Shown here: piece by piece, positions 1 through 64,000 of the stretch | How the letters are laid out: each line of letters opens with the position of its first letter | How positions within the stretch are numbered: position 1 is the stretch's first letter | Translations under genes and position numbers: made by a program | Assembly (NCBI GenBank): GCA_038231275.1 | Contig: JBBRLQ010000016.1 | Location: forward strand, 64,001-128,000 | Direction of reading: 5' to 3' | DNA from: Polyangiales bacterium | GTDB taxonomy: Bacteria > Myxococcota_A > Polyangia > Polyangiales > Polyangiaceae | DNA length: 64,000 nucleotides | Notes under the pieces: generated by a model | Databases searched by the model: none | Seen by the model: the letters and a program-made list of their open reading frames with translations, nothing else | Told to the model about the DNA's origin: nothing

Positions 1-729
1 AATGGTGCCGCCGGCCGCCTCGTTGACGCCGAGCTTGAATTTGCCCTGCGCGTCGCCGAGCTTGGTGGTGACGCTGCCCGACGAGCGAATGCCGAGGTAC
101 GGGCCGAGCGACCAACCGGCCGATTCGCGGAGGGGCGATCCGGACGCCGCCGCCGCGAGCTTCTCGTCGCGCTCGTAGTCGGCCTGGCTGTTGCTCTTCT
201 TTCCGCTGCCGGAGGTGCTCGCGCTCACGCCGTCGCCGTCGATCGAGACCGACGCGCTGCCCGACGCGGAGTCCGGCTTGGTGCTCGGGTTGTCCACGTT
301 GTTCGTCGTGCGGATGGTGAGGCCGAGCGATTCCTCGAGGCGGAGGAGGCGCTCGCGGATTTGCTCGGAGTCGGCCGCTTGGGGGCGATCCTTCAAATAG
401 CGACGGTAGTCGTCGACGGCGGGGTACGGCTGCGTGAGCTGCTCGTGGCAGAGGCCGCGGTCGCGGAAGATGGTGGGCTCGATGCTGGTGCGGAGCGCGA
501 GATCGTAGAGATCCAGCGCAGCCTTGCAGTCTCCAGCGCGCGCGCGGCCGCGGGCGCGATCGGCGATGCCGACGTCGTTCGTCTCGCGCGTCAAGATGAG
601 CGCTTGCTGCTTCTTCGGCGGGGAGCCGTTACCCGCGGGCGTCGGAGGAGCCGCCCCCGCGAGCCCGGCGAGGCTCCCGATCGAGCACAGCGTGGAGAGA
701 CCGAGGAAGAGGCGCCTCGCAGTCGACAT
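1..729 (-). CDS. Secreted TPR-like protein, runs off the left window edge (partial)
   Basis: Manual translation from ATG at 729: MSTARRLFLGLSTLCSIGSLAGLAGAAPP (signal peptide), then TPR-like helices (GDCKAALDLYDLAL...RGLCHEQL...AVDDYRRYL). Frame stays open to position 1. Absent from the ORF track because it has no stop in the window. Confidence 0.75.
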   Translation of the reverse strand, partial: MSTARRLFLGLSTLCSIGSLAGLAGAAPPTPAGNGSPPKKQQALILTRETNDVGIADRARGRARAGDCKAALDLYDLALRTSIEPTIFRDRGLCHEQLTQPYPAVDDYRRYLKDRPQAADSEQIRERLLRLEESLGLTIRTTNNVDNPSTKPDSASGSASVSIDGDGVSASTSGSGKKSNSQADYERDEKLAAAASGSPLRESAGWSLGPYLGIRSSGSVTTKLGDAQGKFKLGVNEAAGGTI

Positions 730-775
730 CCACGAAGGGTAGCTGCCCCCACGCGCAAAGACCGAATTTCGAGCG

Positions 776-2227
776 CTATTGCTTGGGCGCGGGAGCCGTC
801 GTCGGAGGAGCTGTCGGCTTGCCGGGCGCGATGCCGCTCGGAACCAGCGAGGTTTTCCCCGCGTCGGCCGCGCGGCCACCATCTTTGGCACCCGCGTCGG
901 ACAACGCCCCACCGGCTGACCCGAAGGTGACTTTGCCGAACTGCGACGACTTATGGAAGTTCCCCTGCCCCATGATCGGCGACCACGCGACGCCGCCGTT
1001 CTGCTTCATCGCGTAGAAGTTCATCCGCCACGTGTCGCCGGGCTTGGGCGGATGGTTCGCTGCTTTGCCGAACGCCGCCCACGGGATCGCCGCCTCGACC
1101 GTGTAGCCCTCGTCTTTGTCGTCCGGCTTGTCGATTGTCCCTTTGACGACGACCGCGGTCTTCATCTTCGGGTCCCAATCCTCGTGGCCGAACGGACCGT
1201 TGGGCTCCGTCTTCGGCGTGTTGTAGCCGTCGTATTGGGTGTGGAACTGCTTGTTCTGGGGATTGATCTGGAGCTCGTAGTAGTCCTTGTTGTCCCCGTC
1301 GCCGTCGGGGTCGACCATGATCTCCACGGTGTCTTTGGTCCAGAGCTTGGGCTGGCCGGTGGTAGTCCAGAAATTTTCCTGGGACTTGTCGGTGAAGAAG
1401 CCGAGGACGTCGGGATCCTTCACGTCGAAGGCGACGTAGAGGTTTGCGTCGTCGTAGGCGAGCTTCGCCGAACCGTTGACGGGGAACGCGGCGTTCGCCT
1501 TGCCGCTCCCCACATCAACGAAAGGGCCGGTGCCTGCTGCTGCCCCCCATGCCTTGTCGTCGAGCTTTCCGTCGACGGTGATCTTCTCGTTCGCGGCGAG
1601 CTTGTTCACGCTCACCGTCGGGATGTCGGTGTGCGCAGGCTCAGCGACCGGGACGAGGCCCGTCTTGATCTTGCCGACGATGGCGCGGTTGTCGCCGTCA
1701 TTGGCGCCAGCCACGATGCGAAGGCGCGCGTCGCCCTTCCAGATGCCGACGAGGACGGTGAGCTCCGGGCCCTTCAGCCAGTCGGGCATCTTGTAGGTCT
1801 GCTCGTCGACGTAGATCTTCCCCTTCTCCCACCGGTCGGGGCCGAGGATCTGCTTGTTGTTGCGGTTCTCGCGGATGGGGCCGTTCCAGTCCATGTTGTC
1901 GGACTTGTCCTGCGAGGCGTCGTGCAGGTGCGTGAAGAGCTGCCAGCCCTCGTCGATCGTGTCGTCGCAACGCCACCAGTAGGTGATCTTCACCTCGCTG
2001 CCGGGGCGCGCGAGCTCGGGAACGAACTTGTAGCCGATGAGGTGGACGCGGTTCTCGAAGTTGACGTCGACCTTGTGCTGCAAGTCGGCGGGCGGCGCGT
2101 CGAGGATGTACGCCTTCAGGCGCTCCTTGTCCTCCGAGGTGACGCCCTTGTTCCCGCCAACGCAGCCCATGCCCGTCGCGCCGATGAGCGCGAACGTCGA
2201 AGCCAAAAGCAACGTGTGAAATCGCAT
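776..2227 (-). CDS. Lipoprotein with carbohydrate-binding family 9 (CBM9/DOMON)-like domain
   Basis: Lipobox-like GMGC; ITVDGKLDDKAW, YDDANLYVAFDVKD, DTVEIMVDP, YYELQINP, YTVEAAIPW and WRMNFY are CBM9-like motifs. Confidence 0.8.
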   Translation of the reverse strand: MRFHTLLLASTFALIGATGMGCVGGNKGVTSEDKERLKAYILDAPPADLQHKVDVNFENRVHLIGYKFVPELARPGSEVKITYWWRCDDTIDEGWQLFTHLHDASQDKSDNMDWNGPIRENRNNKQILGPDRWEKGKIYVDEQTYKMPDWLKGPELTVLVGIWKGDARLRIVAGANDGDNRAIVGKIKTGLVPVAEPAHTDIPTVSVNKLAANEKITVDGKLDDKAWGAAAGTGPFVDVGSGKANAAFPVNGSAKLAYDDANLYVAFDVKDPDVLGFFTDKSQENFWTTTGQPKLWTKDTVEIMVDPDGDGDNKDYYELQINPQNKQFHTQYDGYNTPKTEPNGPFGHEDWDPKMKTAVVVKGTIDKPDDKDEGYTVEAAIPWAAFGKAANHPPKPGDTWRMNFYAMKQNGGVAWSPIMGQGNFHKSSQFGKVTFGSAGGALSDAGAKDGGRAADAGKTSLVPSGIAPGKPTAPPTTAPAPKQ

Positions 2228-2263
2228 TCCCTCTCTCCTCTGGAACTGGATTAACCGGACGAT

Positions 2264-3922
2264 TTACCGGCGGCTCTTCCGCCGTGCTTCTTTTTCGCGT
2301 TTGCGTTGGGCCTTCTTCGCGTTCTTCTCGGACGACGACATCGGCTTCATCTTCGTGAGGCTCTCGCCGGGCGTGCCGGCGCCCATGCCCGGCATTCCGG
2401 GGAACCCTCCCATGCCTGGCATTCCGGGGAAGCCGCCCATGCCTGGCATGCCTCCCATTCCTCCCATGCCGGGCATTCCCGGGAAGCCGCCCATCCCGGG
2501 CATTCCGGGGAAGCCGCCGCCGCCGACCATCTTCTTGAGGTTCTTCGCCATCGCGAGGTTTTTCATCCCCGGGATTTTCCCGAGCATCCCCATGTTGGCG
2601 CCGAGGCCCTCCATCATCTGCTTCATGAAGAGGAACTTCTGGACGAGCTCGCTGACGGCCTTCTCTTCGGTGCCGGAGCCCTTGGCGATGCGCGTGACGC
2701 GCCCAGGCTCGCGGACGAGCGCATTGGCGTCGGCGCGCTCGAACTTGGTGAAGCTCGAGATGATCGCCTCGATGCGCACGAGCTCGCCGTCGTCCAAGTT
2801 GGCGTCCGCGGGCAGCATGTCGCTCATGCCGGGCATTTTTCCGACGAGGTCTTTCAAGGACCCCATCTTCTGGATCATCCGGACCTGTTCGAGGAAATCG
2901 TCGAGGGTGAACTTCCCCTCGAGCATGCGCATCGCGTCCTCGGTGGCCTTCTTCTCGTCGACGACCTCCTGGAAGTCCTTCATCAGGCCGACGACGTCGC
3001 CCATGCCGAGCACGCGGCTCGCCATGCCCTCGGGACGGAACTCTTCGAACTTGTCGCTCCCCTCGCCCATGCCGATGAAGCGGACGGGCGCCCCGGTGAC
3101 CTCGCGCACGCTGAGGGCCGCGCCGCCGCGGGCGTCGCCGTCGAGCTTGGTGAGGATGACGCCGGTGAGATCGAGCTTGTCGTGGAAGCCCTTGGAGACC
3201 TTGACCGAGTCCTGGCCGATCATCGCGTCGACGACGAGGAAGACGTTCTCGGGGCGCGTGGCCGCTTTGATCTGGCCGAGCTCCTCCATGAGCTTCTCGT
3301 CGATCGCGAGGCGGCCTGCGGTGTCGTAGACGATGACGTCGCAGCCGAGCTTCTTCGCTTCGTCCTTCGCCTTGGCGCAAATCTCGAGCGGAGTGGCGCC
3401 GGGGATATTGAAGACGGGGAGATCGTTCTGCTTGCCGAGGACCTGGAGCTGCTCGACGGCGGCGGGGCGCTGCATGTCGGCCGCGACGAGCATGGGCTTT
3501 TTGCCGCTCTTCGCGAGGTACTTGCCGAGCTTGGCGCAGCTCGTCGTCTTGCCGGAGCCTTGGAGGCCGACCATCATGATGCCGGTCGGCGTGCCCTTCT
3601 CGGTCGAGAAGGCGATCGGATCGCCCTCCGCGGTCATGTACGCGATGAGCTCGTCGTGGCAGATCCTGATGAACTGGTCGCTCGCGCTGACCTTCATCGC
3701 GTTGCCGTCGGACCCCTTGGCCTTGAGGCGCACGACCTCGCCGAGCGCCTTGTCCTTCACGCGCGCGAGGAAGCTCTTCACGACGCCGAGCTCGACGTCG
3801 GCTTCGAGGAGCGAGAGGCGGACCTCGCGGAGCGCCGGCTCGATGTTCGCCTCGGTCAGCTCGGTCAGACCGGCGAGGCGGTTTTTCGCCTGCTTGAAAC
3901 CCTTGGCCAATGCGTCGAACAT
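2264..3922 (-). CDS. ffh: Signal recognition particle protein Ffh (SRP54)
   Basis: Start re-assigned to MFDALAKGF at 3922. Motifs GLQGSGKTT, DTAGR, TKLDGDARGGAALS, RVLGMGD and M-domain FTLDDF. Confidence 0.97.
   Translation of the reverse strand: MFDALAKGFKQAKNRLAGLTELTEANIEPALREVRLSLLEADVELGVVKSFLARVKDKALGEVVRLKAKGSDGNAMKVSASDQFIRICHDELIAYMTAEGDPIAFSTEKGTPTGIMMVGLQGSGKTTSCAKLGKYLAKSGKKPMLVAADMQRPAAVEQLQVLGKQNDLPVFNIPGATPLEICAKAKDEAKKLGCDVIVYDTAGRLAIDEKLMEELGQIKAATRPENVFLVVDAMIGQDSVKVSKGFHDKLDLTGVILTKLDGDARGGAALSVREVTGAPVRFIGMGEGSDKFEEFRPEGMASRVLGMGDVVGLMKDFQEVVDEKKATEDAMRMLEGKFTLDDFLEQVRMIQKMGSLKDLVGKMPGMSDMLPADANLDDGELVRIEAIISSFTKFERADANALVREPGRVTRIAKGSGTEEKAVSELVQKFLFMKQMMEGLGANMGMLGKIPGMKNLAMAKNLKKMVGGGGFPGMPGMGGFPGMPGMGGMGGMPGMGGFPGMPGMGGFPGMPGMGAGTPGESLTKMKPMSSSEKNAKKAQRKREKEARRKSRR
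2383..2522 (-). repeat. Imperfect 27-nt coding tandem repeat (GGFPGMPGM)n in the Ffh C-terminal tail
   Basis: About 5 copies visible in both DNA and translation. Confidence 0.85.
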
Positions 3923-4004
3923 GTGGGCAAGGCTGTACCACGGACGGCGCCTCCCTGGAATTCGTGATGCGAGGCGGCGCCGGACCGGGAATTTTGCCGC
4001 AATA

Positions 4005-4760
4005 TTGAGCCCTTTTGTAATCGTCCTCCTGTTCGTCGCGAGCGTCCTCGCGGGCGCGCTCAACTCGGTCGCCGGCGGGGGGAGCTTCATCTCGTTTCCG
4101 GCGCTGCTGTTCGCGGGCGTATCGCCGATCGCCGCCAACGCGACCAACGCGATCGCGCTCTGGCCGGCGGGCATCGCAAGCGGCGTCGCGTACCGCAAGG
4201 AGCTCCGGGTGCCGCGGCGCACGCTGATCGCCCTCGGCCTCGCGAGCCTCGCGGGCGGGCTCGCGGGGGCGCTCCTCCTCTTGAGAACTCCGGACGCGAC
4301 GTTCCTCCGGCAGCTGCCGTGGCTGCTCCTCGTCGCGACGCTCCTCTTCACGGCAGGCCCGTCCCTCGCGAAGCGCCTTCACCGGCAGGGCGACGCGGCT
4401 GCGGGCGCGGTCGTCGTCACCGCGCTGATCCAGATCGTGATCGGGGTCTACGGCGGGTACTTCGGCGGCGGGATGGGCATCCTGATGCTCGCGGCGATGG
4501 CGATCCTCGGCATGCAGGACATCCACACGATGAACGGCCTCAAGGCGATCCTCGGGGTGCTCATCAACGGCATCGCGGTCGTCGCGTTCGTGATCGACGG
4601 GGCGGTCGCGTGGAGGCCGGGCGTCGTCATGATCGCGGGAGGGACGCTCGGCGGCTACGCGGGAGCGTCGATCGCGCGGCGCCTCTCGCCTGTGTGGGTG
4701 CGGAGGTTCGTTCTCGTCGTCGCATGGGGAATGACCGCGTATTTTTTCGCGCGACGCTGA
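4005..4760 (+). CDS. Sulfite exporter TauE/SafE family membrane protein
   Basis: TTG start at 4005. AGALNSVAGGGSFISFPAL, ANATN and YGGYFGGGMG motifs; about 8 hydrophobic segments. Confidence 0.9.
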   Translation: MSPFVIVLLFVASVLAGALNSVAGGGSFISFPALLFAGVSPIAANATNAIALWPAGIASGVAYRKELRVPRRTLIALGLASLAGGLAGALLLLRTPDATFLRQLPWLLLVATLLFTAGPSLAKRLHRQGDAAAGAVVVTALIQIVIGVYGGYFGGGMGILMLAAMAILGMQDIHTMNGLKAILGVLINGIAVVAFVIDGAVAWRPGVVMIAGGTLGGYAGASIARRLSPVWVRRFVLVVAWGMTAYFFARR

Positions 4761-4803
4761 GAGTGGAGCGAAGCGCAGCGGAGCGAAACGACTCCTGACG
4801 GAG

Positions 4804-4834
4804 AGGCCTGACCGGTTTTTTTCCGGTCAGGCCT
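4804..4834. terminator. Perfect 12-bp hairpin between convergent genes (probable bidirectional terminator or REP-like element)
   Basis: AGGCCTGACCGG-TTTTTTT-CCGGTCAGGCCT. Confidence 0.7.
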
Positions 4835-4852
4835 TGAGCTCGCGGATCGCGC

Positions 4853-5656
4853 CTACTGGCGAACGAAGGTCTCGATCCGGTCCGTGGTGATGAAGATGTC
4901 GAGCTCGATCTGGCCGGCGTCGCCGGTTCGCACGTTGAAGAACGTGGGGCTGGGACCATAGGCCGGGCACACGAAGGTGAGCGTCGTCGCGCCGGTGCCG
5001 CTCGTCGGGGTCATCGTGATGCGCTCGGTGGTGGTGCCGGAGGTGTCGGTGAACGTCGACGTGAGGAGCGCCGTGCCGGTCGACGAGTTGGTGACGAGCA
5101 GCGTCTCGCGGACCACGTATCCGGTGAGGCCGGTGCCGCCGCCGGGGCCGGTGTACACGACGTCCGCCGTCTTGAAGTACGTCCCGTCGACGATGTTGCC
5201 GCCGGTCGCCGCGGGGCGCGCGCTGGCGACGTCGATCTGCTGCACCTGCGCGCCGCCGTTCACGAGCGTGTTGCACGCGCCGCCGTCGCCCGCGGCGTCG
5301 AAGAAGCCCGAGCCGTCGACGACGACATCGAAGCCGTTCGCGTCCCCGGGCGCTCCGTCGGCGGCGGCCTCGGCGGCGCCATCGTTCCCCGCGTCGTTCT
5401 TGCCAGAGTCGCCGGCGGCCACGTCGACGCTCGAGTCGGCGCTCGAGTCGGCACCTACGGGGCCGTCGCCGCCGAGGGGAGCGTCGGTGCCCGTGGGACC
5501 GTCGAGCGTCGCGTCCGACGATGCGTCTCCACCGTCGGCGCCGTCGGCGATGAGGTCGCGATCGAATTTGGTCGCGACCTCGCACCCGGCGGCCATGGCG
5601 ACCGTGGCGAGCGCGGCGGCGAAGGCGCGGGAGAGGCGGGGGCGTACGGCGGACAT
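4853..5656 (-). CDS. Hypothetical lipoprotein with Asp/Gly/Ala-rich low-complexity linker
   Basis: Lipobox AAGC; DGG/DAS-rich linker followed by a beta-rich C-terminal domain. Confidence 0.75.
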   Translation of the reverse strand: MSAVRPRLSRAFAAALATVAMAAGCEVATKFDRDLIADGADGGDASSDATLDGPTGTDAPLGGDGPVGADSSADSSVDVAAGDSGKNDAGNDGAAEAAADGAPGDANGFDVVVDGSGFFDAAGDGGACNTLVNGGAQVQQIDVASARPAATGGNIVDGTYFKTADVVYTGPGGGTGLTGYVVRETLLVTNSSTGTALLTSTFTDTSGTTTERITMTPTSGTGATTLTFVCPAYGPSPTFFNVRTGDAGQIELDIFITTDRIETFVRQ

Positions 5657-5660
5657 GGCA

Positions 5661-6077
5661 CTAAAACCTGTACTTCATCTTGAGCTCGAGGGTCTTCTGA
5701 TCGCAGCTCGCTTGGAGCGTGCGGCCCTTGTCGAGGAGGTGCGAGGCGTCGTCGAGCTTCGTGAGGAGGGCGGCGCGTGTCTCCAGGTCCAGCGGGCCGG
5801 CGTCGGGTTCGTCGAGGCGCTGCTGCACCTCGGTCTTCATCGTGATGGCCAAGACCATCGCCTCGGCGTGCGCGACGCACGCGTCCTTGGCAGCGCACAC
5901 GTCACGATCCATGCAAGGTACATCCTTCAGGGGGCCCAAGAGTGCGGGCTTTCCCGGATATTCGGCGCGCCGGAAACGATCGACCGCCGCGACCACCGAC
6001 GCCGCCTCCCTTTTCGCCGGATCGGCGCAGCCGATCGCGAGCAGGATGAAGACGAGGCTCGCGAGCAGACGGCTCAT
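5661..6077 (-). CDS. Hypothetical lipoprotein
   Basis: MSRLLASLVFILLAIGC lipobox; ATG overlaps the upstream stop (ATGA). Confidence 0.75.
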   Translation of the reverse strand: MSRLLASLVFILLAIGCADPAKREAASVVAAVDRFRRAEYPGKPALLGPLKDVPCMDRDVCAAKDACVAHAEAMVLAITMKTEVQQRLDEPDAGPLDLETRAALLTKLDDASHLLDKGRTLQASCDQKTLELKMKYRF

Positions 6078-7603
6078 CCGAGCTCCACCTTGCTCCACAT
6101 GTCGCGCCGCATCTTCTCTTTGCGACGATCGGTGCGCGTGATGATGCGCGACGCGCTCCACGCCGCGAGGAGCTGCCCCTCCTGTCCGAGCGCCGGCAAC
6201 GTCGACGGGCCGACGGTGAACGCGTTCGCGAGCGGCGTCCGGAGGGGCTCGGCGGCGAGCCCGTCGAGGTGTGTGGGCTCGGGGCGCCACTTCGGCGTCA
6301 TCGGCTCCGCCTCGAGCGATCCGCCGCCGGCGCGGAGGAGCGCGCGGTCCACGCTCTTGCGCGCGCCCGAGCGGTAGTCCCAGAGCGGTCGCCCGTCGTG
6401 CGGGGAGTCGACCATGACGTAGTGCCTCTCCACGAACGGCAAGAACTGCTGCACCGTCGCGAGCACCGCCTCGCGCGCTTTCTCGAGCGGCAGCGCGTCG
6501 TCGTCGAGAAGCGCCTCGGCCACCAGCAGGGCCTCTGCGCCGTTGCGTGTACATTGCAAGTGCACGACCGGGCGGCGAGGGTCCTTCGCGGTCAGGGGCG
6601 TCGTAGGCAGGAGGAACGACTCGGCGCCGAGGAGCGCGGGCAGGCCGCGCGCGTGGACGACCGCGCTCACGACGAAGCGGTGGGCCACCGGCACCAGGCG
6701 CGGCATCGCGGCGAGCACGCGGCGCGACGGCGCGAAGCCGTCCGCGAGCTGGAGCAGACCGAGCGTCGGGAGATCGGCGACGACGAACTGCACGCCCGCC
6801 GCCCCGGCGTCCCCATCGATGCGGACTCCGGTGACCTTGCCGCCGCGCTGCTCGATCGCCGCGGCGCGATCGGAGATGCGCGCTTCGCCGCCGTGCGCCC
6901 GCACGCGCTCGAGGAGGAACTCGGCGAGCTCGGCCTCGCCGCCTGCCAGGTGAACGAGGCCGCGCGTCCACGCCCCGTGAAGGCGCGCGACCGCGAACGG
7001 GGGGACCTCGTCGACGTCGCTCGCGAAGCGCACCGGCACGTCGATGACCGCGCGGTAGTCGTGATCGCGAGGGAACTCGGCGAGGAACTCCGCGAGCGGC
7101 TCGCGCAAATGCGGCAGGCCGGACGCGACGCGCGCGGTCTCGCGGCGCTCCCAGAATCCTCCCGGCGGCCACACGACGTCTTTGTCGAAGGCGGCGTCAG
7201 CCGCGGCGTTGGTGCGCCCCAGCTCCGCGTACAGATCGTCGACGACGCGCCGCACCTCGGGAAATTCGCGATCGATCTCGCGGCCGAAGAGCGCGCCGTC
7301 GGGAGGGACGTCGAGACGCAGGCGCGGGCCCAGAACCTGAATCATCGGGTCGAGCGGGTGCACGCGGCGGCGGAACGTCTGCGACTGCGCGAGCTCGACG
7401 AGCACGCGTCCCCACGCCGGCGACGCATGCGCGAGCAGCGTGAAGGGGCGCCGCGAGAGCCTGACACCGTCGTACTCGTAGGTCGGCGCCCGATGATCGT
7501 GCCCGAGCACCAGCACGCGCCACGAGCGCCGCGCCAGGAGCGCCGCCGCGGTGAGCGCGCCGAGCGACGATCCCAGGACGACGACGTCGTAGTGCTTCGA
7601 CAT
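6074..7603 (-). CDS. FAD/NAD(P)-dependent oxidoreductase, phytoene-desaturase-like fold
   Basis: N-terminal YDVVVLGSSLGALTAAALLARR dinucleotide-binding segment; GGEAEL...RAHGGE and LRTPLANAF segments typical of the family. Confidence 0.7.
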   Translation of the reverse strand: MSKHYDVVVLGSSLGALTAAALLARRSWRVLVLGHDHRAPTYEYDGVRLSRRPFTLLAHASPAWGRVLVELAQSQTFRRRVHPLDPMIQVLGPRLRLDVPPDGALFGREIDREFPEVRRVVDDLYAELGRTNAAADAAFDKDVVWPPGGFWERRETARVASGLPHLREPLAEFLAEFPRDHDYRAVIDVPVRFASDVDEVPPFAVARLHGAWTRGLVHLAGGEAELAEFLLERVRAHGGEARISDRAAAIEQRGGKVTGVRIDGDAGAAGVQFVVADLPTLGLLQLADGFAPSRRVLAAMPRLVPVAHRFVVSAVVHARGLPALLGAESFLLPTTPLTAKDPRRPVVHLQCTRNGAEALLVAEALLDDDALPLEKAREAVLATVQQFLPFVERHYVMVDSPHDGRPLWDYRSGARKSVDRALLRAGGGSLEAEPMTPKWRPEPTHLDGLAAEPLRTPLANAFTVGPSTLPALGQEGQLLAAWSASRIITRTDRRKEKMRRDMWSKVELG

Positions 7604-7606
7604 CGC

Positions 7607-8245
7607 TCAGGCCTCGACGCGAACGCGGGGCCGTCGTCGGTCCGTGACCTCGACGTGCACCTTGCCATCGACGATCCACTGCAGCACGCGCGGCAAGAGC
7701 GCATGCTCCTGCTCGAGGACGCGGGCGCGGAGCGATCCTTCGTCGTCGTCGTCCCTCACGGCGACGGTGGCCTGCGCGATGATCGGCCCGGTGTCGGTGC
7801 CGGCGTCGACGAAGTGGACCGTGCAGCCGGTCACCTTGACCCCGTAGTCGAGCGCCTGCTTCTGCGCGTGGACACCGGGAAACGCGGGCAGGAGCGCGGG
7901 GTGGACGTTGACGACGCGGTTCGGGAACGCGCCCAGCAACGTCGGCGTCACGAGGCGCATGAACCCGGCGAGGACCACGACGTCCACCGAGTGCGCACGA
8001 AGGACACGAACCAGCTCCGCGTCGAACGTCGCGCGATCGGCGAACGCCTTGTGCTCGACGACGACGGTAGCGACGCCTGCGGCGCGCGCGCGATCGAGTC
8101 CCTTCGCGGTGGCCACGTTGGAGACGACGACACCGAGCTTCGCGCGCAGAGTCCCGGCCGCGACGGCGTCGAGGAGCGCTTGGAGGTTGGTCCCACTCCC
8201 GCTGATGAGGACGCCGAGCGTCGTCACTCCGCTCACCCTCGTCAC
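7607..8245 (-). CDS. purN: Phosphoribosylglycinamide formyltransferase
   Basis: LISGSGTNLQAL, LAGFMR, NVHPALLPAFPG, GCTVHFVD, DTGPII. Confidence 0.97.
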   Translation of the reverse strand: MTRVSGVTTLGVLISGSGTNLQALLDAVAAGTLRAKLGVVVSNVATAKGLDRARAAGVATVVVEHKAFADRATFDAELVRVLRAHSVDVVVLAGFMRLVTPTLLGAFPNRVVNVHPALLPAFPGVHAQKQALDYGVKVTGCTVHFVDAGTDTGPIIAQATVAVRDDDDEGSLRARVLEQEHALLPRVLQWIVDGKVHVEVTDRRRPRVRVEA

Positions 8246-9297
8246 GCTCCCGGCCGCAGCGGCCAGTCGACGCGCTGCTCGAACGCCGTCCCGTCGGGCA
8301 CGCCCACGACCGGTCCGAGCGTGATCGGCGACTCGCCGATCCCCTCGAGGACGCTGCGGGCGCGGCCGGCGTCCGCTGCAGCAACGACGAAGACGAACCC
8401 GACGCCGCAGTTGAACGTGCGACGCATCTCCGCCTCTTCGACGCGCTGCGCGACGAGGTCGTAAATCGCCGGGCGCGTCCAGGTAGCCTCCACGCGGACG
8501 CCGAGGGCGTCGGGGAGGACGCGTGGCAGGTTTCCCGGGATGCCGCCGCCCGTGATGTGGCTCATCGCCCGCACGTCGACGCCCGCCTCGAGCAGGGCCG
8601 CGACGTGACGCGCGTAGAGGCGCGTCGGCGCGAGGAGCGCCTCGCCGACCGTCTTGCCTCCGAGCTCCTTCGGCGTCGACGAAGGCGTGAGCGCCATCGC
8701 ATCGAGCAGGACCTTTCGCGCGAGCGAGTACCCGTTCGAGTGGAGGCCGCTCGACGGCAGGCCGATGGCGACGTCCCCCGCGACCACGCGCTTGCCGTCG
8801 ACGATCTTCGCGCGCGCGACGACGCCGACCGAGAATCCTGCGAGATCATATTCGCCGTCGGCGTACATCCCAGGGAGCTCCGCCGTCTCGCCGCCGAGCA
8901 ACGCGCAGCCGGACTCTTTGCACGCGTTCGCGATGCCGCGTACGACCGCCTCGGCGACGCCGAGATCGAGCTTCCCCGTGCCGAAATAGTCGAGGAAGAA
9001 GAGCGGCCTCGCGCCGCAGGTGATGACGTCGTTGACGCACATGCCGACGAGATCGAAGCCGATGGTGTCGTGGACGCCAGTGAGGAAGGCGACCTTGAGC
9101 TTGGTGCCGACGCCGTCGGTGCCGCTGACGAGGACCGGCTCGTCGATGCCGGTCGGCACGCGGCACAGGCCCGCGAAGCCGCCGACGTCGCTGATCACCT
9201 CGGCGATGCGCGTGGCTTTGGCGAGCGGCTTGATACGCTCGACGAGCTCGTCCCCGGCGTCGATGTCGACCCCGGCTTGCCTGTAGGTGATGGGCAT
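8242..9297 (-). CDS. purM: Phosphoribosylformylglycinamidine cyclo-ligase (AIR synthetase)
   Basis: YRQAGVDID, GTDGVGTKL, GGETAELPG, SSGLHSNGYSL, HITGGG; GGAGG Shine-Dalgarno upstream. Confidence 0.97.
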   Translation of the reverse strand: MPITYRQAGVDIDAGDELVERIKPLAKATRIAEVISDVGGFAGLCRVPTGIDEPVLVSGTDGVGTKLKVAFLTGVHDTIGFDLVGMCVNDVITCGARPLFFLDYFGTGKLDLGVAEAVVRGIANACKESGCALLGGETAELPGMYADGEYDLAGFSVGVVARAKIVDGKRVVAGDVAIGLPSSGLHSNGYSLARKVLLDAMALTPSSTPKELGGKTVGEALLAPTRLYARHVAALLEAGVDVRAMSHITGGGIPGNLPRVLPDALGVRVEATWTRPAIYDLVAQRVEEAEMRRTFNCGVGFVFVVAAADAGRARSVLEGIGESPITLGPVVGVPDGTAFEQRVDWPLRPGA

Positions 9298-9339
9298 CGT
9301 GGGCCTCCTTCTAGCAAGAGTTCCCCGGGATGGCGACGG

Positions 9340-10479
9340 TCACGGGCCCGCGGCCGGCGCGGCGGCAGCGCCGGCCGCGGCTGTTAGCGGGAATTTCACG
9401 TCGACCGGGACGCCGCGCTCCAGCGTCGTGCCGTCGCCGACCTGGCCGGCCGCGTTCCCGCCCCAACAGCGCACGCGCGCGTCCTTGTAGCGCACGCACA
9501 CGTGCGACGCGCCGACCGCGGTCTCGACGACGTCGAACACGCCGAAGACGAGCGCGGGCTCGGCGCGATTCATCGTCGTGCTGTCGGCGAGCTGGTGCGA
9601 CGCGTTCTTTCCCCAACACATGACCGCGGCGTCCTGCATTCGCGCACAGCTGGTGTCGCCCCCGAGGGCGAGCTGCACGGCGCCATTGATGTGCGCGACG
9701 TCCACGGGCGAGTGACGATCGGTGGTCGTGCCGTCGCCGAGCTGGCCGGCGTCGTTCTTTCCCCAACAGACCGCCTTCTCGTCGCCGATGCGCGCGCACG
9801 TGTGTGACTCCCCCGCCGCGATCCGCGCAGCGCGCGCAAGACCGACGACCGGGAGCGGCGACGGGCTCGGCGCGGTACCGCCCGTCCCGAGCTGGCCGTG
9901 CGCGTTGTCTCCCCAGCAGAGGACGCGTCCATCCTCGAGGCGCGCGCACGCGTGGGATCCGCCGACCGCGATCTGCGCGGCGCCGGTGACCGCCACCTTC
10001 GTCGGCGTATGCGCCCCGGCGAGGGCGCCCCAGCAGAGGACCTCCGCGCCCTTCGTACGCGCGCACGTGGTGTCCCCGCCCGCGGCGAGCTCCACCGCGT
10101 CGAGGTCGAGGATGTCCTCGCGCTCGTCGGCCGCGCTCGGCGCCGCGCCGCATTGGCCCGACGCGTTCCCACCCCAACAAATGACTCGGTTCGCGCCCGC
10201 GCCGTCGCCGACGAGCGCGCAGGTGTGGGTGCGGCCCGTGACGACCTGCCGAAACATCCAGCGACCGGCGACGCGTTGAGGCACGGGGCCCTTCGCCGCG
10301 CCGCGGGCGTCGCCCCAGCAACGGAGCGAGAGATCTTTCATCGTCGCGCACGTGTGAGCGGCGCCGAGCGAGAGCTGCGTGGCGAGGCGCTCCTCTTTCT
10401 TCTTCCGGCACCCGGCCCCGACGGTGAGGACGACGCCCACGACGAGGAGCCACGGGACGAGGACGAGGCGTCTGCGCAT
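9340..10479 (-). CDS. RCC1/BLIP-II-like repeat lipoprotein
   Basis: Repeated AGxxHTCA...CWGxNxxGQLG units; lipobox GAGC; start chosen at MRRRLVLVPW. Confidence 0.88.
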   Translation of the reverse strand: MRRRLVLVPWLLVVGVVLTVGAGCRKKKEERLATQLSLGAAHTCATMKDLSLRCWGDARGAAKGPVPQRVAGRWMFRQVVTGRTHTCALVGDGAGANRVICWGGNASGQCGAAPSAADEREDILDLDAVELAAGGDTTCARTKGAEVLCWGALAGAHTPTKVAVTGAAQIAVGGSHACARLEDGRVLCWGDNAHGQLGTGGTAPSPSPLPVVGLARAARIAAGESHTCARIGDEKAVCWGKNDAGQLGDGTTTDRHSPVDVAHINGAVQLALGGDTSCARMQDAAVMCWGKNASHQLADSTTMNRAEPALVFGVFDVVETAVGASHVCVRYKDARVRCWGGNAAGQVGDGTTLERGVPVDVKFPLTAAAGAAAAPAAGP

Positions 10480-10561
10480 TCGGCCGCGCATAGTGCGCCT
10501 GTGCGCCGCGCCGGTCGAGCGCTTCCGGGATCGTAAACGCTTCGAGTAGACTGGCGCGTTC

Positions 10562-11125
10562 ATGAAGCCGCGCGCGAGAACGGGCCGCCCCGCAAAGATC
10601 TATCCGTCGGCCAAGGTCCTCCGCGGCGCGCTGCTCGGCGAGGACGTGGTCATCGGCGCCTTCACCTTCGTCGCCGCGGGCGCCGTCGTCGGCGCGGGGA
10701 CGCGGATCCAGGGCCACACCAGCGTCTGGAACGGGGTGGTCCTCGGCGAGGACGTCTTTGTCGGCCCCGGCGCGACGTTCACGAACGTCCGCGCCCCGCG
10801 TGCCGCCTGGTCGCGGGCGCCGGATTGGGACGAGACCCACGTGGGCGATGGCGCAACGATCGGCGCGCACGCGACCCTCGTCGCACCGCTCGCGATCGGG
10901 GAGGCGGCGATCGTCGGCGCCGGCGCGGTGGTGACGCGCGACGTCCCGGCGCACGCGATGGTCGTCGGCGTCCCCGCCAGGGTCGTCGGATGGGCCTGCC
11001 GTTGCGCCTCCGTCCGCGTCCACGCCCGCCGTCGCCCGGCCTCGTTCGGGTGCAGCGTGTGCGAAGGCGAGCGCGAGACTGCGTTCGTCAGTGCACGCCG
11101 TGGCCGGCGATCACCGCGGACATGA
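10562..11125 (+). CDS. Hexapeptide-repeat acyltransferase (WbpD/WlbB-like N-acetyltransferase)
   Basis: Left-handed beta-helix repeats, VFVGPGATFTNV, GAGAVVTRDVP, GVPARVVGWACRC. Confidence 0.85.
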   Translation: MKPRARTGRPAKIYPSAKVLRGALLGEDVVIGAFTFVAAGAVVGAGTRIQGHTSVWNGVVLGEDVFVGPGATFTNVRAPRAAWSRAPDWDETHVGDGATIGAHATLVAPLAIGEAAIVGAGAVVTRDVPAHAMVVGVPARVVGWACRCASVRVHARRRPASFGCSVCEGERETAFVSARRGRRSPRT

Positions 11126-12473
11126 CGATCATCGCGATGTGGACGAAGATGATGATTCCGAGCACGTCGACGAGGCTCGCGATGAACGGCGTCGAGCTCG
11201 TCGCCGGGTCGAGGCCGAGGCGCTTCAGGAGGATCGGGAGCATCGCGCCGACGGTGCAACCGCAAATCACGATGCCCACCAGCGTCAGCGCGACGGTGAG
11301 CGCGAAGCCCATGTGCTGATCGCGGTACATGAGGACGCGCCCGAACCCGATGACGCCGAGGCCCAGTCCGAGCACCGTCCCCATGGCGAGCTCGCGCACC
11401 AGGATCCGCCACCAGTCGCGCGGCTTGATCTCGCCGACCGCCATCCCGCGGATGACGAGGGTGGACGACTGCGAGCCGGAGTTGCCTCCCGCGGAGATGA
11501 GGAGCGGCACGTAGTACGCCGCGCCTTTGATCGCCTCGAAGACCGGGTCGTAGTAGCGAAGCGCGGTCTGCGTGAAGAACTCGCCGAGGAAGAGGAGCAC
11601 GAGCCAGGTGCCGCGCTTGCGGATGAACGATACGAAGCTCGTCTGGAAATAGGGGACGTCGAGCGGCTCGACGGCGCCGAGCTTCTGGACGTCCTCGGTC
11701 TGCTCTTGGGTGAGGACGTCGACGATGTCGTCGATCGTGATGACGCCGAGCATCGCGCCCTTGTCGTCGATGACGGGCATCACGTTCAAGTCGTACTTCG
11801 CCATCCGCCGCGCGACCTCTTCCTGGTCCATGTCGGGCGGGGCGCTGATGACGTTGTGCGTGAGGATCTCGGCGAGCTTCTGCTCGGGCTGCGCGAGGAT
11901 GAGATCGCGCAGCGACGCGACGCCTTGCACGCGTTCGTCGTGGCTCATCGCGTACACGTTGTAGACCGGCGTGCTCTGCTCGACGCCGAACGCGCGCACG
12001 GCGTCGATCGCGCCGGCGACGGTCACGTTCTCGAGGACGTGGACGTAGAGCGTCGTCATCAAGTGACCGGCGCTCGTCTCCGGCCACTTCTCGATCTCGC
12101 GGACGTCCTCCGCGGCGGCGGGATCGACGAGCTCGAGCTTGTCGAGGAGCTCCTCGGCCTGCGCGTCCGGCAGGAGGCTGAAGAGGTCGGCGCGCTCGTC
12201 GGGCGCCATCTCGCTCGCGATCTGCACGACGCTCTCGGGCGGCATGAGGTCGACGAGCTCTTCTTGCTCGTGATCCTCGAGGCGCTCGAAGATCGGCGCG
12301 GCCTCGTCGGCCGGGAGACGCGCGAGGAGGGCCGCTTGCTCGTCCGGCTCGAGCTCGCCAATGAGGTCGGCGAGGTCCTGCTCGTGGATCTCCTCGAGGA
12401 GCTCGCGCACCTGATCGGGATCTTCCCGCAGGAGCTCTTTCAGCTCGGGTCCGAGGAGCGTCGCGAGTCGCAT
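11088..12473 (-). CDS. mgtE: Magnesium transporter MgtE
   Basis: Acidic N-domain, SAGHLMT, CBS pair, GGNSGSQ, DPATSSTPFIASLVDVLG. Confidence 0.96.
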   Translation of the reverse strand: MRLATLLGPELKELLREDPDQVRELLEEIHEQDLADLIGELEPDEQAALLARLPADEAAPIFERLEDHEQEELVDLMPPESVVQIASEMAPDERADLFSLLPDAQAEELLDKLELVDPAAAEDVREIEKWPETSAGHLMTTLYVHVLENVTVAGAIDAVRAFGVEQSTPVYNVYAMSHDERVQGVASLRDLILAQPEQKLAEILTHNVISAPPDMDQEEVARRMAKYDLNVMPVIDDKGAMLGVITIDDIVDVLTQEQTEDVQKLGAVEPLDVPYFQTSFVSFIRKRGTWLVLLFLGEFFTQTALRYYDPVFEAIKGAAYYVPLLISAGGNSGSQSSTLVIRGMAVGEIKPRDWWRILVRELAMGTVLGLGLGVIGFGRVLMYRDQHMGFALTVALTLVGIVICGCTVGAMLPILLKRLGLDPATSSTPFIASLVDVLGIIIFVHIAMIVMSAVIAGHGVH

Positions 12474-12523
12474 CTCGCCGGCACGTTACCCGAGGACGCG
12501 CACGCGGGTCACGTGGATTGGAG

Positions 12524-13198
12524 TCAGCGCGACGGGATGGCGAGCGACAGGTTCGCGGTGGCGCCGTCGCGGGTCCCGCCGAGGCTGTCGTCCTGCTCTT
12601 TGCGCGCGTCGGCGATGGTCTTCTGGGCGTCTTCCTTGATGCGCTTCATAGCCACGTCCTCGACGTGGCGGCGGCGGGCGAGCCAGCTGGACACGCGCTT
12701 GTCGCAGGCGTTGAGCTCGCGCTTGGCGCGGCTCCTCGGATCGTGGCGGAGCGCGTTGTCCTTGTTCTCCTTGAACGCTTTGTAGTCGGCCTCGGCCTGC
12801 TCGAGCGTGCCGCGATCGGTCGCCGACTTGCACTGCGTCAAGGCGAGGTCCGCTTCCTCCTGCGCCGCCTGCTTCCTGCCCTGCGCGGCGAGCTTGGGGA
12901 GCTGGGAGTCGCAGCGCACGAGCCAGTCACGGACGACGTAGTCACGCGTTCGCGCGGTCTTCACCACGCTCGCGTCGGTGCGGACCGCGCGGCTGCGGCG
13001 AAAGCGGTAATCGTCGAGGAGCTGCATCCGGCGAACGGGCGCCGTGCCGTCTTGCATGGCCTCTTCGCACGCGTGGAAGGCCCAGTAGAGCTCCTCTCCG
13101 GCGGCCGACGCGTCCGCTGCCTGCGCCGGACGGGCAGACGAGAGGAGGAAGGCGGCGATGGCGACGGCGAGGAGGGGGAGCCAGGAGCGGCGGAGCAT
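12524..13198 (-). CDS. Hypothetical secreted helical protein
   Basis: Signal peptide ending PAQA; four Cys in helical context; preceded by a sigma54-type motif. Confidence 0.7.
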   Translation of the reverse strand: MLRRSWLPLLAVAIAAFLLSSARPAQAADASAAGEELYWAFHACEEAMQDGTAPVRRMQLLDDYRFRRSRAVRTDASVVKTARTRDYVVRDWLVRCDSQLPKLAAQGRKQAAQEEADLALTQCKSATDRGTLEQAEADYKAFKENKDNALRHDPRSRAKRELNACDKRVSSWLARRRHVEDVAMKRIKEDAQKTIADARKEQDDSLGGTRDGATANLSLAIPSR

Positions 13199-13209
13199 GT
13201 CCCCCCTTC

Positions 13210-13226
13210 AGCAGGAAGCGCACCAA
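13210..13226 (-). promoter_or_regulatory. Putative sigma54 (-24/-12) promoter
   Basis: Minus strand TTGGTGCGCTTCCTGCT, GG-N10-GC spacing. Confidence 0.6.
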
Positions 13227-13419
13227 CGCAACGCGCAGGAGCGCGCCGTGAGCGCTCGGCGCAACCGCGCGATTTCCGGGAAGGAAAGCGTCGTACCGCC
13301 ATACTGGAACACCGGACTCTGGGCCGGACTCGATCCATTGCACGCCGCGGTTGCTCACGGGAAATGTGCGACAAGCCCCGACAAAACGCGGTTTTGCCGC
13401 TCCCTCGACGCGAGCCGAT

Positions 13420-16125
13420 CTACCTTTTTTTGGGCGGTCCTTTGGGAGGCGGGGCACCGGATGGCGAGGGCGCGGACGCGGCGCCGGGACCGTGCGCGTA
13501 GCCCCACTCGCGAAGCATTCGCCCCATCTCTTCGGCGCCCTCGCGGGAGTCCTCGCGCGTGACTCCGCGACCCGCGCCCTCGTCGCGCGGCGCCTCGCCC
13601 GGCCGCTCGCGCGTGACGAAGAGGCCCGTGTCGCGACGCGGATCGATCTGCGGCAGCGTCGGCGAGAACGCGCTGACCCGGGCCTCGTCGGTCGCGATGC
13701 CGAGGCGTAGCGCGGGCGCGGCGAGGCCGAAGGGACCCGCGAAGACCTGTGAGGCCGCGAGCGGCACGTCGTCGAAGAAGAGCTCCCACGCGAGCGCCGC
13801 CGACGGAGGCTCCACGCGCGCGTCCACACCGACGACCCCATCGGGTGCCGTCACGAACGCGATCTCGACGCGGCCGCCATCGAGCTTGATGGACTCCGGT
13901 CCCGCGCCGACGGCGCTCGCCTCCGTGATCTTCGCCTTCGGATCGACTGTGTGAACCGTCCCCGAGATGCGCCGCGCTGCGCCCCCGCCCGCGAACCGCA
14001 GATGCACGCGCGTCGCCGCCTCAGGCGGATCGGGACGCGCGGCGGCCTGCGTGCCCGCGACCGCGACGTTCTTGCGCGCGGCCTCCATGCGCGCGCGCAT
14101 CTCGACGAGCGCCTCGGGCCGCTCGTGAACCAAGTTGTACCGTTCGCCGGGATCCTCCTCCAGATCGTAGAGCTCCTCCGCGACGGTCTCGGTCTTGTCG
14201 CCCTTGAGGCTCGTCGTCGTCTGCGCCGCCCCCTCGCGCACCAGCAGCCGGTATTTCCCGGCGATCAGCCCGCGCGTGCCGCGGCCCTCCGACAGCACGA
14301 CGCGCTCGTCCGCTTCTGCCTCGCCGCGCACGAGCGGCATGAGCGACGCGCCGCTCGACTTCGGCGCGCGGTCAAGGCCGAGCACCTCGAGGATCGTCGG
14401 CGCGATGTCGATCGACCGGACGCGGGCCTTCACCTCGCGCCCCTCGGGCAGCACGCCGGGCAAGGAGAAGAGGATCGGGATGCGCGTCGTCTCCTCGTAA
14501 TTGCTGACCGCGTGGTGGTAGCGGATCTGAAGCTTGTCGAGCCCCTTGCCGTCGTGCGCCGACGACAGCGTCTCGCCATGATCCGCCGTCAGGACGACGA
14601 GCGTGCGCTCCCGAAGGCCCAGCTCGTCGAGCTTGGCGAGGAGCTGACCGACCGCCTCGTCGTCCTTCGCGGCCTCCGCGAGGTACATGCGCGTGACGTA
14701 GTCGACGGGCCCGGCCGGCGGCATCGGTACGCGCCCCTTCAACCGCTCCGGCGGCTCCCACGGCTCGTGCGGCGAGTTGTAGTTGCAGAAGAGGAAGAAG
14801 CGGTCCTTCGCGTGCTCCTTCATCCACGACGTCGCGTGCTGAGTGATCTCGAGCGTGTCGCGCGTCCGGTAGCGATGATCGTCGACGCGCTCGAAGCCCA
14901 TGTCCACGCCGACCGACGCGTAGCCGACCATGAAGTAGTTGTTCACGAACGCGCGCGTCTGCATCCCCGCGTGACGGAGGAGGAGAGGCAGGAGCGGCGG
15001 GCTCGACGCGTAGAAGCGGCTCGCCTGATCGGGCGGCAAGACCCACGGCAACGGATCGAGGCCGAGCTCCGTCGAGCGCGCGCCGGCGAGCATGGCGAGC
15101 GTGCCGGGACGCGTCCACGCGCCGTTGGAGTACGCGTGCGTGAAGCGGACGCCGCGCGCGGAGAGCCCGTCGATCGCCGGGAGGAGCCCTGGCATCTTCG
15201 GCAGGAGCGCCTCGAGCGGAGGACGCTTGGCGCGCTGCTTGGCCTGATCCTCGGCGTCATCGTGGAAGCTGGCGATCGCGTCGGGCCGCAGCGCATCGAC
15301 GACGACGAAGAGCACGTTGTACGGCAGCGTCGTCGGCCCGCGCGTGAGCAGCACGGGATTTCCCCAAAGGGCGACGCCGCTCCCGCTCGCTTCGATCTGC
15401 GACATGCCGTTGTTCATGGCGACCATGAGCTTCGGCGTCGCGCGCAGGCGAAGGTCGACGACCTGGCCGGAGAACGCCGAGAGATCGACCGACGCATCGA
15501 GCCACTCTTTGGCTTCTTTCGATGGCATCGCGCGCGAGAAGATCTCCTTCGTGCGCCCGTGCGCGTCGACGACGGTGACGCCGAACTCGGTTTCGCCGCG
15601 ACCGCCGAGCAGCGCCGTGGCGAAATCGAGGCGCGCCAGGGCAGGGATCGCGACGCGGAACGAAATCGTGGCGGGCGTCGGGGCGGCGATGGCGTCGCGC
15701 TGGTCGAAGCTCCCCTCGTTCATGTTCCAGATGCGCGCGTCGGGCTCCCACTGCCCTTTCGCGCCGGGCATGGACCACTGCGTCTCGGTCGCGCTCGTTC
15801 GAAGCGCGATGGTCGTCGTGGACTTGAGCGCGTCGCCCGAGAGCGGCGACCACACGATCGGCATCTTGCGCCAGTGGGCCTGGAGCGGCCCGCGCAGCGT
15901 CGCGTTCGCGCTCTCGACGCGCGCGTCGCCCATGCGATCGACGAGGCGCGTGTCCACCTGGTAGCCGTCGGCCCCTTTGTGGGCGCCTGTCGATGCCAGC
16001 GGCTCCGCGCGCGCGGCCATCGGCGGGAGCGTGCGCGGATCGCCGCCGCCGCCCGCCCGGTACGCGAGCCACGCAGCGGCGAGCCCCACGCACGCGGTCA
16101 CGCCGCGCTGGACCGCGCCGCTCAC
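13420..16125 (-). CDS. Sulfatase-like hydrolase/transferase (alkaline phosphatase superfamily)
   Basis: GTG start overlapping the upstream TGA; VVVDALRPD, WTRPG, NSPHEPW, TADHGE, EELYDLEEDPGE. Confidence 0.85.
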   Translation of the reverse strand: MSGAVQRGVTACVGLAAAWLAYRAGGGGDPRTLPPMAARAEPLASTGAHKGADGYQVDTRLVDRMGDARVESANATLRGPLQAHWRKMPIVWSPLSGDALKSTTTIALRTSATETQWSMPGAKGQWEPDARIWNMNEGSFDQRDAIAAPTPATISFRVAIPALARLDFATALLGGRGETEFGVTVVDAHGRTKEIFSRAMPSKEAKEWLDASVDLSAFSGQVVDLRLRATPKLMVAMNNGMSQIEASGSGVALWGNPVLLTRGPTTLPYNVLFVVVDALRPDAIASFHDDAEDQAKQRAKRPPLEALLPKMPGLLPAIDGLSARGVRFTHAYSNGAWTRPGTLAMLAGARSTELGLDPLPWVLPPDQASRFYASSPPLLPLLLRHAGMQTRAFVNNYFMVGYASVGVDMGFERVDDHRYRTRDTLEITQHATSWMKEHAKDRFFLFCNYNSPHEPWEPPERLKGRVPMPPAGPVDYVTRMYLAEAAKDDEAVGQLLAKLDELGLRERTLVVLTADHGETLSSAHDGKGLDKLQIRYHHAVSNYEETTRIPILFSLPGVLPEGREVKARVRSIDIAPTILEVLGLDRAPKSSGASLMPLVRGEAEADERVVLSEGRGTRGLIAGKYRLLVREGAAQTTTSLKGDKTETVAEELYDLEEDPGERYNLVHERPEALVEMRARMEAARKNVAVAGTQAAARPDPPEAATRVHLRFAGGGAARRISGTVHTVDPKAKITEASAVGAGPESIKLDGGRVEIAFVTAPDGVVGVDARVEPPSAALAWELFFDDVPLAASQVFAGPFGLAAPALRLGIATDEARVSAFSPTLPQIDPRRDTGLFVTRERPGEAPRDEGAGRGVTREDSREGAEEMGRMLREWGYAHGPGAASAPSPSGAPPPKGPPKKR

Positions 16126-18308
16126 GGCGCCCCCAGCCTGACGCCGTCGGGCGTCGCCGTGAGCGCGCCGAGATCGCGCGGGAGGAGCACGTCGCCCACC
16201 AGGTGCATCGCAGGATCTCGCGCCATCCAGGCCTGAAGCTCGCTCTTCAGGCGCGCGACCTCGGCGGGGTGCGTGTCGGCCACGTCGCGCGTCTCGTCGG
16301 GATCGGCGCTCGTATCGAAGAGCATGTACTTTGCACCCATTCGCGTTGGCGCATACACGAGCTTGTAGCGCTCGTCGCGGACCATGCGGTGCTTGGCGAC
16401 GATCGTGAGCGGCCGCGCGCTCTTCTGGAGGACGACCTCGTCTCCGTGCGCGGGATCGACCTCGGTCATTCGCGCCACGCCCGGGGACGGCAAGCGGAGC
16501 GACGGCGCGAGGCCGGGGATGTCCTCCGTGAACCAGAGCCCTGTCTCCGCGAAGGCGAGCGTCGGCGGGAGCTCGGCGCCGTCGAGCGCGGGCACGAGCG
16601 AGCGCCCGTCGAGATCCATCGGCGCCGCCACCCCGGTCAGCTCGTAGAGGGTCGGCGCGAGATCGACGTCGCGCACGATGCCGGCGTTTCGGCTCGGACG
16701 CGGACGGCGCGGATCCACGACGACGAACGGGATGTGCGTCCCCTCGTCGCCGAAGAGGTGGTCGCCATGTCCCTGCCCGTGCTCTCCCTCGTACAGGGTC
16801 TCGCCGTGATCGGCGGCGATCACCACGATGGTCGGCCCCTTCACCTTCGCGAGCGCATCGAGGACCCGACCGCACGCCGCGTCGACGCTCGCGACCGAGC
16901 CGTCGTAGAGGCCACGGATCTGCTCGATGTCCTCTGCGTCGGGCGGCGCCTCGGCGCCGAGGCCCACCGGCTTGTGGTACTTGAAGCGGCCGCGGTACGA
17001 GGGGCGCGTGAAGCGGCCGTAGTGCGGAGCCGGCGCCGCGTAGGGGAAATGCGCGGTCGAGAAGAAGACCGTGACGAAGAACGGCGCGCCGGAGGACGAC
17101 TCGATGGCCCGGATCGCGTCGTCGGCGAGGAGCTCGGGATCGGCGGCGTCGTTCATCTCGCGCATGACCGGGAACGCCACACGACCGGCGCGCGAGTGCA
17201 AAAAGGGGAGGAGCGGCGTCTGTCGCTCGAGCGCTCGCTGCCTCACGAGCTGCCGGAAATCGAAGGTCGGGACGTCGACACGCCCGAAGCCGAGATCGAC
17301 ACGCCCGAAGATGTCCCCCGCGTAGTCGCTCACGACCGCGGTCCGGTAGCCGGCGGCGGCGAGGCGCGCCGGCAGCGCATCGAAGTCCTTCGCGCGCTCT
17401 TCCCACCGCGGGAACATCGAGCGGATGCCGTGATGGTGCGGGTGACGTCCGCTGAGGAGCGAGACCCACGACGGGAACGTCCGCGGCAGCGACACGTACG
17501 CGCGATCGAAGCGCGCGCCGCGCGACGCGAGCTCGGTGAGGCGAGGCGCGATCGCCGGCGTGAGGCGATCGGCGCGCAGCGAGTCGGCGGCGAGGAGGAG
17601 GACGTTGGGGCGCGGCGCATCGGGGGCCGCGTGCGCGATCTTGACCGGCGGGCCCAGCGGGGCGGCGAACAGCGCGCTCGCGAGGAGACCGAGCAGCAGG
17701 AGGATCGACGCCGCGCCACCCGTCGCCGCGAGCGCGCGACGCCTCGGCAGGAACGCCCGACCGAGCCGCCGCGGCCAGCTCCGCCAGCGCGCGGGGGGGC
17801 CCGCGAGGTACAAGAGGAGGCCGACCGCGCCGATCGCGACGATCCCACGGACCCCGAGGACGTCGGTAGCGAACACCTGCGCCGTCCGGCGGAGGCCACC
17901 CTGCGCGTACCACGCGTCGGCGTACAGCTGCGGCGCCGCAGCCATGCCGCGCAGGACCAGCCACGCGTGCGCGATCGCGGTGACGCCGAGGACCGCCCAC
18001 GCGCGACGAAGCGGCGTGCGGCGAGGCGCGCGGGCCATGCGATCGCGCACGAGGACGAGCGCGTCAGCGAGCGCGCCCATCGCGCCACCCACCACGATCG
18101 AGAGGGCCACGATCGCGATCGTGACGCGCAACACCTCACCGCCGAAGCGATCGTTCACGAAGGTCGTGACGTCGTGCGCGTCGCGGCCGAGGAGCGCGCC
18201 CGAGTCGGCGGATCGTCCGGCGTACGCCGCAAGCGCGGTGAGGTACAGCGCTCCGACCGAGCTCGGTCGAAGGGCGAACCGGTAGATGGGACCGAGGGCT
18301 TCGCGCAC
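16122..18308 (-). CDS. Membrane-anchored sulfatase-like hydrolase/transferase
   Basis: Several N-terminal TM helices; PNVLLLAADSLRAD, RTFPSW, TAHFPY, ADHGE, GHGDHL. Confidence 0.87.
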   Translation of the reverse strand: MREALGPIYRFALRPSSVGALYLTALAAYAGRSADSGALLGRDAHDVTTFVNDRFGGEVLRVTIAIVALSIVVGGAMGALADALVLVRDRMARAPRRTPLRRAWAVLGVTAIAHAWLVLRGMAAAPQLYADAWYAQGGLRRTAQVFATDVLGVRGIVAIGAVGLLLYLAGPPARWRSWPRRLGRAFLPRRRALAATGGAASILLLLGLLASALFAAPLGPPVKIAHAAPDAPRPNVLLLAADSLRADRLTPAIAPRLTELASRGARFDRAYVSLPRTFPSWVSLLSGRHPHHHGIRSMFPRWEERAKDFDALPARLAAAGYRTAVVSDYAGDIFGRVDLGFGRVDVPTFDFRQLVRQRALERQTPLLPFLHSRAGRVAFPVMREMNDAADPELLADDAIRAIESSSGAPFFVTVFFSTAHFPYAAPAPHYGRFTRPSYRGRFKYHKPVGLGAEAPPDAEDIEQIRGLYDGSVASVDAACGRVLDALAKVKGPTIVVIAADHGETLYEGEHGQGHGDHLFGDEGTHIPFVVVDPRRPRPSRNAGIVRDVDLAPTLYELTGVAAPMDLDGRSLVPALDGAELPPTLAFAETGLWFTEDIPGLAPSLRLPSPGVARMTEVDPAHGDEVVLQKSARPLTIVAKHRMVRDERYKLVYAPTRMGAKYMLFDTSADPDETRDVADTHPAEVARLKSELQAWMARDPAMHLVGDVLLPRDLGALTATPDGVRLGAP

Positions 18309-18325
18309 GCGCTCGCGATGCTACC

Positions 18326-18799
18326 TCAGCCGCGCCCCTTGCGCAGGAGCGGCGCGATCGCGGAAGAGAGCGGGCGCGGGCCCGGATCGCGCGGCGCGAA
18401 GCGCTCGGACAGGTCGGCGATCTGGCGACCGACGCGCAGAACGACGTCGCGCGGCACGGTCCCCCCCTGCACGCGCCCACAAAAGAACGTGCGGCATCCG
18501 AAGGGTCGCGAGGCGTAGGCGCGGCACCGGCCGTCGTCGCCGAGGACTGGACAGCGCCGCTCGTCGTCGTCGCGGGCCAGCGCGAGGCGTTTTTTGGATG
18601 ACGGCAGTGGCGACGCGCGGAGAGCATGCTCGAGCTCGGCGAGCTCGACCGCGGTCGGGTACGGCTCGCGCCCCGTCACGCCGAAGCGGCAACACTCGGT
18701 CGACGCGTCGCACGAGAGCGACGCCAGCTCGGCGTCGACCTCGTCGTAGAGCTTGCGCAGCGCGGCGCGGGCGGGATCGTCTCGGAAGGGATGCGGCAC
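18326..18799 (-). CDS. YkgJ family cysteine-cluster (putative Fe-S/Zn) protein
   Basis: CDASTECC, CPVL...GRCRAYASRPFGCRTFFC. Confidence 0.85.
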   Translation of the reverse strand: MPHPFRDDPARAALRKLYDEVDAELASLSCDASTECCRFGVTGREPYPTAVELAELEHALRASPLPSSKKRLALARDDDERRCPVLGDDGRCRAYASRPFGCRTFFCGRVQGGTVPRDVVLRVGRQIADLSERFAPRDPGPRPLSSAIAPLLRKGRG

Positions 18800-18831
18800 G
18801 ACGTTTGGTGTTCTAAAATGAAGTGTCTCGC

Positions 18832-20061
18832 ATGGCCACCGCCACAAGCAAGCCGCGACTCCGAGCGATCGAGAGCATCGTCGTGACCGATCCCCGTGAC
18901 GGGCGCGTCCTCGTCCTCCGCGACACGCAAGGCGTCGCCGAGGGGCACGTGTCGATGCCGGTCGCGCTCTCCGCCGTGGTCGGGCGATTCACGGGGAGAA
19001 AGACCTGCCGCGAGATCGCGCGCGAGGTCTCGCGCGAGCTCGATCAGGACGTGCCCGAGGAGATCGTCGTGCGCCTCGCCACGCAACTCGAGGACGCCCT
19101 CTACTGCGAGGGGCCGCGCTTCACGGAGGCCCTCGCGCGCGCGCACGACGTCTTCGCCGATCTCGACGTCCGGCCCGCGACCCACGCCGGCGGCGCCTAC
19201 CACGGCGCCAAGGACCAGCTCGCGCGATACCTCGACACCGAGTGCCTCGGCGCCGCGAAGCGAAGCGAGAAGGGACGCATCGTCGGCCTGGTCGCGCCGC
19301 ACATCGATCCGTGGCGCGGCGCGCTCGGCTACGGCCACGCGTACGGCGCGCTCGAGAGCACGCTCTCCGAGGAGGCCGACACGTTCGTGCTCTTCGGCAC
19401 CTCCCACGCGCCGATGCGCCAGCCGTTCGCGCTCTGCCGCAAGGCCTTCGCGACACCGCTCGGTGCGATGAGCGTGGACGCCGACGCCGTCGACGGGCTC
19501 GCGTCCCGCGCGACGTTCGATCCGTACGCCGATCAGTTCAACCACAAGCGCGAACACTCCCTCGAGTTCCAGGTCGTGTTCTTGAAGCACCTCCTCGGCG
19601 AGCGACCGGCGCGCATCGTGCCCATCCTCGCCGGCCTCGGGCGGCACCAGGCGCACGGGACCGATCCGGGCGAGGATGACGCGGTCGTGCGTTTTCTGGA
19701 CGGCGTGCGGGCGCTCGTCGATGCGCGCCCGGGTCGCGTGGTCGTCATCGCCGGCGCAGATCTCGCGCATACCGGTCCGCGCTTCGGCGATTCGCAGGGC
19801 TACGACGCCCACGCGCGCCGCGATCTCGAGACGAAGGACCGTGCGTCTCTTAGGCACGCCGCCGATGTCGCCCCTGCCGCGTTCTGGGACGACGTCGCGG
19901 CCGATCTCGACACCCGACGCGTCTGCGGCCTCGCGCCGATTTACTCGCTCCTCCACGCGCTTCCCGACGGCACGCGCGGGCGCGCGCTCCATTACGAGCA
20001 GAACGTCGATCCCGACGACGGCTCGATCGTCAGCCACGCCGCCGTCGGCTTTTTCTCCTGA
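18832..20061 (+). CDS. MEMO1 family protein (AmmeMemoRadiSam system protein B) with N-terminal extension
   Basis: RPATHAGGAY, VAPHID, GTSH, HKREHSLEFQ, ADLAHTGPRFGD, VCGLAPI. Confidence 0.9.
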   Translation: MATATSKPRLRAIESIVVTDPRDGRVLVLRDTQGVAEGHVSMPVALSAVVGRFTGRKTCREIAREVSRELDQDVPEEIVVRLATQLEDALYCEGPRFTEALARAHDVFADLDVRPATHAGGAYHGAKDQLARYLDTECLGAAKRSEKGRIVGLVAPHIDPWRGALGYGHAYGALESTLSEEADTFVLFGTSHAPMRQPFALCRKAFATPLGAMSVDADAVDGLASRATFDPYADQFNHKREHSLEFQVVFLKHLLGERPARIVPILAGLGRHQAHGTDPGEDDAVVRFLDGVRALVDARPGRVVVIAGADLAHTGPRFGDSQGYDAHARRDLETKDRASLRHAADVAPAAFWDDVAADLDTRRVCGLAPIYSLLHALPDGTRGRALHYEQNVDPDDGSIVSHAAVGFFS

Positions 20062-20092
20062 CGTGCCAAGGGCGCGTGGCAAACTGGAGCCG

Positions 20093-20539
20093 ATGAACGA
20101 CGACGACGCCAAGCCGGCCGCAGCCCCGCTCGGGCGTTACCAAGGCCCCGCGCGCGCCGCGCCCTACCCGCTCAGCCGCATGACACCGGCCTTCGATTTG
20201 GTCGACGTCGCAGCCGAGATCCAGCGCGCCGACACGATGCTCGCGACGGTCACCGGCGGCAAGCTCGAGGTCATCGCCGAGCAGATCCGCGTCCTGCAAG
20301 ACAAGGCGCGCGCCCTCCTCGACGCTGCGCGCCGCGACGCCGAGCTCCACCGCATCAAATGCAGCTTCGAGAAGCGCATCGGCGGCGTCTACCACCTCTA
20401 TCGGGAGGAGGATGGGACGGAGTGGTTCTCCCTCATCGCGCCCGACGAGTGGCGGACGAAGCAGACGCACACGTTCCTTGGGACGTATCGGCTGGAGATC
20501 GACATGGGATTTTCGCGGATCGACGGCGGGACACCATGA
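20093..20539 (+). CDS. DUF2452 family protein
   Basis: PYPLSR, KLEVIAEQIRVLQ, LHRIKCSFEKRIGGVYHLY, FSLIAPDEW pattern. Confidence 0.8.
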   Translation: MNDDDAKPAAAPLGRYQGPARAAPYPLSRMTPAFDLVDVAAEIQRADTMLATVTGGKLEVIAEQIRVLQDKARALLDAARRDAELHRIKCSFEKRIGGVYHLYREEDGTEWFSLIAPDEWRTKQTHTFLGTYRLEIDMGFSRIDGGTP

Positions 20540-21159
20540 AGCGACTCCTCGCCTTCGCCTTCGCCCTCGCCGTGACCGCCTGCGGCGCGGCGACTCCGAC
20601 TCCGACTCCGACTCCGACTCCGACTCCGACTCCGACTCCGACTCCGACCCCGACCCCGACCCCGACTCCGACTCCGGCTCCGGCTCCGACTCTCGGCGTC
20701 GGCGTCGGCGCGGACAAGATCGCCCCCTACACTCCCGAGCAGATCCGCGACGCCACGCCGGAAGGACGCACCTACCGCTACCGCATCGTCCGCGAGGGCA
20801 AGCCTGTGCGAATCGACGAGATGAAGTTCGTCCGTGTCGACGCGCAGGGGGCGGATGTCTCGAGCACGTCACGCGAAGAGCCCGCCGCGGCCACCGAGCC
20901 AAAGATCAAGACGGTCACGTGGGCCGAGCTGCGTGCGCACGGCGAGTTCCCGCGCGCGCTCGTCACCGTCGCGGACGAGCCCGTCGACGTCCCCGCCGGC
21001 CACTTCACGTGCATGGTCTTCACGCTGAAGGACGCGGCGAAGAACGAGGTGTCGCGGTTCTACTTCGCGCGCGAGATTCCCGGCGCGCCAGTCCTCTACT
21101 TCACCGAGAAGGATGGCAAGCGCGTGATGACGGCGACGCTCCTCGAGCATCGCCGGTAG
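20536..21159 (+). CDS. Hypothetical lipoprotein with Thr-Pro linker
   Basis: Lipobox VTAC; (TP)14(AP)2 linker; VDVPAGHFTC motif; ATGA coupling to the upstream gene. Confidence 0.8.
   Translation: MKRLLAFAFALAVTACGAATPTPTPTPTPTPTPTPTPTPTPTPTPTPAPAPTLGVGVGADKIAPYTPEQIRDATPEGRTYRYRIVREGKPVRIDEMKFVRVDAQGADVSSTSREEPAAATEPKIKTVTWAELRAHGEFPRALVTVADEPVDVPAGHFTCMVFTLKDAAKNEVSRFYFAREIPGAPVLYFTEKDGKRVMTATLLEHRR
20593..20688 (+). repeat. Hexanucleotide repeat (ACTCCG)n, 16 units including variants
   Basis: 9x ACTCCG, 3x ACCCCG, 2x ACTCCG, 2x GCTCCG. Confidence 0.95.
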
Positions 21160-21268
21160 CCGGCCGCATCGAACTGGGACCACGCGATGCTCCACGTCAC
21201 CGCCACCGCGCCGCGCCCGCCTGGAGCCATGACCATGCGCCGCGCGTAGGTGTCCCTCACGGCGAGGA

Positions 21269-21283
21269 GACGTCAGTGACGTC
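21269..21283. promoter_or_regulatory. Perfect palindrome, candidate regulator binding site upstream of cheX
   Basis: GACGTCA-G-TGACGTC in a 360-bp intergenic region. Confidence 0.35.
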
Positions 21284-21470
21284 GGGGTTCGAGCACGAAG
21301 CGGGAGAGAAGGAACTCGTCGGCAAGTCGGCTTTTTTGGCGGCCCGCCCGTCGGGCTCCTGAGGTCCGCGTCGGTGCGCGTGTACGCCAAACTCCGACTT
21401 TCTTTCTCAGGTCGTCGGAGCTCTTGGCCGTTCCACGCTTCATGCGCGACCCGTCTGCACGCCTCCTTCG

Positions 21471-21486
21471 CGGCGCACCTGCTGCT
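21471..21486 (+). promoter_or_regulatory. Possible sigma54 promoter for the cheX-led cluster
   Basis: CGGCGCACCTGCTGCT (GG-N10-GC), followed by a GAGGAGG RBS; weaker consensus match. Confidence 0.4.
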
Positions 21487-21518
21487 CGCACCGGCGCGTC
21501 CCGAGGAGGCCTTGCGCC

Positions 21519-22061
21519 TTGAGCCTCTCCGACGAGCTGCAACGCCTCGTTCCGAACGCGTGCGAGGAGGTCCTGTCCTCGATCGGCTTCCGCGCGAAGG
21601 GATCGAGCTTCGGCGACGTGACAGGCGTGCTCGCGCGGCCGCAGGAATACGCGGCGGGGATGACCGACTTCTTCGGCGAGGCGATGACCGGGAAGCTCGT
21701 GCTGGTGAGCACCTTCGACTTCTTCGCAAAATCCGGCCCCAATCGCTGCACGCCGCTGAACATCGAGTCGGCGCGCGACTGGATCCGCGTGCGTGACTGG
21801 ACAATGGAGCTGTCGAACCAGCTCGTCGGGCGCGTGAAGAACCGGCTCTGCACGCTCGGGGTCTCCCTGGACACGCGCCTCCCCAAGGCGGCGTCGGGCC
21901 ACGCGCTCACCGTCATCGTTCGCGAGCGGAAGCGTCCCCCTATCCTCTTCATCGCGGGCGGGCACGACGTCCGCGTCTGGTTCGAGGCGACCGTGAACGA
22001 GCAAGCCGGTCGCGGGCCCCGTGTCGATCCACTGGGCGAAGGGGACGTCGTCTGTTTCTGA
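21519..22061 (+). CDS. cheX: CheX/CheC-like chemotaxis phosphatase
   Basis: DWTMELSNQLVGRVKNRL contains the ExxN catalytic motif; size and GxxxF.G...G.LVL strand pattern fit CheX. Confidence 0.78.
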   Translation: MSLSDELQRLVPNACEEVLSSIGFRAKGSSFGDVTGVLARPQEYAAGMTDFFGEAMTGKLVLVSTFDFFAKSGPNRCTPLNIESARDWIRVRDWTMELSNQLVGRVKNRLCTLGVSLDTRLPKAASGHALTVIVRERKRPPILFIAGGHDVRVWFEATVNEQAGRGPRVDPLGEGDVVCF

Positions 22062-22138
22062 GCGGCGCTCCTACCCCGCCCCACCAAAGGAAGGCGGACC
22101 GATCAAGTCGGGGTGGTCACCAGCCGTTCCTCCAACGG

Positions 22139-24340
22139 ATGGCCTCGTTCACATCACGGCCCGAGGTGCGCGCAGAGAACGGAGCGCGACGACGCTTCGT
22201 CTCTGTCGGCACCAAGCTGACGGGCGCGATGCTCGTGGTGCTGTGCGTCGTGACCGGGTTCGCCTACTTCGAGGTGAGCCGGCACGAGACCGAGGTGCTC
22301 CTGTCGTCGAAGGCGCGCGCGGCGTTGATGGTGAGCGATCTGTTCGCCGCAGGCGTGACCGCTCCGCTCTCCTTCGGCGACGAGCCTGGCGTGCGCGAGC
22401 ACATCGCCCAGCTGATGGCGAACGCCAACATCGTGTATGGCGGCGTGTGGGCCGTCGATCCGGCGCATCCCGGGGAGCGCGGCGAGCTCGTGGGTGAAAC
22501 GGCGCGGGGGTCCGACGTTCCCCCAGCGCCGCGGGAGATCCCCGCCAAAACCAACCTGACGGGCACCCCGCTCGTGTTCGTCGTCGAAGAGCCGGTTGCC
22601 GGCGCTTCGGGCGAGCTCCTAGGTGTCGCGCGCGTCGCGTTTTCGCTGCAGCCCCAAAACGCCGCGATCGCGGCCGCGAAAGACCGGACGTTGGCGACGT
22701 CCCTGGCGATGGGCTTCGTCCTCGCCGCGGTCCTCCTCGCGCTCTCGCGCACGCTGGTCGTCCGCAGGCTCGCCAGCCTCGCCCGCGCCGCCAAACGCCT
22801 GGAGGACGGCAGCGACGTCGACGTCGACGTCGACAGCAACGATGAAGTCGGCCACCTCGCACGTGCGTTCACGAGCATGAGCGCCGCCATCGCCAGCCGC
22901 GAAGCGCGCATCGTCTCCCGCAACCGCGACTTGAGACGCGTCCTCGACAACGTGGCCGAGGGCCTCATGACCGTCAAGAAGGACGGAGCGATGTCCGACG
23001 AGCGCTCCCGCGTCCTCGACCAGTGGTTCGGCGTCCCCGCGGAGAGCGCGAAGATCTTCGACTACTTCGAAGCCTTCGCGCCGGAGGTCGGGCGACTCTT
23101 GCGCATCGGCTGGCTCGCGCTCGAGGATGATTTCATGCCCGTCGAGGTGATCCTCGATCAATTGCCGCGACGCTTTCGCCACGGCCCGCGCGCCTTCGAC
23201 GTCGACTACTCGCCGATCTGGAAGGGTCGCGACAACGAGCTGGTCTTGGACGAGATCCTCGTCGTGGTGCGCGACGTCACGTCGTCGGTCGAGCGCGAGC
23301 GGGCCGAGCAAAGTCAACGCGAGGCGCTCCGCGTATTTCGGCACATTTTGCTCGATCCCGCAGGATTCCGCGGGTTCATGCAGGCTACCGCGCACCTCCT
23401 CGACGTCATCGAGCAGAACGCGCACGACGCGCCGCGCTCGCGCCGCGACATCCATACGCTCAACGGCAACGCGGCGCTCTACGGGCTCGAGAGCCTCTCC
23501 GCCGCCTGCCACCGCATCGAATCGCGTCTTCAGGACGAAGGGGGCGCGCCGACCGCCGCGGACCTCGTGGAGCTCCGCGCCGCGTGGGACCTCGTGTGTG
23601 CGCTCGCGTCGGATCTCGACGGACCGGCGCGGCGGCCGCACGTGGAGCTCCGGACCGAGGAGTACGAGCGTCATCTCGCGGAAATCGAGCGTGGCGCCGC
23701 GCATGCAGAGCTCGCCGCGACCGCGCGCGCATGGACCCACGAGCTCGCCGAGCGCCGCCTCGAGCGCATCGTCGAACAAGCTCGCTCGATCGCGCGGCGC
23801 GTGGGCAAGGCCGACGTGACGATCGAAGCGCACGCCCGACCCACCGCGTTGCGTCTCCCCGTGGCCCGCTGGGCGCCGTTTTGGAGCGTCTTCACCCACG
23901 TGCTTCGCAACACCCTCGATCATGGCATCGAGACGAACCAGGAGCGCGTCGCGACGGGAAAAACCGGGAGCGGCCGCGTCGACATCACCCTGTCGACGAC
24001 GCGCACCTCCGTCGAGCTTCGCGTCGAGGACGACGGTGGTGGGATCGCGTGGGAAAAAGTACGCGAGCGCGCCGTCGGGCTCGGCCTCGCCCACGACTCC
24101 CACTCGGATCTGGAGGAGGCGCTGTACGTCGATCGCATGACCACACGCCACTCGGTCACCGAGATCTCGGGTCGCGGCGTCGGCCTCGGGGCGGTCCGCG
24201 AGGTCGTCGTCGGCTGCGGTGGCACGATCGCCCTCGAAACCTCGCCCGGCCGCGGCACCGTATTCGTGTTCCGATTCCCCCTCGCCATGCTCGAGGACGC
24301 ACGAAGCAGCGCGCCGTCCACGACCCCCAAGGTGGCGTAG
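22139..24340 (+). CDS. Membrane sensor kinase: TM-periplasmic-TM-HAMP-PAS-like-HPt-CheA-type HATPase, no CheW domain
   Basis: Two TM helices; HAMP (SNDEVGHLARAFTSM); VLDNVAEGL; HPt RDIHTLNGNA; RNTLDHGIE, VEDDGGGI and EISGRGVGL CheA-type boxes. Confidence 0.9.
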   Translation: MASFTSRPEVRAENGARRRFVSVGTKLTGAMLVVLCVVTGFAYFEVSRHETEVLLSSKARAALMVSDLFAAGVTAPLSFGDEPGVREHIAQLMANANIVYGGVWAVDPAHPGERGELVGETARGSDVPPAPREIPAKTNLTGTPLVFVVEEPVAGASGELLGVARVAFSLQPQNAAIAAAKDRTLATSLAMGFVLAAVLLALSRTLVVRRLASLARAAKRLEDGSDVDVDVDSNDEVGHLARAFTSMSAAIASREARIVSRNRDLRRVLDNVAEGLMTVKKDGAMSDERSRVLDQWFGVPAESAKIFDYFEAFAPEVGRLLRIGWLALEDDFMPVEVILDQLPRRFRHGPRAFDVDYSPIWKGRDNELVLDEILVVVRDVTSSVERERAEQSQREALRVFRHILLDPAGFRGFMQATAHLLDVIEQNAHDAPRSRRDIHTLNGNAALYGLESLSAACHRIESRLQDEGGAPTAADLVELRAAWDLVCALASDLDGPARRPHVELRTEEYERHLAEIERGAAHAELAATARAWTHELAERRLERIVEQARSIARRVGKADVTIEAHARPTALRLPVARWAPFWSVFTHVLRNTLDHGIETNQERVATGKTGSGRVDITLSTTRTSVELRVEDDGGGIAWEKVRERAVGLGLAHDSHSDLEEALYVDRMTTRHSVTEISGRGVGLGAVREVVVGCGGTIALETSPGRGTVFVFRFPLAMLEDARSSAPSTTPKVA

Positions 24341-24395
24341 GCGACACGCTTCTTTCGGCTACAGGCTGGAGCCGACCGCCCGTTCACCTGAGGTC

Positions 24396-25622
24396 ATGGA
24401 CCGGACCCGCGCCGCAAACTTCGACCGGAACGCAGACCACGGGCAGGTCACGCACGACGCAGGCGAGGTCACCGGCATCCGGAAGAGCGTGCCCGCGCGG
24501 GCCTCGCGAACGCGCGTCGAGGTGGACCTCGCGGCGATCGTCGCCAACGCGCGCGACGTGAAAGAACGCGTCGGCCACGGCACAGGCGTGCTCGCGATGC
24601 TGAAGGCGAACGCGTACGGCCACGGTCTCCTCCCGGTCGCCCACGCGCTCGCGCTGGACGGGACGATCGCGGGCATGGTGGTCACGACGCAAGCCGACGG
24701 CCTCGCGCTCCGCCGGAGCGGCATTGGGACGCCCATCCTCGTCCTCGGTGCCGGCTCCGTCACCGATCCTCGCGCCGGGCTCGACGCGGGGCTCGTCCCC
24801 GTCCTCGCGTCGGTCAGCGATCTCGAAGCCGTGGCGCGCGCGGCGCGGGCGCGAGGCCTGCGTGCGGCCGTCCACGTGAAGCTCGACACGGGAATGGGGC
24901 GCCTCGGCGTGAAGGAGGCCGACGTTCACGCGTTCCTGCGCGCGGCGAGCCGCTGTCCCGAGATCGCGATCGTCGGACTCTGCACGCATCTCACGTCCGC
25001 GGACGACGGCGATCCGGCGCAGAGCGATCACCAGCTCGCGGCCTTCGAAGGGGCATACGCGGCCTTCGCCGCCGCCGGGCATTGGCCGACGGAGCTCCAC
25101 GTCGCGAACACCGCGGCCACGTTTCGTTTACCCCGTACGCACTTCTCGCACGTGCGCACCGGGATCGCGCTGTTCGGAGGCGACGAGCCGAGCGGCGCGC
25201 GACTACGGCCGGCGATGCGGCTCGTCACACACGTCGCCGAGGTCCGCGCCGTGGCGACGGGCGACGGTGTCTCGTACGGCGCGACGTGGCGTGCCCCGCG
25301 CCCCTCGCGGATCGCGACGCTCCCCGTCGGCTATTCCTCGGGCTACCCGCGACGGCTCGCCGGGCGCGCCGAAGTGCTCGTCCACGGACGCCGCTGCCCC
25401 GTGGTCGGCCTCATCTGCATGGAGGCCTGCATGGTCGACGTGACGGACCTTCCCTTCGACGTGACCGTCGGCGACGACGTCGTGCTCTTCGGAGACGACG
25501 GTGCGGACCGGATCCTCGCGACCGACCTGGCGCAGGCGACCGGTGGAATCGTCGAAGAAATTTTTTGCGGCATCCCACGAGACCTGCCGCGCGAATACCG
25601 CGACGCGGGAGCCCCACGATGA
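24396..25622 (+). CDS. alr: Alanine-racemase-family PLP enzyme with atypical active-site entry residues
   Basis: KANAYGHG (PLP Lys), HVKLDTGMGRLG, VRTGIALFG, GVSYG (catalytic Tyr). Substrate may not be alanine. Confidence 0.88.
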   Translation: MDRTRAANFDRNADHGQVTHDAGEVTGIRKSVPARASRTRVEVDLAAIVANARDVKERVGHGTGVLAMLKANAYGHGLLPVAHALALDGTIAGMVVTTQADGLALRRSGIGTPILVLGAGSVTDPRAGLDAGLVPVLASVSDLEAVARAARARGLRAAVHVKLDTGMGRLGVKEADVHAFLRAASRCPEIAIVGLCTHLTSADDGDPAQSDHQLAAFEGAYAAFAAAGHWPTELHVANTAATFRLPRTHFSHVRTGIALFGGDEPSGARLRPAMRLVTHVAEVRAVATGDGVSYGATWRAPRPSRIATLPVGYSSGYPRRLAGRAEVLVHGRRCPVVGLICMEACMVDVTDLPFDVTVGDDVVLFGDDGADRILATDLAQATGGIVEEIFCGIPRDLPREYRDAGAPR

Positions 25623-28600
25623 CGTCCCTCCGAGCCACGACACGCGCATCCCTGGACGATACGGGTCTCCTCGCGATCGCCGGTGCCCACTCGGCGTCAC
25701 CGGGGGCCGCGCTCATCGGCGTCGTCGCGGGCTTGCTCACGCGTTACTCCGGCAAGACCGCGGTGACGTTGCGTGTCGACGTCGACGGCGTCGCCCGCCG
25801 GTTGCGCGTCGACGTCGATGGAGCCCCGAGCACCGGTGAGCTCGTTTCCCGCGCCGAGGTCGCGCTCGCCGCCGCCGTCGCCGACGAGAGCCGGTCGGAA
25901 GGGCACGCGCTCCCGGGAATCGTCGACGACGCCGATGTGCACGTCGTGCTCGGCCCGGTGACGGACACGGAAGGCGCCGATCTGGTTATTTCCGCGTCGA
26001 AAGGCGGCATCGATCTCGACTTCGGCGCGCGCATCGAAGCCATCGCGGCGGACCGGATCACGTCCCACGTGTCGACGCTGATCGCGGCGATGGCGTCCGC
26101 CGCCGACGCACGCGCTGCGGTGGCGATGCCCGTGGCCTGTTTGCCCCTGGTCGATGGGGAAGAGCACGCCTGGCTCCTCGCGCGCTCGAACGCCTGCAAC
26201 ATCCTCTGGAACGAGGCGCTCCCCAGCGTCGTCGCCCTGTTCGAGGCGCACGCGCGGAAAACGCCGGACGCTCCCGCACTGCAAGAGGGCGCCCGCACCT
26301 ACACGTACGCGGAGACCAACGCCGCCGCCGATGCGTTGGCTGCACTACTGCGTGCGCGCGTCGGCGACGAGAATCGACGCGTGGCCGTGTACCTCGAACG
26401 CGGCGCGTACGCCGTGATCGCGTTCCTGGGAATTCTCAAGGCGCGCGCGACGTACGTGCCGATCGACGTCACCTACCCGCAAGGGCGTGTGGCCGCGATC
26501 CTCGCCGTGGCGGCGCCCGCCGTCCTGCTCACCCGCGCCGCGTTGTCCGCGGACGCGTCGGCGAGCCTCGAATTCGCGCCCCCTCGCGTGCTCGTCGACG
26601 ATCCCGCACGCGACGAAGCCGAAGGCGCGCGCATCGTGGACGTGCCGCCCGGCGCGACGACGGTGCGGCCCGACGACATCGCCTACACGATCTTCACCTC
26701 GGGCTCGACGGGCCAGCCGAAGGGTGTCGTCGTCGATCATCGAGCGCTCGCCAGCTACGCGCGCGCCGTCACCGACGCCTACGGCCTCGGCGCGCATGAT
26801 CGAGTCCTCCAAGCCGCGTCGCTCGGCTTCGATCTCAGCCTCGAAGAGATCGTCATCACGTTGACCGCCGGCGCGTGCCTCGTCTTCCGCAGCGCCGCGC
26901 CCATCGCGTCGGTCCAGTCGTTCGTCGCCGAGTGCGACGCCGCACGCCTCACCGTCCTCAGCATCACGTCGGCGCTCTGGCACGAGCTGACGCTGCGCCT
27001 CGACGACGGCTCCGTGCGCCTCCCGGAGCGCGTGCGCCTCGTGATCCTCGGCGCGGACGTCGCGCGCCCCGACATCCTCACGGTGTGGAGGCGCGCCACC
27101 GACCCGTCGATACGCCTCGTGAACAGCTACGGTTTGACTGAGACGACTATCGTTGCGACGGTGTGGGAAGACACGCGCGCGCCGCTCGGCGAAGGTCTCC
27201 GCGCGTTGCCCGTAGGACGGCCTCTCCGCAACGCCTCCACCTACGTGCTCGACGCGCACTCCGCGTTCGTCCCCGTCGGCGTCGCCGGCGAAGTCTGCGT
27301 GGGCGGCCTCGCGGTCGCGCGTGGATACCTCGGCGACGAAGCGCTCACCCGCGCGCGGTTCGTACCCGACCCGTTTCTCCCCGGCCATCTCATGTACCGG
27401 ACGGGCGACCGCGGCATCCTCGGAGCCGGCGGCGACCTGCAGTTTCTCGGGCGCGCCGACTACCAGATCAAGGTAAACGGCGTACGCATCGAGCTCGGGG
27501 AGATCGAGACGCGGCTCCGCGAGCTCCCGGGTGTCGTGGAGGGCGTCGTCGTCGCGCAAAAAAACCACGCGGGCGAGACCGAGCTCGACGCGCACGTGAT
27601 GGTCACGTCGTCGGCGGTGACCGCGGAAGCACTGCGGGCACACCTGCAGCTCGTCATCCCGCTCGCAGCCGTCCCCGCGCGATTCCACGTAGTCGACCGT
27701 TTCCCCCTCACGCCGGCGGGCAAGATCGATCGGCGCGCCCTCGCCGCACGCGTGACGCCGTCGTTGCGGGTCGCCGGCGTGGACCAGACGCCGCCGTCGA
27801 CGCCGACCGAAGAGCTGGTCGTGCGCGCGATCGCCGAGGTCCTCGGTCGGCCCAGCGTGGGCGTTCTCGACGACTTCGTCCGCCTCGGAGGGACCTCCTT
27901 GGCGGCGGTCCGCGCCGCGTCGCTCCTCGCGCATCGAATGTCGCGGCCCGTGCGCGCACAGGTCTTCCTCGACGGGAGAACCCTTCGGGAGGCATCGGCG
28001 GACCTCGCGAGCCCCATGCACACCCACGCCACGTCGCTCGTTCCATTGGGATCGATCGCGCGCGATCAGGCGCTCGATCCGGCGATCGTCGCGCTCGGCG
28101 ACGTCGCGGGTCGGGGCACGCTCGCGAACGTGCTCGTGACCGGCGCCACCGGCTTCTTCGGCGCCTTCGTGCTGGCCGAGCTCCTCCGCGAGACGTCGGG
28201 CCACGTCACGTGCATCGTGCGCGCCGCGTCGCTGGAGGAGGCACGCGCGCGACTAGTCGCGAACGCCGAGCGTCTCGAATGCGGCATCGAGCCCGACGCG
28301 TGGTCGCGGGTGACCGCGGTCGCGGGAGACCTCGCTGCGCCGTTCTTGGGCCTCGCCCCCGCCGACTACAAGCGCCTCGCCGCCACCGTCGACACGGTCT
28401 TCCACGTCGGCGCGCGCGTGAACATGATGCTGCCGTATAGCGCGCTGCGCGGGAGCAACGTCGTCGCCGTCGAATCCGTCCTTCGCTTCGCCACGACCGC
28501 GCGCGCGAAGACCGTGCACCACGTCTCGACGGTGGAGGTCCTCGCCGACACCGATCCGGGCGATCCCCAGGCGCGCCAAGAGCGTCGCGCCGCGGCCACG

Positions 28601-29308
28601 CCCGAGCTCCTCCACGAGGGGTATGGGCAAACGAAGTGGGTCGCCGAAAAGCTCGTCGAGGAGGCCCGCGCACGGGGAATTCACGCGTACATCCACCGGC
28701 CGGGGAGGCTCATGGGCCACTCGCGCACCGGCGCGTTCAACGCCGAGGATTTCCTCGTTCGCATGCTCGCGGCGTGCGTCGAGCTCGGCGCCGTTCCGCA
28801 CCTCGAGACGACCGTCGATCTCACGGCCGTGGACGACGCGAGCCGCATGCTCGTGCGCCTCGCGCGACGTTGCCCCTCGCGGGTCGACACGTTCCACCTC
28901 GTCCACCCCGAGGGGAAGACCTGGGCGTCGCTCGTGGCGGATCTCGGGCGTACGGGCGCGCGCGTGCAACTGCTCCCCCACGCCGAGTGGCAAGAGCTCT
29001 TGCAGAAACGCGCGGCGACGAGCGAGCGCGGCGACTTCTTGCGGTACTTGGCGGGAATGTCAGGCGATGTGCTGGAGGCCCAGATCGCCGGCGGCTTCGC
29101 TTCGGACAAGACCCGCGCCGTGCTGGAGGCGGACGTCTCGTGCGCGCCCGTCGACGCGCGGCTCCTCGCGACGTACATCCGCGCGCTGGGCACCGCCGGC
29201 ATCTTCCCCGCGCCGACGCCGTCGCTGAGCCCCAAGACGCGCGGCTCCGTCTTCCCTCCGCCGCGAGACGCGCGCGGCCGCGTGCAGAGCGCCGAAGAGA
29301 CGTCGTGA
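25619..29308 (+). CDS. Stand-alone NRPS-like enzyme: truncated C-like domain, adenylation, PCP, thioester reductase
   Basis: ATGA-coupled to the racemase. A-domain cores YTIFTSGSTGQPKG, FDLS, NSYGLTE, GEVCVGG, YRTGD, RIELGEIE, PLTPAGKIDR; PCP FVRLGGTSL; R domain VTGATGFFG, HVST, GYGQTKW. Confidence 0.93.
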   Translation: MTSLRATTRASLDDTGLLAIAGAHSASPGAALIGVVAGLLTRYSGKTAVTLRVDVDGVARRLRVDVDGAPSTGELVSRAEVALAAAVADESRSEGHALPGIVDDADVHVVLGPVTDTEGADLVISASKGGIDLDFGARIEAIAADRITSHVSTLIAAMASAADARAAVAMPVACLPLVDGEEHAWLLARSNACNILWNEALPSVVALFEAHARKTPDAPALQEGARTYTYAETNAAADALAALLRARVGDENRRVAVYLERGAYAVIAFLGILKARATYVPIDVTYPQGRVAAILAVAAPAVLLTRAALSADASASLEFAPPRVLVDDPARDEAEGARIVDVPPGATTVRPDDIAYTIFTSGSTGQPKGVVVDHRALASYARAVTDAYGLGAHDRVLQAASLGFDLSLEEIVITLTAGACLVFRSAAPIASVQSFVAECDAARLTVLSITSALWHELTLRLDDGSVRLPERVRLVILGADVARPDILTVWRRATDPSIRLVNSYGLTETTIVATVWEDTRAPLGEGLRALPVGRPLRNASTYVLDAHSAFVPVGVAGEVCVGGLAVARGYLGDEALTRARFVPDPFLPGHLMYRTGDRGILGAGGDLQFLGRADYQIKVNGVRIELGEIETRLRELPGVVEGVVVAQKNHAGETELDAHVMVTSSAVTAEALRAHLQLVIPLAAVPARFHVVDRFPLTPAGKIDRRALAARVTPSLRVAGVDQTPPSTPTEELVVRAIAEVLGRPSVGVLDDFVRLGGTSLAAVRAASLLAHRMSRPVRAQVFLDGRTLREASADLASPMHTHATSLVPLGSIARDQALDPAIVALGDVAGRGTLANVLVTGATGFFGAFVLAELLRETSGHVTCIVRAASLEEARARLVANAERLECGIEPDAWSRVTAVAGDLAAPFLGLAPADYKRLAATVDTVFHVGARVNMMLPYSALRGSNVVAVESVLRFATTARAKTVHHVSTVEVLADTDPGDPQARQERRAAATPELLHEGYGQTKWVAEKLVEEARARGIHAYIHRPGRLMGHSRTGAFNAEDFLVRMLAACVELGAVPHLETTVDLTAVDDASRMLVRLARRCPSRVDTFHLVHPEGKTWASLVADLGRTGARVQLLPHAEWQELLQKRAATSERGDFLRYLAGMSGDVLEAQIAGGFASDKTRAVLEADVSCAPVDARLLATYIRALGTAGIFPAPTPSLSPKTRGSVFPPPRDARGRVQSAEETS

Positions 29309-30930
29309 CCGCTCCTTCGATGGAAGACGGCCCGAAGGTCGAGCGCTCGCTGTCACGGCGCGACGTCGTCCTCTTCCTCGTGTGCACGCTCGTCGGTCTC
29401 GACACGCTGGGCAGCGTCGCGGCCCACGGGGGCGAAGGCTTCGTGTGGCTGCTTGTGATGGCCGCGACGTTCTTCGTCCCCTACGCCCTCACGGTCGCCG
29501 AGCTCGGCGCCGCGTTCCCCCAGGAAGGCGGCGCGTACGTGTGGACCAAGCTCGCGTTCGGCCGCTCCGTCGCCGCGCTGAACGCCGTCTTCTATTGGAT
29601 CTCGAACCCGATCTGGCTCGGCGGCGCGCTCACGATCACCGCCATCACCACGTTCGAGACGTTCTTCGTTCCCCTCGGCCTCGTCGGCAAGTGTGTCTTC
29701 GGGCTCGCGCTGGTCTGGGGTTCCGTCGCGAGCGCCGTCGTCTCGCTTCGTGTCGGCGCGTGGATCACCCGGTGCGGCGCGGTTGCACGCGTGGCCCTCC
29801 TCGTTCTCTTCACGGGCACCGTCGCCATCTACGCCGCACGGCACGGCGTCCACGGCGCGCGTCTCCCGCAATTTTCGCCGACGTACGACGGTTTTTTCGC
29901 GGTCGTGCCGCTCCTCTTCTTCAACTTCGTCGGCTTCGAGCTTCCCAGCGCCGCCGGCGGAGAAATGGTCGATCCTCGCCGCGACGTGCCCTTCGCCGTC
30001 GCGCGCGCAGCCATCGCGGCCGTCGTTTGCTACGGCGTCCCCATCCTCGCCATCTTGCTGGTCCTCCCCACGGAGCGCATCACCGGGCTCAAGGGCTTCG
30101 TCGACACCATGCAGCTGGTCTTCACGGTGTACGGCGGCCACGTACAGCCCGCCGCCGGCGGCGGCGAGATCGTCGTCCTCGAAGGGGCCGGCAGAGTCAT
30201 GGGCGCCGTCGCCGCGATCGGCTTCATCGTCGCGCTCGCGACGAGCGGCATCACCTGGATCATGGGCGCCGACCGAAGCCAGGCGGTCGCCTGCCTCGAC
30301 GGAGGCGGCCCGCGATGGCTCGGCTCGTTCGAGAACCGGTGGGGTACGCCGGTGGCCCTCAACGTGGCCTCGGGCATCGTCGCCACGCTGGTCATGCTCG
30401 CGGCGTTCGCGGTCACCGGCGGCGACTCCGAGAAATTCTTCGCCGCGTCGTTGAACCTCGGAATCTCCACGACGACGCTCTCCTACCTCGTCATCTTCCC
30501 CACGCTCTTCCTGCTCCGACGGAAATCCCGCGACGTCGCGCGCCCCTACCGCGTGCCCGGCGGCGACGTCGGGGCGTTCGTCGCCAGCGTGCTGACCACC
30601 GGATGGGCCTGTTTCGCAGCGATCGGGCTCCTTTGGCCAGGCTTCGGCCGGCGCGGCGATCCCGACGCGGCGTTGCCCTCCGGCTTCGTCACCCTCGACG
30701 CGCATGGAATGGTCGTGGCGTCCGAGCGGGCGCTCTTCGAGCTCACCCAGATCGTACCGCTCGTGATTTTCCTCGCGCTCGGCGTTCTTCTCCTGGCGCG
30801 CGGGCGGCGCGAGCGAGCGCTCAAGGAGCGACCCGTCTCCGCGCCTGCACGCGCCTCAAGCCTTCGCCCTTCGCGCCGTTCATCCGAAGGATGCATCTCC
30901 GTTCGCCCGGCTCGCTTGTCCGTGCCCTGA
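29305..30930 (+). CDS. APC superfamily amino-acid/polyamine permease
   Basis: GTGA-coupled to the NRPS; AELGAAFPQEGGAYVWTKLAFG, FNFVGFE, RPYRVPGG; about 12 TM helices. Confidence 0.92.
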   Translation: MTAPSMEDGPKVERSLSRRDVVLFLVCTLVGLDTLGSVAAHGGEGFVWLLVMAATFFVPYALTVAELGAAFPQEGGAYVWTKLAFGRSVAALNAVFYWISNPIWLGGALTITAITTFETFFVPLGLVGKCVFGLALVWGSVASAVVSLRVGAWITRCGAVARVALLVLFTGTVAIYAARHGVHGARLPQFSPTYDGFFAVVPLLFFNFVGFELPSAAGGEMVDPRRDVPFAVARAAIAAVVCYGVPILAILLVLPTERITGLKGFVDTMQLVFTVYGGHVQPAAGGGEIVVLEGAGRVMGAVAAIGFIVALATSGITWIMGADRSQAVACLDGGGPRWLGSFENRWGTPVALNVASGIVATLVMLAAFAVTGGDSEKFFAASLNLGISTTTLSYLVIFPTLFLLRRKSRDVARPYRVPGGDVGAFVASVLTTGWACFAAIGLLWPGFGRRGDPDAALPSGFVTLDAHGMVVASERALFELTQIVPLVIFLALGVLLLARGRRERALKERPVSAPARASSLRPSRRSSEGCISVRPARLSVP

Positions 30931-31790
30931 TCACCGCCGGCCTCGTCTCCGGCGTCCTCGCCTGGGCGACGCCCTCCGCGGCGCAAGCGCCGAGTCCCGA
31001 CGATCCCACGCCACAGGCGCCGCCGGCGCCCGTCGGCATCTCCGGGCTCTTGTCGAACAGCCTCGTCCTTCGCGGAAATCCCGCCGAGTCCACACTCATC
31101 ACTGTGCTCTCCGCCGGCTACTCGTGGACCCCCGCGCTGTCGACGTTCGTGCGCATTGGATCGGTGCACAATGCATCCAGTGACACGTCGAGCGCCACCG
31201 GCCTCGCCAATCCCGCGCTCGGGGCGAGCCTGCAATTTCCCATCGGAAAGCACTTCATCGTCGGCGGCACCTCCGGGCTCACGCTCCCCATCGGCTCCGG
31301 CGGCGGAAACGGGCCTTCGGCGGCGGCCTTTCGCGCGTGGAACAACAGCATCGACTGGGGCGGCGCGATGTTCGCCGTCGACCACCTGGACATCTTCAAC
31401 GGCGTCCGCGCCTCGTTCGCCGCGGGCGCGCTCACCGTCCAATTCGAATCGATCCTCCACGAGCTCGTGCGCGTACGCGGCGAGGCCATCGACCCCATCG
31501 GCGCCGCCGCGAGCGTGACAGGCACCACGGCGACGGTGTCGTACGCGGTCATCCCACGACTCACCCTGTCGACCGCGCTCTCGGAGACGCGCTTCTGGAA
31601 CACGCCGGTCTACATTACGCAAAGCCCTGACTCGCGCGTCGACTACTTCTTCTCCGCGGGAGCCTCGACGAGCCTGAAATTGGGCGCGCTCGATCTCACG
31701 CCAGGCCTCGTGTACGCGCGCGCGCTCGATCTGCCGCTCGCAACTTCCCGCTTTCAGGTGCTCGAGGCGGATATCGGTTTCTCGCTTTGA
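30891..31790 (+). CDS. Probable outer-membrane beta-barrel protein
   Basis: Signal peptide ending AAQA; alternating amphipathic strands; C-terminal EADIGFSL; GLANPALG resembles myxobacterial transporter barrels. Confidence 0.6.
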   Translation: MHLRSPGSLVRALITAGLVSGVLAWATPSAAQAPSPDDPTPQAPPAPVGISGLLSNSLVLRGNPAESTLITVLSAGYSWTPALSTFVRIGSVHNASSDTSSATGLANPALGASLQFPIGKHFIVGGTSGLTLPIGSGGGNGPSAAAFRAWNNSIDWGGAMFAVDHLDIFNGVRASFAAGALTVQFESILHELVRVRGEAIDPIGAAASVTGTTATVSYAVIPRLTLSTALSETRFWNTPVYITQSPDSRVDYFFSAGASTSLKLGALDLTPGLVYARALDLPLATSRFQVLEADIGFSL

Positions 31791-31843
31791 TTCCCGTGGT
31801 TGCCCCCTAAGCTCGCCGCCCCCTCGCGCCGTTTACCCAGTTC

Positions 31844-34063
31844 ATGGCACGCGGACGCTGGGCACGACGGAGGGGGGCTCCCATCGGGGGGCTCGTTTCG
31901 CTCGTCGCGCTCGCGTTGACGTCGGCGATCGCGCGCGCAGACGACGAAGAGGATCTCGCGGGGCTTCTCGACGAGCACGTCGTCAGCGGGGCGTCGAAGA
32001 CGCACGAGATGGCGAAGGATGCGCCGGCGACCACGTCGGTCATCACCGCGCAGGACATGCACCGGTACGGCATCCGGTCGATCGCCGAAGCGATCGATTT
32101 CCTCGGGATCGGCCTGATCACGCAGAACCCGCTCCACTCCGTCGAGATCGGCGGCCGCGGCGTCCTCGTCACGTCGGACTTCGGCAACCACGTCCTGCTC
32201 GTCGTCGACGGGCACGTGTGGAACGAGCCGTGGGACGGCACCGCCTACTTCGAGCAGGGCGCCGGTATTCCTCTCGAGATCATCGATCACATCGAGCTCG
32301 TGCTCGGCCCCGGCTCGGTTCTCTATGGCGGCAACGCGATGATCGGCGTCGTCAACGTCGTCACCAAGCGCGCCGCCTCGTACCGTGGTCTGCACCTCAT
32401 CGCCGAGGGCGGCCTCTCGCCGCAGCAGGGTAGGAACGGGGCGATCACGAGCTGGTCGCCGGCAAACCTCGGTGGCTCGTACCGCCTGGGCGCCGGCTTC
32501 GGGCACGAATTTTCGCTGTTCGGCAAACCCGCCGAGATCGTCGCCCACGCCGAGCTCTACGGGCAAGACGGTCCGTCCTTCTTGTGGGGCCCGCAAACCG
32601 CGACGACCGCCGACGGTGCGCCGCGCGACTTCGGTCCGCGCACGCCGGTCGGCCTCTGGGGCGGTCGGATCACGCAGCAATACACTACGACCGTCCCGAC
32701 GCTGTACACGCGCATGCACGTCGGCGACTGGTCGGTGATGTTCCGCGCCGAGTCGTATCGCCGCACGACGCCGACGCCGAACGGCTTCAATCAGCAGAAC
32801 ACCGACTTCGACGAGCCGCGTTCGTACGAGCGCGATCGCTTCCTCTCCCTCGACGTCCAATACAAGAAGCGAATCGGCGAGCGCTTCGACCTCTCGCTGC
32901 GCGGCTACGCGGACGCGTACGACTACTTGCAGCACACCTACAACACGGACACCAACGTGTGCGCCGTGCCGACGACCGGGCCCTGCCTCTTCCAGGGCAA
33001 GGGGCACTCGCGCTGGATCGGCGCCGAGGTGCAAGGCTCGTACGATTGGACCGGCGGAGACCGCTTCACCACGCTCGTCGGCCTCAAGGGCACAGTCCGC
33101 GACATCGGCGGCGAGACCGACTCGATCGACACGAGCAACAGCCAGACCGTTCATGTCGACGGCGACAAGACCCTCACCGAGATGGTCTGGGCGGCGTACA
33201 TCCAGCAGCGCCTCAACCCGGTTCCGGTCCTGCATTTGAACGCCGGCGCCCGCTATGACGCGGAGCCCCGCGGAGGCGATCGCGTCTCCCCGCGCGCCGC
33301 CGTCGCGCTGGACGTGTGGCGCGACGGCGTCGTCAAGCTCAGCTACGCCGAAGCATTCCGCGCGCCCACGTTCTTCGAGGCCTTCTACGAGTCGCCGAAC
33401 CAGCGGCCGAACACCGGCATCAAGTCGGAGTCGGTGCGCGGCGTCGAGTCGAGCATCGAGCAGCGCTTCGGGCGTCACAAGCTCCTGTTCGGCGTCTTCC
33501 GCACGTGGTGGAGCGACATGATCTCCATTCGCCCGATCGAGGACGGCGTCTACCAGTACGAGAACGTCTCGCGGATCGACAACTACGGCTACAACGGCCG
33601 CGTCGAAGGGGCGATGGGCGCGTTCCGTTACGGCGCGTCGGTGACCGGTGCGTACACACGACGCACGACGCCAGACGGCACCGATCCGCTCCCCGTCGCG
33701 CCGCAGCTCTTCGGAAACCTTCGCGGCTCCTACGCCCTCCCCGCGCCTTGGCCGACCATCGGGCTCGCGACCACGTTCGTCGCCAAGCGGCCGGCCGATC
33801 GCGTGCTCGACGGAAATTTCGACCCTGCCCCTTACGCGCCGGCGAGCGCCGAATTCCGGCTCACGTTGTCGCAGCTAGTCCCTGGCGTGAAGGGGCTTTC
33901 CTACCGCCTCGCCTCGTCGATCACCACGGGTAGCGTCTCGCCTTACGTCGCCGGCCCCACGCAAGGCTACGCCCCGAGCGCCTCCGCGCGAGGCCCCGCC
34001 GAGCTCACGCCCGTCATCCGTTTCGTGACCTTCGGAACGCTCCAGTACGACCTGCCGCTATGA
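31844..34063 (+). CDS. TonB-dependent receptor
   Basis: VVSGASK...APATTSVITAQD plug, IDHIELVLGPGSVLYGGNAMIGVVNVVT, LNAGARYD, SPRAA, YAEAFRAP; ends LQYDLPL. Confidence 0.93.
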   Translation: MARGRWARRRGAPIGGLVSLVALALTSAIARADDEEDLAGLLDEHVVSGASKTHEMAKDAPATTSVITAQDMHRYGIRSIAEAIDFLGIGLITQNPLHSVEIGGRGVLVTSDFGNHVLLVVDGHVWNEPWDGTAYFEQGAGIPLEIIDHIELVLGPGSVLYGGNAMIGVVNVVTKRAASYRGLHLIAEGGLSPQQGRNGAITSWSPANLGGSYRLGAGFGHEFSLFGKPAEIVAHAELYGQDGPSFLWGPQTATTADGAPRDFGPRTPVGLWGGRITQQYTTTVPTLYTRMHVGDWSVMFRAESYRRTTPTPNGFNQQNTDFDEPRSYERDRFLSLDVQYKKRIGERFDLSLRGYADAYDYLQHTYNTDTNVCAVPTTGPCLFQGKGHSRWIGAEVQGSYDWTGGDRFTTLVGLKGTVRDIGGETDSIDTSNSQTVHVDGDKTLTEMVWAAYIQQRLNPVPVLHLNAGARYDAEPRGGDRVSPRAAVALDVWRDGVVKLSYAEAFRAPTFFEAFYESPNQRPNTGIKSESVRGVESSIEQRFGRHKLLFGVFRTWWSDMISIRPIEDGVYQYENVSRIDNYGYNGRVEGAMGAFRYGASVTGAYTRRTTPDGTDPLPVAPQLFGNLRGSYALPAPWPTIGLATTFVAKRPADRVLDGNFDPAPYAPASAEFRLTLSQLVPGVKGLSYRLASSITTGSVSPYVAGPTQGYAPSASARGPAELTPVIRFVTFGTLQYDLPL

Positions 34064-34701
34064 GGACGATGGACGCCCTCCACCTGCCGTCCGCGCCGCG
34101 CGATCTTTCGCGACGGCGGGGCTTCGCGCAGTGGGCGCCGCTCTTCCTTGCGCTCTCCTTCGTGCTCACCGCGTTGACGTTCGCGCGTGACGCCCGCGCC
34201 GACGCGCGCGTTCCCGTGCAGCTCCAAGCGCAGCTGGTCGCCCGCCTCGCCACTTTCGATCGGAATTTCCAAGCGCGCGCCGGATCCGTCGTCAACGTCC
34301 TCGTCGTGCACCTCGCGGGCAACCCCGAGTCGACGTTCGAGGGGGCGAACCTGGCCAAGGCGCTCGGTGAGCTCCGCGACATCGCCGGCGTCCCCGCGCG
34401 CGTCGACGAGGCCGCCTTCAGCGACGGTGCTTCTCTGGCCACGCGCTGCCGCGATCAGCACATCTCGATCGTGTACTTCGCCGTGGGCCTCGAAGGCGAG
34501 ATGACCGCGGTCGCGAAAGCGCTGGCCGGCGTGGACGTCTTGACCGTGGGCACCGCGGCGCGTCACGCAGAGAACGGCGCCGTCGTCGGTTTCGGTCTCG
34601 AGGAAGCGCGCCCCAAGATCGTCCTCAATCTGAAGCAAGCCCGCGCCCAGAACGTGGCCTTCAAAGCGGAGCTGCTCAAGCTCGCGCGCATCGTCGAATA
34701 G
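34060..34701 (+). CDS. YfiR family (DUF4154) periplasmic protein
   Basis: ATGA-coupled to the receptor; signal peptide; VLTVG, GAVVGF, PKIVLNLKQARAQ...ELLKLARIV C-terminal signature. Confidence 0.85.
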   Translation: MRTMDALHLPSAPRDLSRRRGFAQWAPLFLALSFVLTALTFARDARADARVPVQLQAQLVARLATFDRNFQARAGSVVNVLVVHLAGNPESTFEGANLAKALGELRDIAGVPARVDEAAFSDGASLATRCRDQHISIVYFAVGLEGEMTAVAKALAGVDVLTVGTAARHAENGAVVGFGLEEARPKIVLNLKQARAQNVAFKAELLKLARIVE

Positions 34702-34743
34702 ATGCCCCCTTCAGGTCCTCGCCGCCGGGCCGTTCTCGACATC

Positions 34744-35163
34744 ATGCCTCCGAAGGTGATCGTGATCGACGACTCCGCGACCGTGCGCGAGCAAGTGAGC
34801 ATCGTTCTGGCAGCCGAGGGCTACGAGATCGTCGAAGCCGAGGACGGCGTCGAAGGAGCAAATGCCATTCGTCTCAACCCCACCGCCGCGCTCGCGATCT
34901 GCGACTTCAACATGCCGAACGGCAGCGGCCTCGAACTGCTCCAACTGCTCAAGGAGCGCGGGGATTCGGTGCCCGTCTTGATGCTCACCACCGAAGGCCG
35001 CGCCGACCTCATCGAGCGGGCGCGCGCGTTCGGCGCGAAGGGGTGGATGGTCAAGCCGTTCAAGCCCGGGATGTTGTTGGTGACCGTGAAGAAGCTCGCG
35101 CGCGCGGCCTGCCACTTGCGGGAGCTCCCGAGGAAGCCGCCGAGCGCCGGCGCGCCGAGGTAG
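34744..35163 (+). CDS. Single-domain response regulator (CheY-like)
   Basis: VIDDS acidic pocket, CDFNMP phospho-Asp, MLTTEG, WMVKPF. Confidence 0.92.
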   Translation: MPPKVIVIDDSATVREQVSIVLAAEGYEIVEAEDGVEGANAIRLNPTAALAICDFNMPNGSGLELLQLLKERGDSVPVLMLTTEGRADLIERARAFGAKGWMVKPFKPGMLLVTVKKLARAACHLRELPRKPPSAGAPR

Positions 35164-35290
35164 CGAGAGCGCGTGGTATTACCGACGCTCAGCGCGCCGA
35201 GGTAGCGAAAGCGCGTGGTGTTGCCGAGACGAGGGTGCGCGAGCTCGAAGGGGAATTGCGTCGCGTGCGCGGCGGGAAGAGTTCGGGAAG
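35110..35290 (+). pseudogene. Relic coiled-coil 3' fragment resembling the tail of Uma2-family proteins, with a 42-bp-period direct repeat
   Basis: Alternate frame reads APEEAAERRRAEVARARG...AETRVRELEGELRRVRG with no credible start. Repeat copies at 35150-35185 and 35192-35227. Confidence 0.45.
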
Positions 35291-35518
35291 TCGACTCGCT
35301 CCTGCGCGCAACGCGAAGCTATTATTGACGCGCGTACATGATTGCAAAATTTACTGATTCGCTTGGCCGCCGCCGGAGTGCTGGACCATGTCTTGGGCGA
35401 GGACGACCGTGGACCGCTCCGCGCCCTCCTGCGTGACCGTCGGCGTCGAAAAAATCGGCGTCGGAGTCGAGGTCGGAGTCGGGATCGCCGGTAAGAGCTA
35501 TCGCCGCGGGGCGTCGCC

Positions 35519-35962
35519 TCAGGGCACGTGGAACGCGTTGCAGGTGCCGTGGTGCTTTTGGTAGCCGTACCAGGAGTTGAGGCCGCCCGAGTCGTAGACC
35601 TTCTTCGCGCACGCGGCGTTCGTCGCCGGATCGAACAGCTCGCTGCGCGTCACGCCGCACGCGTGGAGCCAGATGCGATCGTTGATCTGGAAGAGCCCGT
35701 AGTCGACCGAGCCGTTGCGGTTGGTGTTCGTGGCCCTCGTGAAGTAGCTCGACTCGTACTTCGCGGTGCAGACCATCTTGGGGACGACCGACTCGTGGAA
35801 GCCGGCGTCGCGAAGGAGCTGCGCGATGTGCGAAGGCGTGAGCTGCGTCCCTGCGAGGAGCGGCGCGACGTCTTCGGTGGTGCCGGCTCCGTCGTCAGCG
35901 GAAGGATCCTCGCCGCCACACGCGAAGAGAGGGAGTAGCAGTGCAAGAGCGATTCGCTTCAT
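35519..35962 (-). CDS. Lipoprotein with c-type lysozyme (GH22)-like domain
   Basis: Lipobox LFAC; CTAKYESSYFTRATNTNRNGSVDYGLFQINDRIW...CAKKVY...GLNSWYGY matches c-type lysozyme, including both catalytic acids. Confidence 0.85.
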   Translation of the reverse strand: MKRIALALLLPLFACGGEDPSADDGAGTTEDVAPLLAGTQLTPSHIAQLLRDAGFHESVVPKMVCTAKYESSYFTRATNTNRNGSVDYGLFQINDRIWLHACGVTRSELFDPATNAACAKKVYDSGGLNSWYGYQKHHGTCNAFHVP

Positions 35963-35974
35963 ACGGTGCGCTTC

Positions 35975-35990
35975 AGCAACCGACGTGCCG
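35975..35990 (-). promoter_or_regulatory. Putative sigma54 promoter of the lysozyme-like gene
   Basis: Minus strand CGGCACGTCGGTTGCT, near-consensus GGCACG-N4-TTGCT. Confidence 0.75.
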
Positions 35991-36153
35991 CGCGATCGGT
36001 AGGCGCGCCTCTCGGGAAATTCGACGCGTGGGAAGGCGACGGCGTCGGGAAACGTGGGCGCGCGATCCAGGCTGGATCTTGCGATTTGCCGCTATTTATC
36101 GAGAATTCTTGCGCCGGCGGAGGCGCTGAGGGTGAACGATTCCGCCGCTGCCG

Positions 36154-37029
36154 TCACTCGAACGTCATCTGCGCGTAGACGCGCGCGCGATCGATGTCGC
36201 GCGACTCGGGGCCGAAGAACGCGCCGACGACGACGATGCGCTCGCCGGCCTCGAACGTCCGCACCGCACACTTGAGCGTCTCACCGGCGAAGCTCGGACG
36301 ACGGAAGGCGATGTCGAGCTTGCGCGCGAGCACCGTCGTCGGCAGATCGAGCGCGGCGAGGCGTCGCAGCGCCACGTCCTCGAAGAGGCGCGGGTACACG
36401 AGGGAGTTCACGTGCTGGTTGCTGTCGGTATGCGCGACACCGAGGACGAGCTTCGCGGGATCGTCCAGGATCTCTGGCTCGAGGGATCGCGCGCCGGCGG
36501 GGGGCTCGATCGTCGCGCGCGCCGCACGGAACGGACGCGCCGTCTTCGGGACGATCGTCTCGCCTCCGATGGGCAGCGCGACGACTCGACGCTCCTCGGC
36601 CGGCGCGAAGGGGCGCGTGAAGACGTGTTCCGCGCGAACACGGCCGGCGAGCGCGCGCGTTCCCGCGTCGTCGGGCCGCGGCAAATTCGTGCGCCCGAGC
36701 GGCCCGTAGAGCTCGGCGTCCAGATCGAGGAGGACGCGTGCGATCTTTCCGTCTGCGCCCAGCGAGTGGGAGAGCGCGAAGCCGCCAAGGACCTCCATCG
36801 CCTTGTCCACCGCGAACGGACCGGGCGCACCTTCGAGCTCGTAGCGCGTCAAAATCGGGATGATCCCGGCCTCACGCATGCTCTTCCGGACCTCGGCGTC
36901 GCCCATCATCTTGCGCCACATCGCGCCGAGCGCGATCGGCATCGTCTCCAGGCGGAGACGCCCGTCTTGCGTCACGTCCTCGTAACGGAGATCGAGCTTG
37001 CCCGAGAGACGTTCGCCGTCGAGGTTCAT
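36154..37029 (-). CDS. Acyl-ACP thioesterase-like double hotdog-fold protein
   Basis: LRYEDVTQDGRL; TDSNQHVNSLVYPRLFED; DIAFRRPSFAGE. Confidence 0.75.
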   Translation of the reverse strand: MNLDGERLSGKLDLRYEDVTQDGRLRLETMPIALGAMWRKMMGDAEVRKSMREAGIIPILTRYELEGAPGPFAVDKAMEVLGGFALSHSLGADGKIARVLLDLDAELYGPLGRTNLPRPDDAGTRALAGRVRAEHVFTRPFAPAEERRVVALPIGGETIVPKTARPFRAARATIEPPAGARSLEPEILDDPAKLVLGVAHTDSNQHVNSLVYPRLFEDVALRRLAALDLPTTVLARKLDIAFRRPSFAGETLKCAVRTFEAGERIVVVGAFFGPESRDIDRARVYAQMTFE

Positions 37030-37062
37030 GCCACGGCGATGATACCGCGGTACGCTCGCCGT

Positions 37063-37764
37063 ATGCAGGGCCACGAGATCACCATCCCGGCGGGGGACGG
37101 CGCGCCGGAGACGCCGGGCTTCGCGGCGTGCCCCCAAGGAGCGCGGCGCGGCATCGTCATCATCCACGAGCTCTTCGGCCGCCAGCCGGAGATCGACCGT
37201 GTGGTGCTCCGCTTCGCGGCGGCGGGCTACGCGGCGGTCGCGCCCGATCTGTTCCATCGCGGTCGCGTCGCGTGCCTCATCGACGTGTTCCGCGCGATGA
37301 AGACCGGGACCGGCAAGAGCGTGCAACAGGGACGCAACGCGCGCGCATGGCTCTGCAACGAGGCGCGCCTGGCGCCGTCGCAGATCGGGCTCATCGGCTT
37401 CTGCTTCGGCGGGGGCTACGCGCTCGCGGCCGGCGCGGGGTGGGGCGCGGTCTCCACGAACTACGGCGTGGTCCCGCCGGCCGAGACGATGCGCGGCATC
37501 GGTCCCGTCGTCGGCTGCTACGGCGGGCTCGACAAATCGTTCCGCGACACGGGCGCCCTCCTGACGCGGCGCCTCGCGAAGGTCGGCGTCGTCCCCGAGG
37601 TGCACACGTTCCCGGACGCCGGTCACTCGTTTCTGACCGATGGGCATCACCCGATCGGCAAATTCGTCGCGCGTCCCCTCGCCCTCGGCGACTATCCGGC
37701 CGAGCGCGAGGAGGGGTGGACCCACATCCTGGGCTTCTTCGACCGCCACCTCGCGGCGAGCTAA
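37063..37764 (+). CDS. Dienelactone hydrolase family protein
   Basis: IHELFG, AVAPDLF, GFCFGG (Cys nucleophile), YGGLD, AGHSF. Confidence 0.92.
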   Translation: MQGHEITIPAGDGAPETPGFAACPQGARRGIVIIHELFGRQPEIDRVVLRFAAAGYAAVAPDLFHRGRVACLIDVFRAMKTGTGKSVQQGRNARAWLCNEARLAPSQIGLIGFCFGGGYALAAGAGWGAVSTNYGVVPPAETMRGIGPVVGCYGGLDKSFRDTGALLTRRLAKVGVVPEVHTFPDAGHSFLTDGHHPIGKFVARPLALGDYPAEREEGWTHILGFFDRHLAAS

Positions 37765-37778
37765 GATTGTCCGTCGAG

Positions 37779-38435
<657 letters not shown>

Positions 38436-38454
38436 ACGGGCACTTCGTCGGCGC

Positions 38455-40293
38455 CTACTGGTACCCCGCCGCCTGGAGCGCGAAGAGCTGCGCGTAGCGG
38501 CCTCCCTTCGCGACGAGGCTTTCGTGCGTCCCTTGCTCGACGAGCTGTCCGTGCTCGAGCACCACGATGCGATCGGCCATGCGCGCCGTCGGGAAGCGGT
38601 GCGAGATGAGGATGGTCGTGCGCCCCTTCGCGAGCGTGCGAAAGCGCTCGAAGACGGCGTGCTCGGCCTCGGCGTCGAGCGCCGCGGTGGGCTCATCGAG
38701 GACCAGGATGTCCGCCTCTTCGCGCATGAAGGCGCGCGCGAGGGCGACCTTCTGCCATTGCCCGCCCGAGAGCTCCTTGCCCTCTTTGAACCAGTGCCCG
38801 AGCTGCGTGTCGCGGCCGTGCGGCAGCTCGGCGACGAGGCTCTGCGCGCCGCCGAGATCGATCGCGCGATCGACCCGCTGCGCGTCCTCGACGTGCTCGA
38901 CGCTGCCGAAGCCGACGTTCTCGCCGAGGCGGAGCTGGTACTGGTTGAAGTCTTGGAAGACGACGCCGAAGCGCTTGAGGAGCGCGCCGGCGTCCCAATC
39001 TTTGAGATCGCGGCCGTCGAGGAGGATGCGCCCCTCGGTCGGCTCGTAGAGGCGCGTGAGGAGCTTGATAAGCGTCGTCTTGCCGGCGCCATTTTGGCCG
39101 ACGAGCGCGAGGGAGTTGCCTGCGGGGATTTCGAGATCGATGTTGCGGAGCGCCCAGACGTCGGAGGTCGGGTACTTGAAGCCGACCCCTTCAAGGCGAA
39201 GCCCGGCGCTCGGAGTCGGAGTCGGAGTCGGAGTCGGAGTCGGAGTCGGAGTCGGAGTCGAGATTGTGAGGAACTGAAACAGGTTCGACATGTAGAGCCC
39301 GTGCTCGTAGATGCTCCCGATCGCGCCGAGCACCGACTGGAACGACTGCTGCCCGTAGCGGAACGCCACCACGTAGAGCGTCATTTCGCCGAGCGTGATC
39401 TTCTGCGTCGCGGCGCCCGTCGCCATGAGCACGTACGACGCGTAGAACGCCGCCGTCCCGAAGAGGGAGAGGCCCTGCGTCACCGCGGCGCGGCGCATCG
39501 CGAGCGAACGGTCCTCGCGAAAGAAGGTCTCCGCGAGCGCCTTGTAACGGCCGAGGAGCGTGTCGCCCAGGCCGAAGAGCTTCACCTCCTTGGCGTGCTC
39601 GTCGTTCGCGAGGACGTACTCGAGGTAGATGAGCTTGCGCGACTCCGGCGAGCGCCAGTTGCGGAGGCGGAACGTCTCCTTCGAGTAGCGCATTTCGGCG
39701 ATCGTCGCCGGCACGGTCGCGATGACGAGCGCCCCCACCACCCAGCCGCTGAACTGAACGAGGAGGACGCCGTAGCCGACGAGGGTGATGACGTTCTGCA
39801 CCAGCTGGAACAGATCCGACACGAGCGCGAGCGGCCGCGACGACGCCTCACGACGCGCGCGCGTGAGCTGATCGTAGAACTCCGAGTCTTCGAAGTGCCG
39901 CAGCTCGAGCGTCTGCGCCTTCTCGAGGATCGTCACGTTCACGTCGACGCCGAGGCGCGCGCCGAGCACCGACCGCACGACTGACAGGCCGCGCGACGAC
40001 AGGGCGAGCGCCACCGCGAAGCCCAGCTCGACGAGCACCCAGTGCAGCGCCAGATCGCGCGAGCGCGCCACCACCGCGTCGACGATCGCCTTGCCCGCCC
40101 ACGCGACGCCGAGCGGAAGGAGCGCGGCGACCAGCGTGAGCACCGCCAGCGCAAGGGTCAAGACGCGCGACGAGCGCCACACAAGCGCCAACGTCTGCGG
40201 CGTGTGCGCAAACGTTCCTCGTGCGGCTCCTGGTGAAGAAGCCATGCCTTTGCTTTGATGCTTTGCGGCGCGATGGGGGCTGCGGGAGGCCAC
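38455..40293 (-). CDS. ABC exporter, fused permease and ATP-binding protein
   Basis: TM domain; Walker A GQNGAGKT, LSGGQWQ, LDEPT, SHR. Confidence 0.95.
   Translation of the reverse strand: MASRSPHRAAKHQSKGMASSPGAARGTFAHTPQTLALVWRSSRVLTLALAVLTLVAALLPLGVAWAGKAIVDAVVARSRDLALHWVLVELGFAVALALSSRGLSVVRSVLGARLGVDVNVTILEKAQTLELRHFEDSEFYDQLTRARREASSRPLALVSDLFQLVQNVITLVGYGVLLVQFSGWVVGALVIATVPATIAEMRYSKETFRLRNWRSPESRKLIYLEYVLANDEHAKEVKLFGLGDTLLGRYKALAETFFREDRSLAMRRAAVTQGLSLFGTAAFYASYVLMATGAATQKITLGEMTLYVVAFRYGQQSFQSVLGAIGSIYEHGLYMSNLFQFLTISTPTPTPTPTPTPTPTPSAGLRLEGVGFKYPTSDVWALRNIDLEIPAGNSLALVGQNGAGKTTLIKLLTRLYEPTEGRILLDGRDLKDWDAGALLKRFGVVFQDFNQYQLRLGENVGFGSVEHVEDAQRVDRAIDLGGAQSLVAELPHGRDTQLGHWFKEGKELSGGQWQKVALARAFMREEADILVLDEPTAALDAEAEHAVFERFRTLAKGRTTILISHRFPTARMADRIVVLEHGQLVEQGTHESLVAKGGRYAQLFALQAAGYQ
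39211..39258 (-). repeat. Perfect (ACTCCG)8 repeat encoding a Thr-Pro linker between TMD and NBD
   Basis: Plus strand CGGAGT x8. Confidence 0.95.
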
Positions 40294-40339
40294 GTCGGCT
40301 TGCTTTTAGCATCAACCGGAGCGCGGCGCGGGATCGCCC

Positions 40340-41839
40340 TCAGTTGTTCTTCGGGCGGCGACCCATCACGAATTTGTGGAAGGACGGGCGGTGGATGTCG
40401 AAGTCGCTCTCCAAGAACAGCTCGAGAGCCGCGCGGACGCGGGTCTTCAGCTCCTCCGCGACGCCGGGGCGGAGCCGATCGCCCTCGAACATCTCCATGA
40501 TCGGCTCGCGCAGCTCTTCTTCGTGGAGCAGGCTCGTCTTGGTGAGCACGTACTCGATCGCGTCCTTCCACATCGCGAGGCCCGACTGGATGTTGAAGTG
40601 GAGCGACTCCTGCTCGAGCGTCTCGGTGTCGTGCCACATCCCGCGCGGCATGAATGCGACGGTGCCAGGGGTGAGCTCGAGCGTCTCGAAGGGCGTCGGA
40701 AGCTCGGTGGGCATGCCGTTCGGCGCCTCGATTTGGTGGACCGGGAGGATCTTCGCGCCGACGGTGTAGCCGGCCGTCGGGTTCTTCACGTGCGTGTTCG
40801 GCGCGACGCGCCACCTCTTCACGCCGCGCGCCTGGCAGACGAAGTTGTCATTCATGTCGTAGTGCGCCTTGAGACCCGAGCCGCGGCGCGACGCGAAGGC
40901 GCTGACGCGGGTGACGCCGTGCACGAGCCCGAGCTCCGCGTCGATCGCGTCCACCCACGACGCGATGCGCGGCGTGGCGAGGCCGTGAAAATACAAGGTG
41001 AAGCCGGCGTCGTAGAGCGACCGCTCCTGCCCGGGTGCGACGTTCACCTGCGACGACGCGCCGTCCAGGGTCCGAAAGAACGCCTGCGTGTGGTGCTTCT
41101 TCATCTTGATGAGCGCGTCGAGATCGTAGTCGACGAGGCCGGCCAGGCGCTCGACGGGGCCGCGCGCGACGAACGATCCGTTGGGCCAGTGCTTCGCGAG
41201 CAGCTCCTTCGCATCGTCGACGTTGAAGAGGGTGGACAGGCCGGGGGCTTTTATCGAGGCTCCGGGCGAGGCGGGGAGGGACGGACCGTAAAACGCGGCG
41301 AGATCGCGGCGCGCGACGTCCGAGAGGAAGGGAGCACACGCGTCGATCGCGCGGCGCGAGCGGTCCTTCGCCTCGTCCGTGACGCGCGTGTGCGGCGCTT
41401 GCTCGAGCGCGTTGGCCCACACGATCCGCGCGAGATCGGCGACCTCGCTCGGCGTGACGTCGAGCGTGCCGCCCGCGACGAGATCCACGGCGTACGGTGC
41501 GCCGCGCGTGAGGGCGCGGTACAGCGAGGAGCGATCGAACGCGCAGAACACGTACGCGAGGCGCTCGGCGTCGTCGCCCACGAGCGCGCGGATCTTCGGG
41601 CGATCGGCGAACGTGAGGACCGCGCCTTTGAAGTACTCGGTGCCGTAGATGCTGTGAAAGAGGCCAGCCTTGGTCGCCGACACGCTCGCCCCCCAACGCT
41701 CCAGAATTCGCGCGACGCCGACCAGGTGGTCGAGGAACGTACGCGCGCTATGACGAATACGTGACGCGCCCATCTCTTCGAGGAACGCGACCAGATCGGC
41801 CGCACCCTCGAACGCGAGATCGACGCGGCTGGCGTGCAT
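40340..41839 (-). CDS. Fusion of DUF6817 (HD-like) domain and JmjC/cupin 2OG-Fe(II) oxygenase
   Basis: N-terminal HSARTFLDHLVGV...AGLFHSIYGT...AERLAYVFC; C-terminal AHYD...GVKRW...MPRGMWH (HxD...H triad). Confidence 0.8.
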   Translation of the reverse strand: MHASRVDLAFEGAADLVAFLEEMGASRIRHSARTFLDHLVGVARILERWGASVSATKAGLFHSIYGTEYFKGAVLTFADRPKIRALVGDDAERLAYVFCAFDRSSLYRALTRGAPYAVDLVAGGTLDVTPSEVADLARIVWANALEQAPHTRVTDEAKDRSRRAIDACAPFLSDVARRDLAAFYGPSLPASPGASIKAPGLSTLFNVDDAKELLAKHWPNGSFVARGPVERLAGLVDYDLDALIKMKKHHTQAFFRTLDGASSQVNVAPGQERSLYDAGFTLYFHGLATPRIASWVDAIDAELGLVHGVTRVSAFASRRGSGLKAHYDMNDNFVCQARGVKRWRVAPNTHVKNPTAGYTVGAKILPVHQIEAPNGMPTELPTPFETLELTPGTVAFMPRGMWHDTETLEQESLHFNIQSGLAMWKDAIEYVLTKTSLLHEEELREPIMEMFEGDRLRPGVAEELKTRVRAALELFLESDFDIHRPSFHKFVMGRRPKNN

Positions 41840-41974
41840 CGATCGAAGATACCGCGATTTTCTCCGCGCGCATCCGCAGCGGCCCGACGTTCGCTGGGGC
41901 GAGAACCTTCCAGCCAGGCGGCGCCGACGACCGGTGCAAATCGTCGGGAGCGGGCCTATAAACGGGGCGGGGCG

Positions 41975-42889
41975 ATGACTGAACTATCGAGCGGGGGAGA
42001 ACCGATGTGGCTCGGCGAGCTGCGTGACCGGCCGGTCAAGACCGGAGTCTTGCGCGGCGAGGAGGGCAAGCTCGTCGTGCTCGAGACGTTCGCGCTCGGC
42101 AACGCGAAGCTCTCCGACGTCACGCGCGCCTTCCGCGTGCTCGGCGCGCTCGAGCACCTCGTCCATCCGCACGTCGCGCGGGTCCTCGCGACCCGCATCG
42201 AAGGAGAGGAGCTGATCGTCACCAGCACCTACGCCGAGGGCGAGTCGCTCGCCACCGTCTTCTTCCACGCCGCGGCGCGCGCGATGCGGGTGCCCCTCGA
42301 TGTCGGGTGCCGCATCGTGGTCGACGTGCTCGCGGGCCTCGCGGCGCTCCACTCGCTGCGCGACGCGGGCGGGACCGTCATCGGGATCGGCCACGGTGAG
42401 GTCTGTCCGCGCAACGTCATCGTGGGCGTCGACGGACGGTCGCGCGTGGTGCACGTGTGCAGGCCAGGGCACGATCCGACCAATCCGCGGCCGCCCGCGC
42501 TGCCGTACCTCGCCCCCGAGACGCTGGCGGACGGCATGATGTCGGAGGCGGCCGACGTGTACAGCGCCGGGGCGCTCCTCTTTCATTTTCTCGACGGCGG
42601 TCCGCCGTTCGACGCGAAGAAGGGCGCCGTCACGGAGGCGCACGCGACGGGAACGCTACCTCCCCCGCGGCTCCCCACCGAAGAGACGTGGGCCGGCCCG
42701 CTCGCCGCGATCGCGACGCGCGCCATGGCGACGGATCCGGCGCAGCGCTACGAGGCTGCGAGCGAGATGAGCGGCGCGCTGCGAGCGGCGGTGACCACAC
42801 ACGTGGCGAGCCCCGAGCACACGTCGATCGTGCTCAATGATCTCTGCGGCGGCGCCATCCGCCGACGACGCACGCGCTTCCTGGAGTAG
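41975..42889 (+). CDS. Ser/Thr protein kinase-like protein, probable pseudokinase
   Basis: LVHPHVARV, YAEGESL, YLAPE, ADVYSAG and DPAQRY present; catalytic loop reads HGEVCPRN and DFG is absent. Confidence 0.8.
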   Translation: MTELSSGGEPMWLGELRDRPVKTGVLRGEEGKLVVLETFALGNAKLSDVTRAFRVLGALEHLVHPHVARVLATRIEGEELIVTSTYAEGESLATVFFHAAARAMRVPLDVGCRIVVDVLAGLAALHSLRDAGGTVIGIGHGEVCPRNVIVGVDGRSRVVHVCRPGHDPTNPRPPALPYLAPETLADGMMSEAADVYSAGALLFHFLDGGPPFDAKKGAVTEAHATGTLPPPRLPTEETWAGPLAAIATRAMATDPAQRYEAASEMSGALRAAVTTHVASPEHTSIVLNDLCGGAIRRRRTRFLE

Positions 42890-42903
42890 CCCGTGATCGG
42901 CGC

Positions 42904-43647
42904 TCAGGGCCGCGGACGGGCGGCCGTGGCGACGCGCCAATCGCTCAACGTGGCCTCGGCGCGGAAGTGCTTGCGGAAAAAGAGGATGCCGCCGCGCCCG
43001 TCCATCGAGACCTTGGACACGGCGGGGCCGAGCGGCGTCTTGGCACCGAACTCGACCTGGATGTGGACGTAGTCGATCCACATCGACGTCCGGCTGAGCT
43101 TGAAGCCGGCGGAGAGGACGGTGCCCTCGCGCTCGTCGACCCACGCCGAGCCCTCGATCGTGGTCTCGTCCTTGGACTTGGGAACGAACGTCACGCGCAC
43201 GCGTGAGGGATCGTCCTTGTCCTTCTCGACGACGTCGAACGTGTAGCGCGCCTGCTCCGTCGCGAGGAACGGCATGCGGAGCTCACGCTTCTTGGCGGCC
43301 TCGGGGTCTTTGGCCCTCTTCTCTGCGCTCTCGCGCGCCTTCTTTCGCGCGTCGTCGGTCTTGTCGGCGCCGTCCTCGGTGTAGGACTCGACGACGAAGG
43401 TGATCTTGGCGCCGTCCGACTCGACGCGCGCGCGCATCTCCTTCACGCCGTCGGCCTTGCCGTCGCTGTCCAGCTCCTCGAGGCGCCCGGCCACCGCGTA
43501 GCTCGCCCGCGTGCGCATCGACTCGAAGCCGGCGGCGTGCGCGGCCAGGCGCGTCATCAGGGAAGGCTCCGGCGCGGTCGCGCGCGCCGAGGTGGCGGCG
43601 ACGAGGACGACCACGGCGAACGCGAGGGCGGAGAGTAGCCGTGCCAT
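42904..43647 (-). CDS. Hypothetical secreted protein
   Basis: Signal peptide ending ARA; YTF...VTFVPK...EGSAWVD beta-rich fold. Confidence 0.72.
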   Translation of the reverse strand: MARLLSALAFAVVVLVAATSARATAPEPSLMTRLAAHAAGFESMRTRASYAVAGRLEELDSDGKADGVKEMRARVESDGAKITFVVESYTEDGADKTDDARKKARESAEKRAKDPEAAKKRELRMPFLATEQARYTFDVVEKDKDDPSRVRVTFVPKSKDETTIEGSAWVDEREGTVLSAGFKLSRTSMWIDYVHIQVEFGAKTPLGPAVSKVSMDGRGGILFFRKHFRAEATLSDWRVATAARPRP

Positions 43648-43730
43648 CGGCATCACTGTGCCATCGCCCCAAGCCGGTGGCCACACGCGTGTCGACAGAA
43701 TGCGCCCTCGTCGCCGGGCGTACCTCTACC

Positions 43731-46080
43731 ATGACCGATCTCTCGTTCCTCGTGACCCACGGCGCCGCGGTGTGGCAGACGCTCATCGCCGCGTCGGTCG
43801 TCCTCGGCGCAGCGTCCGCCGCATTCCTCGTGAATCGCGCGATGCGCGCGCGGGCGGCCCGTGTACGGGAGTCGCTTGGCGAACCGTCCCCGGAGGTGCG
43901 CGTGAAGGACGCCGGGCAGCGCGTTACGCTCGTCGGGACCCTCGCGCTCGACGACGGGATCGACGGACCGCGCGCGGCGTCGGCGGCGGGGGCGGTGGTG
44001 ACCATCGTGCCGCAGGGCCTCGAGCAGAGCGACGAGCCGACCGCGAAAGCACGGAGCGCCGCCGCGCACGACGGCCGGCTCGTCCTCGACGTGGGAGGAA
44101 CGCGCGTCGAGCTCGACGGCGCGGTGCAAGTGCTGGCCGGCTCGCGTGAGACCGAGCGGTGCGTAGGAAAAGCGCAGGCCCTCGCGCTCCTGTGGGATTT
44201 TGCCGGCCCGCTTGGCGCGCTACCGCCCAAGTCGTTCGCGATTCGCGCGCTCGCGCCACAGGATCGCGTCCTCGCGCGCGGCGTGCTTCGGCACGCGCCG
44301 GAGCCGATGGATGGCGGCGGATATCGCTCGGGTCGCGCCGCGTACACGCTCACGTGCGATCCGGCCGATCCGGAGGCCACGGTGATCGCGCTGGCGTCGG
44401 CGTCGAGCCCGCGCCCGCTCGCACGCTCGTTCGTGCGAACGGCGCTTCGAGCGCTGCCTGTGCCGCTCGCGATGGTCGCGGCGCTGGCGGCGACCGGCGA
44501 GATCGGGGTGCGCACGCAAGGCGAGCTGGGCTGGACCGCCGCGGCCGCGACGCCGTTTCGCCGCGCCGACGCGCTCGGCCTCTTGCGCGCGGCTGTCCCC
44601 CTCCGCGTCGGCGCCGACGCGAACAAGATCGCGCGGGCCGTGGCGCTCGACGGACTGCGGCAACGGTGCGGCGACGCCTCGGACGACACCTTCGAGCACG
44701 GGCGCCTCGCCGAGTCCGCGGCGATCGCAGCGAGGTGCCATGACGCGCCGCGCGAGTCGCGCGCGCTGTTCGCGCAGGGCGAGATGGTCCTGGCGGCCGA
44801 TGCGTTCGCGCGGGCGCGCGCCGCCGATCCGAAGATGCCGCCGTGCCTCTCGGAAGCGACCGCGTACTTGGCGGCCGGCCGTCGCGAGCTCGCCGCATCG
44901 ACGCTGCGCGCGCTCGGCAAGACGTGGGAGGACAGCCCCAACGCGCGCGAGCGCCTCGAGTGCGCCGCGCTCGCGGTCGAAGCGCAGGGCGAGCACCCCG
45001 AGGTCCTCGTCAACACGGGAGGAGCGCGTCACCCGCTCGCTGAACCTGCCGGGCTGCCTCGCGCTCACCGCCGACGTGGCCCACGGCGAGGCGCGAAAGA
45101 AGCTCGTCGATCGCTACGATTACTGGGGAACGGTCCCCCTCGCGGACTGGCGGGCGATCACGCGGGTGGTCGCCCTCGAAGAGCTCCCCGGCACGAACCG
45201 CGCGTGGGATCTCGACGCGTACGCGCAGCCCGAGGACGTCGTCTTCGATCCGCGGAAGGGCCTCTACCGCATCCCGCCGGGCCTGGCGGACGCGGTGGCC
45301 ACGGCGCTCGCCGCGCGAGACGACGCGCGCTCGCAGCTCCTCCGAGGGCAGCTCCTCATGGGCCTCGCCCACCTCGACGCGTACCTCGGCGAGATGGCGG
45401 ACGCGCGCGCGCGGACGAGAGACGCGCTCGCCGCGTTCTTGGGAGCGAGCCTCCACGCCGCCGATCCCGTGCGCGACGACGACGCGCGCTACTACGACTA
45501 CGGCTACGCGTACGGGCAGAGCGGCAACGCCTACGCCGCGCGGCGCGCCAAGGGTCTCATGGCTCGCGCGAGCGAGCTCGCCTCCGCGCTCGACGCGCGC
45601 GACGGGTCGCCTCGCACCGAGTTCGACGCGACCTCCGCCGGCCGCGAGCTGGAGCTCGCTCACCGCGCGACGACCCAGAAGGATCCCACCGCCCTCGAAG
45701 CTCTCGCGCGTCGCGACTCGCGCGAGCTGAATCGAAAGCTCTGGGACCTTGCCCTCGGCGACGACGGCGCCGGCCTCGCGACGCGCCTCGAAGAGCGCGG
45801 CCTCGACGGACGCGGCGTCGTCGACTTCCTCGCCGCGCGTCCGGCGCTCGCCCCCGAGCTCGGGCGGTGGGTTCGCTACGGTTACCCGATGGCGTGCACC
45901 ACGTGCGGCATCTATCCGCTGGCAAACCAGATCGCCTCGCGACGGGACGCCGCCCGCGCGGTGGGTGCGAAGGACGTCACCGGGGAGACAACCGCCGCCG
46001 CGCGACGCCTCCGCGCGCTGCTCCTCCGCCGCGACATCGCGATCCCCCTCGCGGTGATCAGCGAGCTCAGCCCGCCGTGA
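43731..46080 (+). pseudogene. Membrane-anchored helical (TPR-like) protein interrupted by a frameshift near 45011-45020
   Basis: The frame from 43731 is protein-like up to EHPEVLVN and then becomes Arg-rich shadow sequence; the +1 frame becomes protein-like at REERVTRSLNLPGC and ends at 46080. Confidence 0.65.
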
Positions 46081-46113
46081 CGACGGTACCGTGACTGAAG
46101 TATCGTTCCCCTC

Positions 46114-48945
46114 ATGCGCGAGACTCCCGGGTGGTCGCTCCTCGAAAAAGAGGCGCGCAGCGCGTTTCGAGGCAAGGGACGGCTCCCCCTACGCGCGTAC
46201 TCGGAGTTCATGCCCGCGCCCCACGTCGGGCTGAAGCCGTACGGGCTCTGGAAGGATCCCTCCATCGCCGTCGACGAGAACGGCTTCGCGATCACCGAGT
46301 ACGAGCAGGTGCAGGAGCTCGCGCCGGGACTCGCGCGCATCGCCGAGCACTTGATCGTGGAGCTCGAGAAGCTCGTTCGAGGCGAGGCGCACGCCCTCTC
46401 GAGGACGCTGCTCGAAGGCAACCCGGCGTGGCCGACCGAGCTCGCGGAGGCCGCGAAAGAAGGACGCCTGCGCGACGCCGTCACCCTCATGCTCCCCCTC
46501 GCGCTCTCACGAACGCAGGACGACAAGGGCAACGCGCGATGGACCCTCCTCGGCGTGAGTCACGAGGGACCGGCCGCGCCGTTCTGGCAGAGCTTCGGCG
46601 AGGACGATCGCGAGCGCTTCACGCAAATGCTCGCGTGGGCCGACGCCGGAACGCTCCAGGACGTGCACGTCCTCGCGAACCCGAACGAGGTCCCGTCGTG
46701 GCTCGCCGATCGCTTGCTCGTCGGACCGCCCGACGGCGTGAAGACGGTGATCGCGATGCGCCCGTTCGGCCAGCTCCCGGCGGCGGTGCGCAAAGCCTAC
46801 CTGGCGCGCACGCTTCGCCTCGTGCCTTCGCCGGCGAGCTTCGTCTTCTCCGAGCATCCTCACTACAAAAAGCTCGCGGGCGAGATCCCGCGCGCGACGC
46901 AGATCCCGCTGCTCCACGTGTTTCCCCGCTGCGAGGGGGGCTACGCCGTGCGCATCCCGCAGTCGGGCTGGCTCGACGAGAAGGCGACCGAGGAAGGCGG
47001 ACACCGCATCGTCTCGCACGTCGCACGCACGCACCGATGGGAGCGTGTCCCGCGCGACCAGGGCTTGCACGATCGCGAGGCGTTCCTCGATCAGGTGAGC
47101 GTCGCGCTCTTCTCGACCGACGAGAAGGATCTCGGTCTCTACGGAAAGCCTATGGCGCGTAACGCGCAGATCTGGACCGAGCACTACCGGCGCGTCCTCG
47201 ACGGCCCGCGCGGCGGACGGCGCGACATCGAGCTCGCGGCGCGGCTGATCGAGGGTGGCGGTCGCTATGGCTACCGGTTCCTCTTCCCGCCGATGCGTGC
47301 GGGCACGCGCGAGCTCACGTGGCACCGTCCCCTCGTCGCACGCCGCGACGCCTCGCACGGAATCTCGGTGTTCGATGACGGGCCGCCGCTCGGTTACATC
47401 TCCGCCGATCCGTTGGAGAACACGAGCACCGGCGCGCGCGTGACCCTCGCGCCGCGCATCCTCTCGCGACGCGGTCATCGCGAGGCGGCCGCCCTCTTTC
47501 CGCACGAGCACGGCCGGCAGAAGTGGACCACGACGCACAACGCCCGCAAGCTCCTCGAGTTCCGGGAAGTCCTCGGCGACACGCTCACCCCCTCCCTCGC
47601 GCGCGCGCTCCTCCATGTGTCGAAGGACACGACGCTCGAAGACTGGCTCGAGGCGCTCGCCGACGTCGCCGTCGACGAAGCAGGCGGCGCCCTCCTCGCG
47701 GCAGTCCTCGAGGCGTGCGTCGGCGACGAGCACCCGCCGGGGCCCGCGCGAACCTTCGATCGCACCGCGTCGCGCACCTTCGAGGAGCACGTGTGGCGCA
47801 CCATCACGTCGCTGTGCGAGGGCGAGTTCCGCCAAAAGGAGAACGCGGACGGCGTGCGCTCCAACGAGGGGCGCACCGGCGGTCCCGCGGCGGCGGCGGC
47901 CCACGTCACGACCGACGCGCGCCGCGATCTCGACAAGCTGGCCGACCACCTCCACGCGCGGTACCGCGCGCTCGCCAAGAAGAGCGGCATGTCGGACTAC
48001 GCCAAATCGTACGATCACGTCTTCACGTGGGAGACCGACTCCGACTACCCGTGGTCGCTCGGCTGGGCGAAAAACCAGACGGGCGAGCTCAAGGAACGGA
48101 ACGTCGTCTTCGTGATCCCCGGGAAAAACAGGGCAGAAGCCGTCATCATGGCCGACCACTACGACACGGCGTACATGGAGGACGTGTACGAGGCCGACCG
48201 CGGCGGCGACGGCCTGCGCGCGGCGGCATCGGGCGCCGACGACAACCACTCGGCGACGACGGCGCTCCTCTCGGCGGCCGACATCCTGCTCACCATGAGC
48301 AAAGCCGGCAAGCTCGCGCGCGACGTCTGGCTCGTTCATTTGACGGGCGAAGAGTTCCCCGCCGACTCGCTCGGTGCGCGCGCGCTCGTGCAGGAGCTCG
48401 TCGAGGAGCGGCTCGTCTTCACCGGCGAGGACGGCGCGACGCTCCACGCATCGAAGGTCAAGATCGTCGCCGCCTTCATCCTCGACATGATCGGCCACAA
48501 CACCGAGCGCGAGCGCGACGTCTTCCAGATCGCGCCCGGCGAAGGCCCTGCGTCCGCGCGGCTGGCGACGTACGCCCACCTTGCCAACGAGCGGTGGAAC
48601 CAGGGGACCGCGAAGTGGAACGAGAAGCCGCTGCGCAGGGGCATGGGCCGCGCCAAGCGCATGAAGGACGGCAAAGAGATCCCCCCAGAGTTCGAGCACC
48701 TCGCGCTCCGCGGCGAGATCCGCGCGGAGTGGGAGCCGCGCTCGGCGCTCTACAACACCGATGGGCAAGTCTTCTCGGACGTCGGCATCCCCGTCGTCCT
48801 CTTCATGGAGAACTACGACATCAGCCGCACCGGCTACCACGACACGCTGGACACCATGGCCAACATCGATCTCGACTACGCGGCGGCCCTCACGGCGATC
48901 GCGATCGAGACGGTCGCCGAGGTGGCCTGCCGACCAGAGGTCTAG
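46114..48945 (+). CDS. M28 family metallopeptidase with long uncharacterised N-terminal region
   Basis: ADHYDT, GADDNHSA, TGEEF, LDMIG and GYHD zinc-site motifs in the C-terminal third. Confidence 0.85.
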   Translation: MRETPGWSLLEKEARSAFRGKGRLPLRAYSEFMPAPHVGLKPYGLWKDPSIAVDENGFAITEYEQVQELAPGLARIAEHLIVELEKLVRGEAHALSRTLLEGNPAWPTELAEAAKEGRLRDAVTLMLPLALSRTQDDKGNARWTLLGVSHEGPAAPFWQSFGEDDRERFTQMLAWADAGTLQDVHVLANPNEVPSWLADRLLVGPPDGVKTVIAMRPFGQLPAAVRKAYLARTLRLVPSPASFVFSEHPHYKKLAGEIPRATQIPLLHVFPRCEGGYAVRIPQSGWLDEKATEEGGHRIVSHVARTHRWERVPRDQGLHDREAFLDQVSVALFSTDEKDLGLYGKPMARNAQIWTEHYRRVLDGPRGGRRDIELAARLIEGGGRYGYRFLFPPMRAGTRELTWHRPLVARRDASHGISVFDDGPPLGYISADPLENTSTGARVTLAPRILSRRGHREAAALFPHEHGRQKWTTTHNARKLLEFREVLGDTLTPSLARALLHVSKDTTLEDWLEALADVAVDEAGGALLAAVLEACVGDEHPPGPARTFDRTASRTFEEHVWRTITSLCEGEFRQKENADGVRSNEGRTGGPAAAAAHVTTDARRDLDKLADHLHARYRALAKKSGMSDYAKSYDHVFTWETDSDYPWSLGWAKNQTGELKERNVVFVIPGKNRAEAVIMADHYDTAYMEDVYEADRGGDGLRAAASGADDNHSATTALLSAADILLTMSKAGKLARDVWLVHLTGEEFPADSLGARALVQELVEERLVFTGEDGATLHASKVKIVAAFILDMIGHNTERERDVFQIAPGEGPASARLATYAHLANERWNQGTAKWNEKPLRRGMGRAKRMKDGKEIPPEFEHLALRGEIRAEWEPRSALYNTDGQVFSDVGIPVVLFMENYDISRTGYHDTLDTMANIDLDYAAALTAIAIETVAEVACRPEV

Positions 48946-48955
48946 GAGCGTTCCG

Positions 48956-49333
48956 ATGCGAAGAATCGTCCAGATCGTGGCGTGGCTGAACGCGGCGTTC
49001 GGTGTTGCCGTGGGATTGCTCGCGGTGGCGAGCCCGGTCGCGGCGGCGGGGGCGTTCAAGGTGACCGTCGACTCGGCGGCGATGTTGGCGCTGATTCGGA
49101 TGTTCGGTGGCCTCCTCGCATCGAGCGGCATCGTGTCGATGCTCGTCGCGCGCGATCCCGACGGCCACCCGGCCCTCGTGCGCGCGTACGCCGGGTGCCT
49201 GGTCCTCAACGTCGCGACCGACGGCCTCGTGATCGCGTCGGGTCAGATGCGCTTCGATCAGGTCGCGAGCGGCATGCTCCTCGAGCTGCTCCTCGCGGTG
49301 CTCCTCTTCGCGTACCGGCCGCGAGCTGCGTGA
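48956..49333 (+). CDS. Small four-helix membrane protein
   Basis: AGGAG RBS; four hydrophobic segments; RMFGG motif. Confidence 0.75.
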   Translation: MRRIVQIVAWLNAAFGVAVGLLAVASPVAAAGAFKVTVDSAAMLALIRMFGGLLASSGIVSMLVARDPDGHPALVRAYAGCLVLNVATDGLVIASGQMRFDQVASGMLLELLLAVLLFAYRPRAA

Positions 49334-49396
49334 CCGACGGATTGCTGAAGAACTAGCTCCGCCAGGGGACGGGATCCTTCGGGCCGAGGCTCGCCA

Positions 49397-49585
49397 TCAT
49401 GCGGCCTGGTAGAAGCTGCAGAGGTGCGCCATGCGCTCGGCGAGGACAACGTCGGCGATCGGCGTCTCGTAGGGAAGGACGATGAAGAGCCGACCGCGCT
49501 CGAGCGCCACGCCGGCGCCGATGCCGAGGACTGCCCTAACCGTCGGAAATTCCCCGCACTTGTCGAGCTTCGCCGCGTCTTTCAT
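49397..49585 (-). CDS. Small hypothetical protein (62 aa)
   Basis: GAGG RBS then MKDAAKLDKC; GC3-biased codons; fills an intergenic gap. Confidence 0.5.
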   Translation of the reverse strand: MKDAAKLDKCGEFPTVRAVLGIGAGVALERGRLFIVLPYETPIADVVLAERMAHLCSFYQAA

Positions 49586-49639
49586 GTCTGGCCTCGAAGG
49601 ATTGACACCCTGACCGCACGGGTGTCGCACGGGCGGAGC

Positions 49640-50743
49640 TCATTTTACGAGGATCTGCTCCACCTCGCGGTAGATGCGCTTTCTCCACTGCGCGAGCGGC
49701 GAGTCGCCGGCGTGGAGGCGCGCGGTCTCCGCGAGGACCAGATCGAGCGGCGTGGCGACGACGTACGGGTCGTGCTCGACGGCGGGTGATGTGACGCCGG
49801 GGCCGGTCCATCCGACCATGAAATCGGTCTTGCCGGCGGCGAGCTCACGGACCGCGGCGTTGGCGAGGCGCGCGCCGAGGAGCCGATCGAACGCGGTGGG
49901 CGCGCCGCCGCGGACGACGTGGCCGAGGACGGTGACGCGCGTGTCGACGTCGGCGATGATGGCACGCATCTTCTCGTCGACGCGGACCTTCAGCTCGTTC
50001 AGATCCATCTTGACGCCCTCGGACTTGAGGACGAGGACGCGGCGCTTGCCGGTGTTGGCCTGGTACGCGCGCGTCATCGTCTGGACGACCTGATCGACGA
50101 TCGCGTCGTCGTCCTTGCCGACCTCGCGCACGAGCACGCAGTCGGCACCGGCGGCGATGCCGGCGGTCATCGCGAGGTAGCCCATGTCGCGTCCCATCAC
50201 CTCGACGAAGAAGGTGCGGCGGTGCGCGGTGGCGGTGTCGAAGATGCGATCGCACGCCTCGACGATCGTGTTCATCGCGGTGTCGACGCCGATGGCCATC
50301 GACGTGCAGCCGAGATCGTTGTCGATCGACGCGGGGATGCCGGCAACGAGGAGGCGCTCTCCGTCGTGCGTCGTGGCCCCTTCGAGCGTGCGCGCGCCGG
50401 CGAGCGATCCGTTGCCGCCGACGACCAAGAGCGCGCGGATGTGGTGCTTCGCGATCTGCTCGCGCGCGAGGGTCTGGCCTTCCGGCGTCGGGAAGACTTT
50501 GCTGCGCGCGGTCCCGAGGACGGTGCCCCCACGACGCGACGCCTCATCGAGCGCGTACACGTCGAGGGGAACGATGCGGCCGGCCATCAGCCCGACGTAG
50601 CCTTCCTCGACGCCCACGATCTCGAGGCCGAGCTGAGCACCGACGCGCGCGGCGCCGCGGAGGGCGGCGTTCATGCCGGGTGCGTCTCCGCCGGAGGTGA
50701 GGAGCGCGAGGCGATCGCCGGCGACGAGGCTCTTGGTGCTCAT
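49640..50743 (-). CDS. pfkA: 6-phosphofructokinase
   Basis: LTSGGDAPGMNAA, GGTVLGTARS, GGNGS, SIDND, EVMGR, LGHVVRGG. Confidence 0.95.
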   Translation of the reverse strand: MSTKSLVAGDRLALLTSGGDAPGMNAALRGAARVGAQLGLEIVGVEEGYVGLMAGRIVPLDVYALDEASRRGGTVLGTARSKVFPTPEGQTLAREQIAKHHIRALLVVGGNGSLAGARTLEGATTHDGERLLVAGIPASIDNDLGCTSMAIGVDTAMNTIVEACDRIFDTATAHRRTFFVEVMGRDMGYLAMTAGIAAGADCVLVREVGKDDDAIVDQVVQTMTRAYQANTGKRRVLVLKSEGVKMDLNELKVRVDEKMRAIIADVDTRVTVLGHVVRGGAPTAFDRLLGARLANAAVRELAAGKTDFMVGWTGPGVTSPAVEHDPYVVATPLDLVLAETARLHAGDSPLAQWRKRIYREVEQILVK

Positions 50744-50772
50744 CGGCCCACGATAGCCGACCGCGCGCGCGA

Positions 50773-51957
50773 TTACCGCGCCCGGTGCACGCGCAAGAGG
50801 CTCTCCTCGGCTGGCACGCCGAGCCGCAGCGGGAAGCCGTAGTGCCCGGTCCCGCGATGGACCCACATCCGATCCTTCCCCCGCGCCCAGAAGCCGTGAT
50901 CGGGGATTTTTAGCCCAAAAATGCGCAAGAACGTCCACGAGAGGCCGAGGCTCAGGAGCCCGACCTGGCCGCCGTGCGTGTGGCCTGAGAGGACGAGGTC
51001 CCCTTCCCCCGCCGGCAAATGCTTGAACGCGCCCGGATCGTGGAGCATCACGATGCGCGTCATCCCCGCCTTGCGCGGGTGCTCGGCGCAGACGCGCGCG
51101 AGGTGAACGTCGCGGCCGCGCCACACGAAGTCCATGCCGACGATCTGAACGCGCCCGGCCTCGGTGTCGATCTCGTGCGCGTCGTCGACGAGCAGCGTGA
51201 TGCCGTTGTGATCCATCGCGCGGGCGACGACCGCGGGCGCTTCGTGATCGTGATTTCCGTTGCACGCGAAGACGCGGCCCGGCATCGCGCGGAGCGGCGC
51301 CAGCGCGTCGCGGAGGAGATCGGGATCGCTCTGCGACTCCATGGTGAGAAAATCGCCGGTGAGGAGCACGAGATCGGGCTTGGCGGCCACCGCGCGCTCG
51401 GCGATGCGGCGAAGGCGCGCGACGCTCATGAACGGCCCCAAGTGAGGATCCGAAATTTGCACGATGCGGAGCGGACGCTCTTCGCGGGCGTCGCCACGCG
51501 GGTGCGGCATCGGGGCCGCCGCGTCGTGCCACTCGCCGACGACGAGATCGATCTCTTCGCGCTTCGTGGTGAGCGACTGCACGAGCCCGAACGCCGCCAA
51601 CGCGTACGGCAGCCACGGCGCCCACGGAGAGAAGCCGAGCGCGAAGAGCACCGCCCACGGGAGCGCGAGGAGCGTGCCCGCAACGAAGAACGACGCCGGC
51701 CAGCTCACGAGCAGGCGGTAGAGGAGCGGGCGCATGCGCGGGCGCGACAGCGCGAGGAAATTCAGGAACACGGCCACGTGCAGCGCCGCGAAGACCGGCA
51801 GGACGCGCGCGAACGCGGGAGCCATGGCCAACGCCGACAGCGAGTAGATGCCGACCAGCACGCCGACGAACATCGCGAACCGCCGCGTTCGCCCGAGCAG
51901 CGCCACCGCGACGACCGTGAGCCACCCGCCGAGCGTGAGCGCGCCGAACCAAGACAT
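50773..51957 (-). CDS. Membrane-anchored calcineurin-like metallophosphoesterase
   Basis: SDPHLG, TGD, GNHD, HDP, SGHTHGGQ; N-terminal TM helices. Confidence 0.92.
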   Translation of the reverse strand: MSWFGALTLGGWLTVVAVALLGRTRRFAMFVGVLVGIYSLSALAMAPAFARVLPVFAALHVAVFLNFLALSRPRMRPLLYRLLVSWPASFFVAGTLLALPWAVLFALGFSPWAPWLPYALAAFGLVQSLTTKREEIDLVVGEWHDAAAPMPHPRGDAREERPLRIVQISDPHLGPFMSVARLRRIAERAVAAKPDLVLLTGDFLTMESQSDPDLLRDALAPLRAMPGRVFACNGNHDHEAPAVVARAMDHNGITLLVDDAHEIDTEAGRVQIVGMDFVWRGRDVHLARVCAEHPRKAGMTRIVMLHDPGAFKHLPAGEGDLVLSGHTHGGQVGLLSLGLSWTFLRIFGLKIPDHGFWARGKDRMWVHRGTGHYGFPLRLGVPAEESLLRVHRAR

Positions 51958-52000
51958 GCGCAGCTAAGATGCACCGGGAGGCCGCCCGGTGTCAGCCCCC

Positions 52001-52840
52001 TCACGCGCGAGGGGCGAAGAGGCCGTCGACATATGCGTACGGCAGCGCCTCGCCCGCGACGCCGAACGTGCCGAGATCGCGCAGCTCCTCCGCCAGGCGC
52101 CGCAGCCGGGCGAGGACCACGCTCGCGGTCACGTGGCCGAGGCTCACGCGCGCGACGCCGAGGCGCGCGAGCTCCGCGACGCTGGGCGTCCCCGCGCCGG
52201 CGAGGACGTTGAGCGGCGCGTCGATCCCGTGGGCCAGCGCGGCGAGCGTCGCGGCGTCGGTCACCCCCGGGACGAAGATCCCGTCGGCGCCGGCCGCGCG
52301 GTACGCCGCTGCGCGCTCGGTCGCGAGGCGCACGCGATGGGCCTCGTCGCCGACCTTCCGGAGGAACACGTCGGTTCGCGCGTTGAGGAAGAAGCGCACG
52401 CCCGCGCCATCCGCGGCTGCGCGCGCTTCGCGGACGTGCTCGACCGCCTCGGCCACGGGGAGGAGCGGCGACGCCGGATCCCGCGTCCCGTCCTCGAGGT
52501 TCATCCCGACCGCACCCACCTCGAGCGCCGCCCGCACAGCGCCGCCGACGTCGCCATAGCCGGCTTCGAGATCGGCGGTCACGGGGACCCGCACCGCGCG
52601 GACGATGCGCTCGACGGCAGCGAGCATCTCGTCACGCGTGAGCCGCTCCCCGTCGCCCTTCCCGAGTGACCACGCCACCGACGCGCTCGACGTCGCGAGC
52701 GCAGGGAAGCCCGCCTCCTCCACGATCCGCGCGCTCATGGCGTCCCACACGTTGGGGAGGACCAGCACGCGGGAGCGATCGTGGAGGGACTGCAAGAGAT
52801 CGGCGCGCGCGGCGACGGTCGATGCGTACGAGGTGCTCAT
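52001..52840 (-). CDS. Isocitrate lyase/PEP mutase family protein
   Basis: LPNVWDAMSAR, ATSSA, TADLEAGYG, NLED, NARTD, AGADGIFVPG. Confidence 0.92.
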   Translation of the reverse strand: MSTSYASTVAARADLLQSLHDRSRVLVLPNVWDAMSARIVEEAGFPALATSSASVAWSLGKGDGERLTRDEMLAAVERIVRAVRVPVTADLEAGYGDVGGAVRAALEVGAVGMNLEDGTRDPASPLLPVAEAVEHVREARAAADGAGVRFFLNARTDVFLRKVGDEAHRVRLATERAAAYRAAGADGIFVPGVTDAATLAALAHGIDAPLNVLAGAGTPSVAELARLGVARVSLGHVTASVVLARLRRLAEELRDLGTFGVAGEALPYAYVDGLFAPRA

Positions 52841-52903
52841 GCCTCCGAGGTAGCACCGCGCGTCCGACGCGTGTGACGGAATTCGAGCGAACGGCGGACG
52901 CGC

Positions 52904-53623
52904 TCAGCGCGGGCCTTCGACCGTACCTTCGCGGGAGAACGCAGGGAGGAGCAGCGCGCCGCCCCCGATCGCTATCGCGCCGCCGAGCGCGATCCCGCCG
53001 ATGCCCGTGCCGAGCAAGAGGTCTTGGTGGTCAGGAGCGGCCGACGAGCGGGAGGCGAGCGCATAGCTACCGAGCGCCCCCACGGCCACGCCGGCCAACA
53101 TGAGCGCGATGCCGGCGCCGGTGCTGCTCGTTGGTCTCGTGCGGACGTCGACGACGTTGCTCGCGGGCGTGACGACCTCGAGCACGTTCGGGGCCGCGCC
53201 GACCGACCTCAGCGTGCCGGTCGCGAGGTCGTCGTAGCGGTAGGCGATCTTCACGCGCACGAGGTCGTGGTCGACCACGACGGCCTCTCCCGCTCGCCCG
53301 AAGGTCGTGAGCCGCCCGTCCGACGTGACGATGGTAGTCGGTGGGGTCCAAAGGCATGTCGAGCAGCGCAGCGCGATCCCGCCTGCCCCGGTCCGGATGG
53401 CGTCGACCTCTCCTGCTCCACGACGACGCCCCCACGTCGCGGGAACACGCACCTCGACGGGGGATGCGGAGGCGGGCAGCAACGTCTGCGAGCCCTCTTC
53501 AGCTGGAAATTCCAGCGAAAGAGCGGTGGGATCATGCACGCGTATCATGGACGTCTGGTCGGGCGCTGCGCACGCGACGAGCGCGAGGCAGACCCCCGAC
53601 ACTCCGATGGACGAAGGATTCAT
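52904..53623 (-). CDS. Hypothetical lipoprotein/membrane protein
   Basis: MNPSSIGVSGVCLALVAC; two C-terminal Gly-rich TM helices; sigma54 motif directly upstream. Confidence 0.7.
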   Translation of the reverse strand: MNPSSIGVSGVCLALVACAAPDQTSMIRVHDPTALSLEFPAEEGSQTLLPASASPVEVRVPATWGRRRGAGEVDAIRTGAGGIALRCSTCLWTPPTTIVTSDGRLTTFGRAGEAVVVDHDLVRVKIAYRYDDLATGTLRSVGAAPNVLEVVTPASNVVDVRTRPTSSTGAGIALMLAGVAVGALGSYALASRSSAAPDHQDLLLGTGIGGIALGGAIAIGGGALLLPAFSREGTVEGPR

Positions 53624-53636
53624 GGTCGCCCTGAAG

Positions 53637-53652
53637 AGCAACCGCCGTGCCC
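53637..53652 (-). promoter_or_regulatory. Putative sigma54 promoter
   Basis: Minus strand GGGCACGGCGGTTGCT (GGCACG-N4-TTGCT). Confidence 0.75.
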
Positions 53653-53655
53653 GCG

Positions 53656-56040
53656 TTACTGGCAAACGTTGGTCATCGTCGGCGCGTCGAGCTTCAGCGT
53701 CGCGAGCGGGGCGTCGAGCTTCGACACGTCGTGCGCGAGGATGCCGCCGTACGAGATCGAGTAGACGACGTTCTCGACGAAGATGCCGCGGCGGACCGCG
53801 CCGTCGAAGTAGCCGCCGCAGTAGCCGTAGTTGCCGTTCGCCAGCGTGCCGACGAGCGAGCTGTGATCGACCGCGCCGAGCTGCGTGATGCCCTCGCTCA
53901 CGCCGACCTTGAACACCTGCAGCGTGCTCGACTGCTTGGAGTTGCCGTAGGTGCCCTGGTGCACGTAGGGGAACGCGAGGAGCTTCTTGTCGTCGAAGTA
54001 CGTGAACGCCTTGTGCTCCTCCATCGCCTCGCTCTGCGCGTAGTCGCCGCCGTCGAAGACGAACTTGTGCTGGCGCCTCGGCTGGAGCGGGTTCGTGACG
54101 TCGAAGACCTGGAGCGCGATGCCGTACCAGTAGCTGCCGTCGTGCTGGTGGCCCGTCATGTCGGTCTCGCGGCCGATCGTGAGCAGGTGGTTGTCGTCGA
54201 GCGGGTGGATGTACGTGCTGAATCCAGGGATCTGCACTTGGCCAAGCACCTTGACGTGGTGGCTGTCGGCGACGTCGACGACGAAGAGCGGGTCGGTGAC
54301 GTGCCACGTGACGATGTATGCGCGGTCGCCGACGAAGCGTGTGGAGTAGAGCTGCTCGCCGGGCGCGATGTCGCCGGCGTCGCCGGTGATGGCGAATTTG
54401 CCCTGCTGGTTCTCGAGCGCGAAGACGTGGCTGACCTCGTTCGATTTGCCGTCGGTGCGCGAGGGGCCGCTGAACTGCTCGGTGGTGGCGACGCGGACGA
54501 CGCCGTTGCGCTCGTCGAGCGCGAACTGATCCTTCACGTCGCCGGGGACGGTGCCCGAGCCGACGTAGAGCGCGGTCGTGGGATCGCTCATCAGATCGAA
54601 CGCATGGAGGTGCGTGAAGTTCATCGTCTGCACCGGGATGACCGGCGGCTGCGACGCGATCCCGATGCCACTGCCCGCGTTCGGGACCGGCGGCGGGTAG
54701 GCCTGACGGAGGACCCACGGGTCGACGTACGCGTGGCTGGCGAGCACCATCGCGCTCGCGTTGCCGTAGACGGTGCTGGCAGAGCCGAGGATCGTCGTCG
54801 CGCGCGGGAGGGCGTCGGGCGCGTCGAGATCGATGCTCTCGATCTGCGTCATGCCGGACTCGGTCGTGCCGGCCGTCGGCACGTAGAAGTCCGCGCACTG
54901 CGTCGGCGTCGCGGTGACCGTCGCGCCGTTCTTGACGAACGACGTCGGGACCCAGTCGGCGTACGTCGTGTTCGCGATGATCGCGAGGTTCTTCCCGCGG
55001 AGCGTCTCCCACGCGGCGATCTGCGCGTCGGTCGTCGGCGCAACGTACGGCTGCGGTTGCGGCTGCGGCTGCGGCTGGCCCTTCCCGCTGCCAACCGGCG
55101 TGGTGGCGTCGGGCGTGCTCTGTGAGAAATCGGGCGAGTACGTGAGGACCGGGCCGTGGCCGCCGCCGTTGAGGATCGCGCGTACCTTCGCGTCCACGCG
55201 GCGCGACGTCGAGTACTCGCCTTCGAAGTAGAGCTCGCGCGTCGCGGTGACGCCGGCCTCCGAGACTTGGAGGACGGTGATCTTGGTGAGCGGGTTCGCG
55301 CCGATGCCACCGCCGCCGCCTCCGGGATACGGCGGGGTCGCCACGCCGCCCGCCGGTGCGCCGCCGGTCATCGCGATGCCGCCGCCGCCGTAGCCGCCGC
55401 CGTAGGGCGTGTAGCCGTCGGTGTAGGGCGCGCGCGGCGTGACGCCGGCCGCCGAGTAGACCGGAGCGCCGTCGACGCGCGAGAACACGACGACGCGTCC
55501 GTTGGCGACGAACATCTCGCTCGGGAGCCCTTCGATCTTCGCCTTGGCGATCGCGCCCAGCGCAGTCGCCGGCCACGAATTGACGACCATGAACTCGTCG
55601 CCGTGGAGGAGATAAATGTGGTTGCCGTCGGTCTTGACGATGTCCGCCTCGTCGACGCCCTTCACTTGCGTCTCGGTGTCGGAGTGCGCCGGCGCAGGGG
55701 CCGGAGTCGACGTCGCGCCGCCCGCGCCGCCCGTCTGCGGAGGCGCCGCCGTACCCGCGTTCTTGTCTCCCTCGCCGTAGCCGCCGGAACCGTAGCCGTA
55801 GCCCCACCCCTGGCGGAGCGCGCGAATCTCGGCGTCGACACGGCGGTTCAACTTCGAACGCGCGTCGTCACGCAGCGCCGAGGTCAGGTCCTCGCAGGAC
55901 CGCGTGCGCTGGAGCGTCGCCTTTGTCAGGTCGATCGGCGCGACGCTCGCCTTGGAGCCGGAGCAGCCCGAAAGTGCTCCACACGAGACGCCCGCAGCGA
56001 TCAGGAAGGAGAGGGAGGTGAGGGAGGTCTTCGTGTTCAT
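53656..56040 (-). CDS. Secreted beta-propeller domain lipoprotein
   Basis: Lipobox LSGC; TETQVKGVDEADIVKTDG, QFALDE, GEQLYSTRF, DPLFVVD, IPGFSTYIHP, HKAF. Confidence 0.9.
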   Translation of the reverse strand: MNTKTSLTSLSFLIAAGVSCGALSGCSGSKASVAPIDLTKATLQRTRSCEDLTSALRDDARSKLNRRVDAEIRALRQGWGYGYGSGGYGEGDKNAGTAAPPQTGGAGGATSTPAPAPAHSDTETQVKGVDEADIVKTDGNHIYLLHGDEFMVVNSWPATALGAIAKAKIEGLPSEMFVANGRVVVFSRVDGAPVYSAAGVTPRAPYTDGYTPYGGGYGGGGIAMTGGAPAGGVATPPYPGGGGGGIGANPLTKITVLQVSEAGVTATRELYFEGEYSTSRRVDAKVRAILNGGGHGPVLTYSPDFSQSTPDATTPVGSGKGQPQPQPQPQPYVAPTTDAQIAAWETLRGKNLAIIANTTYADWVPTSFVKNGATVTATPTQCADFYVPTAGTTESGMTQIESIDLDAPDALPRATTILGSASTVYGNASAMVLASHAYVDPWVLRQAYPPPVPNAGSGIGIASQPPVIPVQTMNFTHLHAFDLMSDPTTALYVGSGTVPGDVKDQFALDERNGVVRVATTEQFSGPSRTDGKSNEVSHVFALENQQGKFAITGDAGDIAPGEQLYSTRFVGDRAYIVTWHVTDPLFVVDVADSHHVKVLGQVQIPGFSTYIHPLDDNHLLTIGRETDMTGHQHDGSYWYGIALQVFDVTNPLQPRRQHKFVFDGGDYAQSEAMEEHKAFTYFDDKKLLAFPYVHQGTYGNSKQSSTLQVFKVGVSEGITQLGAVDHSSLVGTLANGNYGYCGGYFDGAVRRGIFVENVVYSISYGGILAHDVSKLDAPLATLKLDAPTMTNVCQ

Positions 56041-56052
56041 GGCCACCCCTAT

Positions 56053-56069
56053 CGCAAGGCCGAGGCCAG
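56053..56069 (-). promoter_or_regulatory. Putative sigma54 promoter
   Basis: Minus strand CTGGCCTCGGCCTTGCG (GG-N10-GC). Confidence 0.65.
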
Positions 56070-56217
56070 TCAACTGCATCGGCGTAACCATTGAATATGG
56101 CGTGGGATCCTTCCGGTGGCCACGCGGGTGTCCCTGAACGCTGCGCCGCTCCATGGCGCTGGATGGCACACCTTAGCCACCCCCGTGGCACGCCGACATT
56201 TGCTATGTCATCGCGCC

Positions 56218-57990
56218 GTGGGCCGGTCGCTTTTCCTCCGCTGCGCGGTCGCGCTCTCTCCTCTTGTAGCGATCGCGGGAATCGGAGACGTCATCGGGGC
56301 GTCCGGCGGGTGCCATGAGAGGAAGGAGCCTCCCGGCGCTACGTCCCTCGATCCGGGGGCGGGCGGCGACGGCGCGGAGATGGACGCGGGGACGAGCCGA
56401 TCGCCAGAGCCTGCCGACGCGCACGACGAGGTGGTCGCTGCCGCGCGTGCGGCGCTCGATGCCGGCACGTGGGAGGGTGGCCTCATCGGCGCGGCGAGCA
56501 TGCACACGACCGTCGTCGATCGCATGTCGTGGCCCGACTTCACCGACGGCGGCGCGCCGATCAACGACGGCGGCGCCACGCGGCTCGGCTACCTGCGCTA
56601 CGGCGCAAAGGTCGCGGCTCTCCCCGAGCCCTTCGCGAACGAGGACTGCCGCGAGGGATGGTACGAGCTCGTCGAGGGCGGCTACGTCTGCGGGAAGTAC
56701 GCGACCTTCGATCTCAAAGATCCGCGCGTGCGCCTCGCGCCCGGACCGCCGAGCCTCGACGCGCCGATGCCGTACAAATACGGCTACGCGACGGGGCATG
56801 GCACGCCGGTCTACCGCCGCGTCCTCTCGCTCGAGGATCGCAAGAAGTACGAGCCGTGGCTCGTGCCGCCGACGCCCGCCGCGGAGAAATCGGACGACGC
56901 GCCCGAGGGAGACACGACGGCGGCGAGCGATGGACAGCCGAGCGCGCCCGCCGCTCCGACTCCTTCTCCCTCGACCGCTCCGACGTCGGGTGTCGATGCG
57001 TCGGTGCCCTGGTTCATGCGCGACGCCGGCGGACAGCGCCCGTCGGTCACGCTCGACGATCTCCACGGCCGCGGCGTGCTCGTGCGCCGGATGATGCGCG
57101 GGTTTTATCTCGCGCTCGATCGTGACTTCAAGGCTGCGCACGCGCGGTGGTGGAGAACGACGGCGGGCTTCGCGGTGCCGTTCGAGCGCGTGGGCCTCCA
57201 GCCGCCCCCGTCCGAGTTTCACGGATCGTGGATCCGCTACGACGAAGCCGCGCGCGACGCGGAGGCAGGCCCGCCGAAGGACCCGAACGGCACGGGCGTG
57301 CTCCTCACGTCGGGATACGCGGCGCGCTACGTCCTCGACGCGGACCGGAAGAAGATACTTTCCGCCACTCCCCTCCCCAAGAACACCGCCGTGGCGCTCG
57401 TCGGCGAAGCGATCTCGGTGAGCGGGCAGACCTACCACGAGACGACCTACGGCTACTTCGTCCGGCCGAGCGACGGGATGATCGCGACCGCGCCTTCGGA
57501 GCTACCACCCGACGCCGGCCCGCCCGTCGGCGAGTACGAGAAATGGGTCGACGTCGATACGACGCGTCAGCTCCTGGTCGCGTACGAAGGACGGAGGCCA
57601 GTGTTCATGACGCTCATCTCCAGCGGCAAGCGCAACGCGAATGATCCGGAGAAGGATCACCCGACACCCCCTGGTTTCTACCGGATCCGCGAGAAGCACA
57701 TCACGGCAACGATGGACGGCGACGTCGCGGCGGATGGCCCGTACTCGATCGAGGACGTGCCGTGGGTGATGTACTTCCAGGGGAGCTACGCGCTTCACGC
57801 CGCGTTCTGGCACTCGTCGTTCGGCCACACGCGGAGCCACGGCTGCGTCAACATGGCGCCGCTCGACGCGCGCGCTCTCTTCTTCTGGACCGAGCCACGG
57901 CTCCCCACCGGATGGCACGGCGTCTACGCAACCGACGCGAACCTCGGCACGCGCGTCGTGGTCCACGAGGACGCCCCGAAGAAGAAGTAG
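56218..57990 (+). CDS. L,D-transpeptidase (YkuD family); start codon uncertain
   Basis: WVDVD..RQLLVAYEG, HPTPPG, ALHAAFWH, SHGCVNM. Confidence 0.9.
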   Translation: MGRSLFLRCAVALSPLVAIAGIGDVIGASGGCHERKEPPGATSLDPGAGGDGAEMDAGTSRSPEPADAHDEVVAAARAALDAGTWEGGLIGAASMHTTVVDRMSWPDFTDGGAPINDGGATRLGYLRYGAKVAALPEPFANEDCREGWYELVEGGYVCGKYATFDLKDPRVRLAPGPPSLDAPMPYKYGYATGHGTPVYRRVLSLEDRKKYEPWLVPPTPAAEKSDDAPEGDTTAASDGQPSAPAAPTPSPSTAPTSGVDASVPWFMRDAGGQRPSVTLDDLHGRGVLVRRMMRGFYLALDRDFKAAHARWWRTTAGFAVPFERVGLQPPPSEFHGSWIRYDEAARDAEAGPPKDPNGTGVLLTSGYAARYVLDADRKKILSATPLPKNTAVALVGEAISVSGQTYHETTYGYFVRPSDGMIATAPSELPPDAGPPVGEYEKWVDVDTTRQLLVAYEGRRPVFMTLISSGKRNANDPEKDHPTPPGFYRIREKHITATMDGDVAADGPYSIEDVPWVMYFQGSYALHAAFWHSSFGHTRSHGCVNMAPLDARALFFWTEPRLPTGWHGVYATDANLGTRVVVHEDAPKKK

Positions 57991-58148
57991 TCGCACGCTC
58001 GGCACGCGAGAGACGTCGCCGAGACGGTTCCAGTGGGGGAGAAACTGTCCAGCCATCCGTACGAACGGGCACATCGGACGGCGGTCGGTGCGCGTCGCGG
58101 CGTTTCGCGGACGCGTGGCCGCCCATTCTCACTCGGGTGGAGTTGCTC

Positions 58149-59432
58149 GTGAACATTCTCGGTTGGTTTCTGGCCGTGTGCGGCCTCGTCGGTGTGATCG
58201 CCGGCCTGTTCCAGATGCTCAAGATGAAGAAGATGGGCAACGTGCCCTTCCGTCGCCCGTCCGAGATCGCCCAAATGGGGCCCGCCGCCGGCGACCCGAA
58301 GGGCATGGTCTCCACCGAGGGCCACGTGCAGCCCGGACCGCAGCCGCTGGTCGCGCCGATGAGCGGCGAGGCGTGCCTCGCGTACGAGCTCACCGTCGAG
58401 CGAAAGTGGGAGAAGCATGTCCGCACCGAGAAGGGCATGCAGAAGAAGACGGGCACCGACAAGATCTTCAGCGAGACCAAGGGCACGCTGTTCCAGGTCA
58501 CCGACGGCACCGCGCACGTCTTCGTCGACACCACCGGCACGATCGACGCGCACATGGACAAGAGCCACACGAGCTCGATGAACGTCTCGCTCATGGTCCC
58601 CGGGACGTTGACGTTCGGGCACCTCCAGATGAACACGCCGCACATCCTGAGCCATGACTCCCAGACGACGGGCTTCGTCGGCACCGAGAAGATCGTCCGC
58701 CCGTCGGCGAACCTCTACGCGCTCGGCGAGATTCAGCAGGGGCAGTACGGCCCGACCGTCTCGACGCCCAAGGGCATCGGCACCGGCAAGCTGATCATCT
58801 CGCACATGGGCCGCGGTCACTTGATGGGGAAGACCAAGCGCAACATGATCCTCGGCTACGCGCTCGGCGGTGTGCTCTTCGTCGGCGGCGGCGCGCTCGG
58901 CGTCCTCGGCCCGAAGCCCGATGCGGTCGTGAGCTGCACCACGATGAGCGTGAAGGACGCGATCAGCTGCGACGACCGCATCTACGCGGCGAGCGGCAAG
59001 GACCTCACCTGGACGGTCACCACGCCGTCGACGTACCGCGTGACCGTGCGTCAGCCGAAGGTCGCAAACCCCATCGACAGCACGCTCAAGATCTCCGACG
59101 CGACGGGCAAGCAGCTCGCGTACAACGACGGCGGCTCGCCCGGCGCCGACGCCAAGGTGGAGCAGTTCTTCGCCGCGGGCACGTACACCGTCAACGTGTC
59201 GGACTTCTCGAAGGACGTCGTCGAGGGAGGCTACGGCTTCGCCCTCGCGATCGAGAAGCTCGCCACGCCCGCGCCGGCCACGCCCAGCAGCGCGGATCTC
59301 ACGAGCGCGCAGGTGAGCGCGAAGCCTGCGCTCCCCGCCCCGCCCGCGGCAAAGCCAGCCGGCAAGCCTGCCGCTGGCAAGCCCGCGCCCGTCCCCGCTC
59401 CGAAGCCGGCCACGAGCGCCGCCAAGAAGTAA
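58149..59432 (+). CDS. Membrane protein with GIDE-like N-terminal domain and PPC-like beta-sandwich
   Basis: TM, EG...PLVAPMSGEACLAY, FQVTDGTAHVFVD, EKIV, second TM; then IDSTLKI...AYNDGG...GTYTVNV and a Pro/Ala/Lys tail. Confidence 0.65.
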   Translation: MNILGWFLAVCGLVGVIAGLFQMLKMKKMGNVPFRRPSEIAQMGPAAGDPKGMVSTEGHVQPGPQPLVAPMSGEACLAYELTVERKWEKHVRTEKGMQKKTGTDKIFSETKGTLFQVTDGTAHVFVDTTGTIDAHMDKSHTSSMNVSLMVPGTLTFGHLQMNTPHILSHDSQTTGFVGTEKIVRPSANLYALGEIQQGQYGPTVSTPKGIGTGKLIISHMGRGHLMGKTKRNMILGYALGGVLFVGGGALGVLGPKPDAVVSCTTMSVKDAISCDDRIYAASGKDLTWTVTTPSTYRVTVRQPKVANPIDSTLKISDATGKQLAYNDGGSPGADAKVEQFFAAGTYTVNVSDFSKDVVEGGYGFALAIEKLATPAPATPSSADLTSAQVSAKPALPAPPAAKPAGKPAAGKPAPVPAPKPATSAAKK

Positions 59433-59454
59433 CGACGCGCACACGTAGTACTGC

Positions 59455-59499
59455 CGCGAGCTCCGCCGGTTCTTGGACCCGCGGGGCTCGCGCCTTTTT
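59455..59499 (+). terminator. Intrinsic terminator
   Basis: CGCGAGCTCCGC...GCGGGGCTCGCG stem followed by CCTTTTT, just after the stop at 59432. Confidence 0.7.
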
Positions 59500-59505
59500 G
59501 TGGAC

Positions 59506-61263
<1,758 letters not shown>

Positions 61264-61273
61264 GGGCACGCCG

Positions 61274-62215
61274 TCAAAGAATGCAGCCGATGCGGGCGTA
61301 GTCGATCGCGATCTCGTCGAGCCACATCTCGAAGGGCTCCGTCGTGGGTTGGTACTCGGCCCAGCCGAGCCACACGTTCGTGAATTGCGGCAGATTGAAG
61401 GGGTTCGCGTTGCCGCCGTGCTGCGCGGGCGTCGTGTGGAGCGTCGGGTGCTCGGCGGCATCCCACCAGAAGCGCGTCTCGTTCGTGTCGCCCTTGTGCA
61501 TCCACTCGATGCAGAGCCACTTCTGCGTCGGGACCGCGTTGGGCGGCTTGGGATCGCCGTCGGTCGTCGTCCAGTCGCCAGTGCCGGCGTCGTCGACGCG
61601 GTTGTCGGTGCCGACGCCGAAGTGGTTCGCGCCGTTCTGGAGCTGTCCGCTCAGGCGGATCTCGCCGCTCACGCCGGTGCCCGACGCAGCGATGAACGTC
61701 CAGTGCGCGTAGGTGAGCGGCGCGGCGGGGAGCTTGTCGAAGTAGACGAACGCGCGGCCGTAGTAGGTGTTGGCGGGCGCGGGGAAGGTCTTCTTCTCCT
61801 TGATGTAGGAGACGCCGTTGCCCGCGCGCGTGACGTGGAGCGCTTTGGTGCCGCGCATCTTCTGGACGCCGTCGATCAGGGGGGCGGTACCGGTCACCGT
61901 CCATGTCGCGGTGTCGAGGGTGCCGGACTCGAAGTCTTCGCAGAGGGCGACGTTGGCGGCGGCGCAGCGCGTCGGGCCGCCGAACTTGCTGGGATCGGGG
62001 GAGAGATCGCGACCGGAGTCGGCGCCGGCGTCGGAGGCGGGTCCGGAGTCGGCGGCGGACCCGGAGTCGGAGTCGGCGTCGGGCTCGGCCCCGGAGTCGG
62101 CGGCGGGGACGGAGGCGTCTTGGCCAGTCGGCGTGAACGGAGCGACGGCGCTGGACGACGAGCACGCGGCGGCGACGAGGGCGACGAGGGCAAGGAACGC
62201 GACGCGGCGGCGCAT
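61274..62215 (-). CDS. Lipoprotein with Cip1-like/polysaccharide-lyase-like beta-sandwich
   Basis: Lipobox AAAC; DS-rich linker; [37 protein letters not shown]. Confidence 0.7.
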
Positions 62216-62239
62216 GGACGATGAGCGTAGCAGAGGGAG

Positions 62240-63313
62240 CTAGTCCGCCACGAACCCCTTCCACATGCGCATGTACCCCGCGAAGCGCTCGGAGAGGCCG
62301 CGCTCTTGGAGCTCGGCGATCGTGAGCGGCGGCTCTCTCGGGTGCCACGACGCGTCCGCGACGCGGAGGGGCCAGTCGGGGTTGGCGATGGCTGCGCGGC
62401 CGAGGGCGACCACGTCGGCGCCGAGCGCGAGGAGCGACTCGGCCTCCGCGCGCGTCCAGATTTTTCCGGCGACGACGAGCGTCAGCTCGTCGGGCACGAC
62501 GGCGCGGAAGAGCGTGAGCGGGTGCGCGTCGGGCCGTTTTTTCGTGCGGTTCGCGGCGGTCCAGAGGGACAGGTGCAAGAAATCGATCCCGTCGTCGACG
62601 AGCCACCGCGCGACCTGCAGGGTCTCGTCGAGATCGAGGCCCTTCGCGTTGCCCCAGTCCTCGGGAGAGATTCGGACGCCCACCGCGAACGACGCCGGCA
62701 CCTTCGCCCGCACCGCGCGCGTGACCTCGCGAAGGAGACGTGCCCGGTTCTCGAGCGACCCACCCCACCCGTCGGTGCGGCGGTTCTCGGTCGCCGACAG
62801 GAACTGCGTCAAGAGGTAGCCGTGGGCGCCGTGAATCTCGACACCGGCCATCCCTGCCTCGTGCGCGCGCCTCGCCGCGTCGCCGAACGCCGCGATCACG
62901 CGCGTGAGATCGTCGTCGGTCGCCGCGCGTGGGCCGCCCTCGGTCTCGCTCGCGCTCCATGGCCGCTCGCCGGTCAGCTTCGCGTCGGCGCGCAGCCCGC
63001 CGTGAAAAATCTGGACCATCGGCACCGCGCCGCGCGCCTTCATCGACGCCGCGACGCGCGCGAGGCCCGGCACGTGCGCGTCGCTCCACACGCCCAGCTC
63101 CCCCTTCCACCCCTGCCCGTCCTGCGTGACGTGCGCGGCGCAGGTGGGCACGATGCCGAAGCCGCCGTCGGCGCGCATCTCGAGCCAGCGGAGCTCGTCC
63201 TCGCCCAGCGTGCCGTCGTCGTGGCTCTGCGAGTTGGTCATCGGCGCGAGCGCGACGCGATTTTTGGCGGTGATGCCGTTTCGGAAGCGGATTGGCGAGA
63301 GAAGTTCTTTCAC
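62240..63313 (-). CDS. NADH:flavin oxidoreductase (old yellow enzyme family)
   Basis: NRVALAPMT, QIFHGG, EIHGAHGYLLTQFLS, NRRTDGWGGSLENRAR; GTG start 7 nt after TAGTCT. Confidence 0.93.
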   Translation of the reverse strand: MKELLSPIRFRNGITAKNRVALAPMTNSQSHDDGTLGEDELRWLEMRADGGFGIVPTCAAHVTQDGQGWKGELGVWSDAHVPGLARVAASMKARGAVPMVQIFHGGLRADAKLTGERPWSASETEGGPRAATDDDLTRVIAAFGDAARRAHEAGMAGVEIHGAHGYLLTQFLSATENRRTDGWGGSLENRARLLREVTRAVRAKVPASFAVGVRISPEDWGNAKGLDLDETLQVARWLVDDGIDFLHLSLWTAANRTKKRPDAHPLTLFRAVVPDELTLVVAGKIWTRAEAESLLALGADVVALGRAAIANPDWPLRVADASWHPREPPLTIAELQERGLSERFAGYMRMWKGFVAD

Positions 63314-63356
63314 GGGTGGCAGACTAGTCGCAAAACGGATGCCCATCCTCGCCTCG

Positions 63357-64000
63357 ATGATCGAAAAGCGCGCCGTGAGCGCGGACGGAACGGAGCTCGC
63401 GTACCACGTCGTCGGAAAGGGGCCGCGCGCGTGGCTGATGCCGCCGGCGATGGGCGCGCCGCTCCTCAGCATGAAGTACGTCCTCGAGCGGTTTCAGGAC
63501 GATTTCACGATCGTATCGTGGGATCAGCGCGGATTTTACGGCTCGGCGACCCCCAAAGACGAAGGCGCGATGCGCGTGGACGATCACCTCGACGACATGG
63601 AGGCGGTGATCGCCGCAGAGAAGCTCGAGCGATTCGTCCTCGGCGGGTGGAGCATGGCGGTCCAGCTGTCGCTCGAGTACGTGCATCGACACCCCGAGCG
63701 TGTTCGCGCGCTCGTGCTCATCAACGGCCCCTACGAGCACGCGCTCAAGAACCTCACGTCCCTCCCCGGCGCCGAGGCGCTCGCCTTGGGCACGCTCAAG
63801 GTCGGCGCGCGGGCGGGTGCGATCTTGAATCCGCTGTCGCGCGCGATTCTTGGCGCGCCGGGCGCCGCGCGTCTGCTCCATCGGGCGGGCGTCCTCGCGG
63901 AGAACCCCGAATTCTTCGAGGAGGTGCTCGCGCAGTTCTCCAAGGTGGACTGGGGCCGCTACTTCACGATGACGCGCCACCTCCATGAGCACTCTGCCGC
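63357..64000 (+). CDS. Alpha/beta hydrolase, runs off the right edge (partial)
   Basis: Manual translation: SADGTELAYHVVG, SWDQRGFYGS, GGWSMA nucleophile elbow, HPERVRALVLING. Confidence 0.88.
   Translation, partial: MIEKRAVSADGTELAYHVVGKGPRAWLMPPAMGAPLLSMKYVLERFQDDFTIVSWDQRGFYGSATPKDEGAMRVDDHLDDMEAVIAAEKLERFVLGGWSMAVQLSLEYVHRHPERVRALVLINGPYEHALKNLTSLPGAEALALGTLKVGARAGAILNPLSRAILGAPGAARLLHRAGVLAENPEFFEEVLAQFSKVDWGRYFTMTRHLHEHSA

What the first reader, a model, noticed from the sequence alone, without database searches (positions are those of the whole stretch)
21519..35163. Nine-gene block joining a minimal amino-acid-modifying pathway to a complete trans-envelope signalling circuit
Seen: nine co-directional genes, cheX, HAMP/HPt CheA-like kinase, racemase, A-PCP-R enzyme, APC permease, barrel protein, TonB-dependent receptor, YfiR and CheY, with 4-nt stop/start overlaps at racemase/NRPS, NRPS/permease and receptor/YfiR. 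Established: TonB receptor plus YfiR plus a HAMP sensor is a recurring outer-membrane-to-cytoplasm signalling module, and CheX dephosphorylates CheY-like receivers. Here the biosynthesis and transport genes sit inside that module, between the kinase and receptor/YfiR/CheY. Inference: a self-contained system that makes, moves and senses an amino-acid-derived small molecule (autoinducer-like or motility-controlling). I do not recognise this arrangement from any described system.
Basis: partly seen in the sequence, partly recalled or inferred. Interest (0 to 1): 0.85.

Follow-up and report, generated by a model that had tools for sequence, protein, structure and literature searches.

The report
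Signal-making cassette inside envelope sensor circuit
A sediment myxobacterium carries a conserved block in which genes that probably turn arginine or lysine into a small exported molecule sit inside an outer-membrane-to-cytoplasm sensing circuit, which suggests, without proof, an undescribed cell-to-cell signal.

Summary
The nine genes and three 4-nt overlaps are real. The block is conserved: six genomes in four genera of the family carry the racemase and NRPS-like genes inside the module (all nine genes in three). Both congeners show an empty site. The sensing half is older and independent: five close relatives have kinase and receptor adjacent with no cassette. A folded receptor-YfiR complex passes (0.80 against 0.00 for controls), with YfiR on the receptor's N-terminal, TonB-box-position strand. 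The kinase has a YfiN-type CHASE8 domain, HPt and a CheA-type ATPase, with no CheW domain. The enzyme is half-C-A-PCP-R with an Arg/Lys-type pocket (DLESIGSIVK). The racemase keeps its catalytic pair but has two subfamily-specific glutamates. The barrel is COG4313/FapF-like. A repeated sigma-28-like motif points to several co-regulated transcripts, not one, and the host encodes flagellar genes. Best reading (0.5): a make-export-sense circuit for a reduced basic amino acid acting through CheY. No evidence yet shows that the receptor binds the product; this genome's receptor is as close to a cassette-free one (75%) as to cassette-linked ones.

The parts
21156..35524 (.). Whole unit absent at the orthologous site of both congeners (empty site)
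   Evidence: The flanks lie 19 bp apart in G001 and 31 bp apart in G002, which also lacks the two small flanking genes. No tRNA in the window. Composition is like the genome: GC 0.694 against 0.692, tetranucleotide distance at the 66th percentile of 591 windows.
21407..21432 (+). Promoter-like motif (TCAGG-N15-GCCGTT) upstream of cheX, followed by a 26-codon ORF whose stop overlaps the cheX start
   Evidence: A similar motif lies upstream of cheX in the 5 other cassette loci. The sigma-28 label is recalled.
21519..22061 (+). CheX-like phosphatase
   Evidence: PF13690 at 17.5 bits, below cut-off. E97-x-x-N conserved. Orthologues 45-54% identical.
22103..22128 (+). Promoter-like motif TCAAG-N15-GCCGTT, ending 10 nt before the kinase ATG
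   Evidence: Missed by the independently trained matrix. Also before the kinase in G360, G498 and G555.
22139..24340 (+). Membrane kinase: TM-CHASE8-TM-HAMP-linker-HPt-CheA-type HATPase, no CheW domain (class III-like)
   Evidence: CHASE8 in 17 of 18 orthologues at E up to 0.1, best 1.6e-7, this copy 0.048. PDC-type fold. His439, N and G boxes are intact; HTLNG here against HTLKG in 9 of 9 orthologues.
24396..25622 (+). Alanine-racemase-family enzyme with an altered pocket (E343, E387); a second copy beside the housekeeping Alr
   Evidence: TIGR00492 at 266.9 bits, cut-off 168. K70, R169, R254 and Y294 are invariant in 64 of 64; E343 and E387 in 61 of 64. The E/E pair is in 0 of 80 unselected racemase loci and not in the genome's other Alr. 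A weak motif (CCCGTT) lies at 24379-24384.
25619..29308 (+). NRPS-like enzyme: C-lobe remnant, A, PCP, thioester reductase
   Evidence: Code DLESIGS(T)IVK; PCP Ser760, TGxTGxxG and T971/Y1002/K1006 are invariant in 32 of 32. Best solved pocket match is ApnA-A1, 4d4g.
29305..30930 (+). APC-family permease, optional
   Evidence: PF13520. Nearest solved relatives are the antiporters GadC (E 1.6e-11) and AdiC (E 1.1e-8). Absent from the G445 and G442 loci.
30856..30880 (+). Promoter-like motif TCAAG-N14-GCCGTT before the barrel gene
   Evidence: Also in G334, G445 and G546.
30891..31790 (+). 12-stranded outer-membrane channel, COG4313/FapF-like, optional
   Evidence: Model pLDDT 79.8. Z 22.2, rmsd 2.6, 230 aligned to 4rl8; Z 21.6 to 5o65. 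Foldseek E 2e-9. 22 close relatives at 53-73%.
31808..31833 (+). Promoter-like motif before the receptor gene
   Evidence: GCCGT(T/A) ends 8-11 nt before the start in 8 of the 11 closest receptor loci. This copy was missed by the trained matrix.
31844..34063 (+). TonB-dependent-receptor-fold protein predicted to hold YfiR by its N-terminal helix and strand
   Evidence: PF07715 and PF00593. Complex score 0.80 against 0.00; interface includes residues 34-48. L41, L42, V47 and S51 are conserved in at least 90% of 27.
34060..34701 (+). YfiR/HmsC-like periplasmic protein
   Evidence: PF13689. Profile hit to solved YfiR at E 1.4e-4. Within 1.5 kb of the receptor in 24 of 29 loci.
34711..34734 (+). 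Promoter-like motif TCAGG-N14-GCCGTT, ending 9 nt before ATG 34744
34744..35163 (+). Single-domain CheY-like receiver (longest ORF starts at 34702)
   Evidence: PF00072. DD, D, T and K are intact in all 9 module loci that include cheY.

Best explanation
An older trans-envelope sensor module has acquired a small biosynthetic cassette that makes its ligand. Sensing: a receptor with the TonB-dependent fold holds YfiR on its periplasmic N-terminus (modelled). Ligand binding outside changes that grip, and YfiR then acts on the CHASE8 domain of the membrane kinase (inferred from YfiBNR, recalled). The kinase phosphorylates its HPt His and passes the phosphate to CheY; CheX resets it (residues shown, flux inferred). 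The likely target is the flagellar motor or a c-di-GMP enzyme (inferred). Making: the racemase interconverts L- and D-forms of a basic amino acid (Arg or Lys; inferred from acidic pocket changes). The A domain loads it (pocket resembles the Arg- and Lys-binding type), and the R domain releases the amino aldehyde or amino alcohol; no peptide bond is made because the catalytic lobe of C is gone (anatomy shown, chemistry inferred). An APC antiporter and a small barrel help it across the two membranes where present (direction inferred). The genes are expressed as several short units under one sigma-28-like factor (motif shown, sigma assignment inferred).
For: The cassette lies between kinase and receptor in 6 genomes of 4 genera. 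Two metagenome contigs show APC-barrel-receptor, one with the NRPS end. 18 of 34 NRPS-subfamily rows share an exact longest-contig length with a racemase-subfamily row, an indirect sign of linkage. Receptor, kinase and NRPS trees share two pairs. Five cassette-linked receptors form a firm clade and the sixth joins at 92/97. The block is absent as a whole in both congeners, and its neighbours differ between genomes. Receptor-YfiR scores 0.80, best of 3 controls 0.00; this mark was reached by 116 of 157 solved and 2 of 215 mismatched pairs (roughly applicable, own alignments); runs agree in at least 94% of contacts, partner pLDDT at least 88. CHASE8 in 17 of 18 kinases. Pocket E409/S448 match ApnA-A1 E204/S243, which orient Arg (PMC11253843, passages). 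The shared motif gives 3 sites against 0.23 expected with a matrix trained on other genomes. FliA, FlhA and four flagellins are in the genome.
Against: 5 of the 11 closest receptor loci have no cassette and no subfamily NRPS elsewhere (completeness 81-97%). This genome's receptor is 75% identical to cassette-free G360 and 69-74% to cassette-linked ones. Grouping it with cassette-free receptors is not rejected (p-AU 0.23 and 0.19), so no sign of a receptor retuned to a new ligand. The 16 residues fixed in cassette-linked receptors are what shared descent gives. APC and barrel are dispensable. The YfiR-kinase contact was not modelled. Only 2 of 14 flagellin-family genes show the full motif by inspection, so the sigma-28 label is uncertain. 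12 of 47 genomes with this kinase family have no flagellin hit. The HPt Lys is Asn in this copy. A two-electron product that dimerises to a pyrazine would lose the stereocentre and make the racemase pointless. Substrate codes are predictions.
Confidence: 0.5

Rival explanations
1. Co-regulated passenger. The module senses an unrelated outside cue, as its cassette-free relatives must. The cassette was inserted once into a locus under the same sigma factor and makes a metabolite needed in the same (motile) state, but it is not the ligand.
For: The module predates the cassette and stands alone in G360, G498, G499, G555 and G425. The receptor shows no divergence tied to the cassette. Barrel and receptor have their own promoter-like motifs. 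One insertion followed by descent explains the synteny.
Against: The position has been kept while the proteins diverged to about 51-64% (enzymes, kinase). The whole block is present or absent together within the genus. The cassette brings transporters for both membranes.
Confidence: 0.25
2. Import and sink. Barrel and permease bring in a basic (D-)amino acid or amine from outside; racemase and reductase convert it. The cassette removes or uses the compound that the receptor senses, giving adaptation in a circuit with no CheR/CheB.
For: COG4313-type channels are uptake channels (recalled; fold match). Most APC permeases import (recalled). The block has no methylation genes. Cassette-free modules would then simply sense the same environmental compound.
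Against: ATP- and NADPH-driven carrier-bound reduction is a costly way to degrade. The closest solved permeases are substrate/product antiporters. Enzymes are kept where both transporters are lost (G442).
Confidence: 0.15
3. A siderophore-type (myxochelin-like) remnant with an ordinary TonB-driven uptake receptor; the signalling genes are bystanders.
For: The best NCBIfam match of the enzyme is MxcG. Basic amino-acid pocket. Receptor of the TonB fold.
Against: MxcG score is 640.8 against a cut-off of 2300. The catalytic lobe of C is missing. No catechol or hydroxamate genes in the block. The receptor family sits beside YfiR in 24 of 29 loci and models with YfiR on its N-terminal strand.
Confidence: 0.1

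Closest known systems
YfiBNR (Pseudomonas) / HmsCDE (Yersinia) trans-envelope systems (mechanism recalled; solved YfiR found)
   Same: YfiR-family periplasmic protein, an inner-membrane partner with CHASE8-HAMP, and an outer-membrane anchor that holds YfiR by an N-terminal segment.
   Different: The anchor is a TonB-fold receptor, not the OmpA-like lipoprotein YfiB. The output is an HPt/CheA-type kinase with CheY and CheX, not a GGDEF enzyme. A biosynthetic cassette is embedded.
NCBIfam neighbourhood families NF053590 (TOL_0244 receptor), NF053591 (YfiR-like), NF053592 (kinase near YfiR-like)
   Same: All three models hit the matching genes here, so the receptor-YfiR-kinase trio is a recognised gene neighbourhood.
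   Different: All are far below cut-off (87.7/645, 32.6/125, 33.1/194). No paper on the trio turned up.
Class III histidine kinases (Adebali et al. 2017; only the title seen in a reference list; content recalled)
   Same: Sensor region, HPt and CheA-type ATPase without a CheW domain.
   Different: The title ties them to type IV pili; here the family goes with flagellin (35 of 47 against 31 of 104; kin not independent), and it is wired to a YfiR and an outer-membrane receptor.
Valdiazen (ham cluster, Burkholderia cenocepacia H111; PMC11659414, abstract and Introduction read)
   Same: A cell-to-cell signal derived from one amino acid via a proposed aldehyde, with altered stereochemistry.
   Different: Valine-derived diazeniumdiolate whose racemisation is ascribed to tautomerisation. 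Here there is a PLP racemase, a basic amino acid and no N-oxygenase in the block.
Myxochelin synthetase MxcG and other reductase-terminated NRPSs (PMC8949500, passages)
   Same: A-PCP-R with the Ser/Thr-Tyr-Lys triad; basic amino-acid pocket.
   Different: No functional C domain, no aryl-acid partners, and a dedicated racemase, as with cyclosporin SimB in the same review.
Coralinone (Corallococcus exiguus; PMC10979478, abstract and outline)
   Same: Myxobacterial small molecule from a single NRPS-type gene that changes cell behaviour.
   Different: NRPS/PKS pyrazinone; the abstract names no linked receptor.

Membership tests
YfiBNR/HmsCDE | YfiR-family periplasmic protein | tested here: met
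   PF13689 at 48.1 bits, cut-off 24.9; solved YfiR at E 1.4e-4.
YfiBNR/HmsCDE | Inner-membrane partner with CHASE8-HAMP (feature recalled) | tested here: met
   CHASE8 in 17 of 18 orthologues at E up to 0.1, best 1.6e-7; this copy is below cut-off.
YfiBNR/HmsCDE | OmpA-like lipoprotein anchor (YfiB) and GGDEF output in the locus | tested here: not met
   No OmpA or GGDEF hit among the nine genes. REC-GGDEF-EAL follows two cassette-free modules.
Class III histidine kinase | HPt plus CheA-type ATPase with no CheW domain (definition recalled) | tested here: met
   Hpt and HATPase_c, no CheW hit; top NCBIfam hits are CheA models over the ATPase only.
Class III histidine kinase | Placement in the published clade; link to type IV pili | not tested
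   Paper not held.
Canonical chemosensory system | CheA with CheW domain, CheW, MCP, CheR/CheB in the locus | tested here: not met
   None in the block. CheW domains lie on contigs C30 and C36.
Myxochelin synthetase MxcG | Complete C domain; score above the NF038078 cut-off | tested here: not met
   640.8 against 2300. Only the C-lobe aligns, from residue 224 of a full C-A-T-R protein and from profile position about 230.
NRPS-like A-T-R reductases | A, PCP Ser, NAD(P)H motif, T-Y-K triad | tested here: met
   Invariant in 32 of 32.
NRPS-like A-T-R reductases | Substrate, and two- or four-electron release | not testable with these tools
   The code points to Arg/Lys.
Alanine racemase (Alr) | Family score and catalytic Lys/Tyr pair | tested here: met
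   TIGR00492 above cut-off; K70 and Y294 invariant.
Alanine racemase (Alr) | Usual pocket residues Asp and Tyr (D313, Y354 in recalled numbering) | tested here: not met
   Both are Glu in 61 of 64; D/Y in 70 of 80 unselected loci, E/E in 0 of 80.
FecARI-type cell-surface signalling | N-terminal STN domain, anti-sigma and ECF sigma in the locus (recalled) | tested here: not met
   Only plug and barrel hits; no such genes in the block.
COG4313/FapF outer-membrane channels | 12-stranded barrel fold | tested here: met
   Z 22.2, rmsd 2.6, 230 aligned, 14% identity; other 12-stranded barrels follow at Z 18-19.6, so subfamily membership is loose.
Autoinducer (quorum-sensing) system | Synthase gene linked to receptor gene across genomes | tested here: met
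   6 of the 11 closest receptor loci.
Autoinducer (quorum-sensing) system | The receptor responds to the exported product | not testable with these tools
   Needs binding and phosphorylation assays.

The most novel reading that the evidence does not exclude
A new class of cell-to-cell signal: a D-configured reduced basic amino acid (argininol/lysinol or the aldehyde), sensed at the outer membrane by a TonB-fold receptor that uses YfiR in place of TonB to control a CheA-like kinase and the flagellar motor of swimming myxobacteria, with the cassette-free modules acting as eavesdropping 'solo' receptors.
Probability: 0.35. Interest if true: 0.9.

Novelty: new variant of a known kind. Interest (0 to 1): 0.74.

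Why it matters
Receptor-YfiR-kinase neighbourhoods are common (this receptor family is in 101 of 383 genomes of the family), and my searches found no ligand or mechanism for them. This block offers a candidate ligand that two enzymes could make in vitro, plus natural controls with and without the cassette. The model that YfiR binds the TonB-box position gives a testable route for signalling across the envelope without an ECF sigma factor. It would also give a signalling input to flagellated Polyangiaceae-type myxobacteria.

Tried and rejected
A GTDB-wide scan with the racemase returned only ordinary racemases at 25-43%; it served as a residue control. The metagenome scan with the barrel gave only 2 short contigs. 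A phylum sample of 401 genomes had no close racemase (best 45-46%): not found in those searched. No RNA holder listed, so expression is untested. No Rfam match, no tRNA, no terminal repeats among the repeats listed. The sigma-70 scan found nothing above chance. A genome-wide distance profile of GCCGT(T/A) alone showed no peak before start codons; the regex statistics were widened after seeing the sites and overstate significance, so I rely. The 16 receptor residues fixed in cassette-linked copies were rejected as evidence of ligand tuning. Solved YfiN did not appear in the fold search of the kinase N-terminus; WalK, CitA and dCache domains did, which is inconclusive. Literature searches found no description of this arrangement; the library lacks most subscription journals, the class III kinase paper was not held, and no supplements were read. 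Earlier findings of the scan: nothing relevant.


Full report
Observation. The window is G000:C16:64001-128000 of a 9.3 Mb, 94% complete genome. Close relatives of its proteins are labelled Myxococcota, and the one run holding the DNA is a sediment metagenome that may be its source. The nine genes are there in the stated order, with 4-nt overlaps at 3 of 3 named junctions. Domain calls hold. CheX is weak by score but keeps its motif, and the barrel needed folding to be shown.

Conservation. A close racemase was found in 5 of 383 family genomes including G000. A sixth, G546, was missed because of frameshifts and found through the receptor. All nine genes lie in order in G000, G334 and G546. G445 (unpublished; the eight-gene form, one tree pair and two training sites rest on it) lacks the APC gene. 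G442 lacks APC and barrel. G449 has cheX-kinase-racemase-NRPS and barrel-receptor-YfiR on two contigs, so its contiguity is not shown. These six fall in four genera. Protein searches show discrete subfamilies: 34 NRPS rows at 52-59%, 63 racemase rows kept as the subfamily, and 22 barrels at 53-73%. 18 of the 34 NRPS rows share an exact longest-contig length with a racemase row, which is indirect. In both congeners the flanking genes are adjacent (19 bp apart in G001), so about 14.4 kb is present or absent as a unit. Composition does not mark it as foreign, so loss in the congeners and transfer from kin cannot be told apart.

The module without the cassette. The receptor family is in 101 of 383 genomes and has YfiR within 1.5 kb in 24 of 29 fetched loci. 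The kinase family is in 47 of 151. Of the 11 closest receptors (56% or more), 5 have the kinase directly beside the receptor and no cassette, and no NRPS of the subfamily elsewhere. Two of these are followed by REC-GGDEF-EAL. Cassette-linked receptors are nested inside cassette-free ones: five form a firm clade and G000 joins at 92/97 or 88. Grouping G000 with cassette-free receptors is not rejected (p-AU 0.23 and 0.19), and its identity to G360 is 75%. G015 and five other outgroup rows were left out of the tree. NRPS, kinase and receptor trees share the pairs G445+G546 and G442+G449. The simplest history is one insertion into an existing module, then co-inheritance with optional loss of the transporters. 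That supports a functional link but does not prove a ligand link.

Sensing anatomy. Receptor residues 33-739 with YfiR 47-213 scored 0.80 (runs 0.82, 0.80, 0.80), best of 3 controls 0.00. The mark was reached by 116 of 157 solved and 2 of 215 mismatched pairs, counts that hold only roughly with my alignments; contacts agree at 94% or more and partner pLDDT is at least 88. This supports binding and does not show it; YfiB-YfiR structures exist, though the anchor here has another fold. The tightest contacts join receptor 38-46 to YfiR 182-187 and 55-66, positions conserved in both alignments. Residues 43-47 lie where a TonB box would be (recalled), so YfiR may replace or compete with TonB (inference). 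The kinase's periplasmic domain hits CHASE8 in 17 of 18 orthologues and folds as a PDC-type domain. His439, the N and G boxes, the CheY phospho-pocket and the CheX motif are intact; the Lys three residues after the His is Asn only in this copy.

Enzymes. The first 190 residues of the NRPS align only to the C-terminal lobe of a condensation domain (10 of 32 members hit the Pfam model), so it should not form peptide bonds. The pocket reads DLESIGSIVK, with Thr for the second Ser in 7 of 32 (positions set by the alignments). The best solved match of the pocket region is ApnA-A1, DVESIGVIAK, 7 of 10 identical. There E204 and S243 orient Arg or Tyr, and the Lys-activating Pls_A uses a like Glu and Ser (PMC11253843, passages). 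The conserved Gly after the third pocket strand is Ala in 32 of 32, unexplained and possibly tied to D-selection (speculation). The racemase keeps its catalytic residues but has Glu at two pocket positions in 61 of 64, never in 80 unselected loci nor in the genome's own Alr, which suits a cationic substrate (inference). A trans-acting racemase feeding an A domain is known from cyclosporin, and R domains release aldehydes or alcohols (PMC8949500, passages). Three PPTase genes are in the genome. The permease is nearest to the GadC and AdiC antiporters (weak).

Expression. Aligning the DNA upstream of cheX revealed a motif, T(C/T)A(A/G)-N14-16-GCCGT(T/A). In this genome it precedes cheX, kinase, barrel, receptor and cheY, and weakly the racemase. 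The three genes without it are exactly those entered by a 4-nt overlap. A matrix trained on 21 sites from other genomes found 3 sites in the block against 0.23 expected and missed the kinase and receptor sites. The motif mostly ends 8-11 nt before the ATG, suggesting leaderless mRNA (inference). It resembles sigma-28 promoters (recalled), and the genome has FliA beside FlhA and four flagellins. Flagellin-family hits occur in 9 of the 10 other module genomes, two of them weak. Across one sample of 151 genomes, 35 of 47 with the kinase family have flagellin against 31 of 104 without (kin are not independent). Only 2 of 14 flagellin-family genes show the full motif by inspection, so the sigma assignment is open.

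Verdict. A real, conserved, apparently undescribed arrangement: a YfiBNR-like circuit rebuilt with a TonB-fold receptor and a class III-like kinase, carrying a racemase and reductase cassette. Make-export-sense 0.5, co-regulated passenger 0.25, import-and-sink 0.15, siderophore remnant 0.1. Ten literature searches found no description. Papers seen: PMC11253843 and PMC8949500 passages; PMC11659414 abstract and Introduction; PMC10979478 abstract and outline; PMC6501615 one reference line. The rest is recalled and marked.

Noticed in passing
G000 contigs C56 (8006-13018), C25 (3561-6164), C6 (35131-35508): Paralogous pieces in the same genome: divergent kinase / YfiR-receptor on C56 (no HPt His aligned), kinase-cheY on C25 with a CTAAA-N15-GCCGTT motif at cheY, and a lone cheX on C6.
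   Followed up: partly
window 35519-35962 (-): Exported-looking C-type lysozyme / SLT_3 protein right of the block; present in G001, missing at the site in G002.
   Followed up: partly
window 20590-20690 and about 39205-39265: Hexamer tandem repeat (ACTCCG)n, coding Pro-Thr in a lipoprotein-like gene; similar tracts occur at dozens of places in congener G001.
   Followed up: no
window 21442-21522 (+): 26-codon ORF starting 9 nt after the promoter-like motif, with its stop overlapping the TTG of cheX; possible translational coupling; not looked for in other genomes.
   Followed up: partly
window 35150-35227: 36-nt direct repeat (92%) duplicating the end of cheY.
   Followed up: no
family-wide: Flagellin genes in 66 of 151 genomes of this myxobacterial family.
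   Followed up: partly
order-wide; L162-L171: A wider family of the Pfam-less barrel (about 30% identity) is in 112 of 401 genomes; 0 of 10 fetched distant loci had the cassette.
   Followed up: partly
L215:5811-7970 and L221:3919-6030: REC-GGDEF-EAL gene directly after cheY in two cassette-free modules, a possible c-di-GMP output.
   Followed up: partly
G001:C75:1692-9908: About 8 kb of other DNA lies beside the empty site in the congener, suggesting a variable region.
   Followed up: no

Follow-up and report, generated by a model that had tools for sequence, protein, structure and literature searches.

Gene content and layout of the locus

The window, by which we mean the whole 64,000-nucleotide stretch of Polyangiales DNA analysed here, encodes an Alr-family PLP racemase (24396-25622; Pfam, TIGR00492), an NRPS-like protein of 1229 aa (25619-29308; Pfam, NCBIfam) and an APC-superfamily permease (29305-30930; Pfam AA_permease_2), all on the plus strand. 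The TGA of the racemase gene is overlapped by the ATG of the NRPS-like gene (4 nt, ATGA). The start of the permease is ambiguous: it may be a GTG overlapping the NRPS-like stop codon (GTGA) or an ATG at 29320, 11 nt after it, and the ATG start is the one used in a database copy of 536 aa (P0246). Third-codon-position G+C (GC3) is 0.86-0.88 in the frames of the three genes. The original prediction, made from this DNA alone, had described a coupled racemase, A-PCP-reductase and permease, and all three are present with overlapping or close gene ends.

A fourth gene, absent from that prediction, follows the permease (30891-31790, plus strand, with its ATG at 30891 in frame). It encodes a protein of 299 aa with a signal peptide, identified as an outer-membrane beta-barrel channel by homology to the related locus L003 and by AlphaFold/Foldseek. 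The plus-strand reading shares 67% identity over 276 aa with L003, beating the antisense ORF. The AlphaFold model (pLDDT 90.1) has the COG4313 channel 4RL8 as its best Foldseek match (TMq 0.60, TMt 0.67), and 234 relatives were found in the representative library.

Racemase and reductase genes adjoin in four of four loci, with a 4-nt overlap in three of them (ATGA, GTGA, TTGA) and a 10-nt gap in L002. Indirect contig matching among the 120 racemases listed pairs a racemase of the Glu clade described below with 18 of 31 members of the reductase family; P0008, P0009 and P0029, all with a paired permease, have no paired racemase among those 120. The permease is present in L003, accompanies only 7 of the 31 family members (again by indirect contig matching), and has no close relative on eight reductase-family contigs of at least 30 kb; L002 is without both permease and channel. 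The reductase family itself is confined to one clade of Myxococcota. On these comparisons the conserved core appears to be racemase plus reductase, a two-enzyme module of Polyangiales-type Myxococcota to which permease and channel are optional additions. The three-gene pathway originally proposed is thus too narrow, since the permease is absent from L002 and conservation extends over a block from 21519 to 35163.

The Pfam match of the permease (AA_permease_2, 129 bits) indicates superfamily membership only. Its best NCBIfam model is of the GadC type (99.3 bits against a cutoff of 650), with AdiC at 28.6 against 574; both scores are below their cutoffs and membership in either equivalog is rejected. 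GadC (46.6 bits) and AdiC (37 bits) are also its best PDB matches. By similarity, the protein seems closest to amino-acid/amine antiporters and accessory to the core.

A stand-alone A-PCP-reductase

Pfam divides the NRPS-like protein into AMP-binding (residues 208-571, 255.9 bits), AMP-binding_C (628-702), PP-binding (733-793, 30.1 bits against a cutoff of 20.8) and NAD_binding_4 (840-1075). The adenylation domain (aa 208-702; 26240-27724, plus strand) passes TIGR01733 (387, cutoff 317) and has the core motifs FTSGSTGQPKG, NSYGLTE, YRTGD and GK702. Both D405 (Asp235) and K702 (Lys517) are invariant in the 32-member family. Asp235 in an A domain marks an alpha-amino acid substrate. The PCP (thiolation) domain (27815-27997, plus strand) has the motif GGTSL, and its serine, Ser760, is unchanged in all 32 members. 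The thioester reductase domain, of SDR type (28130-29218, plus strand; NAD_binding_4), passes TIGR01746 (295, cutoff 213), and among solved structures it comes closest to the MxaA reductase 4U7W (244 bits). Its TGxTGxxG motif (841-848, here TGATGFFG), S970/T971 and Y1002/K1006 (here YGQTK) are invariant in the family, so that the PCP serine and reductase T/Y/K residues, earlier seen to be intact, prove to be conserved throughout.

The protein therefore has what defines a minimal NRPS of the ATRed type: an A domain, a carrier serine, a terminal SDR reductase and no functional C domain. Its domain composition identifies it as a putative stand-alone A-PCP-R enzyme, and reductive release of a single amino acid as an amino aldehyde, as first suggested, would be the best reading of its activity. 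Carboxylic acid reductase (NF041592) was rejected, the score being 147.9 against a cutoff of 1300 and Asp235 being present. A Pfam scan of 53 window ORFs found no PPTase family, in agreement with the earlier statement on the window.

A vestigial condensation domain

Residues 1-207, encoded by 25619-26239 on the plus strand and preceding the A domain, correspond to the C-terminal lobe of a condensation (C) domain, recognised by profile, PDB and AlphaFold/Foldseek comparisons. The segment is short, as had been noted, but measures 207 aa rather than about 190; both strings quoted from it, GLLTRYSG and LRVDVDGAPSTGELV, are found there. On its own it has no match in Pfam or NCBIfam. A profile of the segment aligns to full C domains, and in 40 of the 57 non-family matches listed the alignment begins 77-103 residues past HHxxxD[GA]. 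Against the PDB, the same profile finds 20 sequences with E<=0.01; every one of them is an NRPS domain of the C type, with the condensation fold, glycopeptide X-domains included, and Txo1 residues 227-456 are an example. The AlphaFold model of the segment (pLDDT 86.7) superposes on C domains with a TMq of about 0.64; with isolated C-type domains as the reference for normalisation, the value is only 0.25-0.31. Profile, PDB search and predicted structure thus all agree with the proposed likeness to the distal half of a C domain.

The catalytic motif is missing as well, for HHxxxD[GAS] occurs in none of the 32 family members. Because half of the C domain and the catalytic His motif are absent, condensation in cis should be impossible, and the claim that the locus has no peptide-bond-forming domain stands, with only this vestigial half domain in its place. 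The remnant is smaller in some family members (171-177 aa in P0031, P0032 and P0036, 43 aa in P0034). Here the 207 residues would be a non-catalytic leftover, probably retained as a scaffold packed onto the A domain.

A divergent racemase

The racemase contains the Pfam domains Ala_racemase_N and Ala_racemase_C, and passes the alanine racemase equivalog model TIGR00492 (266.9, cutoff 168). Among solved structures its nearest kin are genuine alanine racemases, with the Alr of M. tuberculosis as the best PDB match (197 bits); the broad-spectrum racemase Bar (152) and the lysine racemase Lyr (116) score lower. The catalytic parts are intact: the PLP lysine is K70 in AMLKANAYGHG, and the catalytic tyrosine is Tyr294 in VSYG, equivalent to Tyr265. 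In an alignment of 120 sequences Y294 is invariant and K70 nearly so (at least 90%).

The side-chain pocket is different. In the alignment with M. tuberculosis Alr, Glu387 lies opposite the Tyr of the His-Tyr pair, which is Tyr354 in the numbering of BsAlr, and the CMD motif has become CME. Tyr354 is the key determinant of alanine specificity, is replaced by Asn in VanT and by Pro (Pro391) in BsrV, and contacts the PLP phosphate through its hydroxyl in BsAlr, according to the part of the literature drawn on here (PMC4542195). Of the 67 top-ranked homologues, 63 carry Glu here; those ranked 68-120 have Tyr or Trp. The 63 Glu-type sequences group together as one clade (SH-aLRT 100) on a stem of length 0.49, next to the Tyr-type Alrs, and the residues at positions 343 and 387 tell the two groups apart (100% versus 98-100%). 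The sequence thus indicates a divergent Alr-clade enzyme and not an ordinary alanine racemase. Glu387 might contact a cationic side chain.

VanT, BsrV, Bar and Lyr share with our protein the Alr fold and catalytic residues, and VanT and BsrV are likewise retuned at Tyr354 (PMC4542195, as far as that account was used). They differ in that the present racemase has the Glu and CME combination and lacks the VanT membrane domain, and its similarity to Bar or Lyr is lower than that to true Alrs. Inspection of its start, MDRTRAANFDRN, revealed no hydrophobic N-terminal signal segment. Membership among the broad-spectrum racemases (Bsr) was rejected on this ground and on the presence of Glu, not Pro, at the Tyr354 position.

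The two core genes might also be neighbours by chance, with the racemase serving peptidoglycan synthesis as the cell's housekeeping Alr and the reductase independently using an L-amino acid. The intact Alr fold, PLP lysine and catalytic Tyr294 are compatible with this, and no second alr gene is seen in the 64-kb window, so that a paralogue is not demonstrable from it. Against it speak the position of the Glu-type sequences, which form a distinct, long-stemmed clade next to canonical Tyr-type Alrs, several of them labelled Myxococcota, and the adjacency, overlap and (by indirect contig matching) co-occurrence of the two genes given above. We consider a housekeeping role highly improbable.

Predicted substrate of the adenylation domain

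We read the specificity code DLESIGSIVK off alignments to TycA and ApnA A1. Within the family it occurs as three near-identical variants, in 24, 7 and 1 of the 32 members. When the pocket segment was compared with 15 solved A domains, ApnA A1 (4D4G) scored 83 bits and the runner-up 39. The ApnA A1 code in the alignment is DVESIGVIAK, and for ApnA A1 the code pattern DVE[DS]IG.. is associated with Arg, Lys or Tyr in the portion of the report consulted (PMC5311044). Codes such as DIEDVGSVVK and DTEDVGTVVK belong to A domains predicted from the 10-residue code to activate Lys, as set out in the section of that source used here (bioRxiv 10.1101/121228). Related codes with Glu at position 239, among them DTEDIGSVVK and DAEDIGTIVK, occur in the nearest A domains; in a set of 128 A domains from 77 loci, Glu239 is found in 21 of the 25 most similar domains versus 0 of the 103 others. 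The code thus places an acidic residue at position 239 in a pocket lined by small residues, while being only 6-7/10 identical to any published code. The predicted substrate is a basic amino acid, Lys or Arg, and not alanine. ApnA A1, with its similar code, accepts Tyr as well.

This prediction bears on a simpler scheme, in which the three genes are self-sufficient: an ordinary Alr provides D-Ala or some other small amino acid, the A-T-R enzyme reduces it, and the aldehyde dimerises to a pyrazine or piperazine for export by the permease. In its favour are the close packing of the three genes, the racemase score above the alr equivalog cutoff, and the formation of pyrazines or piperazines in this way by ATRed, GupB and PvfC in the accounts drawn on (PMC8179380, PMC7586950). 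Yet the code is acidic at 239 with small pocket residues and its 21 nearest A domains are all of the Glu239 type, the Tyr behind alanine specificity is missing from the racemase, and relatives do without the permease. Aromatisation to a pyrazine would moreover erase the stereocentre set by the racemase and leave that enzyme without a purpose, which counts against the pyrazine branch of the original prediction. We therefore see this scheme as very unlikely. The azepine or aminopiperideine products also suggested at first would fit a substrate predicted to be basic.

Comparison with known systems

Precedents for release of an amino aldehyde by A-T-R enzymes include GupB, PvfC, HamD, CmlP and Lys2 (PMC8179380), and ATRed of Xenorhabdus indica (PMC7586950), as presented in the parts of these papers used here. 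By published description, the level at which we compared them with our protein, GupB (guanipiperazine), ATRed, PvfC, HamD and CmlP are also A-PCP-R enzymes with no working C domain that release one amino aldehyde. They differ in loading aromatic or aliphatic amino acids (Tyr or Phe), whereas the code here is of the Arg/Lys type; the portions of those accounts at hand mention neither a racemase nor a half C domain, whereas an Alr-clade racemase is coupled here. The chemistry of A-T-R reductive release is of an already known kind, and it is the setting that is uncharacterised.

The fungal parallel to Lys2 drawn at the outset is sound for the A-T-R layout with release of an aldehyde, on the description available to us, but the protein is not a Lys2: the alpha-aminoadipate reductase model (TIGR03443) matches in four fragments and scores 352.8, well under its cutoff of 1030.1, and was rejected. 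The limitation of the NRPS-like family to one Myxococcota clade is also unlike a primary-metabolic distribution.

The best NCBIfam model is MxcG of myxochelin biosynthesis (NF038078), which aligns from residue 111 to the end of our protein and shares its terminal reductase. It was rejected because the match scores 640.8 bits, far short of the 2300 required, and starts only at model position 367 of 1442. Similar Glu239 codes, DIEDVGSVVK and DTEDVGTVVK, are described for Rv0101, MmaA and ScoA, C-A-T-R NRPSs of isonitrile lipopeptides with predicted Lys substrates, in the part of the source consulted. Unlike all four, the NRPS-like protein is missing the N-terminal lobe of the C domain with its HHxxxDG, and acylation in cis of the MxcG or isonitrile type would therefore be impossible here. 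No DHB or isonitrile genes were found by Pfam among the window ORFs scanned. MxcG had been excluded from the start, a judgement that its low score, the incomplete C domain and the lack of DHB genes bear out.

Acylation might nevertheless be carried out by a partner encoded elsewhere. PCP-bound Arg or Lys would then be acylated before reduction, giving an argininal or lysinal of the protease-inhibitor type; the partner could be a stand-alone C domain, an acyltransferase, or a tRNA-dependent enzyme of the L/F-transferase type as in the livipeptin proposal. The livipeptin protein of Streptomyces lividans (Sli0883-85) is, in the sections of the report used here, an A-PCP-R enzyme without a C domain that is predicted to load Arg and acts together with an L/F transferase, a protein of its own (PMC10548850). 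In MxcG, the nearest model, acylation of Lys precedes reduction, and a partner could still dock on the retained C-domain lobe. However, the L/F-transferase and N-acetyltransferase genes adjacent in the livipeptin system, as described there, have no counterpart in the window ORFs scanned or the L003 flanks, and neither the block, the 53 window ORFs scanned nor those flanks yielded any transferase, C domain or acyltransferase. The C-domain remnant is also eroded or missing in P0031, P0032, P0036 and P0034. We regard acylation in trans as unlikely.

For a racemase that is encoded in a cluster and provides an A domain with the D-isomer, the cyclosporin system is a precedent: there a separate PLP alanine racemase feeds D-Ala to the NRPS SimA, as far as the cited account was drawn on (PMC3688495). 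That system, on the same partial account, is fungal, uses alanine in a multimodular NRPS and is without reductive release.

A conserved block with putative sensory genes

The core lies within a block (21519-35163) of the order CheX, CheA-like kinase, core, TonB receptor, YfiR-like protein and CheY, which is colinear in three Polyangiales MAGs (L001-L003). This extended synteny comprises the three MAG loci, of which L001 stops within the reductase gene; homology to L002 and L003 stops at both ends of the block, the genes flanking the L003 block are unrelated, and the flanks differ between MAGs.

The first gene (21519-22061, plus strand) encodes a CheX-type phosphatase. Its Pfam CheX match is weak (E 0.0044, below cutoff), and the ESM Atlas places it with CheX clusters (score 0.94, 217/256 features shared, 22 of 30 matches). 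Homologous, colinear genes with 45-54% identity occur in L001, L002 and L003. The second gene (22139-24340, plus strand) encodes a membrane sensor kinase with two TM segments, a periplasmic part, HAMP (206-251), Hpt (413-484) and HATPase_c (586-716) in Pfam; the ATPase is nearest to CheA models of NCBIfam, and residues 25-251 match HK_near_YfiR_like (NF053592) at 33.1 bits against a cutoff of 194. The kinase gene lies upstream of the racemase in three of three related loci.

Beyond the channel are a TonB-dependent receptor (31844-34063, plus strand; Pfam Plug and TonB_dep_Rec_b-barrel), 70-75% identical to those of L002 and L003, with the TOL_0244 family as its best NCBIfam match (87.7 bits, cutoff 645), and a YfiR/HmsC-like periplasmic protein (34060-34701, plus strand), whose ATG overlaps the receptor stop codon. 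The latter matches DUF4154 in Pfam (48 bits, cutoff 24.9) and YfiR_like_TOL0243 at 32.6 against 125. The last gene (34702-35163, plus strand; Pfam Response_reg) encodes a stand-alone, CheY-like receiver response regulator with CheY as its best NCBIfam model (65 bits, cutoff 189). Each of three flanking genes has its most specific match to one member of the TOL_0244/TOL_0243/YfiR-associated kinase triad of NCBIfam. Two features set the present arrangement apart: the kinase is equipped with Hpt and an ATPase of the CheA type, and kinase and receptor are separated by biosynthetic genes. Membership in the triad is unsupported, all three scores being far below their cutoffs, and at most the proteins would function in a similar way.

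Since the core is inserted amid envelope-sensing genes, its product is probably made for, or controlled by, that system. The same surroundings could be read as uptake and catabolism or detoxification, in which external D- or L-basic amino acids are imported by way of channel and permease, racemised, and reduced to an aldehyde or alcohol that is metabolised further, and the sensors report their presence. Broad-spectrum racemases of Pseudomonas putida feed Lys and Arg catabolism (PMC6034422), and D-Arg and D-Lys are chemotactic signals in Vibrio cholerae (PMC10390336), according to the abstracts of these papers. Che-type parts stand on both sides of the module. The block, though, contains no downstream dehydrogenase or aminotransferase, and L002 does without permease and channel. 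An ATP- and NADPH-consuming thiotemplate reductase would also be a costly entry to catabolism and, to our knowledge, an unprecedented one. A catabolic role therefore seems to us quite unlikely.

Proposed pathway

Our preferred reading is racemisation and A-T-R reductive release of a basic amino acid, tied to envelope sensing, to which we give about an even chance. A cytoplasmic PLP racemase, its gene translationally coupled to that of the reductase, would have descended from alanine racemase through remodelling of its side-chain pocket (Tyr354 to Glu, CMD to CME). The A domain would adenylate a single basic alpha-amino acid, with Lys or Arg the likeliest, perhaps in the D-configuration generated by the racemase, and load it onto the PCP serine, for which a PPTase would be needed from elsewhere in the genome. 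The SDR reductase domain, with NAD(P)H, would then free the alpha-amino aldehyde, and a second reduction could give the amino alcohol. Where present, permease and channel might plausibly swap precursor for carboxylate-free product and pass the product through the outer membrane. Of the original interpretation, the stand-alone A-PCP-R enzyme and reductive release are kept; its three-gene scope is not, the racemase is no ordinary alanine racemase, and the amino acid it left unnamed is predicted to be Lys or Arg.

A further possibility, which we put forward as improbable, is that the cassette is self-contained and both makes and senses a signal derived from D-Lys or D-Arg, in the form of an amino aldehyde, an amine or a cyclic imine. 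The signal would be exported by the antiporter-type permease and the COG4313-type channel, and the TonB receptor and YfiR-like protein would relay it to the membrane CheA-like kinase and on to CheY and CheX. If so, the myxobacteria would have a novel class of extracellular signal, served by a dedicated receiver of the chemosensory type.

Gene structure of the locus

Three genes on the + strand occupy the interval, as the original prediction had it: a racemase (24396-25622; 408 aa, Pfam Ala_racemase_N and Ala_racemase_C), an NRPS-like reductase (25619-29308; 1229 aa) and a permease (29305-30930; Pfam AA_permease_2). The Pfam domains of the reductase are AMP-binding (208-571), AMP-binding_C (628-702), PP-binding (733-793) and NAD_binding_4 (840-1075), corresponding to an adenylation-carrier-reductase (A-T-R) layout. 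G+C is about 70% across the window, and the reading frames are clearly marked by third-position G+C. Racemase and reductase overlap in an ATGA. The reductase/permease junction is a GTGA overlap if the permease starts at GTG (541 aa), or an 11-nt gap if it starts at the ATG at 29320 (536 aa), which is where the database copy of the permease (P0246) begins.

A promoter and terminator scan of 20500-36500 returned one promoter-like and four terminator-like sites, compared with 0.7 and 7.4 in shuffled sequences. Because the predicted sites are no more than in shuffles, we took the operon limits from gene spacing and synteny only. The sole Rfam match in 20000-36500 at E<=1 was a chance miRNA (24 bits; gathering score 69), and no lysine riboswitch was found in this search.

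An A-T-R reductase with half a condensation domain

The reductase passes the NCBIfam models for amino-acid adenylation (387, cutoff 317) and thioester reductase (295, cutoff 213). It falls short of those for MxcG (640.8, cutoff 2300), Lys2 (352.8, cutoff 1030.1) and carboxylic acid reductase (CAR; 147.9, cutoff 1300), and by these curated scores belongs to none of the three.

Residues 1-207, preceding the A domain, are the C-terminal lobe of a condensation (C) domain from which the catalytic lobe is gone. Searched alone, this segment has no Pfam or NCBIfam match even at E<=10; its identity comes from a family profile and from its fold. We built the profile from 31 metagenomic relatives that agree with the window protein in length and layout (identity 45-57% in the first 500 residues, which were searched, and 51-56% in the full-length alignment). 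Against 349 long ORFs of 77 fetched NRPS loci it gave 87 domain matches. Among the 57 listed from outside the family, 40 start 77-103 residues after an HHxxxD[GA] motif, 15 have no strict upstream motif and two lie at other distances. In the PDB the profile matched 20 sequences at E<=0.01, all C-type (condensation-fold) NRPS domains and two of them glycopeptide X-domains, the aligned part being the second half (Txo1 227-456). An AlphaFold model of the segment (pLDDT 86.7, input alignment of 15 sequences) had 114 Foldseek matches at E<=0.001 to condensation-fold domains, with a TM-score of about 0.64 when normalised to the query and only 0.25-0.31 when normalised to isolated C-type domains. The HHxxxD motif is present in none of the 32 family members (the window protein and its 31 relatives). 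The half C domain that had been guessed from the sequence is thus borne out. The remnant is shortened in three relatives (P0031, P0032, P0036) and nearly gone in a fourth (P0034), which points to a structural leftover.

The PCP serine, the TGxTGxxG motif and the reductase residues S970/T971 and Y1002/K1006, read as intact from the start, are invariant across the family, and by every sequence-level criterion the protein is an A-T-R reductase. Its sequence allows adenylation and thiolation as well as reductive release with NAD(P)H, and rules out condensation in cis. No PPTase was found among the 53 window ORFs scanned, in keeping with the original prediction, so the PPTase must be encoded elsewhere.

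The racemase and reductase form the core

A locus scan with one genome per species gave the 77 loci. Only three of them (L001-L003: two Polyangiales MAGs and one Polyangiaceae MAG) are close, with 51-55% identity and the N-terminal remnant covered; the next best has 42% identity or less. The racemase gene directly precedes the reductase gene in all three, with a GTGA junction in L001, a TTGA junction in L003 and a 10-nt gap in L002. When genes were paired by identical longest-contig size, 18 of the 31 related reductases went with a racemase of the window type (the Glu clade described below) from the best 120 listed, compared with 7/31 for a close permease homologue among the matches listed. 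Eight family contigs of at least 30 kb showed no pairing with a close permease among those matches, and L002 lacks the permease. The core is therefore the racemase and the reductase, and the permease is accessory: of the three-gene pathway first proposed, the coupling of racemase to reductase stands, and the permease drops out as a necessary part.

A basic amino acid is the predicted substrate

The ten code positions of the A domain, fixed by HMMER alignments to TycA and ApnA A1, read DLESIGSIVK. This code is identical in 24 of the 32 family members, with S322T in seven and I299V in one. Among the 15 solved A domains matched by the pocket segment, ApnA A1 is well ahead (83 bits, next best 39) and reads DVESIGVIAK at the same positions. 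Glu at position 239 occurs in 21 of the 25 A domains most similar to that of the window and in 0/103 of the others (128 in the fetched loci); codes among these similar Glu239 domains include DTEDIGSVVK and DAEDIGTIVK. The remaining A domains of the fetched loci carry what we take to be the codes customary for Ser, Thr, Gly, Gln and Orn. ApnA A1 genotypes DVE[DS]IG..[EA]K are described as incorporating Arg, Arg + Lys, or Arg + Tyr (PMC5311044), and DIEDVGSVVK and DTEDVGTVVK as the codes of Lys-predicted A domains of isonitrile-lipopeptide NRPSs (bioRxiv 10.1101/121228). Taken together, the similarity to ApnA A1, the published Arg and Lys codes and the Glu239 neighbours point to a basic substrate, which we predict to be Lys or Arg. 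The single acidic pocket residue, and S322 and V331, which match the Lys codes, tip the balance slightly towards Lys. Tyrosine is conceivable as well in view of the bispecificity of ApnA; the basic substrate is the one predicted.

Three Myxococcus loci (L015, L027, L028) were considered as MxcG or Lys references and set aside, their code DLF.NALTYK being of a different, non-acidic type. In Baaleninema simplex PCC 7105, locus L044 encodes at 8492-13126 a 1545-aa C-A-T-R protein whose code, DTEDIGSVVK, is almost the same as the isonitrile-lipopeptide codes published as Lys-predicted; it may be a cyanobacterial enzyme of the MxcG or INLP type.

The racemase belongs to a Glu-bearing clade

The racemase scores above the cutoff of the alr equivalog model. 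Among solved structures, true alanine racemases come closest to it (M. tuberculosis Alr, 197 bits), ahead of the broad-spectrum racemase Bar (152) and the lysine racemase Lyr (116). In the alignment, M. tuberculosis Alr has a His-Tyr pair (tIHYEv) where the window racemase has Val-Glu (gIVEEi), the Tyr being Tyr354 in Geobacillus numbering and its equivalent in the window Glu387. PMC4542195 describes Tyr354 as the key determinant of alanine specificity, replaced by Asn in VanT serine racemases and by Pro391 in the broad-spectrum BsrV, and reports that an exchange at this position changes specificity 30- to 62-fold.

We aligned the 120 best homologues. At the Tyr354 position, 63 of the best 67 carry Glu and three carry Tyr, the remaining one being a fragment; from rank 68 to rank 120 the residue is Tyr in 52 and Trp in one. 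In the tree, the 63 sequences with Glu group in a single clade (SH-aLRT 100, stem length 0.49), next to 16 sequences of the Tyr type. Six positions split the two groups, and at two the split is complete: position 343, where CMD becomes CME, and position 387, where Tyr becomes Glu. At what we take to be the carbamylated lysine of Alr, 54 of the best 67 homologues have Glu or Asp, and the window racemase has Lys. Despite the alr model, this is probably not an ordinary alanine racemase. A carboxylate beside the substrate side chain would fit the acidic A-domain pocket, and we infer that Glu387 binds a cationic side chain.

Only one other fetched locus (L060, Leptolyngbya sp. JSC-1) has an Alr-family gene (14438-15535) adjoining a gene for an A-T-R-containing NRPS. 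Its product shares 34% identity with the window racemase, and its Tyr354 position is occupied by Trp instead of Glu; the adjoining A domain has a Gly-like code.

A conserved block with sensor and membrane genes

The core lies in a conserved block (21519-35163) of + strand genes, whose colinearity is based on the three MAG loci, one of them incomplete. Upstream are CheX (21519-22061; ESM Atlas score 0.94, 217/256 features) and a HAMP-Hpt-CheA-type kinase (22139-24340), both colinear with L001-L003. Downstream, the block continues with a TonB receptor (31844-34063) and a YfiR-like protein (34060-34701), and closes with a CheY-like regulator (34702-35163). Colinearity ends at both block ends, and L003 is flanked by unrelated genes; the block is therefore a discrete unit and does not reflect general genome colinearity. 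The most specific NCBIfam matches correspond to one annotated triad, namely receptor TOL_0244, YfiR-like protein TOL_0243 and kinase sensor half HK_near_YfiR_like, all three far below the NCBIfam cutoff. Among the papers listed by our search on DUF4154 with a TonB-dependent receptor and a histidine kinase, none mentions DUF4154. The kinase has two TM segments, HAMP, Hpt and a CheA-type ATPase, with no HisKA, CheA dimerisation or CheW-like domain, and looks like a membrane-anchored CheA-like kinase.

A further gene (30891-31790, +), absent from the original prediction, directly follows the permease gene, whose last 40 nt it overlaps. Optional in the block, it codes for 299 aa including a signal peptide, and the product shares 67% identity with the L003 homologue. 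Its AlphaFold model is a beta-barrel (pLDDT 90.1), the best match being the COG4313 outer-membrane channel 4RL8 (TMq 0.60, TMt 0.67). An antisense ORF (31118-31603, -) was rejected in favour of this gene, which has the longer and stronger L003 match. In three metagenomic relatives (P0258, 814 aa; P0262, 761 aa; P0263, 740 aa) a single long ORF is called for the permease; in P0263, residues 460-740 match the outer-membrane channel. It is implausible that an inner-membrane permease should be fused to an outer-membrane barrel; gene callers have probably merged overlapping genes, like the pair with the 40-nt overlap in the window.

The permease has GadC and AdiC as its nearest solved relatives, antiporters that swap an amino acid for the corresponding amine lacking the carboxylate. 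By analogy, the permease may exchange the amino acid for a carboxylate-free product, and the barrel may give passage across the outer membrane.

Proposed product and relation to known systems

In the proposed pathway the racemase would supply the D-isomer of Lys or Arg; according to PMC3688495, a cluster racemase likewise feeds an A domain in the cyclosporin system. The reductase would then release an alpha-amino aldehyde or amino alcohol. The closest solved reductase to the R domain is MxaA and the closest NCBIfam model is MxcG; both systems go on to alcohols. A pyrazine, among the end products originally suggested, would make the racemase pointless, which is why we prefer an end product with the stereocentre retained: an amino alcohol, or an amino aldehyde in free or cyclised form.

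The chemistry, A-T-R reductive release, is already known. PMC8179380 calls single-module A-T-R enzymes rare in bacteria and scarcely explored there, and the window reductase would work like GupB, PvfC, HamD, CmlP and Lys2 (PMC8179380) and ATRed (PMC7586950). Among the characterised A-T-R enzymes in these and the other papers examined, none releases a free basic amino aldehyde and none is paired with its own racemase. The nearest published idea is livipeptin (PMC10548850), where a C-minus A-PCP-R protein predicted to load Arg depends on a neighbouring L/F-transferase; no such gene was found among the 53 window ORFs scanned. The codes of the family were not found in the literature searched, which lies largely outside subscription journals, nor was the cluster described among the matches listed for alanine racemase, NRPS-like, reductase and myxobacteria (mostly non-subscription literature). 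What appears to be new is the predicted basic substrate, the dedicated Tyr354-to-Glu racemase clade and the embedding in a block of TonB receptor, YfiR-like and Che-like sensor genes.

In uncultured Polyangiales, the locus is a candidate for making free metabolites of the lysinal/argininal or lysinol/argininol type. Its naturally retuned alanine-racemase clade could widen knowledge of how this fold chooses its substrate, and a small biosynthetic module wired into the uncharacterised TonB-receptor/YfiR-like/kinase triad offers a handle on the function of the latter. Should the flanking system read the product as a signal, the significance would grow.

Other genes in the window

Just downstream of the conserved block, a 147-aa ORF (35519-35962, -) matches C-type lysozyme/alpha-lactalbumin (PF00062, E 2.5e-17), a mainly animal family and thus unusual in a bacterium. 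The gene call for the SRP54 (Ffh) homologue at 2264-4351 (-) gives 695 aa; the roughly 147 residues that precede SRP54_N are either a long N-terminal extension or the result of a wrongly chosen upstream start. An RCC1-repeat protein is encoded at 9340-10563, and a DUF6817 + JmjC/cupin protein (40340-41839, -) is divergent from an adjoining Ser/Thr protein kinase (41834-42889, +). A PEP mutase/isocitrate-lyase-family protein (52001-52840, -; PF13714, 272 bits) adjoins a metallophosphoesterase (50773-51957), and the two could be a phosphonate-related pair.
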